Source: Myxococcota bacterium (GTDB lineage Bacteria > Myxococcota_A > UBA9160 > UBA4427). From it: 64,000 nt of DNA. Location: NCBI GenBank assembly GCA_036228265.1, contig JAZAOF010000007.1, forward strand, positions 2,473-66,472, in the 5' to 3' direction. Below the pieces are notes generated by a model. It did not search any database. It saw only the letters and a list, made by a program, of their open reading frames with translations, and was not told the origin of the DNA. Below are positions 1 to 64,000 of this stretch, piece by piece (within the stretch, counting starts at the first letter, position 1; the number at the start of each line of letters is the position of its first letter). The position numbers and the translations under genes were made by a program.

Positions 1-1
1 C

Positions 2-1714
2 ATCATTCGAGGCGGAACGGTCATCGACGGCACCGGGGCCGAACGCCGCGATTCCGACGTTGGGATCGCGGACGGCCGCATCCAAGCCATCGGCGACGTT
101 CCCGGCCCCTCCAAGACCGAAGTCGACGCCCGGGGCAAGATCGTGTCTCCGGGCTTCGTGGACATCCATACCCACTACGACGCCCAGGCCTTCTGGGACC
201 CCACTCTCAGTCCTTCGCCCTTTCACGGGGTGACCACGGTGGTGGGAGGCAATTGCGGGTTCAGTATCGCGCCCCTGGTCCCCGAGGCAAGCGACTACCT
301 GATGCGAATGCTCTCGCGGGTCGAAGGCATGCCGCTGGAGAGTCTCCAGTCGGGCGTCCCCTGGAACTGGTCGTCTTTCGGCGACTATCTCAATTGCCTC
401 GACAACACGCTGGCCGTCAATGCCGGCTTCCTGGTGGGACACTGTGCCCTGCGACGCGTGGTCATGGGTGAAGCGGCCACCGGCGAGAGCGCCAACGACG
501 AACAGGTCGCCGCCATGCAGGGACTTCTCGCGGAGTCGCTCGCAGCGGGAGGAATGGGGTTTTCCTCCTCCTGGGCAACGACCCACAACGACGGCGCCGG
601 CGTTCCCGTGCCTTCTCGGTCGGCCAGCCGAGAGGAAATTCTCGCGCTCTGCCGAACGACGGGAGAGCACGAGGGTACGACCCTCGAGTTCATTCCCACC
701 GTGGGTCCCTTCGAGGACAAGCATCGGGCGATGCTCGCCGACATGTCCCTGGCGGCCGGCCGGCCCCTCAACTGGAATGTACTCGTGGCCCAGGAGATGG
801 GCCGAGAACTCTGGGAGAGCCAACTCGCCGCTTCCGATTACGCCGCCGAGCGCGGCGCTCGCGTCCTGGCCCTGACGCCCCCGGTGGTGATGGAGGTGCG
901 TCTCAACTTCGTGAGCGGCTTCGTTCTCGACGCCTTTCCCGGATGGGCCCAACTCTTTGGGCAACCCCTCGAGGAACGCAAGAAAGCCCTCGCGGACCCC
1001 GTGTTCCGCGAGCAACTCGACCGATCGGCCAACTCCGAGGAAGCCGGCGTGTTTCGCGCCTTGGCGAACTGGCAAAACATCACGGTCGCGGAGACCTTTT
1101 GCGAAGAAAACGCGCCCTTCCAGGGGCGAACGGTGGGAGAGATCGCCCAGGAGGTCGGAAAGGCCCCCTTTGACGCCATGCTGGACATGGTGCTCGCAGA
1201 CGACCTCCGTACCTCCCTCAGGCCCATGTCCCTTGGGCACGACGACGAAAGCTGGAAGATTCGCGCCGAAATCTGGAGAGATCCCCGCTGCGTGGTCGGC
1301 GCCTCGGACGCCGGCGCTCACCTCGACATGATCAACACGTTCCTCTACACGACCGCGCTCCTGGAGTCGGTCCGAGAGCGCAAGCTGATCGAACTCGAGG
1401 AGGCGGTCCACCAACTGACCGACGTTCCCGCCCGGCTCTACGGGATCCGCGAACGGGGCCGACTGGCCGAGGGTTGGCGTGCGGACGTCACCGTCTTCGA
1501 TCCCGACCGCGTGGCTCCAACCCCGATCTACACGAAGCCAGACCTGCCCGGAGGGGCGTCGCGCCTGTATGCCGATGCCCTGGGAATCGAAAACGTGTTC
1601 GTCAACGGCGAAGAGATCGTCCGCGAAGGCCAACACACCGGAGCCTACCCGGGAACCGTCCTCCGCTCGGGACGCGACACCGAAACGGTGTCCATCCCCG
1701 GCGGCACCCACTGA
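2..1714 (+). CDS. N-acyl-D-amino-acid deacylase (D-aminoacylase) family amidohydrolase; 5' end lies outside the window
   Basis: The frame stays open back to nt 2 (IIRGGTVIDGTG...GKIVSPGFVDIHTHYD). Metal-binding 'DIHTH', 'VVGGNCG' and the C-terminal 'ADVTVFDP' are typical of this family. GC3 bias is strong. Confidence 0.85.
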   Translation: MIRGGTVIDGTGAERRDSDVGIADGRIQAIGDVPGPSKTEVDARGKIVSPGFVDIHTHYDAQAFWDPTLSPSPFHGVTTVVGGNCGFSIAPLVPEASDYLMRMLSRVEGMPLESLQSGVPWNWSSFGDYLNCLDNTLAVNAGFLVGHCALRRVVMGEAATGESANDEQVAAMQGLLAESLAAGGMGFSSSWATTHNDGAGVPVPSRSASREEILALCRTTGEHEGTTLEFIPTVGPFEDKHRAMLADMSLAAGRPLNWNVLVAQEMGRELWESQLAASDYAAERGARVLALTPPVVMEVRLNFVSGFVLDAFPGWAQLFGQPLEERKKALADPVFREQLDRSANSEEAGVFRALANWQNITVAETFCEENAPFQGRTVGEIAQEVGKAPFDAMLDMVLADDLRTSLRPMSLGHDDESWKIRAEIWRDPRCVVGASDAGAHLDMINTFLYTTALLESVRERKLIELEEAVHQLTDVPARLYGIRERGRLAEGWRADVTVFDPDRVAPTPIYTKPDLPGGASRLYADALGIENVFVNGEEIVREGQHTGAYPGTVLRSGRDTETVSIPGGTH

Positions 1715-1780
1715 AACTGAAATCCACCGGGAGGCACGCAGGTCGCCACTGCGACTCGCTCCCGGGCAAGGCCCTGCGCG

Positions 1781-2863
1781 ATGGCAACTGACATCCCGAT
1801 GCCCTCCTACTCCGACAACATGGAGGAAGCCGACCTCGTCGGGTGGCTCGTCGCGCCGGGAGATTTCATCCACGAAGGCGATCCCATCGCCGAAATCGAG
1901 ACGGACAAGGCCACGGGCGAACTCGAATCTCCCGTCTCCGGAACCCTGGTAGAAATTTGCGTCGCCGAGGGAACCACGGGCGTGAAGGTGGGAGCGGTCG
2001 TGGCTCGGATCGACGCTGCGGAGGCCGAAGCCCCCTTTCCTCCAGAGGCCGTAGAGACGTCTGCCTCGCAACCGGCTTCGGCTGCAGAACCGATCGATTC
2101 CGGGTCTCCTTTGGAGGAGCCGGCTGATTCCCCGCCTACTCCTCCCGTCGCCGAGACGCCCTCGCCGCCTCCCGCATCTCCATCGGCAACGACCGCCCTC
2201 GCCCGACGCGTCGCCGAGCAGTCGGGGATCGATCTCTCCGGGTTGCGGGGCACTGGGGCGCGCGGACGCGTTACCAAGGCCGACGTGGAAGCCGCCGCCT
2301 CGGGCGCAATGGCCCCGGCAGCGCCAGCTTTCGCCGTTTTGGACGTCGAATGCGACGTCTCCAAGGCCCTCGATGTCTGCCGGCAGGCCAGCGAACGCGA
2401 CGACCCAATCGATCTCGTGGCCTTCGCCGTCCGCGCGGCGGTCCTGGCGCTCAACGACGTTCCCGACCTCGCCGCCCGCCCCGAACGTGAAGAGAACGGA
2501 TTCGGAGTGCGGGTCCACGCCGCAAGCGGGGCCCCCAAGACGCTTCAAGAAGCGGAGCGCAAAAGCCTCGGCGTCCTTGCCCAGGAACTGCGCGACGACT
2601 CGGAAGAGACGACCGAGGCGCCGGACATCGAAATCTTCGACTTCGGCGGCCTCGGAATCCACCGCGTACAGGCGCCCGTCTCCGCGGGAGGCACGGCCGC
2701 GCTGGGAATCGGGGCCCCTTGTTCGAGCGACCCGGACGGAGAACTCGACCGAGCCTACTTCACGCTCTCGGTGGACACGACCCGCGTCGAACTCGCCACC
2801 GCCGCGCGCTGGTTCTCGGAATTTCGTCGCCGGATCGAAGATCCGCTCGAAATGCTCCTATAG
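1781..2863 (+). CDS. 2-oxoacid dehydrogenase E2-like protein: lipoyl domain, E3-binding domain and a short, degenerate acyltransferase domain
   Basis: N-terminal lipoyl domain with 'EIETDKA' (Lys codon 1907-1909). Ala/Pro-rich linker. Subunit-binding domain 'ALARRVAEQSGIDLSGLRGTGARGRVTKADVE'. The C-terminal 'SVDTTRVELATAARWF..EDPLEMLL' aligns with the canonical 'S.DHRviDGa.aa.FL...edP..lll', but His is replaced. Confidence 0.8.
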   Translation: MATDIPMPSYSDNMEEADLVGWLVAPGDFIHEGDPIAEIETDKATGELESPVSGTLVEICVAEGTTGVKVGAVVARIDAAEAEAPFPPEAVETSASQPASAAEPIDSGSPLEEPADSPPTPPVAETPSPPPASPSATTALARRVAEQSGIDLSGLRGTGARGRVTKADVEAAASGAMAPAAPAFAVLDVECDVSKALDVCRQASERDDPIDLVAFAVRAAVLALNDVPDLAARPEREENGFGVRVHAASGAPKTLQEAERKSLGVLAQELRDDSEETTEAPDIEIFDFGGLGIHRVQAPVSAGGTAALGIGAPCSSDPDGELDRAYFTLSVDTTRVELATAARWFSEFRRRIEDPLEMLL

Positions 2864-2878
2864 CCTCGAAAGCGAGGC
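2863..2878. terminator. Small GC hairpin between convergent genes (GCCTCG-AAAG-CGAGGC)
   Basis: A 6-bp stem with a GNRA-like loop sits immediately after the TAG stop of the E2-like gene. It lies 10 nt from the stop of the convergent membrane-protein gene. There is no clear U-tract. Confidence 0.3.
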
Positions 2879-2887
2879 GCACGCGCG

Positions 2888-3427
2888 CTAGAGGTCATCG
2901 TCGTCGTCGAAATCGAATTCGTCCTCGGCCACACCGCTGTCGTAATGGCGCTGGGAGCCCCCGAAGATCGCCCAGATCGACAGAATGACGAGCGCCGCGA
3001 GGCTCGCCTGGAGCACGACGAAGCCGGCGACCTTGAGAATGGCGAAGTCGGGGCTCACGAAGCGAACCAGCCACCCGGACCCCTCGTCCACGAGCGCCGC
3101 CACGAAGGGCGTCGTGATGAGCGTGATCTTCAACCAGGTCTTGAACGGGCAGAAGAGCACCAGGTGGGTCAGCACCAGGAGCAGCATCCCCATGGCGAAC
3201 AGGTGGAAGTGCGAGACTTCGAGGAGCCCCTGGTAACTCCGCGGCGAGAGGTACTGTTCGGGGTTTCCCAGGTAATAGGCCACCACCGAAGAAGGAGCGA
3301 GAGTCATTTTCTGAAAGTAGAGGAGCAGGTTCGTGACCCAGAGCAGGGCCACGTAGACGCTGTAGAGCACCACGATCATCTGGAGGAGCCGATTTCGGCT
3401 CCATTCTCCGGTCACGATGAAGCGCAT
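2888..3427 (-). CDS. Four-TM membrane protein with intramembrane His residues and an acidic C-terminal tail (function unknown)
   Basis: The internal ATG at 3427 (MRFIVTGEW...) starts 14 nt after the upstream stop. Four hydrophobic segments are visible, plus 'EVSHFHLF' and 'LTHLV' His motifs. The tail reads 'EDEFDFDDDDDL'. The longer ORF-track N-terminus overlaps the upstream gene and looks non-coding. Confidence 0.65.
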   Translation of the reverse strand: MRFIVTGEWSRNRLLQMIVVLYSVYVALLWVTNLLLYFQKMTLAPSSVVAYYLGNPEQYLSPRSYQGLLEVSHFHLFAMGMLLLVLTHLVLFCPFKTWLKITLITTPFVAALVDEGSGWLVRFVSPDFAILKVAGFVVLQASLAALVILSIWAIFGGSQRHYDSGVAEDEFDFDDDDDL

Positions 3428-3441
3428 GGCGTTTTCTCGAT

Positions 3442-4080
3442 TTACTCCGCGCTTGGCTTCGCCTGGGGGAGGCTCGGTGACTCGTCGGCCGATTTCCCCG
3501 GCTCGGCGATCAGGACGTCGTAGGCGGCCAGGAAACGACGCACACTCGCCGTCGCCGCCCGCGCCGAGAGAGTAGCGCCGGAAACGCCGTGGATGTCCCA
3601 TCCGAGGCGCAAATCGTCTTTCTTGGAGACCCCGAGGAACTGCTCGTACCAACGCTCCCGGGGCAGGTAACCCAGGGGTTCATAAAAGGCGAGCACGAGC
3701 ACCCGGGTGACCTCACCCGTGGGCGAGAGCACGATCATGAAGGCCTCGGGAAGGGTCCGGACCTGGTGGATCTCGATCTGGGCGTAGCCCAACACCCGCC
3801 CGTCCTTCCAACCGGTGAAGATAGTGAGCAGTTCACCCGGCAGGCGGGCGCGGGCCCCCTTCTCGATGGCGTCGACCTGCGCCGACTTCAGGATGTAGTT
3901 CGTTTCCTCGACGCGATCGGCGCCGGGAAAGGCCCGTTCCAGGGCCTCGTCCTGGGCAAAAAATACCTTCGCCCCGGCGGGGTCCGCCGAGGCGAAGGCA
4001 AGGCACGCAAGCAGCGCACCCGGGATGCCGAACCGGTGCGTCGACCTAGAAGACGTAACCGACACCCAACTGGAACTCAT
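3442..4080 (-). CDS. Exported FMN-binding-domain protein (flavinylation motif present)
   Basis: 'DIHGVSGATLSARA' matches the D..(S/T)GAT(L)(S/T) motif that ApbE-type flavin transferases modify. A signal-peptide-like 'RFGIPGALLACLAFASA' is present. The start is uncertain (ATG 4080, GTG 4065 or ATG 4125); every option overlaps the porin stop. Confidence 0.75.
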   Translation of the reverse strand: MSSSWVSVTSSRSTHRFGIPGALLACLAFASADPAGAKVFFAQDEALERAFPGADRVEETNYILKSAQVDAIEKGARARLPGELLTIFTGWKDGRVLGYAQIEIHQVRTLPEAFMIVLSPTGEVTRVLVLAFYEPLGYLPRERWYEQFLGVSKKDDLRLGWDIHGVSGATLSARAATASVRRFLAAYDVLIAEPGKSADESPSLPQAKPSAE

Positions 4081-5497
4081 GCGGTCGCTGATTGTTGCTG
4101 GCATTGCGGCCCAACGCATGAACATTGCGATAATCCGCCTTGATGACGACCTGGGGGTGGGGGTAAAACTGGAGACCCACCATGTTTACGCGGAAGTTCT
4201 GGTATCCATACTTGAAGACGCCCGAGGGCATCTTATTCTGGGTTTCCGTCCACTCGAAGCGATAAAAGGGCTCCAGACTCATTTCGGTATCCGGAAAGAT
4301 CCACGGAAGAACGTTGTAGCCGACTGAAAAATAGCCGCCCAGGCTTCGCTTGGCGATGCAGCCTTTGTAGTCATTGTTCTTCCCGTCGACCACAAGGGTG
4401 TTACACGTGCCCAAAGCGTTAGTTAGATCTCCGGCGTCGGCAACGTGCGACTGCGTGTACAGAGCCCGAAGTTTGAGACCCTGCCACTCGTACTCCGCGT
4501 GAACCTCGAAGATCGTCGTCCACACGTTCCCGAAGTCGTATCGGCCCTGACCTGAACCGCCCGACCACACCGATCCACCGACGAGAAGCCCATCGGTGGG
4601 AATCCAATCGAGACGAGCCACGATCGCCCAATCGTTGGCCTTTTTCGCGCGTCCCTTCTGACGCCCGCCCCGATAGCCGCTGGACGTGAAGCCCGAGGCA
4701 TCCATCCCGTTCATCGCGTAGAGCTTGTAGCTGAGCGTGTCGTCGAAGAAGCTTCCGAAGAGGCCTGCCCCGATCTCCCGCCAGGTCGAGGGAATGATCT
4801 GGGTTTCCGGAGAGGGCCGCGAAACCCCGTAGTACTCGGTGGGTTCGTGGATCTCGTTGATAAAACCCATGGGCGTGAGCAAGAGCCCCGTCGCGACGTT
4901 GACTCGTTCGTCGATAAAGAAATCCAACTCGGCGAATTCGACCGAAGCGGAACCGCCTCGCCCCGTGGAAGCGTGTTCGAACTCGATCTCGGTATTGATG
5001 ACGATCCAATCGTTGAACTTGTAGCCGGCATAAATCACCCCGCGGAGCCACTCCGCCACGTTGTCGCGCCCGTGCTTGTCCGCCACGAGCGCCGAGAAGT
5101 TCCCCTCGCCGTAGCCGCCAATCGAGAGCCCCTGGTCCTTGGTGTAGACCTTGGAGGCCGCAGGGCCCTTGCCATACATGCTCTTCAACCCCGTCTCCTC
5201 GGGGATGGCGACGGCTCGCTTGATGCGTTCCATCTCGCGCGCCAGGGCCCCGATGTTCTCCTGCAACTCGGGGTTCGGTGCGACGGTCACGTCTTCGGCC
5301 GCGGCCTCGGCAGCTTTTTCAACCTCTTTCTCGGCCTGCATCTTCTTGATCTCGTCCATCAACATCTGGACCTGCGATTCCAGTGCCGTGATGCGATCGG
5401 AATCATCGGCGGCGGCCGACGCGGGCGCGGCGGCAAACGCGAAGACCAGGGCCAGGCTGGCGGCCCAGGTCATGGAAAATCTCAATCGGCTCGGCAT
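4046..5497 (-). CDS. Outer-membrane porin-like beta-barrel with an N-terminal coiled coil (phosphate-porin O/P-like)
   Basis: Signal peptide 'MPSRLRFSMTWAASLALVFAFAAAPASA'. Heptad-like 'ITALESQVQMLMDEIKKMQAEKE'. Alternating aromatic/Gly beta-strand pattern. Terminal '...QLGVGYVF' with a C-terminal Phe, typical of OMPs. Confidence 0.75.
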   Translation of the reverse strand: MPSRLRFSMTWAASLALVFAFAAAPASAAADDSDRITALESQVQMLMDEIKKMQAEKEVEKAAEAAAEDVTVAPNPELQENIGALAREMERIKRAVAIPEETGLKSMYGKGPAASKVYTKDQGLSIGGYGEGNFSALVADKHGRDNVAEWLRGVIYAGYKFNDWIVINTEIEFEHASTGRGGSASVEFAELDFFIDERVNVATGLLLTPMGFINEIHEPTEYYGVSRPSPETQIIPSTWREIGAGLFGSFFDDTLSYKLYAMNGMDASGFTSSGYRGGRQKGRAKKANDWAIVARLDWIPTDGLLVGGSVWSGGSGQGRYDFGNVWTTIFEVHAEYEWQGLKLRALYTQSHVADAGDLTNALGTCNTLVVDGKNNDYKGCIAKRSLGGYFSVGYNVLPWIFPDTEMSLEPFYRFEWTETQNKMPSGVFKYGYQNFRVNMVGLQFYPHPQVVIKADYRNVHALGRNASNNQRPHEFQLGVGYVF

Positions 5498-5594
5498 CGG
5501 TACCCCTCCTCGAACGACCCGATCGCGCGCCCGTCCAACAGCATGGAGCCGCCGCGCAATACGAAATTGAAAGTCGTTTTCTTTTGGAGAAGAG

Positions 5595-5627
5595 GTTTTA
5601 ACGAAAATGAATACCAATTTCAATTGG
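5595..5627 (-). promoter_or_regulatory. Candidate sigma70 promoter with an overlapping AT-rich palindrome / Fur-box-like site upstream of the porin-FMN-4TM operon
   Basis: On the minus strand: TTGAAA (5618-5623), 17 nt, TAAAAC (5595-5600). Inverted repeat CCAATT-TC-AATTGG at 5614-5627. The 19-mer GAAAATGAATACCAATTTC (5603-5621) matches the E. coli Fur box GATAATGATAATCATTATC at 13/19 by hand count. This is a conspicuous AT-rich island in GC-rich DNA. Confidence 0.3.
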
Positions 5628-5672
5628 AATGGGCGAAGCGAGAGGGTCCTGAGATCTATCCCCTAGGGGAAA

Positions 5673-6644
5673 TTAGACTTGGCGGAGAAATTCGGAGAGG
5701 CCGAAACCGACCCGGTCGCCGCAGCGCCACTCGGTCATTCCCTCTCCGATGAAGGTCGTGAGCCCCTCCCTGCGATTGCGCAGGGGAATAAAGGACTTGA
5801 CCTCCCCCTGGATCGCAAGGGTTTCGCCCTTCTGGGTCTCGACCTGCGCCCTCACCTGCCGGTGAAAGAGTCCATTCTCCTCGTACTCGGCCTCGATCGT
5901 GGCGTCGGTGATCAACTCCAACTCGTTGCCGCGAACGATGACCCCGCCGCGCCGGATGTTGTCCGGGTCTCGCTGGATGATCGAGACCATGGCCCCGAAA
6001 TCAGGACCAAAGTTCATGGTCAGCCACTCGTAGCTCTGGATCGCCTGCCAGTAGCGCGGCCCCCAGGAATGGTCCCGCAGTCCGTAGCCGTCGATGGCCA
6101 GCGATTCGCCCGCGATTTCAAGGCTTCCTGCGACATGCATATGCTGCTCATAGTGCGCCTTGCCAAACTGCTGGTCGGCTTTTCGCCCCTCTTCTTCGCG
6201 GCTTCCCGAACTTCCATACATCGGCCCCACGGCCTCGTGAACGAGGTCGAGCGAGATTTTCGACATCGGGTTGTCTCGAAACGCCGCCTTGGGATCCGCC
6301 ATCTCGCGGGGTTCGCGGAGTTCGACCACGGACCCCCCGTAGCTCGTCCGCAGGCGCTGGCTGGGCTCGAGCACTTCGAAGGTCAGCCCTCCTGCGTCGA
6401 AGGCGTCGTTGTTCTCGATCGGGGCGCGCTTGAACACGAAGAGCACCCGCCCATCGGGCAGGTAGACCGTCACGGTCATTTCGGCCTGGCCCTCGTTCGC
6501 CCGGTTTCCAAGGCGAACGAATCCGCCAATCGAGCGTTCTCGATCGAAGAAATTGAAATACATGCTCTCGTTGAAGTTCTCTTCGGGGCCGAGTGCATGG
6601 GTGTAATCGTCTTCGGGCTTGAGGTTGCCAACGATCTTGGCCAT
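5673..6644 (-). CDS. Conserved hypothetical protein (beta-rich, 'GLRDHSWGPRYW' motif)
   Basis: Starts at ATG 6644 (MAKIVGNLKPEDDYTH...). The sequence is protein-like and non-repetitive with high GC3. I recognise the RDHSWGPR motif from uncharacterised actinobacterial and proteobacterial proteins but cannot name the family with confidence. Confidence 0.7.
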   Translation of the reverse strand: MAKIVGNLKPEDDYTHALGPEENFNESMYFNFFDRERSIGGFVRLGNRANEGQAEMTVTVYLPDGRVLFVFKRAPIENNDAFDAGGLTFEVLEPSQRLRTSYGGSVVELREPREMADPKAAFRDNPMSKISLDLVHEAVGPMYGSSGSREEEGRKADQQFGKAHYEQHMHVAGSLEIAGESLAIDGYGLRDHSWGPRYWQAIQSYEWLTMNFGPDFGAMVSIIQRDPDNIRRGGVIVRGNELELITDATIEAEYEENGLFHRQVRAQVETQKGETLAIQGEVKSFIPLRNRREGLTTFIGEGMTEWRCGDRVGFGLSEFLRQV

Positions 6645-6762
6645 GGGAGTGTCCTTCCATGTGGCTGTGGAGCCGTAGTGGAGCCGATACCGGATACGAA
6701 ACCGGCACTCAAAACTACACGAGAACACTTTGGGGAGGGTTCCTGCGTGGCGAAGAAAAGGC

Positions 6763-6792
6763 GAAAAGTTCTGAAAAAACAAAACCCGCCAG
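6763..6792 (-). terminator. Rho-independent terminator (minus strand)
   Basis: An 8-bp stem AACCCGCC/GGCGGGTT (6773-6780 / 6785-6792) with loop AGGA. On the minus strand it is followed by TTTTGTTTTTTC (6763-6772). Confidence 0.55.
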
Positions 6793-6819
6793 GAGGCGGG
6801 TTATAAATTTCGTACGCAG
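6791..6819 (+). promoter_or_regulatory. Candidate sigma70 promoter (plus strand)
   Basis: TTATAA (6791-6796), 17 nt, TAAAAT (6814-6819), inside an AT-rich patch. It would drive a ~230-nt leader ahead of the small ORF at 7058. Confidence 0.3.
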
Positions 6820-7057
6820 TGGATAAAATATAGCACAGTTCGCTCTTTGCGCAAGATGCTAGGCCGCAACTCCACGAAAACGGCTCCCAACTCGCGATGT
6901 CCGCGCCGCAACTGTGCACGAGCCCGCCTTTTCGGGCCGGGTCCACGAATCTTAAACCGAGGGAAAAATCCCTCGCCCGTCGAAAGCCAACCGTACCTGC
7001 GACACCCGCACCGCTGTGGCAAAATGCGCCGCCAAGCCCACTCCGAGGACACACTCC

Positions 7058-7321
7058 ATGCCTTCCGAGAGCACCGACCGGTCGGTTCGTATTCTGCGCA
7101 TCGCAGGGTGGATACTGGGCATCCTGGGGCTTTTCATGTTGGGCAACGACATGGTCGGGGACAACCAACGCGACAACCTGGCTGGAGTCCTCTTCATCAT
7201 CGCGGGGATCGCAACGCTACTCGTGGCGAAAAACCGCGAATCCCGAAGCCGCCATCACGCGCAATCGGCGGACGAGTCGAGCCCCGAGGACGACCGCGAT
7301 TCATCGGAGAACTCGGCGTAG
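7058..7321 (+). CDS. Small two-TM membrane protein (hypothetical)
   Basis: MPSESTDRSVRILRIAGWILGILGLFMLG...GVLFIIAGIATLLVA has two clear hydrophobic helices and good GC3. A GAGGA lies 9 nt upstream. The 3' end overlaps the convergent EEP gene by 67 nt, which lowers confidence. Confidence 0.4.
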   Translation: MPSESTDRSVRILRIAGWILGILGLFMLGNDMVGDNQRDNLAGVLFIIAGIATLLVAKNRESRSRHHAQSADESSPEDDRDSSENSA

Positions 7322-8100
7322 ACGCCGAAGTGATCGGTCGGCCAGACTCCCGAGCGCACGTCGTCACAGACGACACGGCAACTCTGCAGGCGGCCGCTCC
7401 CATTCAACGCCGGGTACCCCGCGAAGATGTAGTCGATTCGCCGATCCGGCTCGAGAGAGCTCCGCGCGTAGTCGTTTCGATTGGACCAGGTGGTGCCGGC
7501 TCCCCCATCTCCGGCGACCTCCCAGGCGTCGTAGAAAAGAACCCGGCGATCGCCCAGTGAATGGCGGCCGGTCATGAAACGAATCTCGTCCGAATCGGGA
7601 TCGGCGTTGAAATCGCCGACAACACTCGGGGGGAATCCATCTCGCACGCGGGATGCAATAACCTGGGAGGCCAACGCCTCGACCTGGCGCTCGCGAACAT
7701 CCCCGTGGTGCAGGCGCCAATTCAAGTGCGTGCACCAGAAATCAATGGCTCCCAACGGCGCGTCCACTCGCACCCCGAGGGCCACCCGCGTTTCTCCGTC
7801 CCCGCGGTCGGGAAGTTTCAAGGGCGTTCGTTCCAGGATCGGCCAACGGCTCGCGACCGCGTTTCCGAATGCTGCGTCACGCTCTCCCCAGAAATCGCTC
7901 GCGCGTTCAAAATCGCAGTGGTACGCCGCCCCCGCACCCAGGATCTCGGAGACCTGGTCGAAGCCCGGACCCACCAGCACCTCCTGGAAGCCAATGAGGT
8001 CCGGATCGAGTCTCTGGATCCATTCGGCGATCCGCGCACGCCTCTGCTCCCACGGACCCGCGTCGTGCCACAGGTTCAAGGTGAGGACAGAAATGGCCAA
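7255..8100 (-). CDS. Endonuclease/exonuclease/phosphatase (EEP) family protein
   Basis: 'VLTLNLWH', 'DLIGFQEV', 'GDFNA', 'RIDYIF' and C-terminal 'TDHFGVYAEF' are the ordered EEP catalytic motifs. Confidence 0.85.
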   Translation of the reverse strand: MAISVLTLNLWHDAGPWEQRRARIAEWIQRLDPDLIGFQEVLVGPGFDQVSEILGAGAAYHCDFERASDFWGERDAAFGNAVASRWPILERTPLKLPDRGDGETRVALGVRVDAPLGAIDFWCTHLNWRLHHGDVRERQVEALASQVIASRVRDGFPPSVVGDFNADPDSDEIRFMTGRHSLGDRRVLFYDAWEVAGDGGAGTTWSNRNDYARSSLEPDRRIDYIFAGYPALNGSGRLQSCRVVCDDVRSGVWPTDHFGVYAEFSDESRSSSGLDSSADCA

Positions 8101-8267
8101 GCGGTTCTCCCGGATCGCGCGACGGGCGCGCCCAAACCCAGTCTGGACGGTTCCTGGCTAGGGAGCAAGCCCCGAACGGGCTAGCGTGGCAAAAGCCGCC
8201 CCACTGCAATGCGATGGAGAAGAACCTCTTTACCCATCGCAGCGCGCCCCAAGAGAAAGCGGAGACC

Positions 8268-8663
8268 ATGAGCCACAACATCATCGAGACCGACAAGGCG
8301 CCGAAAGCCATCGGAAGTTACTCCCAGGCTGTCGAATCGAACGGCTTGGTCTTTCTCTCGGGCCAGATCCCGCTGGACCCGGCCACCAACAAGCGTGTTC
8401 ACGGAAGTTTCAAAGAGCAGCTCTCCCAGGTCTTTTCAAACTTCCGCAACGTCGCGGAGGCCGCGGGTGGAAACCTGGCCGACGTGGTGAAGATCACGAT
8501 CTACCTCACCGACCTCGCAAACTACCCGGCCGTCAACGAAGGGATGGCCGAGTACTTCGAAAAACCCTTCCCGGCCCGGGCTGTAGTGGGAGTCGCCTCC
8601 CTCCCCCTCGACTCCCCCGTCGAGGTGGAGGGGGTCATGATCACGGGCTCTGGCGCTCCCTGA
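8268..8663 (+). CDS. ridA: RidA/YjgF family reactive-intermediate deaminase
   Basis: 'APKAIGSYSQAV..GLVFLSGQIPLDP', 'KITIYLTDL' and 'FPARAVVGVASLP..VEVEGV' form the classic RidA signature. GGAGA lies 3 nt before ATG 8268. Confidence 0.9.
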   Translation: MSHNIIETDKAPKAIGSYSQAVESNGLVFLSGQIPLDPATNKRVHGSFKEQLSQVFSNFRNVAEAAGGNLADVVKITIYLTDLANYPAVNEGMAEYFEKPFPARAVVGVASLPLDSPVEVEGVMITGSGAP

Positions 8664-8739
8664 ACCCACTCGCGGTACTCGCCCCGGGAGCCCGTGACTT
8701 CCCGCGCAACCCTTTCGCCCCGGCACGGTTTCATGGGGT

Positions 8740-10131
8740 ATGTCGAAGTATCTTGTCGCCGACCGCCTCTTGTCCCGGGCCACCTTCGGCGCTCGCCCCG
8801 GGGACCGGGAGGCTCTCGAGACCGAGGGTCGACGCGCCTGGCTCGAACGCCAACTGGCCGGTCCAACGAGCGACACGGCGCCAGGCAGGGACTCGGAAAT
8901 CCAGCGCCATCTCGCCCGTTTTCCACACCTCGACCGGAGCGCTCGTGAGATCCTTGCCCACACCGGGGCCTCGAACGACCCCATGGGGATGTCCGGACCC
9001 ATGGGTCGGATGAGCAAGGAGGATCGCCGAGAGATCCAGCAACTGGGGCGGCGGGTGGGACGCGAAGTCGCCGGAGCCCGCGTGGTACGCGCCGTCCATG
9101 GGCCCGGCGGACTTCACGAAGTGATGGTCGATTTCTGGGCCAACCACTTCAGCGTGGATTCGCGCAAGGGCATGATTGGCCCCGTTCTTCCCCACTATTT
9201 GAACCAGGCCATCGCCCCCCATGCCCTGGGACGCTTCGAAGAACTGCTCCAGGCCAATGCACACAGCCCCGCCATGCTCGTCTACCTCGACAACTGGAAC
9301 TCGACAGCCCCGGCCCAGGATCTCGGGCGACGAGAGCGAAGACTTCGCCGGCAGATGAAGCGGGGTCCCGGGGGCATCAACGAAAACTACGCGCGGGAAC
9401 TGATGGAACTCCATACGCTGGGCGTCCACGGAGGCTACGACCAGCGCGACGTCGTCGAAGTGGCCCGGGTATTCACGGGTTGGTCGCTCGTCAGCCGAAG
9501 CAACCCGGCCTTCCAATTTCATGAACTCCTGCATTCAAAGGGGGAAAAACGCGTGATGGGAATGCGCATTCGCGAAGCCGGAGAAAAGGAAGGCCGGCGA
9601 GTTCTTCGCGAACTGGCCCGGCATCCCTCGACCGCCCGACACCTTTCCACCAAGATCGTTCAGCGTTTCGTCGCCGACTCTCCACCCCCCGCGCTCGTCG
9701 ATCGCGCGACCGCGCGCTACATCGAAAGCGACGGCTCGATCCGCGACGTGCTGCGCCTGGTGCTGCTTTCCCCCGAGTTCACGAGCGAAGAAAATCGCAA
9801 GCTGAAGACCCCGCTTCGACTCCTGGCCAGTGCCCTGCGCGCCACCGGCGGAACGACGGATGGAGGGCCGGGCGTCCTGCGGACCCTCGAGCGCATGGGA
9901 GAAATCCCCTTCGGCGCACGCTCCCCGGCCGGTTACCCCGAAACCGCCCGCGAATGGACGGACCCCGGCTCTCTTCTCGAACGGATGAATCTCGCCTTTG
10001 CGCTGGCCCAGCGACGCATCCCGGGCACCCGCCTCGGGCCGAAACCGCCGACCGCTTCGATCCGCGGCTTCGACGGGCGCCGGGAGGCCCAGGCCATGGC
10101 CATCGCCTCGCGGAGTTTCCAATGGGCTTGA
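8740..10131 (+). CDS. DUF1800 family protein
   Basis: 'DFWANHFSV', 'NENYARELMELHTLGV' and 'GY.Q.DV.E.ARVFTGW' motifs. The usual partner (DUF1501) follows with a 10-nt overlap. Confidence 0.85.
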   Translation: MSKYLVADRLLSRATFGARPGDREALETEGRRAWLERQLAGPTSDTAPGRDSEIQRHLARFPHLDRSAREILAHTGASNDPMGMSGPMGRMSKEDRREIQQLGRRVGREVAGARVVRAVHGPGGLHEVMVDFWANHFSVDSRKGMIGPVLPHYLNQAIAPHALGRFEELLQANAHSPAMLVYLDNWNSTAPAQDLGRRERRLRRQMKRGPGGINENYARELMELHTLGVHGGYDQRDVVEVARVFTGWSLVSRSNPAFQFHELLHSKGEKRVMGMRIREAGEKEGRRVLRELARHPSTARHLSTKIVQRFVADSPPPALVDRATARYIESDGSIRDVLRLVLLSPEFTSEENRKLKTPLRLLASALRATGGTTDGGPGVLRTLERMGEIPFGARSPAGYPETAREWTDPGSLLERMNLAFALAQRRIPGTRLGPKPPTASIRGFDGRREAQAMAIASRSFQWA

Positions 10132-11339
10132 CGCGACGGGGTTTCCTCGACGCGGGCGCAAAAGGCGTGCTCGCCGCAGCCACGGCACCGCTTTGGCTCG
10201 ACACTTCCCTCGCCCGGGCGTTGCAACGCGGCGAGCGTCCCCCCCTGCTCGCCGTCGTCTTCCTTCGCGGTGCCGCCGACGGTCTCCACGTGCTGCCTCC
10301 CATCGGCGACCGGCTCTACGCCTCGACCCGCAAAACCCTGGCCCTTCGAGAAACCCTTCCTTTCGTCAAGGGCTTTGGCGTGCACCCCGAAATGGCACCA
10401 CTGCAGCCGCTGATCGAGCGCCGCCAGCTCGCAGTCGTACACGCCTGCGGCTCACCGGAAATCAACCGCTCTCACTTCGAAGCCCAGGACCGCGTGGAAG
10501 CCGGTGAAGTCGGCCGACGAAGCGCAAGCAGTGGCTGGCTCGCCCGCGGGCTGTCTGGCGCGGGGGGCCCGAGCCCGTTTGCGTCGCTGGCCCTGACCTC
10601 CCAACTCCCCCTTGCGATGCACGGGGCCGGGGGTTTCGCCATCGGCGAACCCGAGGACTTCGGACTGCCGGGAGCCAGCCGGCGTGCACGGGAGGCCCTG
10701 CTCCGCGATTACACGAGCGATCCCGACCCGGTTTTCTCGCGCTCCGGCGCCCGTGCCCTGGAAGCCCTGGACGAGTATGAGCAACGGATGGGAAGCCCCC
10801 GGGATACGGGCCCGCGCTCCCAACAGGGAAAGCGTCGTCGCCGCGGGGGGAAGCTTGCGCACCAGGTCGACAACCTGCTCCGAATCGAAGCCTCCGGTCT
10901 CCCCGTGCGCGCCGTTTTCCTCGAGACCTCCAGTTGGGATACCCACCAGAACCAGGGCACCGAAAAAGGTTCGATGGCCAATTCGCTCCGCGACCTTGCG
11001 ACCGCCATCGAGAAGCTCTCCGAGGGACTCCAGGAGAGACGAGAGTGGCTCTTGATGGTCCACACCGAGTTTGGGCGTACGGTGGCTCCCAACGGCAGCC
11101 GGGGCTCGGACCACGGACACGGGAGCGTGGCACTGGTTGCGGGCACGCGCGTGCGAGGAGGGCTCTACGGTGACTGGCCAGGCCTCCGGGAGGCCGACCT
11201 GAGCGAAGGTCGCGACCTGGCCGTCACGACGGACTACCGGAGTGTCGCCTGGGAGGTCCTGCGGGGACACCTGGGCCAGGCTCCGCCCCGGGAGACCTTT
11301 CCGGGCTTCGAGGCGTCCCCTCTCGGTCTTCTGGGCTGA
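10122..11339 (+). CDS. DUF1501 family protein (sulfatase-like fold) with a Tat signal
   Basis: Starts MGLTRRGFLDAGAKGVLAAATAP (twin-arginine). 'FLETSSWDTH' and 'EFGRT...NGSRGSDHGHG' are DUF1501 hallmarks. Confidence 0.9.
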   Translation: MGLTRRGFLDAGAKGVLAAATAPLWLDTSLARALQRGERPPLLAVVFLRGAADGLHVLPPIGDRLYASTRKTLALRETLPFVKGFGVHPEMAPLQPLIERRQLAVVHACGSPEINRSHFEAQDRVEAGEVGRRSASSGWLARGLSGAGGPSPFASLALTSQLPLAMHGAGGFAIGEPEDFGLPGASRRAREALLRDYTSDPDPVFSRSGARALEALDEYEQRMGSPRDTGPRSQQGKRRRRGGKLAHQVDNLLRIEASGLPVRAVFLETSSWDTHQNQGTEKGSMANSLRDLATAIEKLSEGLQERREWLLMVHTEFGRTVAPNGSRGSDHGHGSVALVAGTRVRGGLYGDWPGLREADLSEGRDLAVTTDYRSVAWEVLRGHLGQAPPRETFPGFEASPLGLLG

Positions 11340-11450
11340 ATCCCCGGGGATTCGTCCGGCCTCGGCCCCCTCGCCCACGCGGGCCGCAACGCGTTATCCT
11401 CCCGCCGCCCCACGGATGGGCACCAAATTCAAAATGGAGGAACCCCCACC

Positions 11451-12647
11451 ATGGCGCGCGAAGCCGTCGTCGTTCAAAGCCTGCGCACTGGCCTCACCAA
11501 GGCCCATCGCGGCTCATTCAACAACACCGAACCGGTCGATTACACCGCTCACGCCCTACGAGAAGCGGTCGCCAAGGTTCCCGGGCTGGACCCCGGGGAA
11601 ATCGAAGACGTCATCGTCGGCACCGGGCACCCCGAGGGCTGCATGGGCATGAACATGGCTCGGATCGCAGCCATGGCCGCTGGCTTCCCGAAAGAAGTCG
11701 CCGGCACCACGGTCAACCGCTTCTGCTCCTCCGGTTCCCAGGCGGTGATGATGGCCGCCCACTCCATCGTCAACGAAGGCGCCGAAGTCGCCATCGGCGC
11801 GGGCGTCGAAACCATCACGATGATGCAGGACGGAACCCAGAACACCAACCGTCTCGTCAGTGCCACGGCCCGCGAGCGCTTCCCCGGCCTGTATTTCCCG
11901 ATGGGCATCACGGCAGAAATCGTCGCCGAGCGCTACGGCGTCTCCCGCGAGGACCAGGACGCCTACGCCCTCCAAAGCCAACAGCGCTACGCCGCGGCGG
12001 TCGAAGCCGGCCAGGTCGCGGAAGAAATCGCCCCGATGAAGGTCAACCGAAAGGTGATGAAGAAGGGCGAAGAGCCCTACGAAGAAGACTTCGTCGTGGA
12101 AAAGGACGAGTGCAACCGGCCCCAAACGACCCTCGAAGGTCTCAGCTCGTTGAAGCCGGTCTTCAAGCCCGCCGAAGAAGGCGGAACGGTCACCGCGGGC
12201 AACGCCTCGCAGCTTTCCGACGGAGCCTCGGCCACCGTGCTGATGTCATCGGATCGCGCGAAGCAGCTCGGCATCGAGCCTCTGGGCATTTACCGGGGAA
12301 CGGCGGTCGCCGGCTGCGGCCCCGAGGAGATGGGAATCGGTCCTGTCTTTGCCGTGCCGAAGCTCTTGAAGCGCCACGGCCTCACCATGGACGACATCGA
12401 CATCGTCGAACTCAATGAGGCCTTCGCCTCGCAGTTGCTCTACTGCCAGCGCGAGCTCGGCATTCCCAACGAGAAGCTGAACCTCTCGGGTGGCAGCATC
12501 TCGATCGGGCACCCCTTCGGAATGACCGGATCGCGAATGACCGGCTTGTTGCTGCGACACCTCAAGCGAGACGGAAAGCGCTACGGCATCGTCACGATGT
12601 GCATCGGCGGTGGCCAGGGCCTGGCCTCTCTCTTCGAAGCGGCCTGA
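11451..12647 (+). CDS. Acetyl-CoA C-acyltransferase (thiolase I, FadA-like)
   Basis: '[12 protein letters not shown]' (nucleophile Cys), 'NEAFASQ', '[16 protein letters not shown]' and 'TMCIGGGQG' give the full thiolase catalytic set. GGAGGAA RBS. Confidence 0.9.
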
Positions 12648-12677
12648 GCGCCTCTCTGCGCACACCGGGTTCCACGG

Positions 12678-12722
12678 GACCCCGCCCGGCGGATACTGGA
12701 CCGCCGGGCGGGGTCTTTTTCG
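12678..12722 (+). terminator. Strong Rho-independent terminator after the thiolase gene
   Basis: Perfect 15-bp stem GACCCCGCCCGGCGG / CCGCCGGGCGGGGTC (12678-12692 / 12701-12715), 8-nt loop, then TTTTTCG. Confidence 0.85.
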
Positions 12723-12738
12723 TGGAGTCCCGCCGGGT

Positions 12739-14172
12739 TCAGCCCCCGCCTCGGCCCTCGACGCGCGACCAGTAGCTGTCGAGCCGGCGCTGGACGACGG
12801 GCGCAAGCAGGTAGAGACCGAGGATGTTCGGGAAACAGATCAGGAAGACCAGCGCATCGGAAATTTCGAGGATGGCGCTCAGTTCGATCACCGCACCGAG
12901 GACGACAAACAGGCAGAAGACCGCCTGGAAGCCCATGGTCGCGGCCGGATTCTCACCGACGAGATAGGTCCACCCCTTCAGCCCGTAGTACGACCAGGCG
13001 ATCATCGTCGATACGGCAAAGAGGATCGCGGCCACGGCCAACGGAGCCGGAGCCCACGGGATGTTGCGCTCGAAGGCATCCGATGTCATCGCGATCCCCC
13101 CGAGCCCGTCGGAAAAACCGGGCTCGTAGTACTGCGTGGTCACGATCACGAGCGCCGTCGCACTGCAAATCACGATGGTGTCGAGAAAGGGCTCCAGGAT
13201 GGAAACGAACCCCTCGGTCAGGGGCTCGTCGGTTTTCACCGCGGCGTGGGCGATCGTGGCCGAGCCGATTCCCGCTTCGTTTGAAAACACAGCCCGCTGG
13301 AAACCCACCACGATCGCGCCGAGTGCCCCGCCCCCCACGGCTTGCCACTCGAAAGCCTCTCCCACCATGGCGCCGATGGCCCAGGGAAGCGCCTCGTAAT
13401 TCATCGCGATCACGGCGTAGGCTCCGACGAGATAGAACACCGCCATGAAGGGCACCAGCTTTGCTGTCACCCGCGCGATCGAGCGGATTCCACCAATGAT
13501 GACCGCGCCGACGAGAGCGGCGAGCACGCCGCCCACGAGCCACCCCTTGTCGGCCAGCCAGCCCGTGTCCCCCCCCGTCACGCTCACCAACTGGACAAAG
13601 GCCTGGTTGGATTGAAACATGTTGCCAATACCCAGGCAGCCGACCACGATCCCCGCGGCGTAGAAGAGTCCCAGGGATCGCCCGAGGCGCGGGAGCCCGC
13701 GCTCGCCCAGCCCGCGCTCGAGGTAATACATGGGCCCCCCCGACACGCTGCCATCGGGGTTCTCGCGCCGGTAGATCACGCCCAGGCTGCATTCGACGAA
13801 CTTGGTCGACATCCCCAGAAAACCCGCAACGATCATCCAGAACGCAGCCCCGGGACCTCCGGCCGCAACCGCGATCGCGACCCCGCCAATGTTTCCAATC
13901 CCCACCGTGCCCGAAATGGCCGTGGACAGCGCTTGAAAATGCGAGACCTCGCCTACCCCCGACGTCTCTCTCCTGCGCCCAAAAACGATCTCGAGCGCGT
14001 GCCGAAACCCCCAGACACCGATGAACCGAAAGCGCCAGGTGAAATAGAAGGCCCCCACCACCAGCCAGACCACCACCAAGGGAAGTTCCACGCCCGCCAG
14101 GGGCAGGGCAAAGAAAACGAAGTCGCTAACAGCATCGGCCACGGGGCGAAACCCGCTCTCCACGAAATTCAT
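12739..14172 (-). CDS. Alanine/glycine:cation symporter (AGCS family)
   Basis: 'SHFQALSTAISGTVGIGNIGGVAIAVAAGGPGAAFWM' is the AGCS signature. Multiple TM segments. Start chosen at ATG 14172 (MNFVESGF...). Confidence 0.9.
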   Translation of the reverse strand: MNFVESGFRPVADAVSDFVFFALPLAGVELPLVVVWLVVGAFYFTWRFRFIGVWGFRHALEIVFGRRRETSGVGEVSHFQALSTAISGTVGIGNIGGVAIAVAAGGPGAAFWMIVAGFLGMSTKFVECSLGVIYRRENPDGSVSGGPMYYLERGLGERGLPRLGRSLGLFYAAGIVVGCLGIGNMFQSNQAFVQLVSVTGGDTGWLADKGWLVGGVLAALVGAVIIGGIRSIARVTAKLVPFMAVFYLVGAYAVIAMNYEALPWAIGAMVGEAFEWQAVGGGALGAIVVGFQRAVFSNEAGIGSATIAHAAVKTDEPLTEGFVSILEPFLDTIVICSATALVIVTTQYYEPGFSDGLGGIAMTSDAFERNIPWAPAPLAVAAILFAVSTMIAWSYYGLKGWTYLVGENPAATMGFQAVFCLFVVLGAVIELSAILEISDALVFLICFPNILGLYLLAPVVQRRLDSYWSRVEGRGGG

Positions 14173-14209
14173 GGTTTCTGCCAAAGCGGTCGAGACGGGG
14201 CCAGCAACC

Positions 14210-14593
14210 TCACCCGGTGGCGTCCTCTTGCCCCAGGAATCGAGCGGCCAGGAGGGCCGTGACAAACTCGAAAATCGTGGCGCCCGTCGTATATGCGCTG
14301 AAGCTTTCGTCGACGATCCCGCCGATCAATCGCGAAACCGCGAGCCCCCCCGCGAGAAAAGCCAGCGCCAGCAGGGCCGGCCTCCGCGCCGAAACGTGAG
14401 CAAAACCCGCGGCGGCGAGCAAACCAATCGCCATCTGCAAGCCGCCATACATGGCTCTCAACTCGGTCACACCTGTGGGTGTCGTCGCTGTGACCCCGGC
14501 CGAGCTGGCCAGGGTTCCGGGGTCGAGAAAGCACCAGAGCCCATAGGGGAACCAGATCAGAACGCTTGCTGCCAGGAACCAACGCGCTGCCAA
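14210..14593 (-). CDS. DUF4345-like small membrane protein
   Basis: Four hydrophobic helices; 'TELRAMYGGLQMAIGLL' resembles DUF4345. Start placed at TTG 14593, preceded by AAGGAG with a 6-nt spacer. The upstream part of the ORF-track ORF is Arg/Pro-rich and unlikely to be coding. Confidence 0.6.
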   Translation of the reverse strand: MAARWFLAASVLIWFPYGLWCFLDPGTLASSAGVTATTPTGVTELRAMYGGLQMAIGLLAAAGFAHVSARRPALLALAFLAGGLAVSRLIGGIVDESFSAYTTGATIFEFVTALLAARFLGQEDATG

Positions 14594-14798
14594 GACACTC
14601 TCCTTCGCTCGCTTCGCACCGGAAAACGGGCGGGGCTCCCCGCCCCTGGCTGGAGAGCATAACGCGATTTGCCGCCCTGCCGGATCGTCGCAGGACACAC
14701 CCTCTCCCGGGGTTGCGTCCCGGGGTCGAGCCATCCAAGATGGAGCCTCGCAACGGCACAAGACCCCGTCTCGCGACAACAACGCAGAGGAGCCCCCC

Positions 14799-15215
14799 GT
14801 GAGCCAATCCCCGATCGATCTTGAGGCCAACAAGCGTCTCGCCAGCGACTTCATCGACGCCCTCTCGAGCGGTGATGCCGGACGAATCCTCGACCTCTAC
14901 ACCGAGGATGCAACCGTCTGGACGGCCGGTTCACTTCCCATCTCCGGCACCCACCCCCGGGAGGCCGTCGTAGCCCTGTGCGAAGGACTGCTGGGTGCGT
15001 TCCCGAAAGGACTGCGCTTCGAAGTCGTCGCCATGACGGCCGAAGGCAACCGGGTCGCGATCGAGGCCGAAGGGCATGGACTTCATGCCAGCGGCCAGCC
15101 CTACCACCAGCAGTACCATTTTCTTCTCGTGGTCCGCGACGGCAAGCTCTCCGAGATCAAGGAATACTTCGACACCGAGCACGCCCGGCAGGTGCTGATC
15201 CCCGGAGACGCCTGA
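14799..15215 (+). CDS. SnoaL-like / NTF2-fold protein
   Basis: ~138 aa. 'NKRLASDFIDALSSGDAGRILDLYTEDATVW' and a C-terminal 'GKLSEIKEYFDT' give the typical SnoaL_2 pattern. GTG start. Confidence 0.75.
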   Translation: MSQSPIDLEANKRLASDFIDALSSGDAGRILDLYTEDATVWTAGSLPISGTHPREAVVALCEGLLGAFPKGLRFEVVAMTAEGNRVAIEAEGHGLHASGQPYHQQYHFLLVVRDGKLSEIKEYFDTEHARQVLIPGDA

Positions 15216-15316
15216 CTCCCTCCTCCCCGGCCCATCCCGGTCCATCCCGGAAAACCCCAGAAACGACTTGAGTCCAACCTCCCTTGTGCCGATCAGGGAG
15301 CGAAGAGGGGGGAAGG

Positions 15317-15844
15317 GTGTACCTACGCGACCAATCCACGATTTCGCAAGAAACGACCGCGAAACCCGAAACGTTTCCTTTCGAGATCGCATCCCAGGGT
15401 CACAATCGCCATCGCCACGACCGGAGGCGTTCCGCAACCCGCTTCCGTGACACCTGGACGAGACCCCTGCGTCGCGCCGGGGCACGCCGGGAAGGCGAAG
15501 GGGACCGCCTCTATGTCGACCAGTACCGGGCGAGCGATGCCGCCCTGTTGCTCGGTATTTTCCTGATCAATATCGCCGACGTCTTCTTTACGCTGCACTG
15601 GATCGCCCGGGGCGGAACCGAGGGCAACCCCCTCATGGACTGGCTCCTCGGTCATGGGCAGATGGCATTCATCACCTTCAAGTGCCTGGCGGTCGGCACA
15701 TGGCTCCTCATCCTGACCGTCCACAAGAACTTCCAGTTGGCTCGCTGGGGACTCTGGTGCTTGATGACGTTCTATTCCTTTCTTCTCGTCTACCACCTCT
15801 TCCTGTACGTATTCGCCGAGCCCATCCCCGTTCGCCCACTTTGA
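15317..15844 (+). CDS. DUF5658-like membrane protein with an Arg-rich N-terminus
   Basis: 'NIADVFFTLHWIARGGTEGNPLMDWLL' (E-x-NPL motif) plus three further TM helices. Start uncertain: GTG 15317 after a G-rich SD, or TTG 15284. Confidence 0.6.
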   Translation: MYLRDQSTISQETTAKPETFPFEIASQGHNRHRHDRRRSATRFRDTWTRPLRRAGARREGEGDRLYVDQYRASDAALLLGIFLINIADVFFTLHWIARGGTEGNPLMDWLLGHGQMAFITFKCLAVGTWLLILTVHKNFQLARWGLWCLMTFYSFLLVYHLFLYVFAEPIPVRPL

Positions 15845-15918
15845 GTCCACGGGCACAACCCCCATCTCCGACCCGGGTCGACTAGACTTCTTCGGAACGC
15901 TTTCGACCGAGGTTTGCC

Positions 15919-17394
15919 TTGCCGCCCCAGGACTACGACCGGCTCACCGCTCTCGACAACTCCTTTCTCCTCCTCGAAGGCCCCGACGCCTACATGCACG
16001 TGGCGTCCACCGCCATCTTCGACGCGGGACCCCTGCGTTCTTCGAGCGGTGGAATTCGGGCCGAGGAAATCCGGCGACTCACGGAGGCCTCTCTCCACCG
16101 GATCCCCCGCTACCGACAAAAACTCGCCTGGATCCCCTTTCAACAACGGGCCGTCTGGCGTGACGACGACGATTTCAACCTCGACTACCACTTTCGGCAC
16201 ACCTCTCTTCCAAAACCCGGTACCGACGAGCAACTGAAGCGACTCTCTGCGCGGATCATGCAGCAGCACCTCGACCGGGATCGACCGTTGTGGGAGATGT
16301 GGGTCGTCGAAGGGTTGGAGAGAGACCGTTTCGCGCTCATTTCCAAGGTCCACCACTGCATGATCGACGGAGTCTCCGGGGTGGACCTGATGAACATCCT
16401 GATGAGCATTGACCCTCAACAGGAAATCCCGACAACGCCAGTTTTCGAACCCCGCCCGGCCCCTGGCTCCCTCCAACTTCTTCGAGACGAGTGGACGAGG
16501 CGGTTTTCCCTCCCCGGTGAAATCTTCCGAGATGCCCAGGGCTTTTTCCGAGAGGCCGAGGACACGCGCCAGGAACTATCCGTCCGTGCGCGCGCCCTGC
16601 TTGAAACGCTCGGAGGGACCCTTCGGCAGGTTTCGAAGACTCCCTTCAACCAACCCATCGGACCGCATCGGCGATTCGATTGGATCGCCTTCGAACTCGC
16701 GGATGTGAAGGAAGTCCGACGGAAACTGGGTGGCTCCCTGAACGACATCGTTCTCGCGATTGTCGCGGGCGCCGTGCGTCAATTTCTCGAACGAAGGCGC
16801 GTGGATCCGTCAGAGATTCTCTTCCGGATCATGGCTCCCGTGAGCGTCCGCTCGGACCAGGAAGCGGGTACGCTCGGAAACAGGGTTTCGGCGTGGATCG
16901 CTGAACTTCCCATCGGCGAACCCGATCCGCGGAAACGTCTCGCGCTCATCCGCGAACGAACACTCGAACTCAAGGCCTCCAAGCAGGCGGTCGCCGCAGA
17001 AATGCTGACTCGCGTGGCCGACTGGAGTTCTTCCACCCTGCTCGCACTCGGCGCTCGCACAGCCACGCGGATGCTCCCTTTCAACATGGTCGTCACAAAC
17101 GTGCCGGGTCCCCAGGTTCCCCTCTACAGCTTGGGGGCACGAATGCTCGAGGTCTTCCCCCATGTTCCACTCGCCGACAACCTTGGGCTTGGTGTCGCGC
17201 TGATGAGCTACGACGGCAAGCTCTTCTGGGGCTTCAACGCCGACTACGATCTCGTGCCAGACCTAGACCACTTCGTGCGGGCAATCCGGTCTTCTTTCGA
17301 AGAAATGCGCGAGTGCTGCGAGGCCCCGACGCCGCATTCCGACCATGCGCCACCGCTCCCGGACACCGGCGCGCCTCCCCCCGAGCCGGTCTAG
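15919..17394 (+). CDS. Wax ester synthase / diacylglycerol acyltransferase (WS/DGAT)
   Basis: Catalytic 'HHCMIDGVSG' (HHxxxDG). N-terminal 'LTALDNSFLLLE'. C-terminal 'NVPGPQVPLY..G' and 'LGVALMSYDGKLFWG'. TTG start. Confidence 0.9.
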   Translation: MPPQDYDRLTALDNSFLLLEGPDAYMHVASTAIFDAGPLRSSSGGIRAEEIRRLTEASLHRIPRYRQKLAWIPFQQRAVWRDDDDFNLDYHFRHTSLPKPGTDEQLKRLSARIMQQHLDRDRPLWEMWVVEGLERDRFALISKVHHCMIDGVSGVDLMNILMSIDPQQEIPTTPVFEPRPAPGSLQLLRDEWTRRFSLPGEIFRDAQGFFREAEDTRQELSVRARALLETLGGTLRQVSKTPFNQPIGPHRRFDWIAFELADVKEVRRKLGGSLNDIVLAIVAGAVRQFLERRRVDPSEILFRIMAPVSVRSDQEAGTLGNRVSAWIAELPIGEPDPRKRLALIRERTLELKASKQAVAAEMLTRVADWSSSTLLALGARTATRMLPFNMVVTNVPGPQVPLYSLGARMLEVFPHVPLADNLGLGVALMSYDGKLFWGFNADYDLVPDLDHFVRAIRSSFEEMRECCEAPTPHSDHAPPLPDTGAPPPEPV

Positions 17395-18143
17395 GTACCT
17401 GCTTCGAGCAATTCGACGATTTCCGAAATGTCTTCCATTTCGTAGGTGGGAGGCGACCCCTCGTAGGACGCCAGGTGGTCTCGCGGCGACTTCACCCGGC
17501 GCTTCAGCCACCCCGTCCTCATTCCCGCGCCGGCCCCACCGCCCACGTCGGCTTCGAGATTGTCGCCCACGTGCAAGGTCTCCGCGGCGTCGACTCCCAG
17601 GCGATCGAGAACGACTTCGAAAATCGCCGATGCGGGCTTGCGCACACCCACGTCCTCGGAAATGACCACGGCATCGAGATGGGAGGAAATGCCGTACTCG
17701 TCTAGAAGACCCAGTGCGGTCGCCGAGTCGCTGAAGTTCGAACAAAGGGCCAGCGGAACGTGACGATGAAGTTCCCCCAGGACTTCCGGGTGATGGGCCG
17801 GGAGCGAAGCACAATCGCGCAACAGGCCCATGTGGACTTCCGTGAGGGCCCTGGGGAGTCCTGGATGGGATAGCCCGAGTTTCTCGCAGACAATCTCGAA
17901 GCGCTCGATGGTTGGAAATTCCCGAAAGTTCTCATACCGGGAAACCCGGTGCTCGCGGTCGACCTCGAAGAGGACGGTGGCAAAGTCGTCGAGCGAGAGT
18001 TCGGAGTGGTCGAGGACCGCTTCGTGCAGGGGGCCCAGGGTGGACGGGAATTCCCGGCCCCGAACCGCCGCGCGAGGCAATCCCTCCATCGACAGATCGA
18101 CGAGCGTATCGAAAAGATCGAAAACCACGGCTCGAATCGGCAT
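17391..18143 (-). CDS. HAD-superfamily hydrolase
   Basis: Motif I 'VVFDLFDTLV', motif II 'LCSNFS', motif III/IV 'K...IFE...' and 'HVGDNLEADVGG'. Confidence 0.85.
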   Translation of the reverse strand: MPIRAVVFDLFDTLVDLSMEGLPRAAVRGREFPSTLGPLHEAVLDHSELSLDDFATVLFEVDREHRVSRYENFREFPTIERFEIVCEKLGLSHPGLPRALTEVHMGLLRDCASLPAHHPEVLGELHRHVPLALCSNFSDSATALGLLDEYGISSHLDAVVISEDVGVRKPASAIFEVVLDRLGVDAAETLHVGDNLEADVGGGAGAGMRTGWLKRRVKSPRDHLASYEGSPPTYEMEDISEIVELLEAGT

Positions 18144-18220
18144 CGCCCAAAGATAGCTTTCCGAGAATCAACTGCCGACGCAGCCACGACGGTGTCGCGC
18201 GGTGGGCTATTGTTGGAGTC

Positions 18221-18628
18221 ATGGACGAAGAAGTTCCGATCACCGTCTCCGAAGCCCTCACCGAGGGGATTCGGGTTCGTGTCCAGGCGCGCTACTCGGC
18301 ACCGCATTCCGACCCCGAAAAGGGACGCTGGTTCTTCCTCTACACGATTCGGGTTTCGAACGAGGGCTCCGAGGCTTTGACCCTTCGGAGCCGACACTGG
18401 ATCATCAGCGACGGCACCGGCCGTATCGAGGAAGTACGGGGCGAAGGCGTCGTGGGAGAACAGCCGGAAATCCAGCCCGGTCATACGTTCGAGTACACGT
18501 CGGGATGTCCCCTGCCGACGCCCTTTGGCTCCATGGAAGGAAACTACGAGATGATCCGAGGAGACGGTTCCATTTTTCGCGCCCGGATCGCCGCGTTCGA
18601 ACTGTCCCTACCCCATGCCCTCCACTGA
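18221..18628 (+). CDS. apaG: ApaG (DUF525) protein
   Basis: 'FFLYTIRVSNEG', 'LRSRHWIISDGTGRIEEVRGEGVVGEQP.I.PG..FEYTSG' and 'G.MEG.Y.M' match ApaG along its whole length. Confidence 0.9.
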   Translation: MDEEVPITVSEALTEGIRVRVQARYSAPHSDPEKGRWFFLYTIRVSNEGSEALTLRSRHWIISDGTGRIEEVRGEGVVGEQPEIQPGHTFEYTSGCPLPTPFGSMEGNYEMIRGDGSIFRARIAAFELSLPHALH

Positions 18629-19700
18629 TCCGCCCAGTCTCCGGCACCATTGGCTGAAAAGCCACCCGGATTTCCCCTGGCTCGATCCGAATCGACCCGA
18701 CGTGTTGGAGCGTTACCTCCGAAATCGCTCGTTCATCTCTCCGGACCAGGAGGTTCTCGGCTGCTCCTCGGCGGGTGACGGCAATATGAACCTGACCCTG
18801 CGGATCCACCTCGAAGGGGAGTCCTTCATCCTGAAACAATCCCGCCCCTGGGTCGAAAAATACGATTGGATCGAGGCCCCCTGGGAACGTGACTCCGTGG
18901 AACGACGTTTCTACGAGCATGCGTCGAAAATTCGAGCGCTCGATGCGTTCCTACCCAAACTTCTTTACAGCGACCCCGCCGCCCACGTCTTGATTCTCGA
19001 GGATCTCCCCGGGGCGACGGACATGACATCCCTCTACGCAGACGAAGCTTCTCTCGCCCCTTCGGAGATCGACGCACTGGCGAACTTCCTCGCCGTTCTC
19101 CACGAAAATTCCGTGGCTCCCGATGCGCCTGTGAACACCAACCGACCCATGCGCCAGCTGAACTTCGAACACATCTTCAAGATCCCCCTGGAACGTGGAC
19201 GAGACCTCGATGGATTCGAGCCGGGCCTGGAAGCCGCTGCCGAAGAGTTCCGAAACGATCTCCGTGCGCGATCCGCACTGAAGGAAACCGGGAAGCGCTA
19301 CCTTGCCGATGGGACGACCCGGCTACACGGAGATTTTTTCCCGGGGAGCTGGCTTCGGACCGAGCGCGGCATTGGCGTCATCGATTTCGAATTCAGCTTC
19401 CCCGGAGATGCCGAATTCGACCTCGGAGTGGCTGCGGCGCACCTCGTCCTGGGTGGGCACAGAGCAACAGCCCTGCATCGTTTCCTCGACGGCTACTCCA
19501 AGGGTCGCCCGGGCGGGGCGATCGATTTGGCCCGGCTGGCCCGCTACGCCGGTGCGGAAATCATGCGCCGGATCCTGGGCGTGGCCCAACTGCCGATCCC
19601 GATCGCGGAACCCGGCCTCCCCATACGATCCCAATTCCTTGAGATCGCCCGGAGCGCCCTCGTCCAGGGCTCCCTGGACCCCCTGCGGCGGTCGACCTGA
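18615..19700 (+). CDS. Phosphotransferase (APH / methylthioribose-kinase-like) family protein
   Basis: 'GDGNMNLTLRI', 'ILKQSRPW', 'HGDFFPGSWL' and 'VIDFEFSFPGDAEFDLG' form the Brenner/APH kinase motifs. The closest resemblance is to MtnK. Confidence 0.8.
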   Translation: MPSTDPPSLRHHWLKSHPDFPWLDPNRPDVLERYLRNRSFISPDQEVLGCSSAGDGNMNLTLRIHLEGESFILKQSRPWVEKYDWIEAPWERDSVERRFYEHASKIRALDAFLPKLLYSDPAAHVLILEDLPGATDMTSLYADEASLAPSEIDALANFLAVLHENSVAPDAPVNTNRPMRQLNFEHIFKIPLERGRDLDGFEPGLEAAAEEFRNDLRARSALKETGKRYLADGTTRLHGDFFPGSWLRTERGIGVIDFEFSFPGDAEFDLGVAAAHLVLGGHRATALHRFLDGYSKGRPGGAIDLARLARYAGAEIMRRILGVAQLPIPIAEPGLPIRSQFLEIARSALVQGSLDPLRRST

Positions 19701-19756
19701 CTTCGACCGGGAGTCCCCGCTCGACCCTTCTGGAGCGCCGGGGCTATGGTTGGGAG

Positions 19757-20920
19757 ATGGCACTCTCCAAGAGCCTTCAATACCTCCGCGACTACATCGC
19801 CATCCCTTCCGTAAACCCGATGGGCCGAACGGACCTCCCCCAGGAAATCGCTGGAGAAACGCGCCTCGCAACCCACCTCCAGGAACAACTCACGGCCATG
19901 GGCTTCGATGCCATCTGCATCGGAGAGGGAACGCGCCGGAGCGTGGTCGCGGAAATCAGCTGCTCCCAACCCATCGACACCCTGCTCCTCGCCTCGCACA
20001 TCGACACGGTGCCGATCGATGGGATGGAGATCGACCCTTTCGACCCCGTTATCGAAAACGACCGCATCCAGGGCCGGGGTTCCTGCGACACCAAGGCCGG
20101 AATGGCCGCTTTCGTCGAAGCCCTGGAACGGGTGACCCGGAGCGGCCGGCTTCGACGCAATGTCGTTCTCCTCGGAGAAGCCGACGAGGAATTCGGCAGC
20201 CTTGGCGTCCGTGACTCCCTCGCGCATTTCGAAACGACCGCAGGAACTTCGATGCGACCCGACTGGGTAATTGCCACGGAGCCCACGAACCTTCGGGTCG
20301 TCAATGTCCACAAGGGTGTCGCCTTGGTGCGCCTGGAGTCTCACGGCCGCGCTTGCCATAGTTCCGAGCCCAGCAACGGTCGCAGCGCGCTGGTTCAACT
20401 CGCTCATGCCATACTCGCCCTCCAGGAACACGCCGACGAACTCGAAAACCGCCCGCACCCCCTCCTGGGGCCTCCCACTCTCTCCATCGGGCTCGCGGGC
20501 GGCGGAAGCGCACCAAATATCGTCCCCGAGTCCGCCTGGCTCCAGATGGACCGCCGACTCCTCCCGAACGAAGGCGCCGAAGAGATACGCGCCGGGGTCG
20601 AAACGGCCCTGCAAAGAGCAGGGGTGCGCGACGTCGAGATCGCGTCGATCTCGGTCGAGAAGGTGGCGCTCGAAACCGACCCCCAACACCGATCGGTTCG
20701 CGCTTGCCAGGCGGCCCTTGCGCGCACGGGGCTTCCCACGGAAACCGAGGCCGTGGCTTTTGGTACCGACGCCGGAGAATTCTCCAACTGCGGCGTCCCG
20801 GGAATCGTCTTCGGGCCGGGCTCGATCGAGCAGGCCCATACCTCCCGCGAGTTCATTTCCACTTCGCAGGTCGAGAGGGCAACCGAGGCCTTTGTTGCGC
20901 TCCTCGAAGGCGCAGACTAG
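19757..20920 (+). CDS. M20 family metallopeptidase (ArgE/DapE-like deacylase)
   Basis: 'LLLASHIDTVP', 'GRGSCDTKAGMAA', 'LLGEADEEFGSLG' and 'AFGTDAG' are the M20 metal ligands in order. Confidence 0.85.
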   Translation: MALSKSLQYLRDYIAIPSVNPMGRTDLPQEIAGETRLATHLQEQLTAMGFDAICIGEGTRRSVVAEISCSQPIDTLLLASHIDTVPIDGMEIDPFDPVIENDRIQGRGSCDTKAGMAAFVEALERVTRSGRLRRNVVLLGEADEEFGSLGVRDSLAHFETTAGTSMRPDWVIATEPTNLRVVNVHKGVALVRLESHGRACHSSEPSNGRSALVQLAHAILALQEHADELENRPHPLLGPPTLSIGLAGGGSAPNIVPESAWLQMDRRLLPNEGAEEIRAGVETALQRAGVRDVEIASISVEKVALETDPQHRSVRACQAALARTGLPTETEAVAFGTDAGEFSNCGVPGIVFGPGSIEQAHTSREFISTSQVERATEAFVALLEGAD

Positions 20921-20930
20921 CCGCTCGCAG

Positions 20931-23045
20931 ATGCACGAGAATGCAAGTCGTCCGGTCGGCCACGGGCAGCCCGGTACCTCTCGAAATCGCGACATCCTCA
21001 TCGCCCTTGGGGTCTCATCGCTGGCCTTTGCGATTCGTTTCGTCCACCTGTTGTCGCTCCGCGAGTCGCCCTTTTTCGAACTCCTTCCCGGGGGCGACTC
21101 CTTCACCTACTACGAATGGGGAAAGACCATCGCCGGGGGAGAATGGCTCGGAACCGAAGTGTTCTACCAGGCTCCGCTCTATCCCTACTTCCTCGGGCTC
21201 GTGTCTTCCCTGGGCGCACCCGGTCTCTGGGAAATCCGCCTGATCCAGGCACTCCTCGGCTCGATGGCCTGCGGAATGCTGGCCTTGGCCGCAGCACGAT
21301 GGTTCTCCTCAAGCTGGGTGGGGTTGATCGCAGGGGGGCTGCTCGCGCTTTACGCTCCAGCGATCTTTCATGACGCGTTGATCCAGAAGTCGGTTTTGGA
21401 CCTCTTTCTTCTTTGCCTGCTGCTCTGGATCCTTTCGGCAAATCTCGATCGGTCGCGGCTCGGACTCCACTTCATGGCCGGGCTGACCCTCGGCGCAATG
21501 ATCCTCACCCGGGAAAACGCCGCCCTCCTCGGGCTTGCGATTGCCGCGTGGATCTTCATGGCCCAGACCGCGAGAGCCCGTTCCCGCTGGATACGGCTCG
21601 CCGTTTTTTCAGGCGCCGTTCTCCTGGCCTTGTCCCCGGTAGCGCTTCGGAACTGGTCGGTAGGGGACGAATTTCACCTGACCACGTCCCAGCTCGGCTC
21701 CAATCTCTACATCGGGAACAACCCCCGTGCCAATGGAACCTACGAGTCGTTGGTCTGGGGCCGAGGCGATGCCAGTGTCGAGAGCACCGACGCCCGGGTT
21801 CTCGCCGAAGAGGAACTCGGGCGACCGCTCAGCCCAGGCGAAGTTTCCGACTTCTGGACGACCCAGGCCCTCGACTACATCCATTCCGACCCCCTCGACT
21901 GGTTGCAACTTCTCGGACTCAAGTTTCTCCTGTCCTGGAACGCCATCGAGTTGATCGACACCGAGGATCAATACTCTCATGCGCGATTCTCCCCCATCCT
22001 GGCGGCCAGCGGGGCGCTCCTCCATTTCGGCATCCTGGCCCCCCTCGCTCTGCTCGGCGCCATCGTCACCTGGAGCCAGCGAGATCGGCTCTGGCTTCTC
22101 TATGCCCTGCTGGGAGCCTACACCCTGGCGCTCCTTGCAGTCTATGTCGTCGCCCGTTACCGGCTTCCGTTGGTCCCTCTACTCCTTCCCTTTGCCGCGG
22201 CGGCGCTGGTGAAGGGACCCGGTTGGTTCCGCGAGCGAACGGGCCGCCACAAGGGAGTTCTCGTCGCCGCGGCCATCGCCACGGCGGGCGTCGCGATCAC
22301 CGCGCATCTCCCGATGATCCAAAGAGAGGGAATGGAAGCCACCCATGCCTACAACCTCGGAATCGCCCAGCGCCGTGCCGGCAACACGGCGGCCGCTATC
22401 GAAAGTTTTCAGAGATCGGTCGCCCTCGTCCCGCACTATGCCGAAGCCCACACGGCGTTGGCCAACACCCTGAGCCAAGCCGATCGGTTCACCGAAAGTT
22501 TTGAACATTTCAGAGCCGCCATCGCCGCGGATCCGGCCGTTGCGGGAATCCACCACGACCAGGGAGTGGCCTTTTCCCGGAGCGGCGACCTCGAATCCTC
22601 GAAGCAGGCCTTCGCCGAGGCCATTCGGATCGACCCCCTTCTCGCCTCCGCCCACTTCTACCGGGGCCTTTCCCTCCTGCGCATGGGGGAAGCCACCCAA
22701 GCGGCTGCCGCCATCGAAGAGGCCATTCGACTCGAACCGGGGCTCCGAATCCGACTTCGGCACACCGCTTGGCTTCATGCAACGTCGTCCGAGGCCCCGG
22801 AGAGTTCCACCGCCGAGCGAGCACTCCAGATGGCCCGCTGGGCCGTCCGTTTCGGAGGGCACGAAGACCCGGAGTCCCTGTCGACGCTCGCAGCGGCCCT
22901 CGCTTCAACCCAAAGGTTTCCCCGCGCCCTTCGCGCCGCTGATGCGGCGGTCGCACTCGCTCGTCAGAATGGAAATCCCGTCGAGATCAGCGTCATGAAG
23001 GCACGCTACGATCAGATCGCGAAGCGTCGCCGAATCCGTCGATAG
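20931..23045 (+). CDS. ArnT/PMT-like (GT-C, GT39/83-type) membrane glycosyltransferase with C-terminal TPR repeats
   Basis: Starts at ATG 20931, just after the M20 stop. About 11 TM segments. 'GGDSFTYYEWG..I..GEW' and 'YQAPLYPYFLG' motifs. The C-terminus carries several 34-aa TPR units ('AEAHTALANTL', 'HHDQGVAFSRSGDLESSKQAFAEAIRIDP'). Confidence 0.8.
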   Translation: MHENASRPVGHGQPGTSRNRDILIALGVSSLAFAIRFVHLLSLRESPFFELLPGGDSFTYYEWGKTIAGGEWLGTEVFYQAPLYPYFLGLVSSLGAPGLWEIRLIQALLGSMACGMLALAAARWFSSSWVGLIAGGLLALYAPAIFHDALIQKSVLDLFLLCLLLWILSANLDRSRLGLHFMAGLTLGAMILTRENAALLGLAIAAWIFMAQTARARSRWIRLAVFSGAVLLALSPVALRNWSVGDEFHLTTSQLGSNLYIGNNPRANGTYESLVWGRGDASVESTDARVLAEEELGRPLSPGEVSDFWTTQALDYIHSDPLDWLQLLGLKFLLSWNAIELIDTEDQYSHARFSPILAASGALLHFGILAPLALLGAIVTWSQRDRLWLLYALLGAYTLALLAVYVVARYRLPLVPLLLPFAAAALVKGPGWFRERTGRHKGVLVAAAIATAGVAITAHLPMIQREGMEATHAYNLGIAQRRAGNTAAAIESFQRSVALVPHYAEAHTALANTLSQADRFTESFEHFRAAIAADPAVAGIHHDQGVAFSRSGDLESSKQAFAEAIRIDPLLASAHFYRGLSLLRMGEATQAAAAIEEAIRLEPGLRIRLRHTAWLHATSSEAPESSTAERALQMARWAVRFGGHEDPESLSTLAAALASTQRFPRALRAADAAVALARQNGNPVEISVMKARYDQIAKRRRIRR

Positions 23046-23113
23046 GCTGGTTCGGTCGAGGACACAACCCTATTCTCGCCGATGGGCCCGATTCGAGCCC
23101 GGGAGAAAATGAC

Positions 23114-23797
23114 ATGGGCGAAACATCCATCGGCTACCAACTCGAGGGCCCGGTCGCGATCCTCGATTTTGATGACGGGAAGGCCAATACCTTTTCCCCT
23201 CCTTCCATCGCCGCGCTCCACGAAGCCTTCGATCGCGCCGAGGAAGAAGCCCGTTCGATACTCTGGACCGGGCGGCCGGGACGCTTCTCGGCCGGCTTCG
23301 ACCTTTCGTTCATGAAACAAGGGGGGCGTGCCATGATCGACCTGGTCGCGTCGGGAGCCACCCTGGCCCTACGGGTCTACCAGTCTCCGGTGCCCGTGAC
23401 GATCGGCGTGACCGGGCATGCGCTGGCGATGGGCGCCATCATGTTGCTGGCCGCGGACAACCGGATCGGCGTCGCCGGAAATTTCAAGATCGGACTCAAC
23501 GAGGTCGCGATCGGAATGGTCCTGCCCGAGTTCGGGCTAGAGTTCGCCCGAGCCCGGCTGAGCAAGCGCCACGTGACTCGCGCGGTATCCAACGCCGAGA
23601 TCTATACGCCCGAAGGCGCAGTCGAAGCGGGATACCTCGACCGCGTGGTCCCCGAAGATACACTCCGGGAAGCGGCCATCGCTCACGCAACGCAGTTGGC
23701 CTCCCTCGACCTCAATGCCCACAAGGCAACCAAGCTCGCCCTGCGCCGGGAAACCATCGTCCGTATCCAGGCGGCCATCGACGCATTTCCCAGGTGA
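23114..23797 (+). CDS. Enoyl-CoA hydratase/isomerase (crotonase) family protein
   Basis: 'VAILDFDDGKANTFS', 'GRFSAGFDL' and 'GHALAMGAIMLLAAD.RIG' give the oxyanion-hole pattern. Confidence 0.85.
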   Translation: MGETSIGYQLEGPVAILDFDDGKANTFSPPSIAALHEAFDRAEEEARSILWTGRPGRFSAGFDLSFMKQGGRAMIDLVASGATLALRVYQSPVPVTIGVTGHALAMGAIMLLAADNRIGVAGNFKIGLNEVAIGMVLPEFGLEFARARLSKRHVTRAVSNAEIYTPEGAVEAGYLDRVVPEDTLREAAIAHATQLASLDLNAHKATKLALRRETIVRIQAAIDAFPR

Positions 23798-23807
23798 GGT
23801 TGTCGGA

Positions 23808-25610
23808 CTAGGGCGAGGGCTTCATCCAACTCGTGAGGTGCGACCCCGCGCTGCGAACCCCTCCAAAAAGAACCTTGGCGACACCGCGAACCGGCGAGAA
23901 GAAGACCTGGAGCGCCATGAACGGGATCTTCGCGACGTCGGGAAAGAAGATGGGGTCTGTAACCGTCCCCGTTACGAAAAGTGGGAAGGGTGGGAGAATG
24001 TCCACGCCTGTCTTCGGAATGGGAACCGCCGTCGTGATCAAGAGTTTCTGCATCCCGACAATCGTGAGGTCGAGCTCGGTCGACAGATCGACATGCCCGT
24101 CCAGGCCAATCTTCCCGGACCCCGTCAACGTATAGTCGCTTGTCACAAACTTGAGATCCGAAACGTGAAGGATTCCCTTCTCGATCTCGAAATTCTGCTC
24201 GAGATATTCGATCTCCGTCGGATCCACCAGCCGACCCTGGCTCGACGGACGCAAGACCGACGGCACAACTGAGAGAAGTCCGCCCCCAACGGCCCCGATC
24301 ACGCTCGCCGAAGGGATCACTCCTCCTTCCAGCCGCATGTGACCTCGCCCCTGGGTGTTCCGAATCGAATCGTTTTCGTCGGCGTAGGAACCTTCAAATT
24401 CGAACTCGGTCTCCACGGTGTCAAAACCGACCTCGGGAGTCGCCCCGGTGAGGTCGGTTAGCAGGGCGGTCATCGAAACGTTCTCCGCTTCGACCTTTCC
24501 GCGGTAGGCGACCCGGTCGTCGAAACGAAAGGATCCGGCGTAATCCAGCGTGCCCCCGTAGAAGGCCAGCGTGACATCGGAAAATCGCACCCCCCCGCTC
24601 TCGTACTGCATCTTCAGCGATAAATCGCTCGCCTTCAGATTCTTCCATCGAACGCTCGACGCGCGAAGATTTCCAGAGGGAACCGAAAAATCGGACTCTG
24701 CGACACCAAAGTCCAGGTCGAAACGCAGCGGAGCCTCCAACTCGAAGCCAATCCATTCAAAGCTTGCGCCCGAAGCCAGTCTCAACTGGCCCGTCCCCTG
24801 AAAATCTCCGAGTACGCTTCCATCGATGTGCGCCGTCACGCCGATGAGTCCGTTCACATTCTCCGGCGCATCTCCAGGAAGCAGATAATAGAGAACCGTC
24901 GAGGCGGGAAGCCCCGTGCCCTTCAGATCTGCATTGACCGCCCCGGCGAGCACGCTCGGATCACCGAGATTTCGATGGATGGTGCCCTCGAACCGGACCT
25001 CCCCCTGGCCCAGGACAGCGGCGGCTTCGAAGTCGGCATCCTCTCCGGGCTGGGAGGACTCGACGTCGACGGTGACGTCTTCAAAGAGAACCTCCCGTTT
25101 CGAGCCGTCAACCTGGACGTCGACGAAAAGAAAGGAACTGTCCGTTCCCTGTATGGCGGGCAGGTGGCCGGGGGACGATGGCGTCAATTCGTCGGCTTCT
25201 TCTTCGGCGGTCGAAGCGAAACGGCCGACGAAATCCGAGAAGGAAAGCGTTCCGTCCGAAGCACGGCGGAGAACCAGGTGAGCCCCGGAGAAGGAGACCA
25301 ATTCGGGTTCTACCTTTCCGTCGAGCAGAGATGGAAAGTCGAGAACCAGGGAAATCTGGTCGACGGTCAACGCTTCCTGCGAATCCGTCGAATCGTCTCC
25401 GGCAATCCGGATGCCCGATAGGGAGACCCCCGGCCCCGGCCAGAAAACGATCCCGACGCGCTCAAAGCGCACTCCGGGGCCGACGATCCGGGCCGCTTCC
25501 TCGGTGAGGAAGGCCTGGACCGCGGGCAGTTGACTCGCCCCCCAGAGTGCCACCGCCAGGAAGACGAGGGTCCCCAGGAGCGCGGACGCGACACGAAAGA
25601 CGGCCTTCAA
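23808..25610 (-). CDS. AsmA family protein
   Basis: N-terminal anchor 'ALLGTLVFLAVALWG', then a long beta-rich Gly/Asp/Ser body. The AsmA-type C-terminus has 'TGSGKIGLDG.VDL'. Confidence 0.8.
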   Translation of the reverse strand: MKAVFRVASALLGTLVFLAVALWGASQLPAVQAFLTEEAARIVGPGVRFERVGIVFWPGPGVSLSGIRIAGDDSTDSQEALTVDQISLVLDFPSLLDGKVEPELVSFSGAHLVLRRASDGTLSFSDFVGRFASTAEEEADELTPSSPGHLPAIQGTDSSFLFVDVQVDGSKREVLFEDVTVDVESSQPGEDADFEAAAVLGQGEVRFEGTIHRNLGDPSVLAGAVNADLKGTGLPASTVLYYLLPGDAPENVNGLIGVTAHIDGSVLGDFQGTGQLRLASGASFEWIGFELEAPLRFDLDFGVAESDFSVPSGNLRASSVRWKNLKASDLSLKMQYESGGVRFSDVTLAFYGGTLDYAGSFRFDDRVAYRGKVEAENVSMTALLTDLTGATPEVGFDTVETEFEFEGSYADENDSIRNTQGRGHMRLEGGVIPSASVIGAVGGGLLSVVPSVLRPSSQGRLVDPTEIEYLEQNFEIEKGILHVSDLKFVTSDYTLTGSGKIGLDGHVDLSTELDLTIVGMQKLLITTAVPIPKTGVDILPPFPLFVTGTVTDPIFFPDVAKIPFMALQVFFSPVRGVAKVLFGGVRSAGSHLTSWMKPSP

Positions 25611-25754
25611 TCCGCGTACCGACGAAATGTCGTGCTACTCGGCGAGAGCATCGGGGTCGCTCGATCGTGGGATCGCGGATGGGTCCTGGACCCGGATCTC
25701 ATGGGATAGCCTCCACAGAACACGTCGAAGACTACCACGGCACCCGTGGCTCGG

Positions 25755-26366
25755 TCAGGCCAGTTCCCCGACCTCCATCCGGTCAAACCGAACGGCCGTG
25801 CGGTAGGTATAGAAGCTCACGCGGTCCGCAACTGCGGCGGCCGCGTAATCCATCGCTTCGGGGAGACGGGGCAAGAGGACAATGCCTCTCACCTCGCCGC
25901 TGGCTCTTTTCTCCTTGCGAGCGATGTACCCCATTCGGGGAAGAATCTCGAAAATCGCGGTTGCGGGGTCCATCTTCTCGGGGATCAAGACCACGAACAA
26001 ACCGCCTTTTCCACCGACGAGTACCAGGTCGATCTCGCCAACTTCGGTCCGAAGACCGACTGAACCCGAATCACTCTCGTGGAGTTCGAAGCCGGGTTCG
26101 AGCAAGCGGGGTTGCGCCGCGAGCATCCCCCGCAGGTCCGAAGGAGTCGGCGCAACGGCAAGGTCGAAGGGCCCCCGGTCGAGAACCTGGTCCAGGTCGA
26201 CCTCGGCGACGTCCTGCAACGACAGCTTCGGCTGGGAACCCGCCAGCGTGTCTCCCGATGCCCCGGCTTCGGGAGCGGCAGGAGCCCGTCCTTTCCCTCG
26301 GCGCCCGCAGTTCGGGCACATTTTTTCTCGCGGGGGAATCTGGGTCTTGCAGTTCTTGCAATTCAT
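25755..26366 (-). CDS. Zinc-ribbon plus NucS/DUF91-like (PD-(D/E)xK-fold) protein
   Basis: N-terminal 'CKNCKTQIPPREKMCPNCG'. The C-terminal 'LLEPGFEL...TEVGEIDLVLVGGKGGLFVVLIPEK...VRGIVLLPRLPEAMDYAA...V.FYTY' follows the DUF91 layout, but the E-x-K position reads 'IPEK'. Confidence 0.65.
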   Translation of the reverse strand: MNCKNCKTQIPPREKMCPNCGRRGKGRAPAAPEAGASGDTLAGSQPKLSLQDVAEVDLDQVLDRGPFDLAVAPTPSDLRGMLAAQPRLLEPGFELHESDSGSVGLRTEVGEIDLVLVGGKGGLFVVLIPEKMDPATAIFEILPRMGYIARKEKRASGEVRGIVLLPRLPEAMDYAAAAVADRVSFYTYRTAVRFDRMEVGELA

Positions 26367-26682
26367 GGCTGGGTGGGAACTCCGGCAGCATGGGCGGCCT
26401 CTGACGCTCTTTTCGACCCGCCCCGGCACAACATTGAGCCGATTTCGAAAAGCGGAAAGGACCCCACACCCGTCAGCAGACTGCATGCAATCCCTGGGGG
26501 AAAGGGGGCTGGGGCGGCTTCGCCCTCTCATGGGTTGCCCCGATGGTTCACGCCTAGAAGGTCGGTCGGAAAAGTGCCTGTTGTGCACTCCCGGAAATCT
26601 ACCGGGCGGTGTGGGGTCAAGAGCGGATTCTAGGATCCCGGCGCGTCGTGTAAGGTGCCCGCGGTAGAAAATTGGAGTCCCG

Positions 26683-28437
26683 TTGCAGCTCGTTTCCAGT
26701 CATTTCCTGGAGGATTTTTTCCAGGCGGCCGAAAGTGCCGGCGTCGAGCGGTCGAGACTGCTCGACGGCTTCCCTCCCGAAGCCGCGCTGTCTTCGGCGA
26801 CGGCCCATCCGATTACATGGGAAGAGTTTGCGACGATCCTCGAACGACTCGAGGACGCGGTTCTCGGTCCGGACGGCTTGGAGCGCATCGGCAGCCGCAT
26901 CACCAACGCGAAGCCCATGCCCGTACTCCGGCGGCTCGCTGGACTCAGCGCGCGACCCACAACGCTCTACCGCGCCGCACAAAACTGGGCCCTGCGTAGG
27001 GCTCTCCCGGGACTCCAGTCGAGCATCGTCACGCTCGAGGACGACCGACTGCGCGTGGAGTGCACCGTTCCGGCGCCCCTTCGCCCCTGTCCCCAGATCT
27101 TTCACCTGGCGACCGGGGCCCTGCGTGCGCTACCGCGGGCCCTCGACCTCGGGGAAGCCTACGTCCAGGCCGAAATCTCGGAACGGCACGCCGAGTGGCG
27201 GATTCTCCTCCCTCCGGCCCGAACCCTGGGCGCCCGCCTCACCCGAGCGCGACGCGCCTTCTTTTCTTCTCGAGCGGCACTCGACCAACTCACCTCTCAG
27301 CAGGCGGAGTTGGAAGCACGGATCGATGATCTCCAGTCCGCGAACTCTGCGCTGCGAGCGAGTAAAAATCGAATGCGGGCTCGTGCCGAAGCGAGCGCCG
27401 ACCCCATTCTCGAACTGGACTCTGTGGGAACCATCCGGTACCTGAGCCCCTCGGTCCGTAGCGTGACCGGCTACCTGCCCGTCCAACTGCGCGGGACGCT
27501 CCTGTCGGGTTGGTTGCACCCCGGAGACGAACGGGAAATCGCAACTGACCTCGAACGTCTCTTCAAGGATCGAACGCCGAAACGGCTCGTGGCTCGACTG
27601 CGACACCGCAAAGGCCATTGGATCTGGGTTGAGTTCAGCACCTCGTTATTCCAGGACACCGGCAATAAAGAAACTGCGATCGTGAGCCTGCGGGACATCT
27701 CCCGCAATAATTCCAGCCTCCCAGAAGCTTCTCTCGGAGAACACATCGCATCTTCCTGGGCCGAAACTCGCGAGCGACTGGCCGAAGTCCCAGGGGCTAC
27801 GGCCGCGGGAGAGATTGCCCACGCGATCAACAACCCCCTCACCGCGCTGACCGGGAACGTGCAGATGATGATCGAGGATGGGGAAGGCCCAGAATTCAAG
27901 CTGAAGCGCGTCCTGCGCCTCGCCGAGCGAATACGCTCCCTCGTCTCGGAGACTCTCGATCTCTACCGCGTCGGAACACTTCACCGTTCCACGGTAAGCG
28001 TCGGGCAGTTGCTACGCGACCTGCGGCACGAACTCTCGGACCGAGTGGATCCCGAAACCAGCTGGATCCACGTAGCCGACATCGAGGACACGACTTCGAT
28101 TTGCGGCGATCGAACGCTTCTCGGGTCCGCGCTTGCGGCCGTCGCCGACAACGCTTTCGACGCGGTCGCTCGGGACCCTCGTGGATGGGTCCGTTTATCC
28201 GTGGAAAACGGAATTGAAGAGAACACCGTGATTTTTCGGGTCGCCGACAATGGACCCGGGATCCCCCCGGAGTTGCGCCTCCGGGTACTCGAACCGCGGT
28301 TTACCACGAAGAGTTGCGGAACGGGGATCGGCCTCGCCTTTGCCCGTACCGTGGTCGAGGCTCACGGCGGTCGTATCGGAATCCACCAAAGCGACGAAGG
28401 CGGCGCGCTCGTTACGGTCGAGATCCCAAGCGACTAG
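26683..28437 (+). CDS. Cytoplasmic sensor histidine kinase (N-terminal sensor domain, coiled coil, PAS, HisKA, HATPase)
   Basis: H-box 'GEIAHAINNPLTALTG'. N/G boxes 'DNAFDA', 'DNGPGIP' and 'GTGIGLAFARTVVEAHGGRI'. PAS 'PILELDSVGTIRYLSPSVRSVTGY'. No TM segment and no adjacent response regulator. TTG start after GGAG. Confidence 0.85.
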   Translation: MQLVSSHFLEDFFQAAESAGVERSRLLDGFPPEAALSSATAHPITWEEFATILERLEDAVLGPDGLERIGSRITNAKPMPVLRRLAGLSARPTTLYRAAQNWALRRALPGLQSSIVTLEDDRLRVECTVPAPLRPCPQIFHLATGALRALPRALDLGEAYVQAEISERHAEWRILLPPARTLGARLTRARRAFFSSRAALDQLTSQQAELEARIDDLQSANSALRASKNRMRARAEASADPILELDSVGTIRYLSPSVRSVTGYLPVQLRGTLLSGWLHPGDEREIATDLERLFKDRTPKRLVARLRHRKGHWIWVEFSTSLFQDTGNKETAIVSLRDISRNNSSLPEASLGEHIASSWAETRERLAEVPGATAAGEIAHAINNPLTALTGNVQMMIEDGEGPEFKLKRVLRLAERIRSLVSETLDLYRVGTLHRSTVSVGQLLRDLRHELSDRVDPETSWIHVADIEDTTSICGDRTLLGSALAAVADNAFDAVARDPRGWVRLSVENGIEENTVIFRVADNGPGIPPELRLRVLEPRFTTKSCGTGIGLAFARTVVEAHGGRIGIHQSDEGGALVTVEIPSD

Positions 28438-28468
28438 ACCGCGCTACGCCCGAGACCCTCGAGGCCGG

Positions 28469-29218
28469 TCACGCCTGGACCAACTCCGGGAGCACTTCGC
28501 TGATCGAACCCCGCAGCAGTGCATGGGCCAGGGAGTCCATCTCCGTGGGCTCCGCATTCACGATGACCACCCGGGCACCGCGCTCGTAAGCCATGGGCAC
28601 GACATTCGCGGCGGGGTAGACCGACAGCGTACTGCCGACGGCGAGCATCAGATCGCAATTTTCCGCTGCGACCAGGCTTCTCGATAGATCGTCTTCGACC
28701 AGGGATTGGCCGAACGAAATCGTCGCCGATTTCAAGACCCCGCCACAACTTCGACACGGTGGATCTTCTTCTCCATCACGAACACGGACAAGCGCACGTT
28801 CCATTGGCGCGCGTTCGTCACAATCCATGCACATCACCTCGTGGATGGTTCCATGGATTTCGATCACCTTCTGCGGAGAGTTTCCAGCCGCCTGGTGCAG
28901 CCCATCCACGTTCTGCGTGATTACCGCTTCGAGTTTTCCGCGTGCCTCGAGATCCGCGATCGCCCGGTGGCCCGCGTTGGGCTGTGCCTGCCAAGCCGGC
29001 GACTCGAGACGGTTGCGCCAGGCCCGTCGGCGAATGTCGGGATCCGACAGATAATGCGAGAGCGTGGCCATTTTTTCGGCCTCCGGATTCTTGGTCCACA
29101 ACCCGTTGGGCCCTCGAAAATCCTGGATGCCCGAATCGGTGGAAATTCCAGCCCCGGTCAACACCACGATGCGATCGGACGATGCGATCCAGCTTTGAAC
29201 TTCGGCGATGGTGGACAT
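28469..29218 (-). CDS. cobB: NAD-dependent protein deacylase, Sir2 family (CobB-type)
   Basis: 'VLTGAGISTDSGIQDFRGPNGLW', 'QNVDGLH', a Zn-ribbon 'C..C....C..CGG' and 'VVIVN' are canonical short sirtuin features. Confidence 0.9.
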   Translation of the reverse strand: MSTIAEVQSWIASSDRIVVLTGAGISTDSGIQDFRGPNGLWTKNPEAEKMATLSHYLSDPDIRRRAWRNRLESPAWQAQPNAGHRAIADLEARGKLEAVITQNVDGLHQAAGNSPQKVIEIHGTIHEVMCMDCDERAPMERALVRVRDGEEDPPCRSCGGVLKSATISFGQSLVEDDLSRSLVAAENCDLMLAVGSTLSVYPAANVVPMAYERGARVVIVNAEPTEMDSLAHALLRGSISEVLPELVQA

Positions 29219-29289
29219 GACCTTCCCCTCCCGGGCGACATCCCGCTCCAGACGCCAGATTTCGACCGCGCTATTCTAGCGATTCCGAC

Positions 29290-29847
29290 ATGGCTTCGAA
29301 GCACCCCACCCTTGCGCCCCACAGTGGGCCTCGAATACCGGGCCCCCACGACCCGGAGGAAATGCAACGCTTCCTCGACAGCTTCATGTACGGTCCGGAA
29401 GCTTTCCTGGTCGATGCGATCCACCGGCTCGACGCGGAACACTTTGAGATCGAAGCGGAATTCGATACCGAGCGTCCGCTGCCCTTTGCTGCGTGGCAAC
29501 GAAATCACCCGGGCCATCCGGCTCACGTGGCCGCCGCGGAAATTCTCCAGGCCACCGGAAGCCTCGGTTGCCTTCACGCCTGGTTCTTCCACGGGTGCCG
29601 ATGGGACGAGGGCTGGGTGGGCTTTGGCAACCGGATCCACCGCGCGGATTTCAAGACCCTGGCCCGAATCGGCCCGCCCATTCGAATGAATTCCACCGAG
29701 ACCCGCTCCCGCGTAGGCCCTCGACGGGTCGTCCTCCGCTACTCGTTCGAGTTTGAACAGGAGGGACAACGGGTCTATGTCGGCGACCAGACCGCGATGT
29801 TCATGCGGGATCTCGACCTGTCAACGCCCGCCCCGTCTCGGGACTAG
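29290..29847 (+). CDS. Hotdog-fold (FabA/FabZ-like dehydratase) protein
   Basis: 'HPGHPAHVAAAEILQATGSLG' resembles the FabZ 'HFP..P..PG.L..EA.AQ' active-site segment. Size and the beta-rich C-terminus fit. Assignment is tentative. Confidence 0.55.
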   Translation: MASKHPTLAPHSGPRIPGPHDPEEMQRFLDSFMYGPEAFLVDAIHRLDAEHFEIEAEFDTERPLPFAAWQRNHPGHPAHVAAAEILQATGSLGCLHAWFFHGCRWDEGWVGFGNRIHRADFKTLARIGPPIRMNSTETRSRVGPRRVVLRYSFEFEQEGQRVYVGDQTAMFMRDLDLSTPAPSRD

Positions 29848-30638
29848 CGCCCCCGGAATACCGGGTCTCTTTTTTCGAGAAGGGCCTTGATGCCTTCCTG
29901 GGCGTCCTCGGTTTCGACCGTCCTCGATTGCGCGTGGGCTTCCATTTCGGCCGCGCCCCGCGGATCCCACCCGAGGCCTCGGTAGAGAGAGCGCTTGGTC
30001 CAGCGAACCGCCAGCGGCGCAGCCGCCGCGATCTCGGCCGCAAGTTCGCGCCCCTTTCCCAAAACAGCGTCCCCCGGGACGGCGTAGTTCGCAAGGCCGG
30101 CCTGCGCCGCCTCCTCACCGCTGACCAATTTCCCGGTGAAAAGCCACTCGGCCGCCCGGGGAATCCCGACGAGTCTCGGCAGGAAATACGTCGTGGCCAT
30201 TCCCGGGTGGAGGCCCAACCGCGTAAAATTCGCTCCGTAGCGCGCTTCCTGGTTCGCAATTCGCAGATCGCAGACAAGGCCGAGGCCCAACCCTCCTCCA
30301 ACGGCATGGCCATGCATTGCGGCGATGACCGGGACCTCGATTTCGAGAATTCCGAGGAAAGGTTCGTACATCGCCATCGAACGCTCATTCGGCGCTCGGT
30401 AACCCTCGTGATCTCCCCCCCGCTGAAGCCCGGACTTGAAGTCCGCTCCTGCGCAGAAACTCCGCCCCACTCCCGTGATGATGACGCAACGCACTTCGCG
30501 GTCATTGCGGATCCGTTCCAGGGCATCTTGGAGACCCGAAAAGACGTCTTCGGTCATGCTATTGCGATTTTCGGGGCGATTCAGGGTCACTTCTGCAACC
30601 CCATCCCGCGCTTCGTAGAGAACGGCCGCGTCGCTCAC
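29844..30638 (-). CDS. Enoyl-CoA hydratase (crotonase family)
   Basis: 'VAEVTLNRPENRNSM', 'VIITGVGRSFCAGADF', 'PVIAAMHGHAVGGGLGLGLVCDLRIA' and 'E..R.F.EKR.P.F' are textbook motifs. Confidence 0.9.
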   Translation of the reverse strand: MSDAAVLYEARDGVAEVTLNRPENRNSMTEDVFSGLQDALERIRNDREVRCVIITGVGRSFCAGADFKSGLQRGGDHEGYRAPNERSMAMYEPFLGILEIEVPVIAAMHGHAVGGGLGLGLVCDLRIANQEARYGANFTRLGLHPGMATTYFLPRLVGIPRAAEWLFTGKLVSGEEAAQAGLANYAVPGDAVLGKGRELAAEIAAAAPLAVRWTKRSLYRGLGWDPRGAAEMEAHAQSRTVETEDAQEGIKALLEKRDPVFRGR

Positions 30639-31558
30639 GAGTCCGTCCCTGCGCGCGCCTGGAGCAGCGCGTACGTCCGCTCGAAACCCCCCGGTTCCAC
30701 CGGGATGATCGCTGCATTGAAGTCGGTGACCCCAATATCGCGCAGGCGATCGAGTTCCGACTCCACGAAGCTCTCGTCGCCACAGATCGCAACCTCTCCC
30801 GGTCCCGCAACCCCTTCTCGATCGAGCATCGCGCGGTACGAAGGCAGCATTCCGTACATCGAAAGGGCTTTCGAGATCGCCTCCCGGGCGGTCCCGGGAT
30901 CCTGGGCGACGAGAACGGGGAGCCCACAGACGACCCGGGGTGCTGGCTTCGCCGCTTCTCTCGCCGCTTTTCCAAGACGCGGGATGATGTGGTCTTCAAG
31001 GGTTCGGGGACCGGTCATCCAGGTGATGGTTCCATCGCCAGCGCTTCCGGCCAACTGCAGCATGCGGGGGCCGAGAGCCGCAACGATCACGGGAACCGAC
31101 GACGCGCCCGGAACCTGCAGCGGCGCTGTCACGCGGTACAGTTCGCCCTGGTGGTTGACATCCTCGCCGCGCAAGAGGGTGGCGAGTACTTCCAGGTATT
31201 CTCCCATGTGGCGCGCCGGTTTCTCGTACGAAAGACCCAGCATGTCCTCGATCACGATCTTGTGGGAGAGCCCGATCCCCAGGGCAAAGCGACCTCCCGC
31301 AGCCGCAGAGACGGTCAGCGCTTGCTGGGCCATGGCGTGGGGATGCCTCGGGAATGTCGGAACCACGGCGGTGCCCAGTTCGATGCGGGAAGTTTCGCGG
31401 CCGGCAATCGCCAGCGCCGTCATCGCGTCGAAGCCCATGATGTGGGGGGCCCAGAGCGTATGAAAACCGTCGGCTTCGGCCTTTTTCGCTTCGGCTACGA
31501 CGGCGTCCAATCCCGCTTCGGGATTCTGGACTGCCGTGGACATGACTCCGATTTTCAT
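30635..31558 (-). CDS. LLM-class (luciferase-like, probably F420/flavin-dependent) oxidoreductase
   Basis: Starts MKIGVMS after AGGAGG. 'GFHTLWAPH', 'ELGTAVVPTFPRHP' and 'GRFALGIGLSH' fit the LLM pattern. 4-nt overlap with the downstream ECH gene. Confidence 0.85.
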   Translation of the reverse strand: MKIGVMSTAVQNPEAGLDAVVAEAKKAEADGFHTLWAPHIMGFDAMTALAIAGRETSRIELGTAVVPTFPRHPHAMAQQALTVSAAAGGRFALGIGLSHKIVIEDMLGLSYEKPARHMGEYLEVLATLLRGEDVNHQGELYRVTAPLQVPGASSVPVIVAALGPRMLQLAGSAGDGTITWMTGPRTLEDHIIPRLGKAAREAAKPAPRVVCGLPVLVAQDPGTAREAISKALSMYGMLPSYRAMLDREGVAGPGEVAICGDESFVESELDRLRDIGVTDFNAAIIPVEPGGFERTYALLQARAGTDS

Positions 31559-31611
31559 CTCGACCTCCTGCGCGCGCGGCTGGCGCGACTTCTTTCCAAG
31601 GGGGGCCCGCG

Positions 31612-32727
31612 ATGATACACGGATCACGCGGTCGGCAACGACTTCTCTCCGGGGCCCTCATCCTGGCTATCGGCTGGACGGTTTCCCCTGTCCGAGCCGA
31701 GGGACCGGACCCGTCCCTGCTCGAAGCCCCGCACTTCGAGAACGGGCGCTTCTTCAACCCGTGGGAAAAGAATCCGAAGAGCGCCTGGGATCTCTTCCGC
31801 TGGAAGATCTTCACTCCAAACCCCTACGACAAGACCCGCACTCCGGAAATTCCCCGGGTAGAGAACAACGGTCTCTACCTCTCCGGATCGTCGCCGCACC
31901 CCAGCGCAACCTGGGTCGGTCACTCGACCTTTGCGGTACACGACGGAGACGATGTCTTCCTGACGGACCCCCACTTCAGCAAGCGTGCGCTTCTGCCCCG
32001 CCGGATCACGCCTCCGGGAATTCCGATCGAGTCGATTCCCGGGGACGCCTTCGCCGTAATCTCTCACAACCACTACGACCACCTCGATGCGGACACCGTG
32101 GATACGCTTCCCGAAACGGTCCAATGGTTCGTTCCGCTGGGGCTCGCGGAATGGTTTCGCGATCGCGGACGCCCGAACGTGGTCGAGCTCGACTGGTGGG
32201 AAAGCGCCCACCGCGGGCGCTGGACGATCACCTGTCTCCCCTCGCAACACTGGTCTCAACGCATCGAGCAGGGCACGAACCGCTCGCTCTGGTGCTCCTG
32301 GCTCCTCGACTCGGGCGAGACCCGGTATTACTTCGCGGGGGACACCGGCTACTTCGCCGGATTCGCCGAGTTCGGTCGACGTTTTGCGCCCATCGACGTC
32401 GCGATGCTTCCCATCGGGGCCTACGAACCCCGATGGATGATGCAATACAACCACATGGACCCCACCGAAGCCTTTCTCGCGTTTCGCGACCTCGGGGCCC
32501 GCCAGATGCTTCCAATGCACTGGGGGACTTTTGACCTCACGGACGAGCCCGCCGACCTCCCCCCCCAGGTCCTCGGGGAGATCGTCGAAGCCGCGGACGG
32601 GGTCGACGGCCGAGTCCACATTCCAGCGATCGGAGAGCGCGTCGAACTGCTGCGTTTTCCCCGAACTGAATCCCGGGGATCGGGTGCTAGCCTTTCGAAC
32701 GAGCATGACCCCGAAAACACGCCCTAG
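31612..32727 (+). CDS. Exported MBL-fold metallo-hydrolase (NAPE-PLD-like)
   Basis: Signal peptide. 'ATWVGHSTF', 'FLTDPHFS', 'ISHNHYDHLD' (HxHxDH) and 'LPIGAYEPRW....HM.P.EA' motifs. Confidence 0.85.
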   Translation: MIHGSRGRQRLLSGALILAIGWTVSPVRAEGPDPSLLEAPHFENGRFFNPWEKNPKSAWDLFRWKIFTPNPYDKTRTPEIPRVENNGLYLSGSSPHPSATWVGHSTFAVHDGDDVFLTDPHFSKRALLPRRITPPGIPIESIPGDAFAVISHNHYDHLDADTVDTLPETVQWFVPLGLAEWFRDRGRPNVVELDWWESAHRGRWTITCLPSQHWSQRIEQGTNRSLWCSWLLDSGETRYYFAGDTGYFAGFAEFGRRFAPIDVAMLPIGAYEPRWMMQYNHMDPTEAFLAFRDLGARQMLPMHWGTFDLTDEPADLPPQVLGEIVEAADGVDGRVHIPAIGERVELLRFPRTESRGSGASLSNEHDPENTP

Positions 32728-34168
32728 CCTTCCCGCTCTCCCCCCCGGTCTCGTAGCTTTCGTAAAACGCGACTGTCCTACCTGTATGCTGGTCGAACCC
32801 GTCCTCGCCCAACTCGCCCAGCAGGGGCGGCTCACGGTGTTTACCCAGGACGACCCCGGGTTTCCCGCCGACCTGGAACCCCGGGACGACACCTCTCTCG
32901 AGCATTCGTGGCACCACGCGATCGAGGCCGTTCCCACGCTACTCCGCATCGACTCCGAGGGTGCCGAAGAAAGTCGCGTCATCGGCTGGCACCGAGGCGA
33001 GTGGGAGGCTCTCTCCGGAGCGCGCGGACTGGGACCGGGCCTGCCCGACCAACGACCGGGATGCGGCTCTCTCAGTGTCGACCCCCTTTTGGCGCCAGAC
33101 CTCGCCATTCGTTTCGGAGAAGCCAAACGCGCCCTGGCTTCCCGCCGCATTGAACTCGGAAGTCGCGAAGACGAATTTGAAGCCATGTTCGAGCGAGGTT
33201 GGTCCGATGGGCTCCCCCTGGTACCGCCCACCGAACGGCGCGTCATGGCCATGCTGGAGGGGACTTCGCGAAACCCCGGAGAAATCGTCGCCACGGTGCC
33301 TCCCGATCTCGCCGATTGCACCGTGGAGAAAGTCGCGGTCAACGCCGTAATGGCCGGATGCCGCCCGGAGTATCTCCCTGTCGTGATCGCAGCGGTGGAA
33401 GCCGCGTGTACGGACGAATTCAACATCCACGGACTGCTCGCCACGACCATGCCCGTAGCTCCGGTCCTCGTCGTGAACGGACCGATCCGCCGCACGGCGG
33501 GCATGAACGCCGGCATCAATGCGCTGGGCCAGGGGAACAGGGCCAACAGTACGATCGGTCGAGCCCTCCAACTGGTGGTACGAAACTGCGGAGGGGGACG
33601 CCCCGGCGAGGTGGACCGCGCCACGCTGGGAAGCCCGGCCAAGCTCTCCTTCTGTTTTCCCGAAGACGAAGAAGGTTCACCCTGGGATCCTCTCTCGGTC
33701 GGCCGGGGAATCGACCCGGGGCGGAGTGCCGTCACGCTATTTCCCGGAGAAGCACCACGAAACGTGATCGACCAGATCTCTCGCGACCCCGAGTCATTGG
33801 CGCGAACCTTTGCGGTCAACCTCCGAACCGTCCACCACCCCAAAATGGTCCTGGGCTTCGACGCCCTGCTCGTCGTCGGCCCGGAGCACGCGCGCGTTTT
33901 TTCCGATGCGGGGTGGAGCCGGGACCGACTCGTAAGCCGATTGCACGAACTGCTACAGATTCCCGGCAAGGAACTAATCCGGGGAGCCGGCGGAATCGCA
34001 GAAGGCATGCCCGAAACCGTCTCGGAACTCACCCTGCCAAAATTTCGCCCGGGCGGTATCCTCGTGGCTCATTGTGGCGGGCGCGCGGGGCTCTTCTCGG
34101 CGATCATCGGAGGGTGGCTGACAGGCTCCGAGGGGAGCCAACCCGTGACGCAGGAGATCCAGTCGTGA
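32705..34168 (+). CDS. Thioredoxin-fold (CPTC) domain fused to a ~380-aa domain of unknown function
   Basis: N-terminal 'LVAFVKRDCPTCMLVEPVL...AVPTLLRI' is a thioredoxin fold with CxxC. The remainder ('WSDGLPLVPPTERRV', 'VNAVMAGCRPEYLPVV', 'NALGQGNRANSTIGRAL') is conserved-looking, but I cannot assign a family. Its stop overlaps the next gene's GTG (GTGA). Confidence 0.75.
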   Translation: MTPKTRPSLPALPPGLVAFVKRDCPTCMLVEPVLAQLAQQGRLTVFTQDDPGFPADLEPRDDTSLEHSWHHAIEAVPTLLRIDSEGAEESRVIGWHRGEWEALSGARGLGPGLPDQRPGCGSLSVDPLLAPDLAIRFGEAKRALASRRIELGSREDEFEAMFERGWSDGLPLVPPTERRVMAMLEGTSRNPGEIVATVPPDLADCTVEKVAVNAVMAGCRPEYLPVVIAAVEAACTDEFNIHGLLATTMPVAPVLVVNGPIRRTAGMNAGINALGQGNRANSTIGRALQLVVRNCGGGRPGEVDRATLGSPAKLSFCFPEDEEGSPWDPLSVGRGIDPGRSAVTLFPGEAPRNVIDQISRDPESLARTFAVNLRTVHHPKMVLGFDALLVVGPEHARVFSDAGWSRDRLVSRLHELLQIPGKELIRGAGGIAEGMPETVSELTLPKFRPGGILVAHCGGRAGLFSAIIGGWLTGSEGSQPVTQEIQS

Positions 34169-34722
34169 ACGACGAACGCACCCTGCTCGATCCGACCCAC
34201 GAGTTCTCCCCGGCCCAACGCGCCGCACTGGAACGACCGTCGAGCCTCGAGGGCCTTTGCGTAGGGCTACTCGACATCAAGAAAGCCCGGGGGGACCTGT
34301 TCCTCGACCGGGTCGAGAAGCATCTCCGCGAACAAGGCGCATCGGTCCGACGCTACACGAAACCGACTTTTACCAAGCCCGCCCCGCTCGACCTCCGCAA
34401 GAAAATCGCCGAGGAATGTTCCGCGGTAGTCGAAGCCCTCGCCGATTGAGGCAGCTGCACGTCGTGCAGTGTGCACGACATGGCGAATCTCGAGGGGATG
34501 GGCGTTCCGGGACTCTACGTCGCCACCGTGGAGTTCATCGACGCCGCCCAGGGCCAGGCACGCGCCATCGGGTGCAACCCGCCCGGCGTCTTCGTCGAAC
34601 ACCCCATCCAGGACCGCACCGATGAGGAAATGGACGAGATCGCCCGATCCGCCCTTGAAGAGATCGTCTCGAAACTCACCCGGACGCCCTCGGACCGCCC
34701 AGGGGAAACCGGAAGTCCTTGA
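34165..34722 (+). CDS. UGSC-motif selenoprotein candidate; TGA 34447-34449 read as selenocysteine
   Basis: GTG 34165 follows a GGAG. The ORF-track pieces ending at 34449 and starting at 34471 are in the same frame, separated only by TGA and 7 sense codons. Read-through gives '...VVEALAD-U-GSCTSCSVHDMANLEG...', about 185 aa. Hairpins lie just after the TGA. Confidence 0.75.
34455..34479 (+). promoter_or_regulatory. SECIS-like stem-loop(s) immediately 3' of the in-frame TGA
   Basis: Two alternative hairpins: CTGCAC-GTC-GTGCAG (34455-34469) and GTCGTGCA-GTG-TGCACGAC (34461-34479, 8 bp). The latter starts 11 nt after the UGA and has a G/U-containing apical loop, the position expected for a bacterial SECIS. 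Confidence 0.5.
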
Positions 34723-34796
34723 ATCCTGCCCGGCTCGACGCCGGGACAAAAACGTGGATCATCCATGAGTCCGGTCTTTCGGGGGGGAGACCCGTC

Positions 34797-36569
34797 ATGC
34801 CCAGAGCCTCAACCAGGAAGTCGAAGCGGACTCCGGCTCGCCGTGCGAGCCGAGCAGCCGCGAAAACCACGAGCCGGGGCAAGGCCTCCGCGCGCAAGAA
34901 GGCCGCGGCCAGGAAAAGCGGCGCGAAGAAGAAAAGCGTTCGTCGCAAGCCCGCGGCCAAGAAGAAATCGACGCGAGCGCCCAGGAAATCTGCCACTCGA
35001 AACCCGTCGCCGGAAAGCAGCGCCGATGAACTCGCGACGAAGCAGCGGGACATCTCGGTTTCCGAGTTCTTTGCCAAGAACCGGCACCTGCTCGGGTTCG
35101 ACAACCCCTCAAAAGCGCTCCTGACCACCGTCAAGGAGGGCGTCGACAACGCGCTCGACGCCTGTGAAGAAGCGCGCATCGTCCCCGACATCCGCGTTGA
35201 AATCGAGCAACTCGACGAGAAGCGCTTTCGCGTGGTCATCCAGGACAATGGACCCGGCATCGTCAAGAAGGAGGTCCCGAAAATTTTCGGTCGCCTTCTC
35301 TACGGTTCGAAGTTCCACCGCTTGCGCCAGAGTCGCGGTCAACAAGGAATCGGAATCAGCGCAGCGGGAATGTACGGCCTTCTCACAACGGGGCGACCCC
35401 TTCGAGTAACGACGCGAACCGGGCGGCGAAAGCCCGCTCACCGTTTCGACCTGGTCATCGACACGCAGAAGAACGAGCCGCGTGTCAAGCGAGAACAAGA
35501 AGTCAAGTGGCCTGTCCACCATGGAACTCGCGTCGAGATCGAACTGGCGGGGGCCTACCGGGGGGGGCAGCACTCGGTCGACAACTACATTCGGCAAATT
35601 GCCCTGGCCAACCCCCATGCTCGTCTCACCTACGAACCACCGAAGGAGGACAGCCAGGGCGAGAGCGTCTTCGATCGGGTCACCAAGGTGCTTCCTCCCG
35701 ATGCCGTCGAAATCAAGCCGCACCCCTACGGCGTCGAACTCGGCGTTCTGATGCAGATGTTCCGAGATACGGGCGCTCGAAACGTCCGAACCTGCCTTCA
35801 AAAAGACTTCTCCCGCGTTTCCGCCGCGACGGCCAAGAAAATCTGTGATCTCGCCAAGGTCAGCGAAAAGCGCCGCCCTTCCCAGGTCACCCGAAACGAA
35901 GCAGAAGCCCTGCACAAGGCTATTCAGAAGACGAAGATCATGAACCCGCCGACGGACTGCATTGCACCCATCGGCGAAAAATTGATCACCGCCGCGTTGA
36001 AGGCCGAGATCGACGCCGATTTCTATACCGCCGCCACGAGAAAACCCACGGTGTACCGGGGCAATCCCTTCCTCATCGAGGTCGGAGTCGCCTACGGCGG
36101 ACGACTGGCCGCCGAAGCTCCGGCCATCCTCTACCGCTATGCCAACCGGGTCCCCCTCCAGTACCAGCAGGGAGCCTGTGCGATTACGAAAGCCGTCATC
36201 GGGACCAATTGGAAGTCCTATCAACTTCAACAGCCACGGGGAGCCCTGCCGGTAGGCCCGGCGCTACTGATGGTCCACATCGCAAGCGTCTGGGTTCCCT
36301 TCACGTCGGAAAGCAAGGAAGCCATCGCGCACTACCCGGATATCGTCAAGGAAATTCGCTTCGGGCTCCAGGAGTGCGGGCGACGCATGGCGATTCACGT
36401 TCGCAAGCAGCGCCGCCAGGCCGACGAACTCAAGAAACGGGCCTACATCGAGCAATACATCCCGCAGGTGGCCATCGGCCTCGAGGAAATTCTTGGCTTC
36501 GGTGAGCGCGAACGGGCGAAGGTGATCAAGAACCTGAGCGGCGTCCTCGAGCGCAGCCGAAAAATGTAA
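34797..36569 (+). CDS. top6B: DNA topoisomerase VI subunit B with a basic N-terminal extension
   Basis: GHKL motifs 'VKEGVDNALDA', 'DNGPGI' and 'GQQGIGISAAG'. 'SVSEFFAKNRHLLGFDNP' at the start of the Bergerat fold. Transducer-like C-terminus. The first ~80 residues are Lys/Arg/Ala-rich. ATG follows GGGAGA. Confidence 0.9.
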   Translation: MPRASTRKSKRTPARRASRAAAKTTSRGKASARKKAAARKSGAKKKSVRRKPAAKKKSTRAPRKSATRNPSPESSADELATKQRDISVSEFFAKNRHLLGFDNPSKALLTTVKEGVDNALDACEEARIVPDIRVEIEQLDEKRFRVVIQDNGPGIVKKEVPKIFGRLLYGSKFHRLRQSRGQQGIGISAAGMYGLLTTGRPLRVTTRTGRRKPAHRFDLVIDTQKNEPRVKREQEVKWPVHHGTRVEIELAGAYRGGQHSVDNYIRQIALANPHARLTYEPPKEDSQGESVFDRVTKVLPPDAVEIKPHPYGVELGVLMQMFRDTGARNVRTCLQKDFSRVSAATAKKICDLAKVSEKRRPSQVTRNEAEALHKAIQKTKIMNPPTDCIAPIGEKLITAALKAEIDADFYTAATRKPTVYRGNPFLIEVGVAYGGRLAAEAPAILYRYANRVPLQYQQGACAITKAVIGTNWKSYQLQQPRGALPVGPALLMVHIASVWVPFTSESKEAIAHYPDIVKEIRFGLQECGRRMAIHVRKQRRQADELKKRAYIEQYIPQVAIGLEEILGFGERERAKVIKNLSGVLERSRKM

Positions 36570-36580
36570 CCGGAGTCAAA

Positions 36581-37852
36581 GTGGCGGCACGCAAAAAGAC
36601 AGGGACGCGCAAGAAAGCTCGCGCTGCGAAGAAGGCGCCGAAGAAGAAGCCGGGGCGAAAGAAGGCCGCTTCCCGCAAGAGCACGACGCGGAAGAAGAAG
36701 GCCACTCGAAAGAAGGCGGCCAGTGCGACGGGGCGCCGCAAGGCGAAACCGAGCCGTCGAGATTCTCTCACGGTGAAACTGATCGACGATACGGCGAGTA
36801 CGGTCCATCGCTCCATCAACCGACTGGACAAACCCGATCTCGAATTTCCGATCCGTTCCCTCGGAAACGTGACCTACTCCCAGAAGAAGGGCTACTTCGA
36901 GATCGGAAAACAACGCAAAACACGGACCCTGACCGTCAACACCGTAAAGAGTTTTGCCCAGACCCTTCGGATGATGGGGCTTTCGAAGGAGCTGGTTGAA
37001 ACGACCGATTTCGCGACAAAACGAGACGCCTACTACCAGAGCAAGAACTGGGAAGAAGCCCGCTTCGACGATCAGAGCGAATCGGACGCAGTGATGGACG
37101 ATATCGAGGCGATGTTCTCGATGAACGGGGTGTCCCGGGAAGAACTGAGATTCGTTCCCGACGAACACGGCGGTGCCGTAGCGGGGAACCTCACCGTGAT
37201 CGACCGCGACCGGGGCACCGGGCGCGTCGAGCGAATCGACTGTACGCGTTTCGGATCGGGCGCGTATTCCATCCCATCATCCGTTGAACCCCTCTCCTTT
37301 GAGACCAAGGCGAAGTTCATTCTCGCCATCGAGACCGGGGGCGTCTTCCAGAGGCTTCAGAGTCATCGATTCTGGGAAAGCTCAAACTGCATCCTGGTGT
37401 CCCTGGCTGGGGTTCCCACGCGAGCCACCCGGCGCTTCATCCGAAAACTTTCCGACGAGTGCAAGATTCCCGTTTATGCCTTTGTAGACTGCGACCCCTA
37501 TGGAATCTCGAATATCTACCGGACACTCAAGGTAGGCTCCGGAAATGCGGCCCACCTCTCCCAGTTCTTCTGTGTTCCGCAGACCCGCTTTCTTGGCGTG
37601 ACGCCCCAGGACATCCTCGACTACGATCTCCCGACACATCCACTTCAAGAGGTGGACATCAAGCGAGCCAAGGATGCCCTCAAGAACGACCCCTTCTTCA
37701 AGACCCACAAGCCCTGGCGCAAGGCCCTCGAGCAACTTCTGAAGATGGGGGTTCGCGCCGAACAACAAGCCCTGGCGAAATGGGGTCTCAACTACGTCAT
37801 CGACGAGTACCTTCCGCGAAAGCTCGCGAACCGAAAGGCCTTCCTACCCTGA
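36581..37852 (+). CDS. top6A: DNA topoisomerase VI subunit A (Spo11 family) with a basic N-terminal extension
   Basis: Catalytic-Tyr segment 'TKRDAYYQS'. Toprim 'ILAIETGGVF' and 'AFVDCDPYGISI'. 'LGVTPQD' and 'VRAEQQAL' near the C-terminus. The first ~58 residues are Lys/Arg/Ala-rich. GTG lies 5 nt after GGAG and 12 nt after the top6B stop. Confidence 0.9.
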   Translation: MAARKKTGTRKKARAAKKAPKKKPGRKKAASRKSTTRKKKATRKKAASATGRRKAKPSRRDSLTVKLIDDTASTVHRSINRLDKPDLEFPIRSLGNVTYSQKKGYFEIGKQRKTRTLTVNTVKSFAQTLRMMGLSKELVETTDFATKRDAYYQSKNWEEARFDDQSESDAVMDDIEAMFSMNGVSREELRFVPDEHGGAVAGNLTVIDRDRGTGRVERIDCTRFGSGAYSIPSSVEPLSFETKAKFILAIETGGVFQRLQSHRFWESSNCILVSLAGVPTRATRRFIRKLSDECKIPVYAFVDCDPYGISNIYRTLKVGSGNAAHLSQFFCVPQTRFLGVTPQDILDYDLPTHPLQEVDIKRAKDALKNDPFFKTHKPWRKALEQLLKMGVRAEQQALAKWGLNYVIDEYLPRKLANRKAFLP

Positions 37853-39103
37853 AACCGGTCCGCCGGGCTGTACGCCTTCTGCATCGGCCGACACCCATTC
37901 ACGGCGATGTCTCAGCAAGACGCTTCCAAAGCCCAGGGTCGACACGGCGACGGCGACCCCCCCCCACTGCATGGCGAAGGCCTCACCCACCGAATCCGCG
38001 AGCGCGCCCGCAGCCAATCCGCCAAAAGGGAAAAGTCCCAGGAAGAGCGCCGTGTGAAAAGACATCACCCGGCCCCGCAGATCGTCCGGAACCTTCAATT
38101 GCACCAGGGTGTTGGTGGCTGCCATCATGAACATGAAGCCGGCTCCAACGATCGAAAGCGCGAATAGCGCCGGAAGCAGTGTCGTCGATCGCGACAGCGC
38201 GAACAGTCCGGCGGCGAAGAGCAAACCGGATCCGACGAGCCAGGCGTCGAGTCCCTTCGCCTCCTTGCGGGCGGCCAGAACGAAAGCGCTCAAGATCGCA
38301 CCGATGCCCACGGATCCCGTCAGCACGCCGAAAATTTCCGGTCCGGCGCCCAGGACACGCGAGGCGAACGAGGGAAGAAGCACGGTGTAGGGCATTCCGG
38401 CCACGGAAGCGACAGCGAGCCCGCCCAGAAGTGCCCAGAGAATCGGTTCCGTGAAGACGTAGCGAACGGCCGCGCCGACTTCGGAGACAAGCGACGATCC
38501 CCGCGTGCTCGAGGTGGGTCGAGGCGAAACGCGAATCGCCAGGAGCAATCCAACCACCGGCACCAGCAGCACTGCATTGGCTGCAAAGCACGCCGCCTCT
38601 CCGACGGTCGCGATCAGTCCCCCCCCAAGAGCAGGGCCGACCAGGCGCGCAATGTTGAAGACGATCGAATTCAATCCAATCGCGTTCGGAATCTCTTCTC
38701 GATCGACGAGTTCGGGAACGAAAGCCTGCCTCGTTGGAATCTCGAAGGCGCGGGCAACCCCCGCCACGAGTGAGAGCGCAAACAGGGACACGGCCGAAAT
38801 CATGTCGGTCAGAACAAGACCCGCGAGAACCAGGGACGGTACGACGGAGGCGGCCTGCGCCAAAACCAGGATGAATCTGCGCGAATGGCGATCCGCCAGG
38901 GCACCCGCCAACGGACCCACCAGGAGCCCCGGACCCTGCTGGGCGATGGCGACCCAGGCCACGGCAAAGGCCTGGTCGGTCAATCGGTACATCAGCCAGG
39001 ACTGGGCCACCATCTGGATCCACATCCCCGTGAGAGAAAGGGCCTGTCCTGCGAAAAAGAGACGGTAGTTGCGGCGCCGGAGCGCACGGAAAACCCGGGG
39101 CAT
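37844..39103 (-). CDS. MFS transporter (EntS/MFS_3-like)
   Basis: 'FRALRRRNYRLFFAGQALSLTGMWIQ.VAQSWL', 'GALADR..RR' and 12 predicted TM segments. Confidence 0.85.
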   Translation of the reverse strand: MPRVFRALRRRNYRLFFAGQALSLTGMWIQMVAQSWLMYRLTDQAFAVAWVAIAQQGPGLLVGPLAGALADRHSRRFILVLAQAASVVPSLVLAGLVLTDMISAVSLFALSLVAGVARAFEIPTRQAFVPELVDREEIPNAIGLNSIVFNIARLVGPALGGGLIATVGEAACFAANAVLLVPVVGLLLAIRVSPRPTSSTRGSSLVSEVGAAVRYVFTEPILWALLGGLAVASVAGMPYTVLLPSFASRVLGAGPEIFGVLTGSVGIGAILSAFVLAARKEAKGLDAWLVGSGLLFAAGLFALSRSTTLLPALFALSIVGAGFMFMMAATNTLVQLKVPDDLRGRVMSFHTALFLGLFPFGGLAAGALADSVGEAFAMQWGGVAVAVSTLGFGSVLLRHRREWVSADAEGVQPGGPVSG

Positions 39104-39121
39104 CTGGCTCGCGGCCCGAAC

Positions 39122-39430
39122 TCAGGCGCGCAATTCCACGGCGCGGAAGCCATGGGACAGGGTGCGAGGGGTACGAGGGAGAGCCGGCTCGGCCCCCTGG
39201 CGGGCGAGCCGACCGATAAAAGCAGCCCCAGCGGGACCTCCACCAACGATGACGGCATGGGGCACGCCTCCATGATGCGCCAGGGTCGCGCTCCGCGCGA
39301 ACCCCTGTGGGGGACAAGATCGCAGGAACATCGGCATAGGCAGGGTCATCCATTTCTCGTCTCCGGACGCACGGAAGGCGTAGACGCAGGCGGCGTGGAC
39401 GAGGCGAAGACCGGGGACGAATGCGGGCAT
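39122..39430 (-). pseudogene. Possible remnant of an FAD-dependent oxidoreductase (GxGxxG dinucleotide-binding start only)
   Basis: The 102-codon ORF contains 'HAVIVGGGPAGAAFIGRLARQGAEP', normally the extreme N-terminus of a ~350-450-aa flavoprotein. Here it sits mid-ORF and a stop follows 23 codons later. Confidence 0.25.
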
Positions 39431-39507
39431 GGGGCACCTCGTGGGACGCGGGGCCGAAGATCGGATTCAGGAGGAGCGATCACGGAAGTTGAGCGTTTAC
39501 GCCGGTC

Positions 39508-39535
39508 CCGTCCCCCTCCGAAAGCAGGGGGACGG
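39508..39535 (-). terminator. GC-rich hairpin downstream of hyuA (possible terminator)
   Basis: Perfect 10-bp stem CCGTCCCCCT / AGGGGGACGG with loop CCGAAAGC, about 100 nt after the hyuA stop. No U-tract. Confidence 0.3.
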
Positions 39536-39637
39536 TGGTGACGTGGGGCGGCGACGATCCGGAAACCGTCGGGGGAATCCCAAGGTCGTTTCCGTCCCAC
39601 GTTTCTCCCGCCGTGAACGCCGCGCTACCCGGGCCGG

Positions 39638-41716
39638 TTATTCCTGGCGCTCGAGGACATAGTCGCCGGCGGCGTCGACCACCGCTCGCCAGCCGGGGTA
39701 GACCACGATGTTCGTAAAGGTCTCTTCGATGATCGCCGGGGCTTCGATCCGATGACCCGGGGCGAGTTCCGCCCCGCGATAGACCGACGTCTCGGTAAAC
39801 CCCTGGCCCAGGTTGGCGCGTCGCCTCGAAAAGGCATCCGGCTCCCCGAGATCTTTCGCGCGTCCTCCATCGAAACCGGGAGTCTCCAGGTCGACCCAGG
39901 CCAACAGCCTCACCCCCGTGACCTCGGGCTCCTCCTGGAGACGAGCATGGCCGTACTCCTCCCGATGGCGCTCATGAAACGCATCCTGCATCGCACCGCG
40001 CAAGCTCTCGTCCACGAACGAATGGTCCGGCGCCCCGTCCACCCGGCCGGCCTCCACCGCCAATGCCCAGTTCTGTCCGGGGTAGCGAAGGTTCACCTGG
40101 TAGAGCCGCTTCCGCGCTACCCCGGGGTTCCCAGCCGCCCCCAGAAATCGCTCGGCACGCTCATCCAGTTCCCGCCAGAGCGTGCTCAAGCGACCCAGGT
40201 CCACGCTGCTGACGGGAGCAAGGTAGGAACGCTCCTCGTCAATGGAAGGCCGAGCCACCAGCGCACCCAATGCCGAAAACGTGGGCGAGGCCTTGGGGAC
40301 CAGGACCCGGGAGATCCCGAGTTCCTGGGCCTGGATGGCGGCGAACACGGGCCCGTTGCCCCCGTAGGCCAGCATCGAAAGGTCCGAAGGGTCCGTTCCC
40401 TTCTCCGCTGTCAAGCGGCGAACGGCCTGGGTCATATTTGCATTGACGACCCGCCAACAGTCGAACGCCGCCTGCTCTACGTCGTACCCCATGGGACCCG
40501 ACACGAAACGCTCGAAAGCCTCATCGACGCCCTTCCGCGTCAAGGAGAAACGGCCCCCCGCGAACTCCGACGTGTCGCTGAGGAGCCCCAGCACGAGATT
40601 CGCATCGGTGACCGTGGGCCGAGTCCCGCCCCGGCCGTAACAGATCGGGCCCGGGTCCGCGCCTGCGCTTTCCGGGCCGACGCGAAGTACGCCCCCATCC
40701 ACCTGGCAAATCGATCCTCCGCCCGCGCCCAGTGTTTCCACCGAGACCATGGGCAGACCCACCATGTATCGATGGTGCCAATTCCAGCCGGGTTCCGCGG
40801 GCGCCGCCCCTCCCCGCACCACCGACACATCGTAACTCGTCCCTCCCATGTCGACGCACAAGAGGTCGGGAGCCGACTTGGCCGAACCGACATGGGCTCC
40901 GCCGATGACACCGGCCGCAGGGCCCGAGGCCAGTACTCGAACCGGAGTCTCGCGGAGGTAGTCGCGCGTCATCACTCCGCCGCTTGACTGCATTACGAGG
41001 AGTTCCCGCTCGTATCCTGCTTCCCGAAGGCGCTCGATCAATCGATCGAGATAGCTCGTCACTCGAGGACCTACGTACGCGTTGACCACCGTCGTACTCG
41101 TCCGCTCAAACTCGGGAGCCTTCGGCATGATGCGGTGAGAAATCGACAGGTCTACTCCCGGAATTTCCTCTCGAACCCACTCGGCGAGTTTTTCCTCGTG
41201 GTCCGAGTTGACGAAGGAAAAAAGCGTCGCAATGGCAACGGACTCGACGCCCTGCTGACCCAGTCTTCGTATTGCAACACGAGCGGCTTCCTCGTTGAGA
41301 GGGGTTTCGACGGATCCGTCCGCCCGAAGCCTTTCGGGCACTGTCAAACGTCGACGCCGCGGAACGATCGCGAAGGGCGGCTCGAGTCTCACGTCCCAGA
41401 TGTCTTCCTTGTAGCCACGTCGCAACTCGAGTTCGTCGCGAAAGCCTTCCGTGGTCAGAAGCCCCGTGACTGCGCCATTCATTTCGATGAGGGTATTGTC
41501 GGCGACCGTCGTGCCGTGGATAATCGCATCCACGCCCCCAAGAAACGCGCCCAGCTCTTCGCCGCCGCGGGCCGCCAACTTTTCGAGACCCTCGAGAACA
41601 GCCAGCGATCGGTCGGCGGGCGTACTCAGAACTTTTTCGAGAATCCATTCTCCATCACGAACCAGCGCGAAATCCGTGAACGTTCCGCCGATATCGATCC
41701 CGATACGCAGGCTCAT
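39638..41716 (-). CDS. hyuA: Hydantoinase/oxoprolinase family, A (beta) subunit
   Basis: Starts 'MSLRIGIDIGGTFTDF'. 'CVDMGGTSYDVS' marks the second ATPase domain. ATGA overlap with the upstream hyuB stop. Confidence 0.9.
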   Translation of the reverse strand: MSLRIGIDIGGTFTDFALVRDGEWILEKVLSTPADRSLAVLEGLEKLAARGGEELGAFLGGVDAIIHGTTVADNTLIEMNGAVTGLLTTEGFRDELELRRGYKEDIWDVRLEPPFAIVPRRRRLTVPERLRADGSVETPLNEEAARVAIRRLGQQGVESVAIATLFSFVNSDHEEKLAEWVREEIPGVDLSISHRIMPKAPEFERTSTTVVNAYVGPRVTSYLDRLIERLREAGYERELLVMQSSGGVMTRDYLRETPVRVLASGPAAGVIGGAHVGSAKSAPDLLCVDMGGTSYDVSVVRGGAAPAEPGWNWHHRYMVGLPMVSVETLGAGGGSICQVDGGVLRVGPESAGADPGPICYGRGGTRPTVTDANLVLGLLSDTSEFAGGRFSLTRKGVDEAFERFVSGPMGYDVEQAAFDCWRVVNANMTQAVRRLTAEKGTDPSDLSMLAYGGNGPVFAAIQAQELGISRVLVPKASPTFSALGALVARPSIDEERSYLAPVSSVDLGRLSTLWRELDERAERFLGAAGNPGVARKRLYQVNLRYPGQNWALAVEAGRVDGAPDHSFVDESLRGAMQDAFHERHREEYGHARLQEEPEVTGVRLLAWVDLETPGFDGGRAKDLGEPDAFSRRRANLGQGFTETSVYRGAELAPGHRIEAPAIIEETFTNIVVYPGWRAVVDAAGDYVLERQE

Positions 41717-43533
41717 GATGAAACCGCGTTCTTCGAAGTGAGCTGCCCTCTCAGTTGCCGCGTTGCTTCGAGATCCACCTCGAGATCCAGCGCCTCCAGC
41801 GAGCCGCGAAAGACCACGCCATACCGATCGCGCGCTACTTCGATGCTTACGTATTCGTCGAGCACGTCTTCGAGAACCTGATCGGGCTCGCGACATAGGG
41901 GATCGCCAAAGCCTGCCCCGCCCCCGTATTGGTAGGCCAGGACCGCATCGGCCGGGAGTTGCGTGTTGACCGCGTTCTCCACTTCGTACTCGTCCGGGGT
42001 GCCGACGAGAAAACGATTTCCGTAGGGCGCCGCGTCATCCCCTCCCTGGAGTCCCCGCAGCGGATGCTTCTGGGAGACCATCCAGGCAACCGCAGTAACC
42101 GGTTCGAGAACCTGCTTCACATTCCGTGTCCCGGGTTGCCCCCGCCACTGGCCTGCGCCACCCGTGTCCGCGGTCAACTCGCGCGAAATATTGAAGACCG
42201 GAAAGCGGCTCTCTGCTTCCTCCGCCGTGGCCAGAATGAGGTTGCCGAGTCCGCTGCACATCGAACCCCAACCGTCGATCCCTGCCGTCGCTGAAGCATC
42301 CGAAGCCCGCACGTCCACGCCTTGATCCATCCACATGAGTCCCTGCTCATCGAATCCAACCACCGCATTCGGCATCCCCAACTTGTAGACCTGGGGGGAT
42401 GACCGCTGGGGAAGGATCCCCGAAAGGGCCACGCAGATGGCTTCGCCGACTTCCACGGCGGGATGAAAGGCGCCTAGAGCCGCCGGCTTGTTGGGCGGGG
42501 GCTGCAGGATCGAATTCTCGGGCACGATGATCTCAACGGCATTGAAAAGACCTTCGTTCTTCGGAATCGTGGGATCCACCATCGACGCCAGTTGGGCCAT
42601 GGCGTAACCGCGGGTATTCGAGAACGTATTCCAGACGCACACCAATTCAGGGCGATCGTCACTTCCGGTGAGATCGACCGTGAGGCTGTCGCCATCGACC
42701 CGACACTCCACGTGAACCCGTATGTCTTCATTCCCGACGGTGTCGTGATCGATGAATACTTCGCCGGCGTAGGAACCGTCCGGCCAGGTCGCGACTTCCT
42801 CTCGAAAACGGCGCTCGGTCTGGTCGATGTTGAAATTGATCGCGGCACGGACCACATCCGCGCCGTACTTCTGGACCAACTCGCCCATGGACGCGACGCC
42901 GCGCTGGGTCGCCGAAATCATGGCCGCGATATCTCCCGCGAAAGACGGAAGGCGGTTGTTCCGCGTGATCATTTCCAGGATATCCCGGCGAACCTCGCCC
43001 CGGTGAACCAATTTCAAGCAGGGAATGATCATCCCCTCGGCAAAGATCTCCATGGCGTCCACGGAGAACCCGCCGGGATCCTTCCCCCCGGTATCGCCCT
43101 GGTGAGCCTGCAAGGCCTGGATGGCCACGATCTCTCCGTCGCCGTCGAAGACCGGCGCGTAGACGTTGTAGTCCGGGAGATGGCCGCCACCCGCATCGGG
43201 ATCGTTTCCAACAAAAACGTCTCCCGGACCCCAGTCGTCCACCTCGCGGAATTCAAGCCCGTAGCGAACTGACATCGGCGAGATGAAAAGAAGTTGCGGA
43301 ATGCCCACCGAAATGCCCGCCAGTCGGCCATGGCCGTCGATGATGCTCGCGTTTCGCTCGTTCGACTGGTTGATGATGGCCGACGAAGCCGAGCGCCCGA
43401 GATGGGTCGCCACCTCGTAGCAGGTGGTCTCAAAGGCGCCCCGAACAATGCCCGCCGTCACCCCATCAATTTCGGCCGTAGAAGCGACGGGCGATCTTCT
43501 TTCGCTCAGCCTCTTGTTGCGTTCAAAGGACAT
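41713..43533 (-). CDS. hyuB: Hydantoinase B/oxoprolinase family, B (alpha) subunit
   Basis: 'INQSNERNASIIDG.GRL', 'GDVFVGNDPDAGGGHLPD' and 'GGAGFGDP..R.P..V..DV..EYVS...A...YGV' motifs. ATG 43533 follows GGGAGG. Confidence 0.9.
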   Translation of the reverse strand: MSFERNKRLSERRSPVASTAEIDGVTAGIVRGAFETTCYEVATHLGRSASSAIINQSNERNASIIDGHGRLAGISVGIPQLLFISPMSVRYGLEFREVDDWGPGDVFVGNDPDAGGGHLPDYNVYAPVFDGDGEIVAIQALQAHQGDTGGKDPGGFSVDAMEIFAEGMIIPCLKLVHRGEVRRDILEMITRNNRLPSFAGDIAAMISATQRGVASMGELVQKYGADVVRAAINFNIDQTERRFREEVATWPDGSYAGEVFIDHDTVGNEDIRVHVECRVDGDSLTVDLTGSDDRPELVCVWNTFSNTRGYAMAQLASMVDPTIPKNEGLFNAVEIIVPENSILQPPPNKPAALGAFHPAVEVGEAICVALSGILPQRSSPQVYKLGMPNAVVGFDEQGLMWMDQGVDVRASDASATAGIDGWGSMCSGLGNLILATAEEAESRFPVFNISRELTADTGGAGQWRGQPGTRNVKQVLEPVTAVAWMVSQKHPLRGLQGGDDAAPYGNRFLVGTPDEYEVENAVNTQLPADAVLAYQYGGGAGFGDPLCREPDQVLEDVLDEYVSIEVARDRYGVVFRGSLEALDLEVDLEATRQLRGQLTSKNAVSS

Positions 43534-43665
43534 CGCCAACCTCCCGGAGTGACAGCCCGCCTCGGGGCCAATCGCGCCCAGACACGTTACAGCGGACACG
43601 CCCCCGCAGACAACGCCCGCGGTTGCGACCCGGGGCATCGCTCGACGCGATGAAGGCGGACGGCC

Positions 43666-44862
43666 CTACACCAGCGGATCGACCTTCGGAAGCCCCGTCA
43701 TCGCGCGGGCATAGGCTTCGGCGCTCGCATCCCAATCGGCCACGATATGCCCCGAGAATGCCTGGATGTCGCGCAGAGCCCTCTGGAGGGGTTCCTCGTC
43801 GAATATCGCGTGCCCCCCGGCGGCGGGCTGCAAGCGAGCGACGGCGCCCGCGCAGGTCTGGATCGCCCAGCTCGCGTCGCGGCGATACCGAGCCCGTACT
43901 TCATAGCTCGCAGCGACGCCTGCCGCCGCGTTTGCGGTCATCTCGTCACAATCCCGTAGAACCAGGAGTTCCGCAGCGTCCACCTCGGCGGCCGAGGCCG
44001 AATAACGCAACTGCGCCGCCACCTGTTGATCGGCGCCCTTGAGAGTGGTGGCCCTCACCTTCGTGGCCAGGCGCTCCCGAAAGCATTCCAGCGCACCCTG
44101 GGCGATTCCGATCGCGACCCCGGTCAGTCCCAGGGTTGCCACCGACGACCCCGGTAGCCCACCCGAGCGCCGCCCGGTCTTTTCGCGATCTTCCTGGTGA
44201 CCCTCGGACTCCATCATCCCCCGGATCAGCCGCTCCTCGGGCACGAAGACGTCTTCCACAACGATCTTCTTGCTTCCCGTGCCGCGCATACCGAATACGT
44301 GCCAGTTGTCTTCCAGCGCGTAGTCGGATCGGGGCAGAAGGCAGTTCGCCACCCCGAGTGGGACCCCATCGGAGCACGCCTCGTCTTCCGCGCTTTTGAA
44401 TTCCAGGGCAGACAGCACAGCGTAATCCGAATGATCGCTGGTACTTGCAAAATCCCAATTTCCGCTCAGGCGGTAGCCACCTGCACTGGGCACCAATCGG
44501 CCCGACGGCATGAACACCCCGCAAATCACTGCGTCGGGGTTTTTCCCAAAAATCTCGGCCTGCACTTCGTGCGGATACTGCGAAGCAATGTGGCTGTGAA
44601 GCGTACAAATCGCGAGGCACCAACCGCTGCTTCCGCACGCCCGCGCGACTTCACGGGAGGTCTCGATGACTGTCGCAATTTCGAGTCCATACCCCCCGAA
44701 CTCGGGCGCGACGAACGCTCGCAAGAGCCCCTCGCGCTTGATGTCCTCGACCGTTTCGTCGGGAAGGCGACGCAAAAGCTCGCATTCCCGCGAACGCCTG
44801 GCCAGGATTGGCGCGAGCGTGCGGGCTTGCTCGACGAGTTCCGAACGTGTCACCTGGGCCAT
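43666..44862 (-). CDS. Acyl-CoA-dehydrogenase-fold flavin-dependent monooxygenase (HsaA/DszC-like group)
   Basis: 'LAPILARRSRECELLRRLPDETVEDIKREGLLRAFVAPEFGG', 'GYRLSGNWDFASTSDHSDY' and no C-terminal catalytic Glu context, as in the ACAD-type two-component oxygenases. Confidence 0.8.
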   Translation of the reverse strand: MAQVTRSELVEQARTLAPILARRSRECELLRRLPDETVEDIKREGLLRAFVAPEFGGYGLEIATVIETSREVARACGSSGWCLAICTLHSHIASQYPHEVQAEIFGKNPDAVICGVFMPSGRLVPSAGGYRLSGNWDFASTSDHSDYAVLSALEFKSAEDEACSDGVPLGVANCLLPRSDYALEDNWHVFGMRGTGSKKIVVEDVFVPEERLIRGMMESEGHQEDREKTGRRSGGLPGSSVATLGLTGVAIGIAQGALECFRERLATKVRATTLKGADQQVAAQLRYSASAAEVDAAELLVLRDCDEMTANAAAGVAASYEVRARYRRDASWAIQTCAGAVARLQPAAGGHAIFDEEPLQRALRDIQAFSGHIVADWDASAEAYARAMTGLPKVDPLV

Positions 44863-45060
44863 TCGCGGTCCTCGGTACGCAGAATTCAGTCCTCCAAATC
44901 TCTATGGTAGTCTAGCCCGATCACGCGTCCTGCGGAGATTTCATCGATGATCCGTTTCACGCCGGGCGTTTTCGATGCTCACCGGGGAGCGTTTTGGGGA
45001 AATCGAGAACTCACCGCCCCGGCATTCAAGAACGACTGACGCGGCCCCAGGAGAAATCGC

Positions 45061-45582
45061 GTGCATCGCTATCGCCTTGAACGGGACCAGTGGCTCGATC
45101 ATCCGCTGCCCCGGGTCTTCGACTTCTTTTCCCGGGCCGAAAATCTCGGGGCCATTACTCCCCCCTGGCTCCGATTCCGGTTTCGCACGCCACTCCCCGT
45201 CGAGATGGCCAGGGACGCCCGCATCGAATACACGCTCGCACTGGGCGGGGTGCCCCTTCGATGGCGCACGCGCATTACCGCCTGGGAACCGGAACGCCGC
45301 TTCGTCGACGTGCAGGAGAGTGGGCCCTATGCCCTCTGGGAGCACCATCATCTGTTCGAAGAAAAAAACGGCGGTGTCCTGATGCAGGATCGCGTCGACT
45401 ACGCGCTTCCCCTGGGCCCCCTGGGACGAGCCGTTCACTTCCTGGCGATTCGGGCCATGCTCTCCGCGATCTTCGACTACCGCTTCCAGTGCGTGCCGGC
45501 GCTGCTCGCCGACGCGGGGACGACCGCTCCAAGAGTGGCCAAAAGTAGGATGGACATGAGACCTCCTGGGGATGAACTCTAG
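45061..45582 (+). CDS. SRPBCC (START/Bet v1-like) family protein
   Basis: 'PLPRVFDFFSRAENLGAITPPWL.F', 'W.PERRFVD.Q..GPYALWEH.H.F' and 'LG.L...F......L..IFDYR' motifs. GTG start after AGGAGA. Confidence 0.8.
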   Translation: MHRYRLERDQWLDHPLPRVFDFFSRAENLGAITPPWLRFRFRTPLPVEMARDARIEYTLALGGVPLRWRTRITAWEPERRFVDVQESGPYALWEHHHLFEEKNGGVLMQDRVDYALPLGPLGRAVHFLAIRAMLSAIFDYRFQCVPALLADAGTTAPRVAKSRMDMRPPGDEL

Positions 45583-46544
45583 AAGTTGAAGTGCTCGCCG
45601 ACCGCGCGCTCGGAAACGTCCCACAGCTTTCGCGCGGTGTCCGGATTGATGGCCCAGGGGGCGTAGCCCTCGGCCTCCTCTTCGGATTCCCTCTTCGCCG
45701 CCACCTGGCAATCTTCCAGGTAGAGCCCTCCTGCTCCCTCGAGTTCAGGGGCCACGCAGGCCCATACCGAAGTCGCCGCCCCCGCCTCCACGCTCTTCCA
45801 GACCATCTCGCTTCGGTCCGGACGGCGGGCCATCAGTTCCTTGATATCGGCCTCGTCGAGATGGCGACCCAGTTCGGTGAGGATCATCCCCGGGTGAACG
45901 GCGTTCGCCGTAACGCCGTGATCGGCCAGGCGGCGGTTGAGCTCGACCGAAAAAAGAATATTCGCGGTCTTCGACTGTCCGTAGGACTCCCACTTGTCGT
46001 AAGGGCGGTTCTCGTAGTGGAGGTCCTCCAGGACGACGTCCGACATCCTGTGGCCGGCCGAACTCAGGTTGACGATGCGCGACGGGGCCGACTTCCGTAG
46101 CGCGGGCACGAGGAGGCCCGTAAAAAGAAAATGTCCGAAGTGATTGGTGGCCATCTGGAGTTCGTATCCTTCGGACGTACGCTCGAGCGGGCAGGCCATG
46201 ATCCCCGCGTTGTTCACCAACCAATGCAGCTTTTCATGCTCGCCAAGCCAACGTTCGGCCGCCGCCCGGATGCTGGCAGTGCGGGTCAACTCCAGTTCGA
46301 GCACATCGACCCGCGGGTTCCCGGTGCTGGAACGAATCTCCTCGGCCACGCCTTCGGCCTTTGCAACATCCCGGGCGGACAGGGTCACGCTGGCTCCACG
46401 GGCGGCAAGGGCTCGGGCTGTTTCCGCACCCAGCCCCCCGGAGGCCCCGGTGACGAGAGCGACACGCCCCTCGAGGTCGAGCCCCTGGGTCACCTGCTCC
46501 GTGGTCGTCTCCGCTCCATGCGCATTCCGCTCTCTCGAACTCAT
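45579..46544 (-). CDS. SDR family oxidoreductase (retinol-dehydrogenase/WWOX-like)
   Basis: 'VALVTGASGGLGAETARALA', 'LVNNAGIM', 'NLSSAGH' and 'YGQSKTANILF' (YxxxK). Confidence 0.85.
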   Translation of the reverse strand: MSSRERNAHGAETTTEQVTQGLDLEGRVALVTGASGGLGAETARALAARGASVTLSARDVAKAEGVAEEIRSSTGNPRVDVLELELTRTASIRAAAERWLGEHEKLHWLVNNAGIMACPLERTSEGYELQMATNHFGHFLFTGLLVPALRKSAPSRIVNLSSAGHRMSDVVLEDLHYENRPYDKWESYGQSKTANILFSVELNRRLADHGVTANAVHPGMILTELGRHLDEADIKELMARRPDRSEMVWKSVEAGAATSVWACVAPELEGAGGLYLEDCQVAAKRESEEEAEGYAPWAINPDTARKLWDVSERAVGEHFNF

Positions 46545-46655
46545 CGATTCCCCTTCGCCACTTCGCTGGGCACCCCGCCCGCGGTCGGAAGTATGGCATA
46601 CGGGGGAACCCACCCGTAGGACCCCGCGCTGATCCGAAGCGGAGAACTCCGCCGC

Positions 46656-47939
46656 TCAGGCGAAGTCCGAGAGGGGGCTCATTTCGGGAGAATCGGTCGA
46701 AGTCTCCCCCGTTTCTGCGGTCAGGCGATCGTACCCGTCCAGGAGAGCGGCCCCCAGGCGCGCGATCCGAATCTCGCCAAAAGGCGTCGTTAAACCGCTG
46801 TTGGCCACGAAAGCCATCGAAAGGCGGCGGGTGGGATCGGCCCACGCCCCAGACCCCCCGAAGCCAAAGTGCCCAAACGCACCGGGAATCCTTCCATATG
46901 TAGTAAACGCCGCGTGGTAACCCAGGCGCCAACCCAGATCGATGGGAAGCACCTCGTGGTTGCCCGTCGCCGGCTGAACCTCGGTGGCCTCCCGGAGCGT
47001 CTCCGACGAGATCAGACGAACACCGTCGAGAGATCCCCCTTCGGCGAGAGCGGCGTACATCCGCGCCAGCGAACGCGCGTCGAAGATCCCGTTGGCCGAG
47101 GGAATCGGCACCGCGAGGGTCTCTGCCGAGTCGAACTCGAAGTCCTCCATGCCCGCAGGCACGAGCGCGTCGCGAAGACTGTTCAATGCGACCTGGCCCC
47201 CAACAAAGTCCACGAAAGGCTGGGCGTAGTCGAGGGCAGTCGAGAAAGCCCCCGCGATCGTCCGCGTGAAGCTTCCCACGACCCCGGACCCGAGCGGGCC
47301 ACGCATTGGCCAGACGAGGTCCGCGGCGCGGGCGATGGCTTCGGGCGGTGCCCCGCAGTAGAAACCCTCGAGGCCCAGCGGACGGGCAATCTCCTCTCGA
47401 ACGAGTACCGGAAAAGGAGTATCGGTCACGCGCTGCAGAAGTTCCCCCACGATGAAGCCGTAGGTCAGGCCGTGGTAGCCCGTGCGCTGTCCCGGCTCAT
47501 GAACCGGCTCCGCGTTCTCAATCGCACGAACCATGAAATCCCAATCGCGCATACGTGATGCGTCGTCGACCATCCGACGAATGGCATAGAGACCCGCCTG
47601 GTGACAAAGAACCTGGCGAACCGTGATTCGGCTCTTCCCCGACCGACCAAACTCCGGCCAGTAGCGGGCGACCGGCGCATCGTATTCGAGTTGGCCACGA
47701 TCGACCGCGATGTGGACCAGCGTGGAAGCCACCCCCTTGGTCGCCGAGAAGACCGGGGACAGGGTGTCGCGCTGCCAGGGGCGCCCCTCGCCGTCCCGGC
47801 TTCCTCCCCAGATATCAACGACCGGGCGTCCCCGGAAATAGACGCAGAGCCCTGCTCCGCCCGCGTTCGCATCCACTTCTCGCACGAAGCGATTCCCCAA
47901 GGAGGCAAACGCGGGATGCAGGTAGCCGTCGAGATTCAT
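46656..47939 (-). CDS. Serine hydrolase, beta-lactamase class C / esterase family
   Basis: 'VFSATKGVAS' (SxxK), 'YHGLTYG' (Y-x-N-like) and 'FGHFGFGGS' (KTG-equivalent region). Confidence 0.85.
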   Translation of the reverse strand: MNLDGYLHPAFASLGNRFVREVDANAGGAGLCVYFRGRPVVDIWGGSRDGEGRPWQRDTLSPVFSATKGVASTLVHIAVDRGQLEYDAPVARYWPEFGRSGKSRITVRQVLCHQAGLYAIRRMVDDASRMRDWDFMVRAIENAEPVHEPGQRTGYHGLTYGFIVGELLQRVTDTPFPVLVREEIARPLGLEGFYCGAPPEAIARAADLVWPMRGPLGSGVVGSFTRTIAGAFSTALDYAQPFVDFVGGQVALNSLRDALVPAGMEDFEFDSAETLAVPIPSANGIFDARSLARMYAALAEGGSLDGVRLISSETLREATEVQPATGNHEVLPIDLGWRLGYHAAFTTYGRIPGAFGHFGFGGSGAWADPTRRLSMAFVANSGLTTPFGEIRIARLGAALLDGYDRLTAETGETSTDSPEMSPLSDFA

Positions 47940-47990
47940 CGTACCCCCCCAAAAAACCTGTCCGACACCCCGAACGCAACAGGCGGAGTT

Positions 47991-50900
47991 TTACGGTGCC
48001 GAAACGCCCGCGGTCGCCGCCTCCAACTCGGTCTCGAAGGGCACGAGGACTACGGGCTCCAAGCGAATATCGCCACCGGTATAAACCAGGTCCGGAACGC
48101 TGGGCGCGACCGGGATCACTGGTATGTCCGTCGAGAGGGTAAGACCCGCACCCGAGAAGCTCCCCGGGGCGGACGGCGCGGGAGGAGAGACCAATTCGGG
48201 AAGATCCAGCACCTCAACCGGCGGCAGCGCCGCGGCGGAAACCACCGACGGGCGCCCCTCCACCAGGTAGCGAACGTCGACACTTCCGACGCAGGCGTCA
48301 CCCAGCTTTCGCTCCAGGCGATCCAGTCCCTTCCGGAGGCGACTGTCGCAGCGATCCACCTGCCTCGTCACATTGCGTCCAGCCCGCTGTTTTCTCGCGG
48401 CGCTGCGCCGACACGTGTCGTGGCGCCCGACGACACGAGCCAGTGCGGAAGAGCAAGCCGGGCTCGTTTCAACCGACTCCCCTGCGTCCACGCCAGTTGC
48501 CGCCAGGCTCGACGCAACCGACTCGGCCACCTCGGTCTTGAGACCCGCGGTATCCGGGCAGAAGTCGCTGCGGCTCGTGGCACGCGCCACGTCCCAATCC
48601 AGGCGATCGTTGCAAGACGAATAATCCGGTGAACTGTCGGCTCTCATCGCATCTCGCGCCCGAACGAAATGACACGAAATCGCACGATCGGCAGCCCTCT
48701 CCAGGGAGGACGCGCAGCGCCTTTCCGAGCGGGTCCGCTGCGGGTCCAACGCCTCATTGGGATCGTCGGGATAGTGATCCAGGCTGTTCAGGATCCGGTC
48801 TCCGTCGCGATCGGCATCACAGGCATCCCCGCGCAAGTCACCGTCCTGATCCTCCTGGGTCGCATTGGAAACCTGGGGGCAATTGTCCGCGTTTCCGACG
48901 ACGCCATCGCCGTCGGGATCGTTGGCCGGGTCGTTTTCGGGGTCGTTGGGATAGGTGTCGCTGTTGTCCCCGATGCCGTCGCCGTCGGTATCGGTGTCCT
49001 CGGTATCGTCATTCGGGAAGGCATCGGTCTCGTTCCGCGTGCCGTCCCCGTCCCGATCGTCGTCGCAGGCGTCGCCCAGGGGGTCGCCGTCCATGTTCAA
49101 CTGGTCGGCATTGGGCGTTTCGGAGCAGTTGTCGACATCCCCGCAGACGCCGTCTCCATCGACGTCATTTCTCGCATCGTGGGGACACGGGTCGAGGTTG
49201 TCGAAGACTCCGTCGTCATCGCTGTCCGCTTCCGGCGGCTCCTCGCTCACGAAGTACGACCCGAGCATGATGAACATCTCGTCCTCGGTGGTAACCCCCC
49301 CTTGGACCGGGCAGGCATCGCAGCGGGCACCCGAAAAGCCATCCACCTGGCAGAAGGCGTCGCTCTTCTGCCACACGACTTCACTGCCGAAGTCCACCGG
49401 CTGGGCACATCTCGCACCCTTGTTGGGTCCGCTGTCGCAGGCCACGACCTCGTTACTGCAGGGCCCCCCCGGAACGAGGCTTCGGAAAAAGGCGGGCGCG
49501 TAGGGCGAAGTCGACTGCCGCTTGATCGGTGGACTCCCGGGACCTACCCCGTTGTCATACTTGCTACAGAAGATGAAGGTGCGCTCTTCTTCCGTCGTGT
49601 CCTGGTAGGAAAGCATCGGGTGCAGCTTCAGATTGATCGGATCGCTGTACTCGGTGCTGACATAGATCAACTGGTCTTGATTTCCGGGCTCGCACTCCGT
49701 GTCGGGACGTTCGTTGTTTCTTACACCACTGCGGTTTCCAAGACAGGGTTGGTTCGGCGGTTCATAGATCGTGAACTCGACTCCGAAGCGATGCGTGTGC
49801 GAATTGATCCGGTAGACATTGGCGTCCTGGGGGGCCGTCCAACTCGCGCAGATCGTTTGCGTTTCGCCCGGGGGAACATCCTGCGCGAAAATGTCGTGCG
49901 CATCGAAGATCGCCTGCTGCTGGTGGTCGCGTTTATCCTCGGGAGCAAAGTGAATATTGAGCCACTGCTCCATGGTCGTCCAGTAATTCGTCAAGTTGAA
50001 CGCGTGGCTGTTCCAGACGATGACTCCCTGCATCGGCAGGACCGAGTAGACGCCCGTCGGAAAATAGTTCACGTAGTAGGATTCCTGGGACCCGCTGAAC
50101 GAGGGAAAGGTGGATCCCTGCAAGTTGACACCGCCGGCCACCAGGTCGCTCGGGCCGTAGTTGGCGACACACGCCACGGATGACACCACTTCCCCGGCGC
50201 AGTTGTCGTGGGCCCCGGGCAAGAATCCGGCTGAAGTGTCCGTCGGGTCGCAGGCGTCTCCCTTTTCGTAGTGACTGACATCCGGGATAAAGGATCCTGG
50301 GACCGGGGTCACAATCATGGTCGGCTTCTTGTAGGTAAAATCGCCGAAACCGCGGTTGTTCGGCGATAGGTCCTCGACTTCGTAGTCGCCGGTGTAGAGA
50401 TGGATGATGCTGTGATGCGATTGCGCATCCTGCTTCAAGACCTCCCGGTTGTAGTAGAAGCACTTTTCGGAGGGATTGTTTGGCCCGAAAACTCCGGAAC
50501 AATCGACCTGCATCTCGGGAGGCACCACGCCGTTCTCGGTGAGGTCGTAGTAGGTTGCGACGCAGATCTCGTCCTCGCTATTGGGAGGAAGATCCCAGGG
50601 TGGCATCACGAACTGAACCCCCTTCCCGCGCCGGGGGGTGGGAAGCGGCGTCGACTTGAGAGGGGTGGGATCCGGCAGGCAGGCGGAGAACAGCTCGGCC
50701 GTTTCGTCGACGATCACCGCGTTGCCATTGGAATCGTTCTCGTCCGGGGCCCCCGCAAGGACCCATTTCTCCATGGCTGCGTACAGGTCTTCGGAAAGCC
50801 CTCCGGGCGGCATCGGGCCACCGTGCCCCGAAGGCAGCGGCGTTCCGTGGGCCGCGGCCTTGAGCTTGTCCATGAGGTAGCTGTCCCGGACTTCGTGGGG

Positions 50901-51824
50901 AAACACGTAGACCCCGTCGTGAAAAAAGTTGTTGGACTCGACGTTGACGAGGTTTCGGTGGATGTTCTCAGGCCGGAGATCGAGCCCTCCTGCGGCCCCA
51001 CCCGGCTGGCGATCGTCGTGGCAGGACTGGCATCCGTCAAAGACGAGCCCCTTGATCGCTCCGAAAGTACTGCCGAACTGTGGCTGGCCGGCGCAGACGA
51101 GTTCTTCGCACGTGTCGCTGCACGTGTCCGCTTCGTCGAGGTTTCCGTCGTCACACGCCTCGCCGAGTTCACGAAGCCCATTGCCGCAGATCGGCTCAGG
51201 ACAATCCGCAGTCGCCGAAGCGTCCACCGCCCGGTAGTGCCCCGGCTGCTGAATGTCGACAGCCGGGCTGGTTTGATCCGAAGCGAGAGCGCAATACCAC
51301 TCGTCCTGGAGCTTGAAGTGCACCCAGAGTCCGTCGAGCACTCCTTCGGGTGCCCAGGCCCAGTTCTCGCCCCCGGCTTCCATGGCAATCCCACCGGACC
51401 GCAACTCGACCGACTTCACTCCGCCGCGGCTCCCGGTCGGATCGCTGTACTGGTAGGACGAACCTCCTTCGCCGACGACGGCCGACCACATCGAAGGATC
51501 GAGTTCGATCCTCTCGGTGCGCCCCGAACTGGAGTTCACGCCGCGCACGAGGAGGGCGCTCGTATCATTCCTTGGGTCGTGCCCACCGGCCAGGACGTTT
51601 TGCCCCGAGGTCTCAAAGCGGAACAAGCGATCGGCCGGGGCGCCCGCCGTCCTGAGTTCGACCATGTCCAATTGAACCGGGTCGTTCGTCTCGTGGCCGA
51701 CGGCCGGCAACGAGGCGGCCAGCACCAGAACCACTAGGGAAAGTCGGGTGCGCAGCCGTTGAAGAAGTCTCTCGGATCTTTTCCGAGCATTCTTCGGCAT
51801 CTTCATCTCGTCCAACGGCTCCAT
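47991..51824 (-). CDS. Large secreted multidomain protein: Cys-rich repeat, CxxCH haem-c-like module, PHM/DBH-like copper-monooxygenase-like core, thrombospondin type-3 repeats, Cys-containing C-terminal region
   Basis: Signal peptide (start may be ATG 51824, 51806 or 51800). 'CGNGLRELGEACDDGN..DTCSDTCE'. 'CQSCHDDRQPGGAAGGLDL' at 51018-51032. 'HH' at 50412-50417, 'HTH' at 49791-49799 and 'EDEMF' Met at 49275-49277. D-x-D-x-D-G repeats at 48756-49223. Confidence 0.85.
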   Translation of the reverse strand: MEPLDEMKMPKNARKRSERLLQRLRTRLSLVVLVLAASLPAVGHETNDPVQLDMVELRTAGAPADRLFRFETSGQNVLAGGHDPRNDTSALLVRGVNSSSGRTERIELDPSMWSAVVGEGGSSYQYSDPTGSRGGVKSVELRSGGIAMEAGGENWAWAPEGVLDGLWVHFKLQDEWYCALASDQTSPAVDIQQPGHYRAVDASATADCPEPICGNGLRELGEACDDGNLDEADTCSDTCEELVCAGQPQFGSTFGAIKGLVFDGCQSCHDDRQPGGAAGGLDLRPENIHRNLVNVESNNFFHDGVYVFPHEVRDSYLMDKLKAAAHGTPLPSGHGGPMPPGGLSEDLYAAMEKWVLAGAPDENDSNGNAVIVDETAELFSACLPDPTPLKSTPLPTPRRGKGVQFVMPPWDLPPNSEDEICVATYYDLTENGVVPPEMQVDCSGVFGPNNPSEKCFYYNREVLKQDAQSHHSIIHLYTGDYEVEDLSPNNRGFGDFTYKKPTMIVTPVPGSFIPDVSHYEKGDACDPTDTSAGFLPGAHDNCAGEVVSSVACVANYGPSDLVAGGVNLQGSTFPSFSGSQESYYVNYFPTGVYSVLPMQGVIVWNSHAFNLTNYWTTMEQWLNIHFAPEDKRDHQQQAIFDAHDIFAQDVPPGETQTICASWTAPQDANVYRINSHTHRFGVEFTIYEPPNQPCLGNRSGVRNNERPDTECEPGNQDQLIYVSTEYSDPINLKLHPMLSYQDTTEEERTFIFCSKYDNGVGPGSPPIKRQSTSPYAPAFFRSLVPGGPCSNEVVACDSGPNKGARCAQPVDFGSEVVWQKSDAFCQVDGFSGARCDACPVQGGVTTEDEMFIMLGSYFVSEEPPEADSDDDGVFDNLDPCPHDARNDVDGDGVCGDVDNCSETPNADQLNMDGDPLGDACDDDRDGDGTRNETDAFPNDDTEDTDTDGDGIGDNSDTYPNDPENDPANDPDGDGVVGNADNCPQVSNATQEDQDGDLRGDACDADRDGDRILNSLDHYPDDPNEALDPQRTRSERRCASSLERAADRAISCHFVRARDAMRADSSPDYSSCNDRLDWDVARATSRSDFCPDTAGLKTEVAESVASSLAATGVDAGESVETSPACSSALARVVGRHDTCRRSAARKQRAGRNVTRQVDRCDSRLRKGLDRLERKLGDACVGSVDVRYLVEGRPSVVSAAALPPVEVLDLPELVSPPAPSAPGSFSGAGLTLSTDIPVIPVAPSVPDLVYTGGDIRLEPVVLVPFETELEAATAGVSAP

Positions 51825-52027
51825 TCAGCTCGGCCTTCCAAAATCGATTCCGAGTCTCGTCCCCCGGCGCGTAGAGGCTCTCGACTGTCGGTGGGGTCAA
51901 TCGGTGAAGGTAACCGATCAAGGCTACAGAGCCGCATCCGGCGCGCGAAGTTCCGCCCGGGGGACACCGCCTTCTCGCACGCGAACGCGTGGCCCCGATG
52001 AGCCCGAAAGCTCCCCCGGGGGAGGAC

Positions 52028-52414
52028 TCAGTCGCCCGATTCCGATCCCGTGTACCACCAGGCCCAGAGAAGAAAGAGTGCCTGGAAGGGAAGCCTCACG
52101 TAGTTGAAGACCGGGTCGCCGGTGCCGGGTCCATCGATGCCGACGTTCTCCAGGGCCACGTAGAGGTTCGCCGGAAAAACGGCGATCAGCAGCGCGATGA
52201 TGCCCCACGCCGCGAACGCTCGAACCCGCGGATCGAGCAGGAAGACGCCGAGCACGATCTCGGCCAACCCGGAGATCACGTTCAACCACTCGGGGTTCGG
52301 CAATCCCGGGGGCATGATGGCCACATAGAAGCCGGGATTCATCAAGTGGTTGAAGCCGGCCAGCGCATAGACCACCGCCATGACCCACAAAAGCAGATGC
52401 TTGATCCGACTCAC
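52028..52414 (-). CDS. DoxX-like family membrane protein
   Basis: ~128 aa, four TM segments. 'AGFNHLMNPGFYVAIMPPGLP', 'SGLAEIVLG' and 'IAVFPANLYVA' motifs. GTG start at 52414. The longer ORF-track N-terminus overlaps the divergent LLM gene. Confidence 0.7.
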   Translation of the reverse strand: MSRIKHLLLWVMAVVYALAGFNHLMNPGFYVAIMPPGLPNPEWLNVISGLAEIVLGVFLLDPRVRAFAAWGIIALLIAVFPANLYVALENVGIDGPGTGDPVFNYVRLPFQALFLLWAWWYTGSESGD

Positions 52415-52486
52415 GTCCTTATTGTGACCCCTCGCTGGCGAAAATCCAGCCCCGGGTACTGGTCGAATCCCGATAGACTCCCGAGC

Positions 52487-53464
52487 ATGGAAAAAACCAT
52501 TGTCTACGACATGCGGGCTCCGGCTTTCGGGGCCAGGGCGGGCGATCTCTACGAGGCCGCCCTGGACCAGGTGGCGTGGGCGGACGAAATGGGCTTCGAC
52601 TTCGTCGGGCTCGGCGAACATCACGCCGCCGAGGACGGCTACAACCCCTCCCCTCTTATCCTCGCCAGTGCCATGGCCGCGCGCTCGAAGCGCATTGGGC
52701 TTCGCACCTCGGTTCTGCTCGCCCCCTTCTACGATCCCATCAAGCTCGCCGAAGACGCCGCCGTCACGCAGATTCTCAGCGGCGGTCGCCTCGTTTTGGG
52801 CATCGGTGGAGGGTACCGACCGGCCGAGTTCGCGATGTTCGGGCGCGCCCTGGCGGACCGCTGGAAGACCATCGGCGATGTCTGCCAACTGCTTCGCCTG
52901 GCGTGGACGGGCGAGCCCTTCAAGTGGAAGGGACGCCCCTGTCACGTCACGCCACGACCGGATCCACCGCCTTCGATTCTCCTCGGAGGGAGTTCAGCCG
53001 CCGCGGCGCGCCGGGCTGCGCGTATCGCCGACGGTTGGTTGCCGCCGCTCGAGCCACGACTTTGGAAACCGTACCGCGAGGAATGCGTGCAACTGGGAAA
53101 GCCGGATCCCGGACCCTATCCCAACCAGGGACCCATATTTCTCTGGGTCAGTCGCGACCCCGCCGCCGACTGGGAGTGGCTGCTTCCCCACGTCGCGCAC
53201 CAGATTCGCTCGTACGGCGAGTGGACCGTCGAAGCTTTCGGCGCAGCCGCCGGTCCATTCAAGGGCGAACTCGACCCCGAGGCCATTCGTCGCAATCCCG
53301 CCTATCGGGTGGTCACCCCGGAGGATGCGCTGGCGGTGGCGGAAGAACTGGGACCGAACGGCGTATTCCACCTGAATCCACTGCTCGCTGGAATCGATCC
53401 TTCGCGGGCGCGCCGAATGCTCGACCTCTACGAGAGCGAAGTGGACCCCTACCTCCCCCGATGA
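52487..53464 (+). CDS. LLM-class flavin-dependent oxidoreductase
   Basis: Starts MEKTIVYDM. 'GFDFVGLGEHH', 'RIGLRTSVLLAPFYDP', 'GGRLVLGIGGGYRPAEF' and 'GGSSAAAARRAARIADGW' motifs. Confidence 0.85.
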   Translation: MEKTIVYDMRAPAFGARAGDLYEAALDQVAWADEMGFDFVGLGEHHAAEDGYNPSPLILASAMAARSKRIGLRTSVLLAPFYDPIKLAEDAAVTQILSGGRLVLGIGGGYRPAEFAMFGRALADRWKTIGDVCQLLRLAWTGEPFKWKGRPCHVTPRPDPPPSILLGGSSAAAARRAARIADGWLPPLEPRLWKPYREECVQLGKPDPGPYPNQGPIFLWVSRDPAADWEWLLPHVAHQIRSYGEWTVEAFGAAAGPFKGELDPEAIRRNPAYRVVTPEDALAVAEELGPNGVFHLNPLLAGIDPSRARRMLDLYESEVDPYLPR

Positions 53465-53554
53465 GCGCTCGACCCGGTTCCCTCAGCACCTCACACCACC
53501 CTTTCATCTGTTAGAGTTTTACTGCGCCTTCAATCCACCCCGCCGAGGAATCCC

Positions 53555-54529
53555 ATGACCGAACCTCCCGCCTCCCTCACGGCGCCGCACCATCTCGCCT
53601 ATACCTACAAGCGGTCGCTCGGGCCGGTGCTTGGCGCATTCTTCAACGGCCTGCGGGAGCGACGCATCCTGGGCGTCCGGCGAGCCAATGGCGGAGTCCT
53701 GGTTCCGCCCAAGGAATATGACCCGGAAAGCGGTGAATCCATCGACGAGATGGTCGAAGTGTCGGACGAAGGCACGGTCGCCAGTTGGGCCTGGGTGAAC
53801 GCGCCGCGAGCCCACCAGCCCCTGGACCGCCCGTTCGCCTACGCCCTGATCCTCCTCGACGGAGCGGAAACACCGCTCCTGCACATCATCGACGCCCCCA
53901 ACGAGTCCGACATCAAGACAGGCATGCGCGTTCGAGCACGCTGGGCGGACGAGACCTCGGGCTCCATCCTGGACATCGCCTGCTTCGAAGCCGACGATGG
54001 TTCCAAGCCCCAGCCCAAGCCTGCTGCGAAGGCCGACGGGGGCGATCCCATCGAGATCCTGCGAATTCCCGTCGAACTCGACTACACGTACTCGGCGGGG
54101 CAATCGGCTTCCCGCTTGCTTCGCGGGCTCGCCGAAGGACGCTTGATCGGGCAACGCTGCCCCGTCGATGGAAAGGTCTATTTTCCCTCGCGCGGCTCGT
54201 GCGCCAAGCACGCCGTACCGCTCTCCGGCGACCCCGTCGAACTCACCGACCGCGGCACGCTCGTCACCTTCTCCATCAATCGCGTTCCCTCCGAGAACAT
54301 CAAGCTCGAGCTTCCCTACGCCGCCATCCAGGTGGTACTCGACGGAGCGGACACGACCTTTTTCCACGTCCTGGGGGAATGCAACATCGAAGACGTTCGC
54401 ATGGGGATGCGGGTCCAGGCGGTATGGAAACCGCGAGAGGAATGGGACCAATCCGTCGGAAACATTCTCTACTTCAAGCCCCTGGACGAAGCCGACGCGG
54501 ATTTCGACAGCTACAAGGAGCACATCTGA
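53555..54529 (+). CDS. Tandem DUF35 (Zn-ribbon/OB-fold) domain protein
   Basis: Two repeats of the DUF35 pattern ('..F...L.E.R..G.RC...G....PP...C..........E....G....') at about aa 15-150 and 175-320. The first repeat has no Zn-ribbon Cys residues and the second keeps only two. Confidence 0.8.
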   Translation: MTEPPASLTAPHHLAYTYKRSLGPVLGAFFNGLRERRILGVRRANGGVLVPPKEYDPESGESIDEMVEVSDEGTVASWAWVNAPRAHQPLDRPFAYALILLDGAETPLLHIIDAPNESDIKTGMRVRARWADETSGSILDIACFEADDGSKPQPKPAAKADGGDPIEILRIPVELDYTYSAGQSASRLLRGLAEGRLIGQRCPVDGKVYFPSRGSCAKHAVPLSGDPVELTDRGTLVTFSINRVPSENIKLELPYAAIQVVLDGADTTFFHVLGECNIEDVRMGMRVQAVWKPREEWDQSVGNILYFKPLDEADADFDSYKEHI

Positions 54530-55584
54530 TGCGCGATGTTGCCGTCGTCGGGTTTACGCAATCCAAGGTCTCCCGGCGCGAATTCGACCGAAACGAAACC
54601 GAGATCCTGATGCCCGTGATCCAGGAATTGAAGAAGGAGATGAATCTCGAAAACACCGACATCGACTTCATCTGCTCGGGAAGCAGCGACTACCTGGCGG
54701 GGCAGTCCTTTGCGTTTGTCGCGGGCCTCGACGCGGTCGGTGCCTGGCCCCCGGTTTCCGAATCCCACGTCGAAATGGACGGGGCCTGGGCCCTCTACGA
54801 GGCCTGGGTCAAGATGCAGATGGGCTACGCCGACATCTCGCTCGTGTACGGATTCGGCAAGCCGTCCATGGGGGACCTGCCCCATACCATGGCGCTTCAA
54901 CTCGATCCCTACGCGGTCATGCCGCTCTGGCCGGACGCGGTCAGCATGGCGGCGCTGCAGGCGCGCTTGTGCCTCGACGGAAACGTCTTCGACGAGCGCG
55001 CCATGGCCGACGTCGCCGTCCGAGACCGCTCTCACGCGAAAAACAATCCTTTCGCCCAGGTGTCGGGAGACTTCGAAGCCGACGCACTGCTTGCCGAACC
55101 GTACCTCGTCTCCCCCCTGCGCAAACACGATTGCTCGCCCATCTCCGACGGAGCCTCCGCCATCATCCTGGTCGCCGGAGATCGAGTCGGTGAATTCTGC
55201 GATCGCCCGGCGTGGATCCGGGGGTTCGAACACATCGTGGAGCCGCAAGACCTCGGCGCTCGAGACCTGACACAATCGCGCTCGACCGCCATCGCGGGCG
55301 AGAAGGCCGGTGTCGGGAAGGACAAGGTCGATGTCGCCGAGATCTACGCCCCTTTCTCCCACCAGTCGATCCTGGTCGAACGCGCTCTTGGCGTCGGGCC
55401 CGAAACGACGCTCAACCCTTCGGGCGGAGCGCTTGCTGGAAATCCGATCATGGCCACGGGTTTGTCTCGCATCGGAGAGGCCGCGGCCCAGGTCTGGAAC
55501 GGCACGGCCGACCGCGCTGTCGCCCACGCCACCTCGGGCCCGTGCCTGCAACAGAATCTCGTCTGCGTCCTGGAGGGAAACTAG
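54529..55584 (+). CDS. Thiolase-like (SCP-x/lipid-transfer-protein type) protein
   Basis: TGATG junction with the DUF35 gene. 'MRDVAVVGF', 'CSPISDGASAIIL', 'DVAEIYAPFS' and 'NPSGGALAGNPIMATG' show the thiolase fold. No obvious nucleophile Cys at the expected 'C.SG' position. Confidence 0.85.
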   Translation: MRDVAVVGFTQSKVSRREFDRNETEILMPVIQELKKEMNLENTDIDFICSGSSDYLAGQSFAFVAGLDAVGAWPPVSESHVEMDGAWALYEAWVKMQMGYADISLVYGFGKPSMGDLPHTMALQLDPYAVMPLWPDAVSMAALQARLCLDGNVFDERAMADVAVRDRSHAKNNPFAQVSGDFEADALLAEPYLVSPLRKHDCSPISDGASAIILVAGDRVGEFCDRPAWIRGFEHIVEPQDLGARDLTQSRSTAIAGEKAGVGKDKVDVAEIYAPFSHQSILVERALGVGPETTLNPSGGALAGNPIMATGLSRIGEAAAQVWNGTADRAVAHATSGPCLQQNLVCVLEGN

Positions 55585-55586
55585 TC

Positions 55587-56744
55587 ATGGCAGAACGCTG
55601 CGGAGTGGTCGGGATCGGCCAGACGAACTACGAGGCCAGTCGAGTGGATCTATCGATGGCCGGAATTCTTCGCGAAGCGGCTCAACGCGCTCTCGATGAC
55701 GCCGAACTCACGTGGAAAGACATCGACGCCGTCGTCATCGGAAAGGCGCCGGACATGTTCGAAGGCGTCATGATGCCCGAGCTCTTTCTCGCGGATGCCG
55801 TGGGCGGTGCATACAAGCCGATGCTGCGAGTCCATACCGCGGGGAGTGTCGGCGGTTCAACGGGAATCGTCGGCGCCAGCCTCGTTCAGTCGGGCGTACA
55901 CGACCGTGTCCTCGCCGTGGCTTTCGAGAAACAGTCCGAGAGCAACGCGATGTGGGCCCTGACCGTCTCGATGCCCTTTTCGGTAGCGGTCGTCGCCGGC
56001 GCCGGTGGTTTCTTCGCACCGCTGATCCGGGGCTACATGCGGCGCTCGGGGGCCCCCGAGGACACGGGCATCCGCGTGGCTCTCAAGGATCGTCTCAATG
56101 CCCTGAAAAATCCCTACGCGCACGTCAAGATGGAAGACGTGAGCTTCGAGCTGATCTCCGATTCCCCGATGCTCTGGGACCCGGTGCGCTACCTCGAGAC
56201 CTGTCCTTCATCGGACGGCGCCTGCGCAATGATTTTTGCCAACGAAAAACTCGCCTCGAAGGCGCCGACCCGCCCGGCGTGGGTACACGCCACGGAGATG
56301 CGGAGCGAGCCGACGGCCTTCTCTGGACGCGACCAGGTGATGCCCCAGGCCACCCTGGACAACGCGGCCGCACTCTACAAGAAGGCCGGGATCACCAACC
56401 CGCGCCAGGAACTCGACTGCGCAGAGATCTACGTCCCCTTCAGCTGGTTCGAACCGATGTGGCTCGAGGGCATGCGCATCACCGATATCAACGAGGGCTG
56501 GAAGATGACCTACGAGGGCGCCACCGCTCTCGACGGCGACTTCCCCATCAACATGTCCGGAGGGGTGCTCTCCTCGAACCCCATCGGCGCCTCGGGCTTG
56601 ATTCGTTTCGCCGAAAGCGCCCTCCAGGTGCGCGGCCAGGCGGGCGACCACCAGGTGGACGGCGCGAAGAAGGCCTTGGGACACGCCTACGGCGGCGGGT
56701 CGCAATACTTCTCCACCTGGATCGTCGGCAGCGAAAAGCCCTAG
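55587..56744 (+). CDS. Thiolase-like (SCP-x type) protein
   Basis: GGAGGG RBS. 'CGVVGIGQT', 'CPSSDGACAMIF', 'DCAEIYVPFSW' and 'NMSGGVLSSNPIGASGL' motifs. The expected nucleophile position reads 'HTAGSVGGS'. Confidence 0.85.
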   Translation: MAERCGVVGIGQTNYEASRVDLSMAGILREAAQRALDDAELTWKDIDAVVIGKAPDMFEGVMMPELFLADAVGGAYKPMLRVHTAGSVGGSTGIVGASLVQSGVHDRVLAVAFEKQSESNAMWALTVSMPFSVAVVAGAGGFFAPLIRGYMRRSGAPEDTGIRVALKDRLNALKNPYAHVKMEDVSFELISDSPMLWDPVRYLETCPSSDGACAMIFANEKLASKAPTRPAWVHATEMRSEPTAFSGRDQVMPQATLDNAAALYKKAGITNPRQELDCAEIYVPFSWFEPMWLEGMRITDINEGWKMTYEGATALDGDFPINMSGGVLSSNPIGASGLIRFAESALQVRGQAGDHQVDGAKKALGHAYGGGSQYFSTWIVGSEKP

Positions 56745-56806
56745 CCTCCCCCGGGCCACGGATCGTGCACCGCTCCCTAGGAAACGATCGAACAGCCCTG
56801 GCATCC

Positions 56807-57655
56807 ATGGTGCTGGGCCTCTCGCTCGTTCTGACCTCAACGATTTTTACCTTCGCGGCACGCGGGGAGCCCACTCGCGTTCTCGTCATCGGGGACTCGC
56901 TCAGCACCACGGGAGATCGGTACATCAGCGGGGACCGGAAGGGAAAGTCCTTCGCGGAACAACTCGAGATCGACCTGGGGGGCGGCTACGAATTCATCAA
57001 CGTCGCGTGCCCGGGGACCACCGCCATCGCCTGGTCCCTCAGCAACCCCAGCGGTTTCTGTGTTCCGCACCCCTGGGACGCCTTTTCGAACGGAATTCTT
57101 CGCGATCGCGCGCTTTCCCAGTTGCCCGTCGACATCGCCACCGTACTTCTCGGAACCAACGACGCCGTCCGCCGGCAAGAATCCGGGTACATTTCGGCCG
57201 AGGCGTATGGAGAGACCCTGGACGAGATCGTCGGGGCACTGCTGGAGGGAGGGGCCGGGAAGGTTGTCCTCATGACCCCTCCCGACATCGACAACCCCGA
57301 GGCCCGTCGCCGAATGCTGGCCTACCGCGACCAGATTCTCTCGCGATGCGGCTCTTCGGATCGACTGGTCTGCGGCCCGGACTTCTTTACCCTCCTCGAC
57401 CTCGATACGGATTTCGCGACGGGCGACGACCCGCTTCGCCCGGGACAGGATCCCAGCCAGAGCGACATCCATCCGAACGCCCGTGGCCACGCTCGCATGG
57501 CCAAAGCGCTCGGAGAGACCCTTCGCCAGGTCGTTGAAACCCGCGCCGGCATCGCCCCCGTCGTTTCGGTGGCCGCACTCGTCGCGCTGGCGCTCTTTGT
57601 CTTCTGGGTCGCGAGAAAACCCCGACGGCCGTCGTCGCGACCGCCCGGAGGCTGA
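56807..57655 (+). CDS. SGNH/GDSL hydrolase with signal peptide and C-terminal TM anchor
   Basis: Block I 'VLVIGDSLS', block III 'LLGTNDA', block V 'SDIHPN'. C-terminal 'VSVAALVALALFVFWVARK'. An alternative GTG start lies at 56765. Confidence 0.8.
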   Translation: MVLGLSLVLTSTIFTFAARGEPTRVLVIGDSLSTTGDRYISGDRKGKSFAEQLEIDLGGGYEFINVACPGTTAIAWSLSNPSGFCVPHPWDAFSNGILRDRALSQLPVDIATVLLGTNDAVRRQESGYISAEAYGETLDEIVGALLEGGAGKVVLMTPPDIDNPEARRRMLAYRDQILSRCGSSDRLVCGPDFFTLLDLDTDFATGDDPLRPGQDPSQSDIHPNARGHARMAKALGETLRQVVETRAGIAPVVSVAALVALALFVFWVARKPRRPSSRPPGG

Positions 57656-57657
57656 AC

Positions 57658-57686
57658 CGGCGAGTTCGGGCGTTCCCGAACCGCCG
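57658..57686. terminator. GC-rich bulged hairpin between convergent genes
   Basis: CGGCG-a-GTTCGGG / CCCGAAC-CGCCG with loop CGTT. It starts 3 nt after the SGNH stop and ends 11 nt from the SDR stop. No U-tract. Confidence 0.3.
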
Positions 57687-57696
57687 CCGGAAACCC

Positions 57697-58593
57697 CTAC
57701 CCCGTGGAATCCGGGATCCGGGCGAGGGCTTCGCTCGCCTTCCAAAGCCGGGCCGCCATCTCGTCGTCTCGCCCGCGCGCTCCCGGTCGCTTCGACTTCC
57801 GCCGGGCCCAGTAGGCGCCGTTCGTTTCCTGGACGCCGGCGTCGCAAACGAGAAAGACCACCGTGTCGGCGCCCTTTTCGGGACTCGAAAAGAGCGGGCG
57901 AACCGCGTTCCAGGCCACGCGCAACCATCCCGTGTTGTTCATCCCGAGGCCAGTGCGTATGACTCCAGGGTGAAGACTGTGCGCGACCACGCCGGTCCCT
58001 TCGAGCCGACGGGCGAGTTCCCGCGTGAAGAGAACATTGGCGAGTTTCGTATGGCTGTACTGCACGAGACCCTGGTACGCGTGAGACTGGCAACCGAGAT
58101 CATCGAGCCGGATCCGGCCCGTGCGATGCCCCGCCGAGGCCACGGTGATCACGCGTGCGGGCGCACTCTCAAGAAGACGCGGCCGAAGCAGATGCGTCAG
58201 GAGAAAAGGTGCAACGTGGTTCACCGCAAGGGTCGACTCGATTTCATCGACGGTCTGGGTCCGTTCGAAAAAAACTGCCGCCGCATTGTTCACGAGCACA
58301 TGAAGCGGCTCGTTTCGAGCGAGAAATTCCGCCGCGACCGCGCGAATCTCCTCCTGGGACGAAAGATCCGCCAGGAGAAGTTCCAGTCGACCCGCCCCCG
58401 GCGTTGCACGACACAGGTCCAGGGCGGCCTCCCCGCGCTGGGCATCCCGGCAGAGCAGCCAGAGATTCGCACCCCGCGCGGCGAGGGCCCGTGCGGTGGC
58501 CAACCCGACGCCAGAACTCGCGCCCGTAATCAACACGTTCCGACCTTGAATCGTCCACGGACTCCCCCCGCGGTCGGCCGGGGCGGGTCTCAT
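57697..58593 (-). CDS. SDR family oxidoreductase
   Basis: 'VLITGASSGVGLATARALA', 'LVNNAA' and 'YSHTKLANVLF'. ATG 58593 overlaps the upstream stop (ATGA). Confidence 0.85.
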   Translation of the reverse strand: MRPAPADRGGSPWTIQGRNVLITGASSGVGLATARALAARGANLWLLCRDAQRGEAALDLCRATPGAGRLELLLADLSSQEEIRAVAAEFLARNEPLHVLVNNAAAVFFERTQTVDEIESTLAVNHVAPFLLTHLLRPRLLESAPARVITVASAGHRTGRIRLDDLGCQSHAYQGLVQYSHTKLANVLFTRELARRLEGTGVVAHSLHPGVIRTGLGMNNTGWLRVAWNAVRPLFSSPEKGADTVVFLVCDAGVQETNGAYWARRKSKRPGARGRDDEMAARLWKASEALARIPDSTG

Positions 58594-59555
58594 CTCGCGA
58601 GCTGCCACTCTGCCGTCTTGAGAAGCCGCTCCATGAAAGAAGTCTCGTAGGCTTCTTCAGGCGCTTCGCGAACCAACCGGTCGAGCGCTTCGGCATCTTT
58701 GCCCACGAGGATCCTCCAGCGCTCTTCGCGCACACCATCGAGAATGATTGCCGAAGCTTCGGATGCCGTCATGGGGGCCTTGTCCCTGAAGTCTTCGGCG
58801 CGTTGAATCACCGCCTGGCGGATCTGGTCGTTGGTGGCGTTCTGCACGGGCATCCCCATGCGGATGAGGCGTTCGCGAAACTCCTCCACCTGCTCGTCGC
58901 TCATTTCCTTGATGTCGTTGCCCAGGATCCGACCCGAGTTGAACACGATCGAAGTTCCGATGTGACCGGGCATCACCACCGAGACCTTCACGTGCGGAGC
59001 ATTCATGCGAAGGTCGGTAACCAGGGCCTCGGTGAATCCCTTGACCGCGAACTTTGCAGCGCTGTACGCGGTGTGAGATGTCATCGGTCCGAGCGAAGCC
59101 CAGAACCCGTTCACGCTACTGGTGTTGACGAGGTGCCCCTCCTGGCTTTCGACGAGAAGGGGAAGAAACGCCCGGGTTCCGTAGTAGACCCCGTACCAGC
59201 ACACCGCGAAAGTCTTTTCCCAGGCCTCGCGTTCTTCATCGAGGACACTCCCTCCGCCGCCGATGCCCGCGTTGTTGAAGACGAGGTTCACGTGCCGGGT
59301 TTCGTGGTCGGCGACCACGGCGTCTCGAAAGGCAAGCACCTGGTCCTCCTCGGAAACGTCCGCGACAAAGGAGGTCACGCGGGTTCCCTGGGGTGCCTCG
59401 GACAGGGCGAGCGCCTGGGTCCGCTCCATTTCTTCTGCCAACACGTCGCACATCGCCACGTGGCAGCCTTCGGCCGCGAGTTGGCGGACGAGTTCTCTCC
59501 CCATCCCCGTTCCGCCACCGGTCACCACCGCGATCTTTTCGCGGAAATCCTTCAT
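58590..59555 (-). CDS. SDR family oxidoreductase
   Basis: Starts MKDFREKIAVVTGGGTGMGREL after GAGGAGG. 'FNNAGIGG' and 'YSAAKFAVKG' motifs. Confidence 0.85.
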   Translation of the reverse strand: MKDFREKIAVVTGGGTGMGRELVRQLAAEGCHVAMCDVLAEEMERTQALALSEAPQGTRVTSFVADVSEEDQVLAFRDAVVADHETRHVNLVFNNAGIGGGGSVLDEEREAWEKTFAVCWYGVYYGTRAFLPLLVESQEGHLVNTSSVNGFWASLGPMTSHTAYSAAKFAVKGFTEALVTDLRMNAPHVKVSVVMPGHIGTSIVFNSGRILGNDIKEMSDEQVEEFRERLIRMGMPVQNATNDQIRQAVIQRAEDFRDKAPMTASEASAIILDGVREERWRILVGKDAEALDRLVREAPEEAYETSFMERLLKTAEWQLAR

Positions 59556-59642
59556 TTTCGTAGCCTCCTCTCGACGCGCACTCCGTAGGATACCCGGTCT
59601 TTCGAAGGACGTGCGATCCAAGCGAGCGCCCCGCGAACGTCT

Positions 59643-60509
59643 TCAGGAAAACACGACCGTCTTGTTCCCGTGAACACAGACCCTGTGTTCCAGGTGGAGA
59701 CGAACGGCATCGCCCAGCACCACGCGTTCGACGTCCCGCCCCCGCCGCGAGAGCTCCTGGACGCTGTCGCGATGAGAAACCGGCGCGACCCCCTGGGCGA
59801 TGATGGGGCCCTCGTCGAGGTCTTCGGTGGCGTAGTGGGCCGTCGCCCCGATCAGCTTGACTCCACGGTCGTACGCTTGCTGGTAGGGCTTGGCCCCTAC
59901 GAAAGCGGGAAGAAAGGAGTGGTGGATGTTGATGATCTGGCGGTCGTAGTGACGAATGAAATCACCACTTAGAACCTGCATGTACCGAGCCAGCACGACC
60001 AGGTCGATTCCGATTTCGTCGAGAAGGGCCCGTTCGCGCGCCTCTTGCTCGGCCTTGTTCGCCTTGGTGATGGGAAATACGTGAAAGGGTATGCCGAACT
60101 GCTGGGCGATCGGCTCGAGGTCGCGGTGATTGCTCAGGATCACGGGAATTTCGCAGGCCAATTCGCCGGAACGGTGGCGCAACAGAAGGTCGTACAGGCA
60201 GTGGTCAAAGCGAGAGACCATCACGGCCACCTTCGCAACGCGTTCACCCGGGTGGAGAGTCCACGTCATGTCAAACCGATCCGCAGCCGTTGCAATGGCG
60301 GCCCGAACCGAATCCAATCCCGTCTGGACACCAAGCCGATCGAAGCAGATACGCTGGAAGAACATCCCGTTCGCCGAGTCGGTGTACTGGTCGGACTGGG
60401 TGATGTTGGCCTCCTGCGAATGCAGAAGCTGCGCCAACGTCGCCACGATTCCCGGGCGATCGGGACAACTCACGACAAGGGTGGCACGGGTCACATCTCC
60501 CCCTTCCAA
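59643..60509 (-). CDS. purU: Formyltetrahydrofolate deformylase
   Basis: N-terminal ACT domain 'LVVSCPDRPGIVA'. 'ILSNH.DL', 'LARYMQVLS..F', 'IINIHHSFLPAF.GA.PY.QA' and 'GVKLIGATAHY.T..LDEGPII.Q' motifs. Confidence 0.9.
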   Translation of the reverse strand: MEGGDVTRATLVVSCPDRPGIVATLAQLLHSQEANITQSDQYTDSANGMFFQRICFDRLGVQTGLDSVRAAIATAADRFDMTWTLHPGERVAKVAVMVSRFDHCLYDLLLRHRSGELACEIPVILSNHRDLEPIAQQFGIPFHVFPITKANKAEQEARERALLDEIGIDLVVLARYMQVLSGDFIRHYDRQIINIHHSFLPAFVGAKPYQQAYDRGVKLIGATAHYATEDLDEGPIIAQGVAPVSHRDSVQELSRRGRDVERVVLGDAVRLHLEHRVCVHGNKTVVFS

Positions 60510-60626
60510 GGGCGGTTTCGGCCCAGCGAGGATACCCGGGAGCCACGGGCGCGCACTCCCTCGGGTGGGCCACCCCCGCTTGCCCCTTCCCTGTGGACCG
60601 GCCTACGATTGTGTCCAGGAGCCGCC

Positions 60627-61811
60627 ATGACCCACGACACCCCCTTTCACACCGCCAGCGATCTCGATTTCCCCATCATCGATGCCGACGCCCATGTCCA
60701 GGAGCCGCCGGACCTGTGGCAGAGCCGCGCCCCGGCCAAGTGGAAGGAGCGCGCGCCCCGGGTCGCCCAGACCGAGCACGGAGATTTCTGGCTTTTCGAC
60801 GGGGGCCGCGAGAAACAACCCGTGGGCTTCACCGTCGCGGCCGGGCTTTCGTACCTCGACTACAAGCCCTTTGGACGCAGCTATGAAACGATCCGACCCG
60901 GCTTCTACCAGACCAAGGAGCGACTCGAGGACATGACCATCGACGGCATCTACGCCCAGGTCCTGTACCCGAGCGTCACGCTGATGGGAGCCAAGACCTA
61001 CGGGGAAGAACCCGAACTCCAACGCTTCTGCGTACGCGCCTACAACGAGTGGCTGTCGGAATTTTGCGCCGACTCCGACGGCCGCCTGGTTCCCCAGGCC
61101 ATCATTCCAACAACGGGCGTGAAAGACGCGGTGGAGGAACTCCGTTGGGCCCTGGACCATGGCCACAAGGGCGCACTGATCTCGCGAATGCCGACCGGCG
61201 AATTCGAATATTCTGCGGAGGACGACCCGTTTTTCGACCTCGCCAACGAGGCGGGAATTCCCGTCGCGGTGCACATCGGAAGCTTCCTGCGACCCAATCC
61301 TTCGGAGCAACGCCGGAGCTTCCAGGATCTCGGCTTCCTCGGTTCCGCCGGGGCCATCAAGGCAGGCTCCCACACCCTTCCCGTCGCCTCGGACCTGATC
61401 TTCACGGGCTTCTACGAAAAATTCACGAAGCTCAAGATCGTACTGGTCGAAGCGAACATCGGATGGATTCCGACGCTGCTCGAACAGACCGACGACATGT
61501 TCCTCCGCTTCCGATTTTTTACCGAAGCCACGCAGAAGATGTCCCAGATGCCGAGCACGGTATTCCACCGGCATTTCTGGGCCACCTTCATGATGGATAC
61601 CGTGGGGGTTGAACTCCGTCACCGAATGAACATTGATCACCTCATGTGGTCGACGGATTATCCCCATAGCGGAAGCGACTGGCCCAACTCCCGGGTCACG
61701 ATCGAGCGGGTCTTCGACGGTCTCCCGAAGGCGGACGTGAAGAAGATGCTTCACGACAACGCGAAGGCACTCTACGGGCTCGACCACATCCCCGAATCCC
61801 TGGAAAATTGA
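60627..61811 (+). CDS. Amidohydrolase_2 (ACMSD-like) family metal-dependent hydrolase/decarboxylase
   Basis: 'IIDADAHVQEP', 'AYNEWLSEFC', 'PVAVHIG' and 'MWSTDYPHS' motifs. ATG follows AGGAG. The upstream part of the ORF-track ORF overlaps purU on the opposite strand. Confidence 0.85.
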   Translation: MTHDTPFHTASDLDFPIIDADAHVQEPPDLWQSRAPAKWKERAPRVAQTEHGDFWLFDGGREKQPVGFTVAAGLSYLDYKPFGRSYETIRPGFYQTKERLEDMTIDGIYAQVLYPSVTLMGAKTYGEEPELQRFCVRAYNEWLSEFCADSDGRLVPQAIIPTTGVKDAVEELRWALDHGHKGALISRMPTGEFEYSAEDDPFFDLANEAGIPVAVHIGSFLRPNPSEQRRSFQDLGFLGSAGAIKAGSHTLPVASDLIFTGFYEKFTKLKIVLVEANIGWIPTLLEQTDDMFLRFRFFTEATQKMSQMPSTVFHRHFWATFMMDTVGVELRHRMNIDHLMWSTDYPHSGSDWPNSRVTIERVFDGLPKADVKKMLHDNAKALYGLDHIPESLEN

Positions 61812-61871
61812 TCAGGGACAACCGATCCACGAAGAGCCCCCGCGCTTGTACGCGGAGGCTCTTCGAAAGAC

Positions 61872-61948
61872 TGGCGCGCCCGGCACGACTCGAACGTGCG
61901 ACCCTCAGCTCCGCAAGCTGATGCTCTATCCAACTGAGCTACGGGCGC
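61872..61948 (-). tRNA. tRNA-Arg (anticodon GCG), CCA encoded
   Basis: Reverse complement folds by hand into a cloverleaf: GCGCCCG-TA-GCTC-AGTTGGATA-GAGC-A-TCAGC-TTGCGGA-GCTGA-GGGTC-GCACG-TTCGAGT-CGTGC-CGGGCGC-G-CCA. A20 and C35 fit Arg identity. Confidence 0.9.
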
Positions 61949-62050
61949 CTGTCTTTCGGGGGGCGCGAGTCTAGCGCCCCTCGGCCCATCCTTCACGGCG
62001 ATCGACGAGACCACGACAGTCCCCGGATCCGGCGATACACTGCAGCCCCG

Positions 62051-62926
62051 ATGAGCGCACGCAGCCGGACCCGGGGCTTACCCCTTGCCCTTCTCCTTGG
62101 GGTCGCGTGCCTTTTGGCCTCTCCCCCGGCCCTCGCAGAAGACGAACTCCTCCCCGAGGCCTCGGAGGTCGAACAGGCCCTACCCCAGGGAGGCTCGTTG
62201 ACGGGTCGCGAGATCTACGAGCGCTTCCTGAAGAACCGGAATCGCGAAAATTTTCAACAACTCCGCGTGATCTCGAGAGATCCCGGCGGAAGCGAACAGA
62301 TCACGCGCTTCAACACGAGCGTCAGCGACTTTAGAGACGAAAACGACAAGGCGACCGACGGCATCCTTGCGAAGATGCTGGTTCAGGTCTCGCATCCTTT
62401 CGACATGAGGCATACGGCATACCTGATGATCGCAAAGGATCCGGGACCCGATGACGAATTCGCCTACCAGCCCAGCCAGCGCAGGGTTCGTCGGGTAGAT
62501 CTCAAAAACACCACCCTGCTCGGAACCGACTACACCTTCAACGACATTGCGTTCCAGGCCATCGAGGATGCGGACTACCTCCGGCTTCCGGACGAGACCC
62601 TCGACGGCGTACCCGTTTACGTCGTGGAAACCAACGTCAAGGAAACCATCGACGTAAGGTACCACCGAACGAGAATGTACATGGAGAAGGAGCACTACAT
62701 TCCGCTCCGAGTCCGCTATTGGGATGACTACGGTGTAGAAGTGAAGGAGATGACTGCAGCGAGAAAATCGATTCGTTCCTTCGGTGAACTCTGGATTGCG
62801 ACGGAAACGACCATGCGAGATCTCCGCCAAAACACGCAATCGACCCTCTTCGTCGAAGACGTGGACACGGAGCCCAACTTTCACCCGAGACTCTTCAGCG
62901 TGACGCTACTCTACAAGGGAAAGTAG
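62051..62926 (+). CDS. Outer-membrane lipoprotein-sorting (LolA-like) protein
   Basis: Signal peptide 'LPLALLLGVACLLASPPALA'. 'GREIYERFLKNR', 'YQPSQRRVRRV' and 'LLGTDYTFNDI' resemble the LolA_like family that usually accompanies MMPL/RND exporters. Confidence 0.75.
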   Translation: MSARSRTRGLPLALLLGVACLLASPPALAEDELLPEASEVEQALPQGGSLTGREIYERFLKNRNRENFQQLRVISRDPGGSEQITRFNTSVSDFRDENDKATDGILAKMLVQVSHPFDMRHTAYLMIAKDPGPDDEFAYQPSQRRVRRVDLKNTTLLGTDYTFNDIAFQAIEDADYLRLPDETLDGVPVYVVETNVKETIDVRYHRTRMYMEKEHYIPLRVRYWDDYGVEVKEMTAARKSIRSFGELWIATETTMRDLRQNTQSTLFVEDVDTEPNFHPRLFSVTLLYKGK

Positions 62927-62932
62927 TTCTCA

Positions 62933-64000
62933 CTACGCCCGCATACGCACCAGGAGTGCCGGTAGCAGCAGGAGATCCGTCACCAGGCAGAGACCCATGG
63001 TGAGCGCGGTGAGATACCCGAACTCGCGCAGGGTCGCGAACCCCGATACGAGCATTACCAAGAAACCTACGACCAGCATGACGCTGGTCATGAAGACCGG
63101 CCTCCCCACCTGCCGGATGCATCCAGAAGCCGCTTCTTCGGGGGTGGCGCCGCGGGTTCGGCGATCTCGGTAAGCCACGAGGAAGTGCATCGTGTCGTCG
63201 ATTGCAATTCCGAGGGCGATGCTTCCGATCAAACTCGTGGGGAGTGAGAGTGGGGCGATCCCCAACCCGAGTATTCCGAAGAAGACCACCACGGGGATGA
63301 TGTTCGGAACCATCGCGATCAGGCCTGTGCGGATCGAGCGAAATACCACGCAGATCAGGACCAGGATACTGATCGCCGCAAAGCCCACCTGGGTTGCCTG
63401 GTTTTCCGCAATACCGTCTGCACTGCGGTTCAGCAGGATGGAATTTCCCGTCACAGCAGTGGTAAATCCGTCCGGCAGATCCGCATTGGCCAGAACTCCG
63501 TGAATTCGCTCCTCCAATGCCCGTATCTTCGCGGAGCCCGCTTCGCCGGTTCGGACGATTAGGTTGATACGGCTGTGGTTCGACGTAGAAAAACGACGCA
63601 GCTTGGGCTTCGGGAGGAGAAACGTTGCTTCGGCGATCCCTTCCCGGGTATCCGGTATGACGTACTGTGAATCGTCGTCTTCCATCATTGCGCGATTGAC
63701 CCGGCGGATGAAATCCACCGAAGAAAGTACTTCCGTAACGCCCGGAAGGGCTTCGAGTCGCGACTGGAGGTCGGCGATCTTGTTCAGCGTCTCGGGCTTT
63801 CGAAATGCCCCCTCGTCGTGTCCGGCGATCGGCCAGTAGACCGGGATGACTCCGGTGAGTAGACGGTTGACCGCCAGAAAATCCTGGCGCACCGGCGAAT
63901 CTCGGACAAAGAACGTGATGACATCGGTGTCGATGGAGATACGAGGAATCGTGAAAGCGGACCCCGCGACCAATATCCCCGCGATCGCCAGGATGCTGCC
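62933..64000 (-). CDS. MMPL/RND-superfamily transporter, C-terminal half; 5' part lies outside the window
   Basis: The frame stays open to nt 64000. A periplasmic loop is followed by six TM segments. 'LGIAIDDTMHFL', 'GRPVFMTSVMLVVGF' and 'LLLLPALL' are typical of the MMPL/SSD C-terminal repeat. Confidence 0.85.
   Translation of the reverse strand, partial: GSILAIAGILVAGSAFTIPRISIDTDVITFFVRDSPVRQDFLAVNRLLTGVIPVYWPIAGHDEGAFRKPETLNKIADLQSRLEALPGVTEVLSSVDFIRRVNRAMMEDDDSQYVIPDTREGIAEATFLLPKPKLRRFSTSNHSRINLIVRTGEAGSAKIRALEERIHGVLANADLPDGFTTAVTGNSILLNRSADGIAENQATQVGFAAISILVLICVVFRSIRTGLIAMVPNIIPVVVFFGILGLGIAPLSLPTSLIGSIALGIAIDDTMHFLVAYRDRRTRGATPEEAASGCIRQVGRPVFMTSVMLVVGFLVMLVSGFATLREFGYLTALTMGLCLVTDLLLLPALLVRMRA

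Follow-up and report, generated by a model that had tools for sequence, protein, structure and literature searches.

The top6B and top6A genes that lie side by side in a 64-kb stretch of DNA from an uncultured Myxococcota bacterium (the window, by which we denote the whole stretch analyzed) raise the question whether this bacterium possesses a functional archaeal-type DNA topoisomerase VI (topo VI) and, if so, how such an enzyme became part of bacterial biology. Both genes are intact, and their products are identical, length included, to the GenBank proteins MED5260864.1 (Top6B) and MED5260865.1 (Top6A). The best explanation of the locus as a whole, which appears highly probable, is an operon for a working type IIB topo VI (A2B2). 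As stated, this finding adds little: the NCBI annotation pipeline had already recognized the gene pair, and earlier publications document topo VI in bacteria, Myxococcota among them, so that the identification of the window enzyme is correct but ordinary. The sole unusual feature of this topo VI is its lysine-rich N-terminal tails, on which the preliminary description made no comment.

A Pfam search with Top6A identifies TP6A_N (56.9 bits), Topo_VI_alpha and TOP6A-Spo11_Toprim (207.5 bits), all three above the respective thresholds, and the protein scores below the cut-offs of all six narrow NCBIfam PRK04342 sub-models (471 bits vs 675 for the best one). The alignment with Top6A of Methanocaldococcus jannaschii (PDB entry 1d3y) covers residues 69-369, with 58.5% identity over 301 aa (E = 3e-113), and a Foldseek search with the AF2 model, which has a pLDDT of 82.8, ranks the same entry first (E = 1e-37). 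The residues R99, Y103, E197, D249 and D251 of the M. jannaschii protein are all conserved, namely, as R148 and Y152 in the segment KRDAYYQS (the tyrosine codon occupies positions 37034-37036), E251 in the segment AIETGG, and D303 and D305 in the segment DCDPYG, the latter two segments belonging to the Toprim domain. Across 44 aligned sequences, R148 and Y152 are invariant, and the Toprim domain likewise contains invariant columns; its segment R392-A-E394-Q-Q-A397 fits the T2BI box defined as R/KxExxA/S (PMC7671362).

For Top6B, the Pfam matches are HATPase_c and Topo-VIb_trans (PF09239, 196 bits, aa 384-546), and the NCBIfam models NF003218 (680.8 bits, cut-off 274) and TIGR01052 (533 bits, cut-off 380.7) are both passed. 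Comparison with Top6B of Methanosarcina mazei (2q2e_B) yields 47.6% identity over 489 aa (E = 5e-150). Within the ATPase domain, the boundaries of which were projected from residues 1-234 of M. mazei (with the limits given in PMC13040014), the ATPase residues of M. mazei are conserved, the N box being E114..N118 (aligned to E44 and N48 of M. mazei), the G1 box D150-NGPGI and the G2 box G181-QQGIG. The alignment then runs unbroken through M. mazei residues 235-495, and includes the conserved WKxY motif and the switch lysine, K507, which aligns to K435 of M. mazei. The C-terminus lies 23 residues past the last transducer residue aligned with M. mazei, and the Pfam search showed no further domain, so that the Ig-like C-terminal domain is absent. 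The domain order of both subunits is the same as in the M. mazei holoenzyme (2q2e; cryo-EM structures 9o0g and 9o8p), which possesses the Ig-like domain and carries no basic tails, the opposite of the window enzyme on both counts. Conservation of the basic residues through which M. mazei Top6B contacts DNA is partial: in the H2TH domain, the contact residue K380 is kept and R340 is still basic; the KGRR loop is replaced by RGGQ at positions 255-258, and Q335, A532, I533 and D543 stand where M. mazei has basic residues. Several transducer lysines of M. mazei are not conserved.

Thus, full-length family and structure matches, together with the full complement of catalytic residues, bear out the preliminary description, which had reported a complete archaeal-type topo VI with both subunits intact, the N, G1 and G2 boxes of the GHKL ATPase in Top6B, and the catalytic tyrosine segment, the Toprim glutamate and the DxD motif in Top6A; in a proper alignment, every one of these residues is in place. 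The features of the operon and its flanks are listed in the table.

Table 1. Coordinates of the topo VI operon, its domains and selected flanking genes in the window
Feature	Coordinates	Strand	Details
Shine-Dalgarno-like GGGGGGGAG	34781..34789	+	7 nt upstream of Top6B ATG; read from sequence
top6B, ATPase subunit of topo VI	34797..36569	+	590 aa + stop; ATG 34797, TAA 36567-36569
Top6B N-terminal polybasic tail (aa 1-75)	34797..35021	+	15 K, 14 R, 16 A, 1 acidic; net +28
Top6B GHKL/Bergerat ATPase domain (aa 76-306)	35022..35714	+	N, G1, G2 boxes present
Top6B H2TH domain (aa 307-383)	35715..35945	+	Aligned without a break to M. mazei residues 235-311
Top6B transducer domain (aa 384-590)	35946..36566	+	PF09239; WKSY 472-475, switch lysine K507
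GGAG ribosome-binding site	36572..36575	+	Inside the 11-nt gap between top6B stop and top6A start; read from sequence
top6A, DNA-cleaving subunit	36581..37852	+	423 aa + stop; GTG start 36581
Top6A N-terminal polybasic tail (aa 1-60)	36581..36760	+	19 K, 11 R, 13 A, no acidic; net +30
Top6A N-terminal helix + winged-helix/5Y-CAP domain (aa 61-194)	36761..37162	+	TP6A_N aa 123-189
Top6A all-beta linker domain (aa 195-244)	37163..37312	+	Pfam PF20768, 58.5 bits
Top6A Toprim domain (aa 246-415)	37316..37825	+	Pfam PF21180, 207.5 bits
OMP beta-barrel, weak match	4046-5662	-	Pfam 23.4 bits, below 28.7 cut-off
AsmA	23808-25634	-	Pfam
tRNA-Arg(GCG), single	61872-61948	-	tRNA gene in window
LolA_like	61922-62926	+	Pfam
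MMPL	62933-64000	-	Pfam

The adjacency of the two genes in the order B-then-A recurs in 50 of the 63 related loci and likewise in two DPANN archaeal loci. A promoter scan found no sigma-70-like promoter near the operon, and terminator-like sites around it are fewer than in shuffled sequence. Upstream of top6B, an in-frame stop corresponds to the selenocysteine codon of a UGSC gene.

The window topo VI is most likely an ATP-driven A2B2 decatenase and relaxase. With the steps of the mechanism carried over from the archaeal enzyme, ATP binding would dimerize the two Top6B GHKL domains, trapping the transfer duplex; in the Top6A dimer, Tyr152 and the Toprim Mg2+ site (E251, D303, D305) would introduce a transient double-strand break into the gate duplex, through which the transfer duplex would pass; and ATP hydrolysis, sensed by the transducer switch lysine K507, would reset the enzyme. 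The expected outcome is decatenation and relaxation, without supercoiling. The M. mazei enzyme prefers decatenation, and its relaxation activity is slow and highly distributive (PMC8837201); complementation of an Escherichia coli parE-ts mutant by this enzyme is mentioned as unpublished data in PMC11302465. In physiological terms, the window enzyme would most likely unlink replicated chromosomes, the job of topo IV in most bacteria. According to PMC11302465, topo IV is absent from bacteria with topo VI other than Pseudomonadota and Terrabacteria, and by extrapolation from that study topo IV would be missing from the genome of the window's host; within the 64-kb window, there are no gyrase or topo IV genes. 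The same study treats the bacterial role of topo VI as an open question.

Archaeal Top6B alignments begin only at residues 76-83 of the window protein, that is, past the polybasic tail. There are no in-frame start codons among codons 2-100 of top6B, and therefore the Top6B tail must be translated. The tails of both subunits are predicted to be disordered, with a pLDDT below 50 for residues 1-51 in the AF2 model of Top6A. These tails are the only lysine-rich stretches in the six frames of the window. The tails were compared by direct inspection, independent gene calls and lysine counts (high-GC ORFs run on upstream); in independent gene calls, all 120 close bacterial relatives possess the tails and none of the archaeal homologs does. 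The stretch preceding the Top6A anchor has a median length of 64 aa in the 120 bacterial relatives vs 6-10 aa in archaea (e.g., about 10 residues in M. jannaschii vs 64 in the window protein). Most Top6B representatives at 50% identity lack an N-terminal extension. The polylysine/arginine tails appear to be a bacterial addition which, at four per tetramer, would contribute a net charge of about +116 and would probably keep on DNA an enzyme that otherwise binds weakly and acts distributively. An analogy that involves no homology is provided by Streptomyces and other actinobacterial topoisomerase I, an unrelated type IA enzyme that also carries a disordered lysine-repeat appendage; in Streptomyces TopA, the lysine repeats stabilize the enzyme-DNA complex and raise processivity, but the tail is C-terminal and located on a single subunit, unlike those of the window topo VI (PMC5714199). 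No description of lysine-rich tails on topo VI was found in the literature searched, and N-terminal tails go unmentioned in PMC11302465.

Among the related loci, 39 of 60 contain a motif of the Qxx[LMF]F type, and many sister bacterial Top6B proteins start with QxSLF, in the pattern M-x-x-Q-x-S-L-F followed by a basic linker. The bacterial beta-clamp-binding consensus is of the QL[SD]LF type, and, at the level of sequence, QxSLF in the sister proteins looks like such a motif. Neither the N-terminus of the window Top6B (MPRASTRKSKR...) nor the frame upstream of it contains a Qxx[LMF]F-type motif. Tentatively, bacterial topo VI might have gained N-terminal tethering modules after the transfer, such that QxSLF mediates recruitment to the replisome, and the sub-clade of the window, which has no QxSLF, holds on to DNA with much longer polylysine tails on both subunits; we consider this scenario possible but doubtful. 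A search of the literature for a clamp-binding-like motif in topo VI found nothing relevant. Together, the tails and the clamp-binding-like motif suggest ways in which a decatenase of archaeal origin could have been adapted to the chromosome biology of bacteria.

The tails also bear on a different reading of the function, under which an active topo VI works beside topo IV in a specialized task, e.g., in the compacted nucleoid during development or stress, with histone-H1-like tails targeting particular chromatin states. The tails of two relatives (P0078 and P0097) match the Pfam histone H1-like family HC2 (PF07382), and tail length differs widely from lineage to lineage, as would be compatible with specialization. 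However, the three Myxococcota families sampled in PMC11302465 are among the groups that lack topo IV, and there is no conserved developmental or stress neighborhood, the flanks of the window operon being common, among the related loci, only to an independent deep-sea Myxococcota metagenome-assembled genome (MAG; locus L001). Such a specialized role thus seems unlikely, and the unlinking of replicated chromosomes remains the preferred function.

With regard to the origin of the operon, topo VI had been described as only sporadic in bacteria, which turns out to be an understatement: close relatives of the window proteins are found in at least 228 species-representative bacterial genomes and in at least 8000 protein clusters, and the best 80 genome matches are all bacterial records. 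Allen and Maxwell (2024, PMC11302465) reported topo VI in 17 bacterial families, three of them Myxococcota, with examples from Anaeromyxobacter dehalogenans, Vulgatibacter incomptus, Pajaroellobacter abortibovis, Pirellula staleyi and Bdellovibrio bacteriovorus; the bacterial clade is far larger than these 17 families and includes Myxococcota, Acidobacteriota, Planctomycetota and others. The bacterial enzymes of that study share with the window enzyme the two-subunit composition, the absence of the Ig-like C-terminal domain from Top6B, the position beside Methanococcales and DPANN, and Gram-negative hosts including Myxococcota, whereas the window copy comes from an uncultured MAG and has basic tails of 75 and 60 aa.

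In a neighbor-joining tree of 48 Top6A sequences (356 columns), the sampled bacterial proteins form one clade in 100 of 100 bootstraps, with DPANN as the nearest archaea, followed by Methanococcales; the bacterial sequences of PMC11302465 were left out of this tree, and placement of the window protein in the bacterial cluster of that paper is therefore inferred from the shared archaeal neighbors. The mean identity of Top6A to the window protein declines from 63% with DPANN-like sequences (up to 67%) to 54.5% with Methanococcales and 34.5% with M. mazei; for Top6B, the identity is 53-55% with DPANN, compared with the value given above for M. mazei. The closest archaeal relatives of both subunits are encoded in two DPANN (Woesearchaeota/Nanoarchaeota) operons (L081 and L083), with the B-then-A adjacency seen in the window and with archaeal neighbors (aS21, EF1, RIO1 and a PNO1-like KH protein). 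These DPANN enzymes have short N-termini, and their Top6B proteins carry acidic C-terminal tails, where the window enzyme has basic N-terminal ones. In Methanocaldococcus lauensis, the protein of which is 98% identical to that of M. jannaschii, top6A is not located beside top6B. The scenario that we favor is one old transfer of the B-A operon from a DPANN/Methanococcales-like archaeon to bacteria, after which the operon would have become fully host-adapted.

Composition and gene order weigh against the opposite possibility, that archaeal DNA was mis-joined to a bacterial contig or that a very recent transfer is not yet adapted to the host, which we regard as highly improbable. The nearest solved structures are archaeal; the GC content of the topo VI region is 0.58-0.61 vs about 0.63-0.65 in the flanks; and in a k-mer comparison with the flanks, the 4-mer composition of the region is in the 99th percentile of windows. 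However, the lower GC falls at codon positions 1 and 2 and thus reflects amino-acid content, and the 4-mer deviation is tentatively attributed to the lysine-rich tails and amino-acid content. The GC3 values of top6B (0.746) and top6A (0.728) match those of the neighbors (0.743 +/- 0.026 for 34 flanking ORFs), as the preliminary description had claimed, and the codon index (0.725 and 0.703, respectively) is likewise inside the flank distribution (0.711 +/- 0.033). The deep-sea MAG has the operon between the same flanks, in the gene order AsmA, Top6B-Top6A, MFS gene. Furthermore, the best genome matches are bacterial throughout, the bacterial clade is monophyletic and stands apart from archaea, and archaeal homologs have no polybasic tails. 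Given that codon use matches that of the neighbors and that the gene order is kept in the deep-sea MAG, the contig is not chimeric; combined with the monophyly of bacterial Top6A, the same observations corroborate the earlier proposal of an established rather than recent acquisition. The flanks had also been called clearly bacterial, which holds: AsmA, LolA_like, MMPL and tRNA genes are present, and the match for the outer membrane porin is weak, below the cut-off. Mobile-element genes were looked for in the flanks and not found.

Even less probable, to the point of being negligible, is a Top6-like nuclease module of a defense or DNA-breaking system (Wadjet JetD-like, Gabija-like or Spo11-like) in place of a topoisomerase: Top6A and JetD have the Toprim fold in common, with a PADLOC match to JetD at 24.8 bits and a Spo11 match at E = 3.4e-4, but the JetD score is tiny next to the 207.5 bits of the Top6A Toprim match, Top6A has 58.5% identity to an established topo VI subunit, its gene adjoins that of a complete Top6B in which the ATPase boxes and the switch lysine are intact, and the neighborhood contains neither JetABC nor Mks nor Gaj genes, the neighbors having no PADLOC matches.

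Topo VIII and Mini-A were considered as well and rejected on account of the two separate full-length genes, the lack of mobile-element genes in the flanks and best matches to true topo VI. In GenBank, MED5260864.1 is named topo VI subunit B, and the PGAP label of MED5260865.1 reads "topoisomerase IV subunit A"; product-name surveys of topo IV in bacteria could be misled by this NCBI label, "DNA topoisomerase IV subunit A", on a Top6A protein.

The interval 34797-37852 consists of exactly two same-strand ORFs, encoding the ATPase subunit (Top6B) and the DNA-cleaving subunit (Top6A) of DNA topoisomerase VI (topo VI); a G-rich Shine-Dalgarno-like site lies upstream of Top6B, and the 11-nt gap between the genes contains a GGAG site. 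A Pfam search detects HATPase_c and Topo-VIb_trans in Top6B, and TP6A_N, an all-beta domain and the Top6A/Spo11 Toprim domain in Top6A, so that the pair has the full topo VI architecture. Top6B exceeds the NCBIfam equivalog cut-offs (NF003218, 681 vs 274; TIGR01052, 533 vs 381), and Top6A strongly matches the PRK04342 sub-models (471 bits), yet stays under their narrow cut-offs. Among solved structures, Top6B matches that of Methanosarcina mazei (2q2e_B, E 5e-150) and Top6A that of Methanocaldococcus jannaschii (1d3y, E 3e-113). The family and structure matches of both subunits are far beyond chance. Both proteins exactly match GenBank entries, MED5260864.1 (named "DNA topoisomerase VI subunit B") and MED5260865.1, encoded in a Myxococcota MAG on a contig of 66,799 bp; the enzyme thus has its annotation already, and its bacterial family is published. 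PGAP and the NCBI models NF003332-NF003337 name Top6A 'DNA topoisomerase IV subunit A', a label that could falsely score topo IV as present in name-based surveys of topo VI-bearing genomes.

Topoisomerase VI genes and neighboring features in the window
Feature	Coordinates	Strand	Details
F420-dependent LLM-class oxidoreductase	30635-31657	-	TIGR03564, 344 bits (cut-off 234); conserved in L001
545-aa ORF	32531-34168	+	3-nt overlap with UGSC start; 76% conserved in L001
UGSC-family selenoprotein gene	34166-34722	+	directly upstream of top6B; in-frame TGA at 34447-34449
Top6B gene	34797-36569	+	ATG at 34797, TAA at 36567-36569; 590 aa
Top6A gene	36581-37852	+	GTG at 36581, stop ending at 37852; 423 aa

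Catalytic residues were mapped one by one from alignments to archaeal proteins. Residues R148, Y152, E251, D303 and D305 of Top6A correspond to R99, Y103, E197, D249 and D251 of the M. jannaschii protein (58.5% identity over 301 aa), and all five are invariant in an alignment of 44 bacterial and archaeal homologs, as is the R392-x-E394 core of the T2BI box (motif as defined in PMC7671362). Top6B, 47.6% identical to the M. mazei protein over 489 aa, retains the N box (E114, N118), G1 (D150NGPGI), G2 (G181QQGIG), WKSY (472-475) and the switch lysine K507. The AlphaFold2 model of Top6A (mean pLDDT 82.8) is closest to Top6A structures, namely 1d3y (E 1e-37) followed by 2026 M. mazei cryo-EM entries. 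Every motif quoted in the preliminary description is present and was rightly interpreted; its coordinates and its reading of a complete topo VI in a bacterial context are likewise correct.

The window is bacterial: it encodes AsmA, LolA-like and MMPL proteins, a histidine kinase, a thrombospondin-repeat/DUF4215 protein and one tRNA-Arg. The bacterial flanks proposed earlier are thus borne out by AsmA, LolA-like, MMPL and the tRNA, whereas the outer membrane beta-barrel match is weak. Both genes fall within the distribution of 34 flanking ORFs in GC3 (Top6B 0.746, Top6A 0.728; flanks 0.743 +/- 0.026), as had been claimed, and in a flank-trained codon index (0.725 and 0.703; flanks 0.711 +/- 0.033). 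In L001, a locus from an independent deep-ocean Myxococcota MAG, the gene order is the same (AsmA, SIR2, F420-oxidoreductase, metallo-beta-lactamase-fold protein, unknown 545-aa protein, UGSC, Top6B, Top6A, MFS), with 69-90% protein identity across shared genes except AsmA (37%). Native codon use and this synteny argue against a chimeric contig, a possibility raised in the preliminary description, and against recent transfer, in favor of the established acquisition suggested there. Although codon use is native, the tetranucleotide profile of 34797-37852 lies at the 99th percentile of same-sized windows, a deviation tentatively attributed to the AAG-rich tails described below and to amino-acid content. 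The overall GC of the region is slightly low, and the drop lies at codon positions 1 and 2; it stems from a conserved, lysine-rich protein sequence and not from foreign codon use.

A scan of one genome per species identifies at least 228 confirmed relatives, the best 80 of which are all bacterial records, including Myxococcota, Acidobacteriota, Planctomycetota, Hydrogenedentes, Eisenbacteria and the cultured Rohdeia mirabilis; the protein database yields at least 8000 clusters with E below 1e-20. In a neighbor-joining tree of Top6A (48 sequences, 356 columns), the sampled bacterial sequences are monophyletic (100/100 bootstraps). Mean Top6A identity to the window falls from 63% for DPANN-like sequences to 54.5% for Methanococcales and 34.5% for M. 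mazei. The same holds for Top6B, which is nearer to DPANN Top6B (53-55% identity) than to that of M. mazei (47.6%). Below Methanococcales, the next-best named matches of the M. jannaschii query (~58-63% identical) all come from DPANN (Woesearchaeota, Nanoarchaeota) or from unclassified archaea. The identities and the tree are in apparent agreement with the published placement, in which bacterial topo VI clusters adjoin Methanococcales and DPANN/Euryarchaeota (Allen & Maxwell 2024, PMC11302465). That study lists 17 bacterial families with topo VI, including Polyangiaceae, Anaeromyxobacteraceae and Vulgatibacteraceae, and cites bacterial topo VI as on record since at least Forterre et al. 2007. 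As in the window, Top6B is followed by an adjacent Top6A in DPANN loci, and this arrangement holds in 50 of 63 related loci. In some Planctomycetota loci, top6B lies 3-6 kb upstream of top6A. Acidobacteriota loci L021, L023, L026, L029-L032, L034, L035 and L037 encode Top6A ~74-76% identical to that of the window, with no Top6B in the available DNA, which in several cases spans the full 10 kb per side. Many Top6B representatives, among them P0262, P0265, P0266, P0276, P0280, P0310 and P0318, are 1000-1570 aa long, and their alignment to the query is broken into two or three segments, which would fit inteins or other insertions within the ATPase region.

By homology, the pair is a predicted ATP-driven two-gate type IIB topoisomerase. 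The M. mazei enzyme preferentially decatenates, and it relaxes DNA slowly and in a highly distributive manner (PMC8837201). Allen & Maxwell report that topo IV is missing from bacteria with topo VI other than Pseudomonadota and Terrabacteria and, as unpublished data, that the M. mazei enzyme can complement a parE-ts mutant of E. coli (PMC11302465). On these grounds, the enzyme of the window is best read as the putative replicative decatenase of its cell. A defense-nuclease role is rejected, the PADLOC JetD match scoring only 24.8 bits.

The one unusual feature of this topo VI is its polybasic N-terminal tails; these, and a clamp-like motif seen in relatives, extend a known family in a modest and testable way. 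Residues 1-75 of Top6B comprise 15 K, 14 R, 16 A and one acidic residue (net +28), and residues 1-60 of Top6A comprise 19 K, 11 R, 13 A and no acidic residue (net +30); no other lysine-rich stretch occurs in any of the six frames of the 64 kb. Codons 2-100 of Top6B contain no in-frame start, so its tail must be translated. The Top6A tail, predicted to be disordered over residues 1-51 (AlphaFold2), starts directly after the GGAG site, and its start agrees with independent gene calls in 120/120 close relatives ("MAARKK..."). In close bacterial relatives, the conserved Top6A anchor is preceded by a median of 64 residues (41% K+R, net +23.5), compared to ~10 in Methanococcales and ~6 in DPANN. An N-terminal extension is absent in most 50%-identity Top6B representatives. 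DPANN Top6B (L081 4236-6011, L083 4284-6029) instead carry long Glu/Asp-rich C-terminal tails, opposite in both charge and position. The basic tails go unmentioned by Allen & Maxwell (PMC11302465). The lysine repeats of Streptomyces TopA (PMC5714199) offer an analogy, on which the basic tails probably raise DNA residence; this would fit the partial loss from the window Top6B of DNA-contact residues of the M. mazei protein (e.g., KGRR to RGGQ).

At the N-terminus, many bacterial Top6B carry a short motif (typically M-x-x-Q-x-S-L-F or Q-E-S-F-A-F) and behind it a basic linker that varies from 24 to 90 aa (e.g., loci L005 [upstream of 8385], L057, L063, L040, L059, L067, L073 and L076; proteins P0272, P0302 and P0395). 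A strict pattern matches 25 of 60 loci vs 0.20 expected from shuffles, and a looser one 28 of 60 vs 1.13; among Top6A tails, the motif occurs in 1 of 77. In 17 loci, an ATG precedes the hydrophobic core of the motif (L, or in F-A-F the first F) by exactly six residues. The motif appears to resemble the bacterial beta-clamp-binding consensus, QL[SD]LF; literature searches on topo VI and the clamp found no paper linking them. The motif is absent from the window Top6B and its sub-clade (L001, L004, L008, L009, L015, L017, L019, L068). Among close relatives, motif-less loci are richer in lysines in both tails, an association that could reflect a single evolutionary event since these loci are not phylogenetically independent.

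ORF finders divide the UGSC gene upstream of top6B into two, and the product of read-through at its TGA ('...EALAD-U-GSCTSCSV...') matches Pfam UGSC (138.8 bits) and NCBIfam NF041046 (142.8 bits, cut-off 125). L001 keeps the TGA and the bases downstream of it. A hairpin after the TGA of the window gene (-19.9 kcal/mol, z -1.6) may be a SECIS element. The preceding 545-aa ORF matches nothing in Pfam, NCBIfam or PADLOC; its overlap with the UGSC start and its conservation in L001 make it a possible operon partner of the selenoprotein.

What the first reader, a model, noticed from the sequence alone, without database searches (positions are those of the whole stretch)
47991..51824. 1277-aa secreted protein combining a haem-c CxxCH module with a PHM/DBH-like copper-monooxygenase motif set and TSP3 Ca-binding repeats
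Domains in order: signal peptide; unknown beta-rich region; a Cys-rich 'CGNG...ACDDGN...C.D.C' repeat (myxobacterial-type); then 'FDGCQSCHDDRQPGGAAGGLDLR' (51018-51032), which resembles the planctomycete-type cytochrome c domain. The core follows, with 'MPPWDLPPNSEDEICVATYYDL', 'SHHSIIHLY' (50412-50417), 'NSHAFN', 'NSHTHRFG' (49791-49799) and 'TEDEMFIMLGSYF' (Met at 49275-49277). Their order and context mirror the CuH (HH...H) and CuM (HxH...M) ligands of peptidylglycine alpha-hydroxylating and dopamine beta-monooxygenases. Next come ~150 aa of D-x-D-x-D-G thrombospondin type-3 repeats (48756-49223) and a Cys-bearing helical tail. A covalently attached haem domain could replace ascorbate as electron donor. 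I am not aware of that architecture being described.
Basis: inference. Interest (0 to 1): 0.65.

Follow-up and report, generated by a model that had tools for sequence, protein, structure and literature searches.

The report
Haem-fused bacterial PHM/DBH-like copper monooxygenase
This gene encodes a secreted bacterial protein in which a c-type cytochrome is fused to a very diverged copy of the two-copper hydroxylase fold known from animal peptide-amidating and noradrenaline-making enzymes; it belongs to a sizeable, unannotated family that probably takes its electrons from the haem rather than from vitamin C.

Summary
Window 47991-51824 (minus strand) is a 1277-aa ORF, and every quoted motif sits at the stated coordinates.

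- **Core fold.** An AlphaFold2 model of residues 245-865 (pLDDT 90.6, pTM 0.89) has dopamine beta-hydroxylase and PHM as its 27 best PDB matches (E 1.8e-8 to 9e-5, probability 1.00).
- **Copper ligands.** H470, H471, H607, H676, H678 and M850 are invariant in 117 homologs of 40-50% identity. Every other His varies.
- **Haem site.** The CXnCH site and a Met-Pro pair are conserved. The domain is PSCyt1/FoxE/hydrazine-synthase-like.
- **Obligate fusion.** Of 58 further representatives that cover all motifs, 57 keep them all. The one real-looking member without a haem domain has lost all six Cu ligands.
- **Sequence level.** No Pfam copper-monooxygenase model is passed. PHM's substrate triad R240/N316/Y318 is replaced, so the substrate differs.
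- **Accessory parts.** TSP3 repeats and the myxobacterial Cys repeat are confirmed. The N-terminal beta domain has no PDB match, and the 252-aa tail has no detectable homolog.

The most likely mechanism is haem to CuH to CuM electron delivery for O2-dependent hydroxylation of an unknown extracytoplasmic substrate. Cofactors, electron direction and substrate are inferred, not shown. I found no published description.

The parts
47991..51824 (-). Complete ORF, 1277 aa plus stop codon
   Evidence: GC3 0.72-0.80 in all segments
51696..51824 (-). Sec signal peptide, residues 1-43: basic n-region, hydrophobic LSLVVLVLAASLPAVG, predicted cleavage AVG|H44
   Evidence: Read from the sequence. In the family the -3/-1 residues are Ala/Ala in 64 and 69 of 76 sequences, and +1 is His in 92/104.
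51195..51695 (-). N-terminal all-beta domain, residues 44-210. It starts with the predicted mature N-terminal His44 and carries H82-D83-P84. Function unknown.
   Evidence: AF2 pLDDT 94.6, 13 strands. No PDB match (best Foldseek E 0.055, generic Ig-like). Conservation.
51093..51194 (-). One myxobacterial-type Cys-rich acidic repeat (CGNG...CDDGN...C...C), residues 211-244
   Evidence: TIGR02232 at 30.1 bits against cut-off 20.8. DUF4215 at 22.6 bits, below its cut-off of 27.
50643..51092 (-). Mono-haem c-type cytochrome domain (PSCyt1/FoxE-like), residues 245-394
   Evidence: Helical in the AF2 model. Domain profile hits FoxE at E 3e-4 and HZS-alpha at E 7e-4. PSCyt1 hits 11/24 family haem domains.
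51018..51032 (-). Haem attachment motif C265-Q-S-C268-H269
   Evidence: Present in 113/113 sequences covering the region. Family-wide it is CX4CH in 166 and CX2CH in 22 sequences.
50808..50813 (-). M338-P339, candidate distal haem ligand (Met)
   Evidence: 117/117 invariant. It aligns with the Met-ligand region of class I cytochromes c and with the MP of FoxE. The ligand role is inferred.
49923..50642 (-). Core domain 1 (PHM N-domain-like, CuH domain), residues 395-634, with large Cys-rich insertions
   Evidence: AF2 and Foldseek. The boundary is taken from the hhalign register.
50412..50417 (-). H470-H471, equivalents of PHM H107/H108 (CuH)
   Evidence: 117/117. hhalign against rat PHM pairs SHHSII with VHHMLL.
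50004..50006 (-). H607 in WNSHAFN, proposed equivalent of PHM H172 (CuH)
   Evidence: 117/117, in a beta strand. The register rests on order and context, because hhalign places it only approximately.
49230..49922 (-). Core domain 2 (PHM C-domain-like, CuM domain), residues 635-865, with a roughly 90-aa Cys-rich insertion before the Met motif
   Evidence: Foldseek. hhalign C-domain against PHM C-domain gives E 0.0024, against 0.12-0.52 for the other three domain pairings.
49791..49799 (-). H676-T-H678 (then R-F-G681), equivalents of PHM H242-T-H244 (..G247) (CuM)
   Evidence: 117/117. T677 is 111/117 and G681 is 115/117. Aligned by hhalign. Cu2_monoox_C hits this region in P0319.
49275..49277 (-). 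M850 in GGVTTEDEMF, equivalent of PHM M314 in GGTSSDEMC (CuM)
   Evidence: 115/117 with 2 gaps. D848 and E849 are conserved as in PHM D312 and E313. Aligned.
48750..49229 (-). Thrombospondin type-3 Ca-binding repeats, residues 866-1025
   Evidence: Pfam TSP_3 E 1.1e-13, 4 stretches. COMP 3fby E 4e-19. MtsC-like region.
47994..48749 (-). Orphan C-terminal tail, residues 1026-1277: a Cys-bearing Arg-rich helical part, then a Pro/Val-rich end
   Evidence: No homolog at E<=0.01 among 5.8 billion proteins, none in the family or the related loci. GC3 0.72-0.76.
47960..47975 (-). Weak terminator-like hairpin followed by T6, 16 nt after the stop codon
   Evidence: The number of such sites in the region equals the chance expectation, so this is weak.

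Best explanation
The gene encodes a Sec-exported, disulfide-rich, extracytoplasmic redox enzyme. Its conserved functional unit is residues 245-865.

**The unit**
- A mono-haem c-type cytochrome domain: C265-x-x-C268-H269, with M338 as probable sixth ligand.
- This domain is packed against a very diverged two-domain PHM/DBH-fold core.
- The core carries a non-coupled two-copper site. CuH = H470, H471, H607. CuM = H676, H678, M850.

**Proposed mechanism**
1. The haem accepts single electrons from a periplasmic or extracellular carrier.
2. The haem passes them to CuH, the job that ascorbate does in PHM and DBH.
3. CuH reduces CuM.
4. O2 is activated at CuM and a C-H bond of a bound substrate is hydroxylated.

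**Substrate.** It is not a glycine-extended peptide, because PHM's carboxylate-anchoring triad is absent. It is unknown.

**Accessory modules.** The N-terminal beta domain, the Cys-rich repeat, the TSP3 Ca2+ repeats and the orphan tail vary between family members. They are taken to serve localisation, adhesion or substrate capture.

**Shown:** the fold, the conservation of the ligand set, and the obligate fusion.
**Inferred:** metal and haem occupancy, the direction of electron flow, oxygenase chemistry, and the substrate.
For: **Fold.** The AF2 model of residues 245-865 has pLDDT 90.6 and pTM 0.89. The high pTM suggests the haem domain is docked on the core rather than loosely tethered. The 27 best Foldseek PDB hits are all DBH or PHM, at probability 1.00.

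**Ligands.**
- The six Cu ligands, C265/C268/H269 and M338-P339 are invariant in 117 homologs, while all other His vary.
- The motif contexts match PHM beyond the ligands themselves: H-T-H-x-x-G and D-E-M. N605 occupies the position of PHM Q170.
- hhalign pairs HH, HTH and DEM with their PHM counterparts.

**Haem domain.**
- A domain profile finds FoxE (E 3e-4) and hydrazine synthase alpha (E 7e-4) in the PDB.
- PSCyt1 hits 11 of 24 isolated family haem domains.

**Obligate fusion.**
- All 120 listed hits cover 83-99% of the haem+core query, 98-99% for nearly all.
- 57 of 58 further 50%-identity representatives that cover all motifs keep C-C-H-M + H-H-H-H-H-M. The 58th has a CX4CH site that was misaligned.
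- Divergent minimal members consist of a lipoprotein signal, the haem domain and the core only.
- P0317, the only real-looking member without a haem domain, has lost all six Cu ligands.

**Extracytoplasmic location.** There is a signal peptide, 16 invariant Cys in the core, TSP3 repeats and a Cys-rich repeat.
Against: - No Pfam or PDB sequence profile links the core to PHM significantly. The window protein gets no Cu2_monooxygen or Cu2_monoox_C hit at E<1. The best family member scores 15.3 bits against a cut-off of 23. Whole-core hhalign gives E 0.011, probability 4%.
- Foldseek TM-scores are modest (0.35-0.55 normalised to the target, rmsd 7-11 A). Part of this comes from about 160 aa of insertions and a different inter-domain pose.
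- I had no access to model coordinates. The haem-CuH distance, the ligand geometry and a residue-level superposition were not checked.
- hhalign did not place H607 exactly on PHM H172.
- There is no conserved neighbour gene, so no Cu chaperone, redox partner or substrate gene supports a pathway.
- The direction of electron flow cannot be read from sequence.
Confidence: 0.62

Rival explanations
1. The cofactors are the same but electrons flow the other way. The copper core oxidises a substrate as an oxidase or dehydrogenase, or acts on a small inorganic molecule such as nitrite, NO, hydroxylamine or superoxide. The haem c then hands the electrons on to the respiratory chain, or receives them for a reductase reaction, as in cytochrome-c-tethered copper nitrite reductases.
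For: - The haem domain's nearest solved relatives are electron-transfer or N-cycle and Fe-oxidation cytochromes: FoxE and hydrazine synthase alpha.
- A His3 site next to a His2Met site loosely resembles the T2/T1 logic of Cu nitrite reductase (general knowledge).
- PHM crystals bind nitrite at copper, as the titles of 3mib and 3mlk show.
- Sequence cannot give the direction of electron flow.
Against: - The fold and the exact ligand set (HH..H / HxH..M, with the D-E-M and H-T-H-x-x-G contexts) are those of the O2-activating hydroxylases, not of cupredoxin-type reductases.
- No denitrification or N-cycle genes lie nearby.
Confidence: 0.15
2. It is a non-catalytic surface or adhesion protein. The PHM-like core, the Cys-rich repeat and the TSP3 repeats form a structural or binding scaffold, and the conserved His and Met bind a structural metal.
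For: - The accessory domains are typical of adhesins and matrix proteins: TSP3, an MtsC-like region, DUF4215, PEP-CTERM in relatives, and IPT/TIG and BamB-like propellers in others.
- PNGase F shares the fold without copper (ranks 33-40).
- One paralog, P0317, is clearly non-catalytic.
Against: - A structural role does not explain absolute invariance of exactly the six catalytic-type ligands plus a haem site across 40%-identity homologs, nor their joint loss in P0317.
- The minimal members lack all adhesin-like modules.
Confidence: 0.06
3. It is a haem-centred enzyme. The cytochrome domain is the catalytic site, as proposed for fatty-acid cis/trans isomerase (CTI), or it acts as a peroxidase. 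The beta core only binds the (lipid?) substrate.
For: - Pfam CTI hits some family haem domains (E 4.4e-5 to 5e-4).
- The window neighbours are lipid and steroid-type catabolic genes: acyl-CoA dehydrogenase, SDR, thiolase-like, ChsH2-like, GDSL lipase and an esterase-like beta-lactamase fold.
Against: - The CTI match covers only about 27-34 residues of the 692-position model, in the 'L..WI..GAP' helix of the haem domain.
- An invariant Met-Pro pair suggests a six-coordinate electron-transfer haem.
- This reading does not explain the conserved Cu ligand set.
- The neighbours are not conserved in 80 related loci.
Confidence: 0.05

Closest known systems
Peptidylglycine alpha-hydroxylating monooxygenase (PHM; PDB 1PHM, 1OPM, 1SDW) and dopamine beta-hydroxylase (PDB 4ZEL): copper type II, ascorbate-dependent monooxygenases
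   Same: - The same two-domain beta-sandwich fold (Foldseek probability 1.00).
- The same order and local context of ligands: HH...H in domain 1, and H-T-H-x-x-G ... D-E-M in domain 2.
- A secreted, disulfide-rich protein.
   Different: - Bacterial rather than eukaryotic.
- About 10% identity, and it fails both Pfam models.
- The core is about 470 aa against 310, with Cys-rich insertions and 16 invariant Cys.
- PHM's substrate triad R240/N316/Y318 is replaced by S/I/L.
- A covalently fused c-type cytochrome precedes the core, where DBH has a DOMON domain and both animal enzymes rely on soluble ascorbate.
PSCyt1-type c-type cytochrome domains; FoxE (5MAB) and the C-terminal haem domain of hydrazine synthase alpha (5C2V)
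   Same: The motif set C-Xn-C-H-G ... GGLDL ... S-x-L ... M-P ... L..WI..GAP is shared. Profile hits are E 3e-4 and 7e-4. PSCyt1 hits 11/24 family domains.
   Different: - Most family members use CX4CH rather than CXXCH.
- The window copy itself is below every Pfam threshold.
- The domain is fused to a copper enzyme, not to the planctomycete DUF1549/1553-type partners (partner types from my own knowledge).
Cytochrome-c-tethered copper nitrite reductases, and the cellobiose dehydrogenase cytochrome domain that reduces LPMOs (functional analogues; comparison from general knowledge, not tested here)
   Same: A haem domain acts as a built-in or dedicated one-electron donor to a mononuclear copper centre of an extracytoplasmic enzyme.
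   Different: - The copper folds are unrelated (cupredoxin or LPMO, against PHM).
- The haem type differs in cellobiose dehydrogenase (haem b).
- Electron transfer has been shown experimentally in those systems, but not in this one.
Thrombospondin/COMP type-3 repeats, and the myxobacterial Cys-rich acidic repeat (TIGR02232/DUF4215)
   Same: Clear profile matches.
   Different: These are accessory here. Among the 120 listed homologs, only P0062 carries a precomputed TSP3 annotation. They are absent from the minimal family members.

Membership tests
Copper type II ascorbate-dependent monooxygenases (PHM/DBH; Pfam PF01082 + PF03712) | Two-domain PHM-type beta-sandwich fold | tested here: met
Copper type II ascorbate-dependent monooxygenases (PHM/DBH; Pfam PF01082 + PF03712) | CuH ligands: an HH pair plus a third His in domain 1 | tested here: met
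   H470, H471 and H607 are 117/117. HH is paired with PHM H107/H108 by hhalign. The H607 register is only approximate. The 3D geometry was not checked.
Copper type II ascorbate-dependent monooxygenases (PHM/DBH; Pfam PF01082 + PF03712) | CuM ligands: HxH plus Met in domain 2 | tested here: met
   H676 and H678 are 117/117, and M850 is 115/117 with 2 gaps. HTH..G is aligned with PHM H242-T-H244..G247. DEM matches D312-E313-M314.
Copper type II ascorbate-dependent monooxygenases (PHM/DBH; Pfam PF01082 + PF03712) | Score above the Pfam gathering thresholds, or significant profile similarity | tested here: not met
   The window protein gets no hit at E<1. The best family member, P0319, scores 15.3 bits on Cu2_monoox_C against a cut-off of 23. 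hhalign core against the PHM family gives E 0.011, probability 4%. A family profile finds no PHM or DBH in the PDB at E<=10.
Copper type II ascorbate-dependent monooxygenases (PHM/DBH; Pfam PF01082 + PF03712) | PHM-specific peptidyl-Gly anchoring residues R240, N316, Y318 | tested here: not met
   Motif-anchored positions 674, 852 and 854 are mostly S (S/G/N/A), I and L/I in this family. In 43 PHM-family sequences the same positions are R (43/43), N (38/43) and Y (39/43).
Copper type II ascorbate-dependent monooxygenases (PHM/DBH; Pfam PF01082 + PF03712) | Binds two Cu, uses ascorbate, and hydroxylates with O2 | not testable with these tools
   Needs metal analysis and enzymology.
c-type cytochrome, PSCyt1 type (PF07635) | Covalent haem-attachment motif CXnCH in an exported protein | tested here: met
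   C265-Q-S-C268-H269 follows a signal peptide. It is conserved in 113/113 sequences. Family-wide it is CX4CH in 166 and CX2CH in 22 sequences.
c-type cytochrome, PSCyt1 type (PF07635) | Profile match above the gathering score | tested here: inconclusive
   The window domain gets only Cytochrome_CBB3 at E 0.06. Among relatives, PSCyt1 hits 11/24 (best E 1.6e-5). P0254 scores 22.1 bits against a cut-off of 22, and P0328 scores 21.9. In the PDB the profile finds FoxE at E 3e-4 and HZS-alpha at E 7e-4.
c-type cytochrome, PSCyt1 type (PF07635) | Distal axial ligand (Met) | tested here: inconclusive
   M338-P339 is 117/117 and aligns with the Met-ligand region of cytochromes c551, c6 and c552, at weak E-values. 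Ligation itself was not testable.
Thrombospondin type-3 repeat (PF02412) | Profile match above the cut-off; D-x-D-x-D-G Ca-binding repeats | tested here: met
   51 bits against 25, 4 stretches. COMP at E 4e-19.
Myxobacterial Cys-rich acidic repeat (TIGR02232) | Profile match above the cut-off | tested here: met
   30.1 bits against 20.8, residues 212-240.
Histidine-brace copper proteins (LPMO, CopC, PmoB N-terminus), considered for the N-terminal domain | His as first residue of the mature protein, plus a second conserved His | tested here: met
   A-x-A|H occurs in 92/104 sequences. H44 and H82 are co-conserved: both present in 64, H44 only in 13, and neither in 9. H82 never occurs where another residue replaces H44; the single H82-bearing sequence without H44 has a gap there. 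Fisher p 1e-6, not corrected for phylogeny.
Histidine-brace copper proteins (LPMO, CopC, PmoB N-terminus), considered for the N-terminal domain | Fold related to a known His-brace domain | tested here: not met
   Foldseek against the PDB gives a best E of 0.055 (generic Ig-like). No LPMO, CopC, PmoB or DOMON appears in the top 50.
Fatty acid cis/trans isomerase (CTI, PF06934) | Match across the 692-position model | tested here: not met
   Only positions 81-114 are matched, in a few relatives and below the cut-off. This is shared haem-domain ancestry only.

The most novel reading that the evidence does not exclude
This family is a self-sufficient, ascorbate-independent, prokaryotic branch of the PHM/DBH hydroxylases, wired directly to bacterial electron-transfer chains through a fused cytochrome c. 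In most members, the window protein included, a third metal site may exist. It would be formed by the mature N-terminal His44 (with H82-D83) of a beta domain that has no detectable structural relative in the PDB, in a histidine-brace-like arrangement. The result would be an extracellular haem/tri-copper oxygenase acting on a non-peptide substrate, for example a lipid or hydrocarbon in these hydrocarbon-metabolising lineages. It could also represent the bacterial stock from which the eukaryotic neuroendocrine enzymes arose.
Probability: 0.15. Interest if true: 0.9.

Novelty: new variant of a known kind. Interest (0 to 1): 0.72.

Why it matters
- **A different electron donor.** PHM, DBH and tyramine beta-hydroxylase are treated in the literature I could search as eukaryotic, ascorbate-dependent enzymes. 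How electrons reach CuH and cross about 11 A to CuM is still debated (review PMC12164859). A natural fusion with a one-electron haem donor would allow electron entry to be triggered and followed optically. That would make this question directly testable.

- **An unannotated family.** At least 565 clusters at 50% identity match at E<=1e-3. They occur in uncultured Myxococcota, Binatia and Halieaceae genomes, often as tandem pairs. Almost all carry no Pfam annotation in the core.

- **Practical and evolutionary reach.** The family widens the known range of copper oxygenase architectures. It offers candidate ascorbate-free C-H hydroxylation catalysts and bears on the evolutionary origin of the neuropeptide- and catecholamine-processing enzymes.

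Tried and rejected
- **Pfam, NCBIfam and PDB sequence searches of the whole protein.** Only TSP3 and Cys-repeat hits came back, nothing for the core.
- **Family profile against PDB sequences.** No PHM or DBH was found.
- **hhalign of the core against rat PHM and a 43-sequence PHM-family alignment.** The result is not significant overall (E 0.22 and 0.011). Only the C-domain pairing stands out (E 0.0024). The alignments place HH, HTH and DEM correctly but misplace parts around the insertions.
- **Conserved gene neighbourhood.** All-against-all clustering of ORFs from 80 loci found no shared neighbour. The second-largest cluster was antisense shadow ORFs of the gene itself. Subclade neighbours are unrelated housekeeping or lipid genes. 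The window's own neighbours recur in at most 1 of 79 loci.
- **N-terminal domain as DOMON, LPMO or CopC.** No structural match was found.
- **Tail homologs.** None among 5.8 billion proteins, the family or the related loci.
- **Apparent 'degenerate' representatives P0369 and P0375.** They turned out to be frameshifted, Arg-rich mistranslations and were discarded. P0278 looks like a chimeric assembly.
- **CTI relationship.** Rejected as a 30-residue haem-domain similarity.
- **Literature.** Six full-text searches and three papers opened gave no description of a bacterial or haem-fused PHM-like enzyme.

Full report
**1. The observation**

Window 47991-51824 (minus strand) is an uninterrupted 1277-codon ORF.

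- C265-Q-S-C268-H269 at 51018-51032
- H470-H471 at 50412-50417
- H607 in NSHAFN at 50004-50006
- H676-T-H678 at 49791-49799
- M850 at 49275-49277

Third-position GC is 0.72-0.80 in every segment, including the C-terminal tail. The whole ORF is therefore coding in one frame and is not a frameshift fusion.

Two domains are confirmed by profiles:
- Pfam finds four TSP_3 repeats (51 bits, cut-off 25), and the PDB sequence search finds COMP and thrombospondins.
- NCBIfam TIGR02232 (myxobacterial Cys-rich acidic repeat) passes its cut-off at residues 212-240.

Nothing in Pfam, NCBIfam or the PDB sequence search touches residues 245-865 of the window protein at E<1.

**2. The family**

Residues 245-865 retrieve at least 661 clusters (90% identity) from 5.8 billion proteins. 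Nearly all of the 120 listed cover 98-99% of the query at 37-45% BLASTP identity, with a few fragments at 83-95%. Almost all carry no Pfam annotation beyond DUF4215.

A profile of the core alone finds 565 representatives (50% identity clusters) at E<=1e-3 among 1.84 billion proteins, and 162 at E<=1e-30. This is a moderate-sized, self-contained family. The much larger classical PHM/DBH family is not pulled in.

In species-representative genomes there are 250 confirmed relatives. The 79 distinct loci kept are all from uncultured MAGs labelled Myxococcota or 'Deltaproteobacteria', Binatia, Halieaceae and a few others.

**3. Conservation of the proposed cofactor ligands**

In a 117-sequence alignment the following are invariant:
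- H470, H471, H607, H676 and H678 (117/117)
- M850 (115/117, with 2 gaps)
- M338-P339 (117/117)
- C265, C268 and H269, present in all 113 sequences that cover them

The other 13 His positions of the region all vary. Sixteen Cys of the core are invariant or nearly so, as expected for an extracytoplasmic, disulfide-bonded protein.

Among 137 further representatives, 58 cover all motifs. Of these, 57 show the full pattern, and the 58th has a CX4CH site that was misaligned.

Divergent minimal members of about 560-650 aa consist of a lipoprotein-type signal, the haem domain and the core only. This defines haem + core as the functional unit.

The single real-looking member without a haem domain is P0317 (1458 aa). 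It has replaced all six copper ligands (Q, R, L, F, T, F). This joint loss argues that the haem and the two metal sites work together. It is one case only.

Two other 'degenerate' representatives were frameshift artefacts.

**4. Fold of the core**

AlphaFold2 with the 117-sequence alignment gives pLDDT 90.6 and pTM 0.89 for residues 245-865. The model has a helical N-terminal domain followed by two beta-rich domains.

Foldseek against 350,542 PDB chains returns human dopamine beta-hydroxylase (4zel, E 1.8e-8) and 25 PHM chains as the 27 best hits, all at probability 1.00. Jelly-roll capsid proteins and PNGase F follow, at probability 0.2 or less.

TM-scores normalised to PHM are 0.38-0.55, with rmsd 7-15 A. 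That fits a shared fold with large insertions (a core of about 470 aa against 310) and a different inter-domain pose.

**5. Sequence-level relation to PHM**

The similarity is marginal.
- A profile of the family finds no PHM or DBH in the PDB.
- hhalign against rat PHM gives E 0.22. My recalled PHM sequence was verified as 100% identical to 4e4z_A. Against a 43-sequence PHM alignment, hhalign gives E 0.011.
- Domain by domain, only the pairing of C-domain with C-domain stands out (E 0.0024, against 0.12-0.52 for the other three combinations).
- Pfam Cu2_monoox_C touches the HxH region of one relative at 15.3 bits (cut-off 23).

The alignments that are produced do pair the motifs correctly:

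| This protein | PHM |
|---|---|
| SHHSII | VHHMLL |
| SHTHRFG | VHTHHLG |
| GGVTTEDEMF | GGTSSDEMC |

Residues beyond the ligands are also shared and conserved in both families: T in H-T-H, G at +3 after the second His, and D-E before the Met. N605 sits at the position of PHM Q170.

By contrast, PHM's peptide-carboxylate anchors R240, N316 and Y318 are conserved in 43, 38 and 39 of the 43 PHM-family sequences. Here they correspond mostly to S, I and L. The protein is therefore a new family of the PHM/DBH fold with a different substrate, not a peptidylglycine or phenethylamine hydroxylase.

**6. The haem domain**

A profile of 24 isolated haem domains finds, in the PDB:
- FoxE, E 3e-4
- the C-terminal haem domain of hydrazine synthase alpha, E 7e-4
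- then class I cytochromes c, which align weakly at the Met-ligand region

Pfam PSCyt1 hits 11 of the 24 domains (best E 1.6e-5). Cytochrome_CBB3 and Cytochrom_C hit five each. One relative reaches the PSCyt1 gathering score (22.1 against 22).

The CTI (fatty-acid cis/trans isomerase) hits cover only about 30 residues of the same haem-domain helix.

The invariant M338 is the obvious candidate sixth ligand, which suggests an electron-transfer haem rather than a catalytic one. That last step is inference.

**7. Accessory parts**

- **Signal peptide.** The n-region is basic and the h-region hydrophobic. In the family the cleavage site is A-x-A, followed by His in 92/104 sequences.
- **N-terminal domain (residues 44-212).** It models confidently (pLDDT 94.6) as an all-beta domain. 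It has no PDB match (best E 0.055) and no resemblance to DOMON, LPMO or CopC.
- **TSP3 repeats.** They are rare in the family: among the 120 listed homologs only P0062 carries a precomputed TSP3 annotation.
- **Tail (residues 1026-1277).** It has no detectable homolog anywhere.
- **Other members.** They carry other add-ons: a roughly 300-aa helical Cys-rich N-domain, arrays of DUF4215 repeats, a BamB/PQQ-like propeller, IPT/TIG, or PEP-CTERM.

These modules look like interchangeable localisation or binding parts.

**8. Genomic context**

In the window the gene heads a same-strand series: a beta-lactamase-fold hydrolase, an SDR and an acyl-CoA dehydrogenase. It is divergent from a luciferase-like monooxygenase, a ChsH2-like protein, a thiolase-like protein and a GDSL lipase. 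A weak terminator-like hairpin follows the stop codon.

None of these neighbours recurs in more than 1 of the 79 related loci searched, and no neighbour is shared across the 80 sequences clustered (those 79 loci plus the window region). The only frequent neighbour is a second, tandem, full-length paralog, present in 23 of 80. Context therefore gives no partner or substrate.

**9. Mechanism**

*Best-supported reading, confidence about 0.6.* The protein is an extracytoplasmic, ascorbate-independent, non-coupled two-copper monooxygenase. Its CuH site is reduced by the fused cytochrome c, and O2 activation and C-H hydroxylation occur at CuM on an unknown, non-peptidylglycine substrate.
- Shown: the fold, ligand conservation, the obligate fusion, and the joint loss in P0317.
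- Inferred: metal and haem occupancy, electron direction, chemistry, and substrate.

*Rivals.*
- The same cofactors with reverse or different electron flow, as an oxidase, dehydrogenase or small-molecule reductase (about 0.15).
- A structural adhesin (about 0.06).
- Haem-centred, CTI-like chemistry (about 0.05).

**10. Novelty**

I found no description of a bacterial PHM/DBH-like enzyme, or of a haem-fused one, in six full-text searches or in the PHM reviews I opened.

InterPro and AFDB could not be consulted. From memory, some bacterial proteins carry Cu2_monoox_C annotations, so prokaryotic occurrence of the fold may not be wholly new. The family here is below those models' thresholds.

I rate it a new variant of a known kind: a known catalytic fold and ligand set, in a new family, with a new built-in electron donor, new hosts and a different substrate.

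Noticed in passing
window 51693-51695 (H44) and 51579-51581 (H82); family alignments A3/A4: The residue right after the predicted signal-peptidase site (A-x-A|) is His in 92/104 homologs. This includes members with a different, helical N-terminal domain (P0026, P0030, P0037). In the beta-domain group it co-occurs with an H-D-P motif (window H82-D83-P84): both present in 64 sequences, H44 only in 13, neither in 9. H82 never occurs where another residue replaces H44; the one H82-bearing sequence without H44 has a gap there (Fisher p 1e-6, not corrected for phylogeny). A mature N-terminal His is the hallmark of histidine-brace copper sites, so a third metal site is possible. The domain's fold matches no known His-brace protein.
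   Followed up: partly
family-wide; window 51018-51032: Most family members attach haem through a non-canonical C-X4-C-H motif (GCTxxxCHG; 166 sequences). Only the window's clade and a few divergent members use C-X-X-C-H (22 sequences).
   Followed up: yes
P0317 (1458 aa), a representative: This is a large paralog with a recognisable core. It has no haem domain, and all six Cu ligands are substituted (Q, R, L, F, T, F). It looks like a non-catalytic derivative.
   Followed up: partly
related loci, e.g. L002 3712-9027, L031 5839-9627, L042 2509-7857, L077 5749-9618: In 23 of the 80 sequences scanned (79 related loci plus the window region), two full-length haem+core paralogs lie in tandem on the same strand. 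One subclade has a conserved pair of minimal proteins of about 600 aa. This suggests a hetero-oligomer or substrate diversification.
   Followed up: partly
window 47994-48749 (-): The 252-aa C-terminal tail has an Arg-rich helical segment with 8 Cys, then a Pro/Val-rich end. It has no detectable homolog in 5.8 billion proteins, yet it has coding-type GC3. The search also shows that this genome is not in that collection.
   Followed up: yes
window 43666-47939 (-) and 51989-57655 (+): The flanking genes are of lipid or steroid-type catabolism: acyl-CoA dehydrogenase, SDR, a beta-lactamase-fold hydrolase, a luciferase-like monooxygenase, a ChsH2-like OB/zinc-ribbon protein, a thiolase-like protein and a GDSL lipase. 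A similar mix lies near homolog P0116 on an 8.1-Mb contig. The specific genes are not syntenic.
   Followed up: partly
P0241 residues 795-1249; P0242 residues 867-945: Other family members carry different C-terminal modules: a BamB/PQQ-like beta-propeller (PQQ_2, E 2.4e-30) or an IPT/TIG domain (E 0.0034, below its cut-off). C-terminal add-ons therefore look interchangeable.
   Followed up: no
window 48669-50183 (+), 50400-51737 (+) and equivalents in related loci: Long antisense 'shadow' ORFs (445-504 aa) overlap the gene, and they are 'conserved' across 65 loci. This is an artefact of high GC and a conserved sense frame. They could be mis-called as genes.
   Followed up: yes
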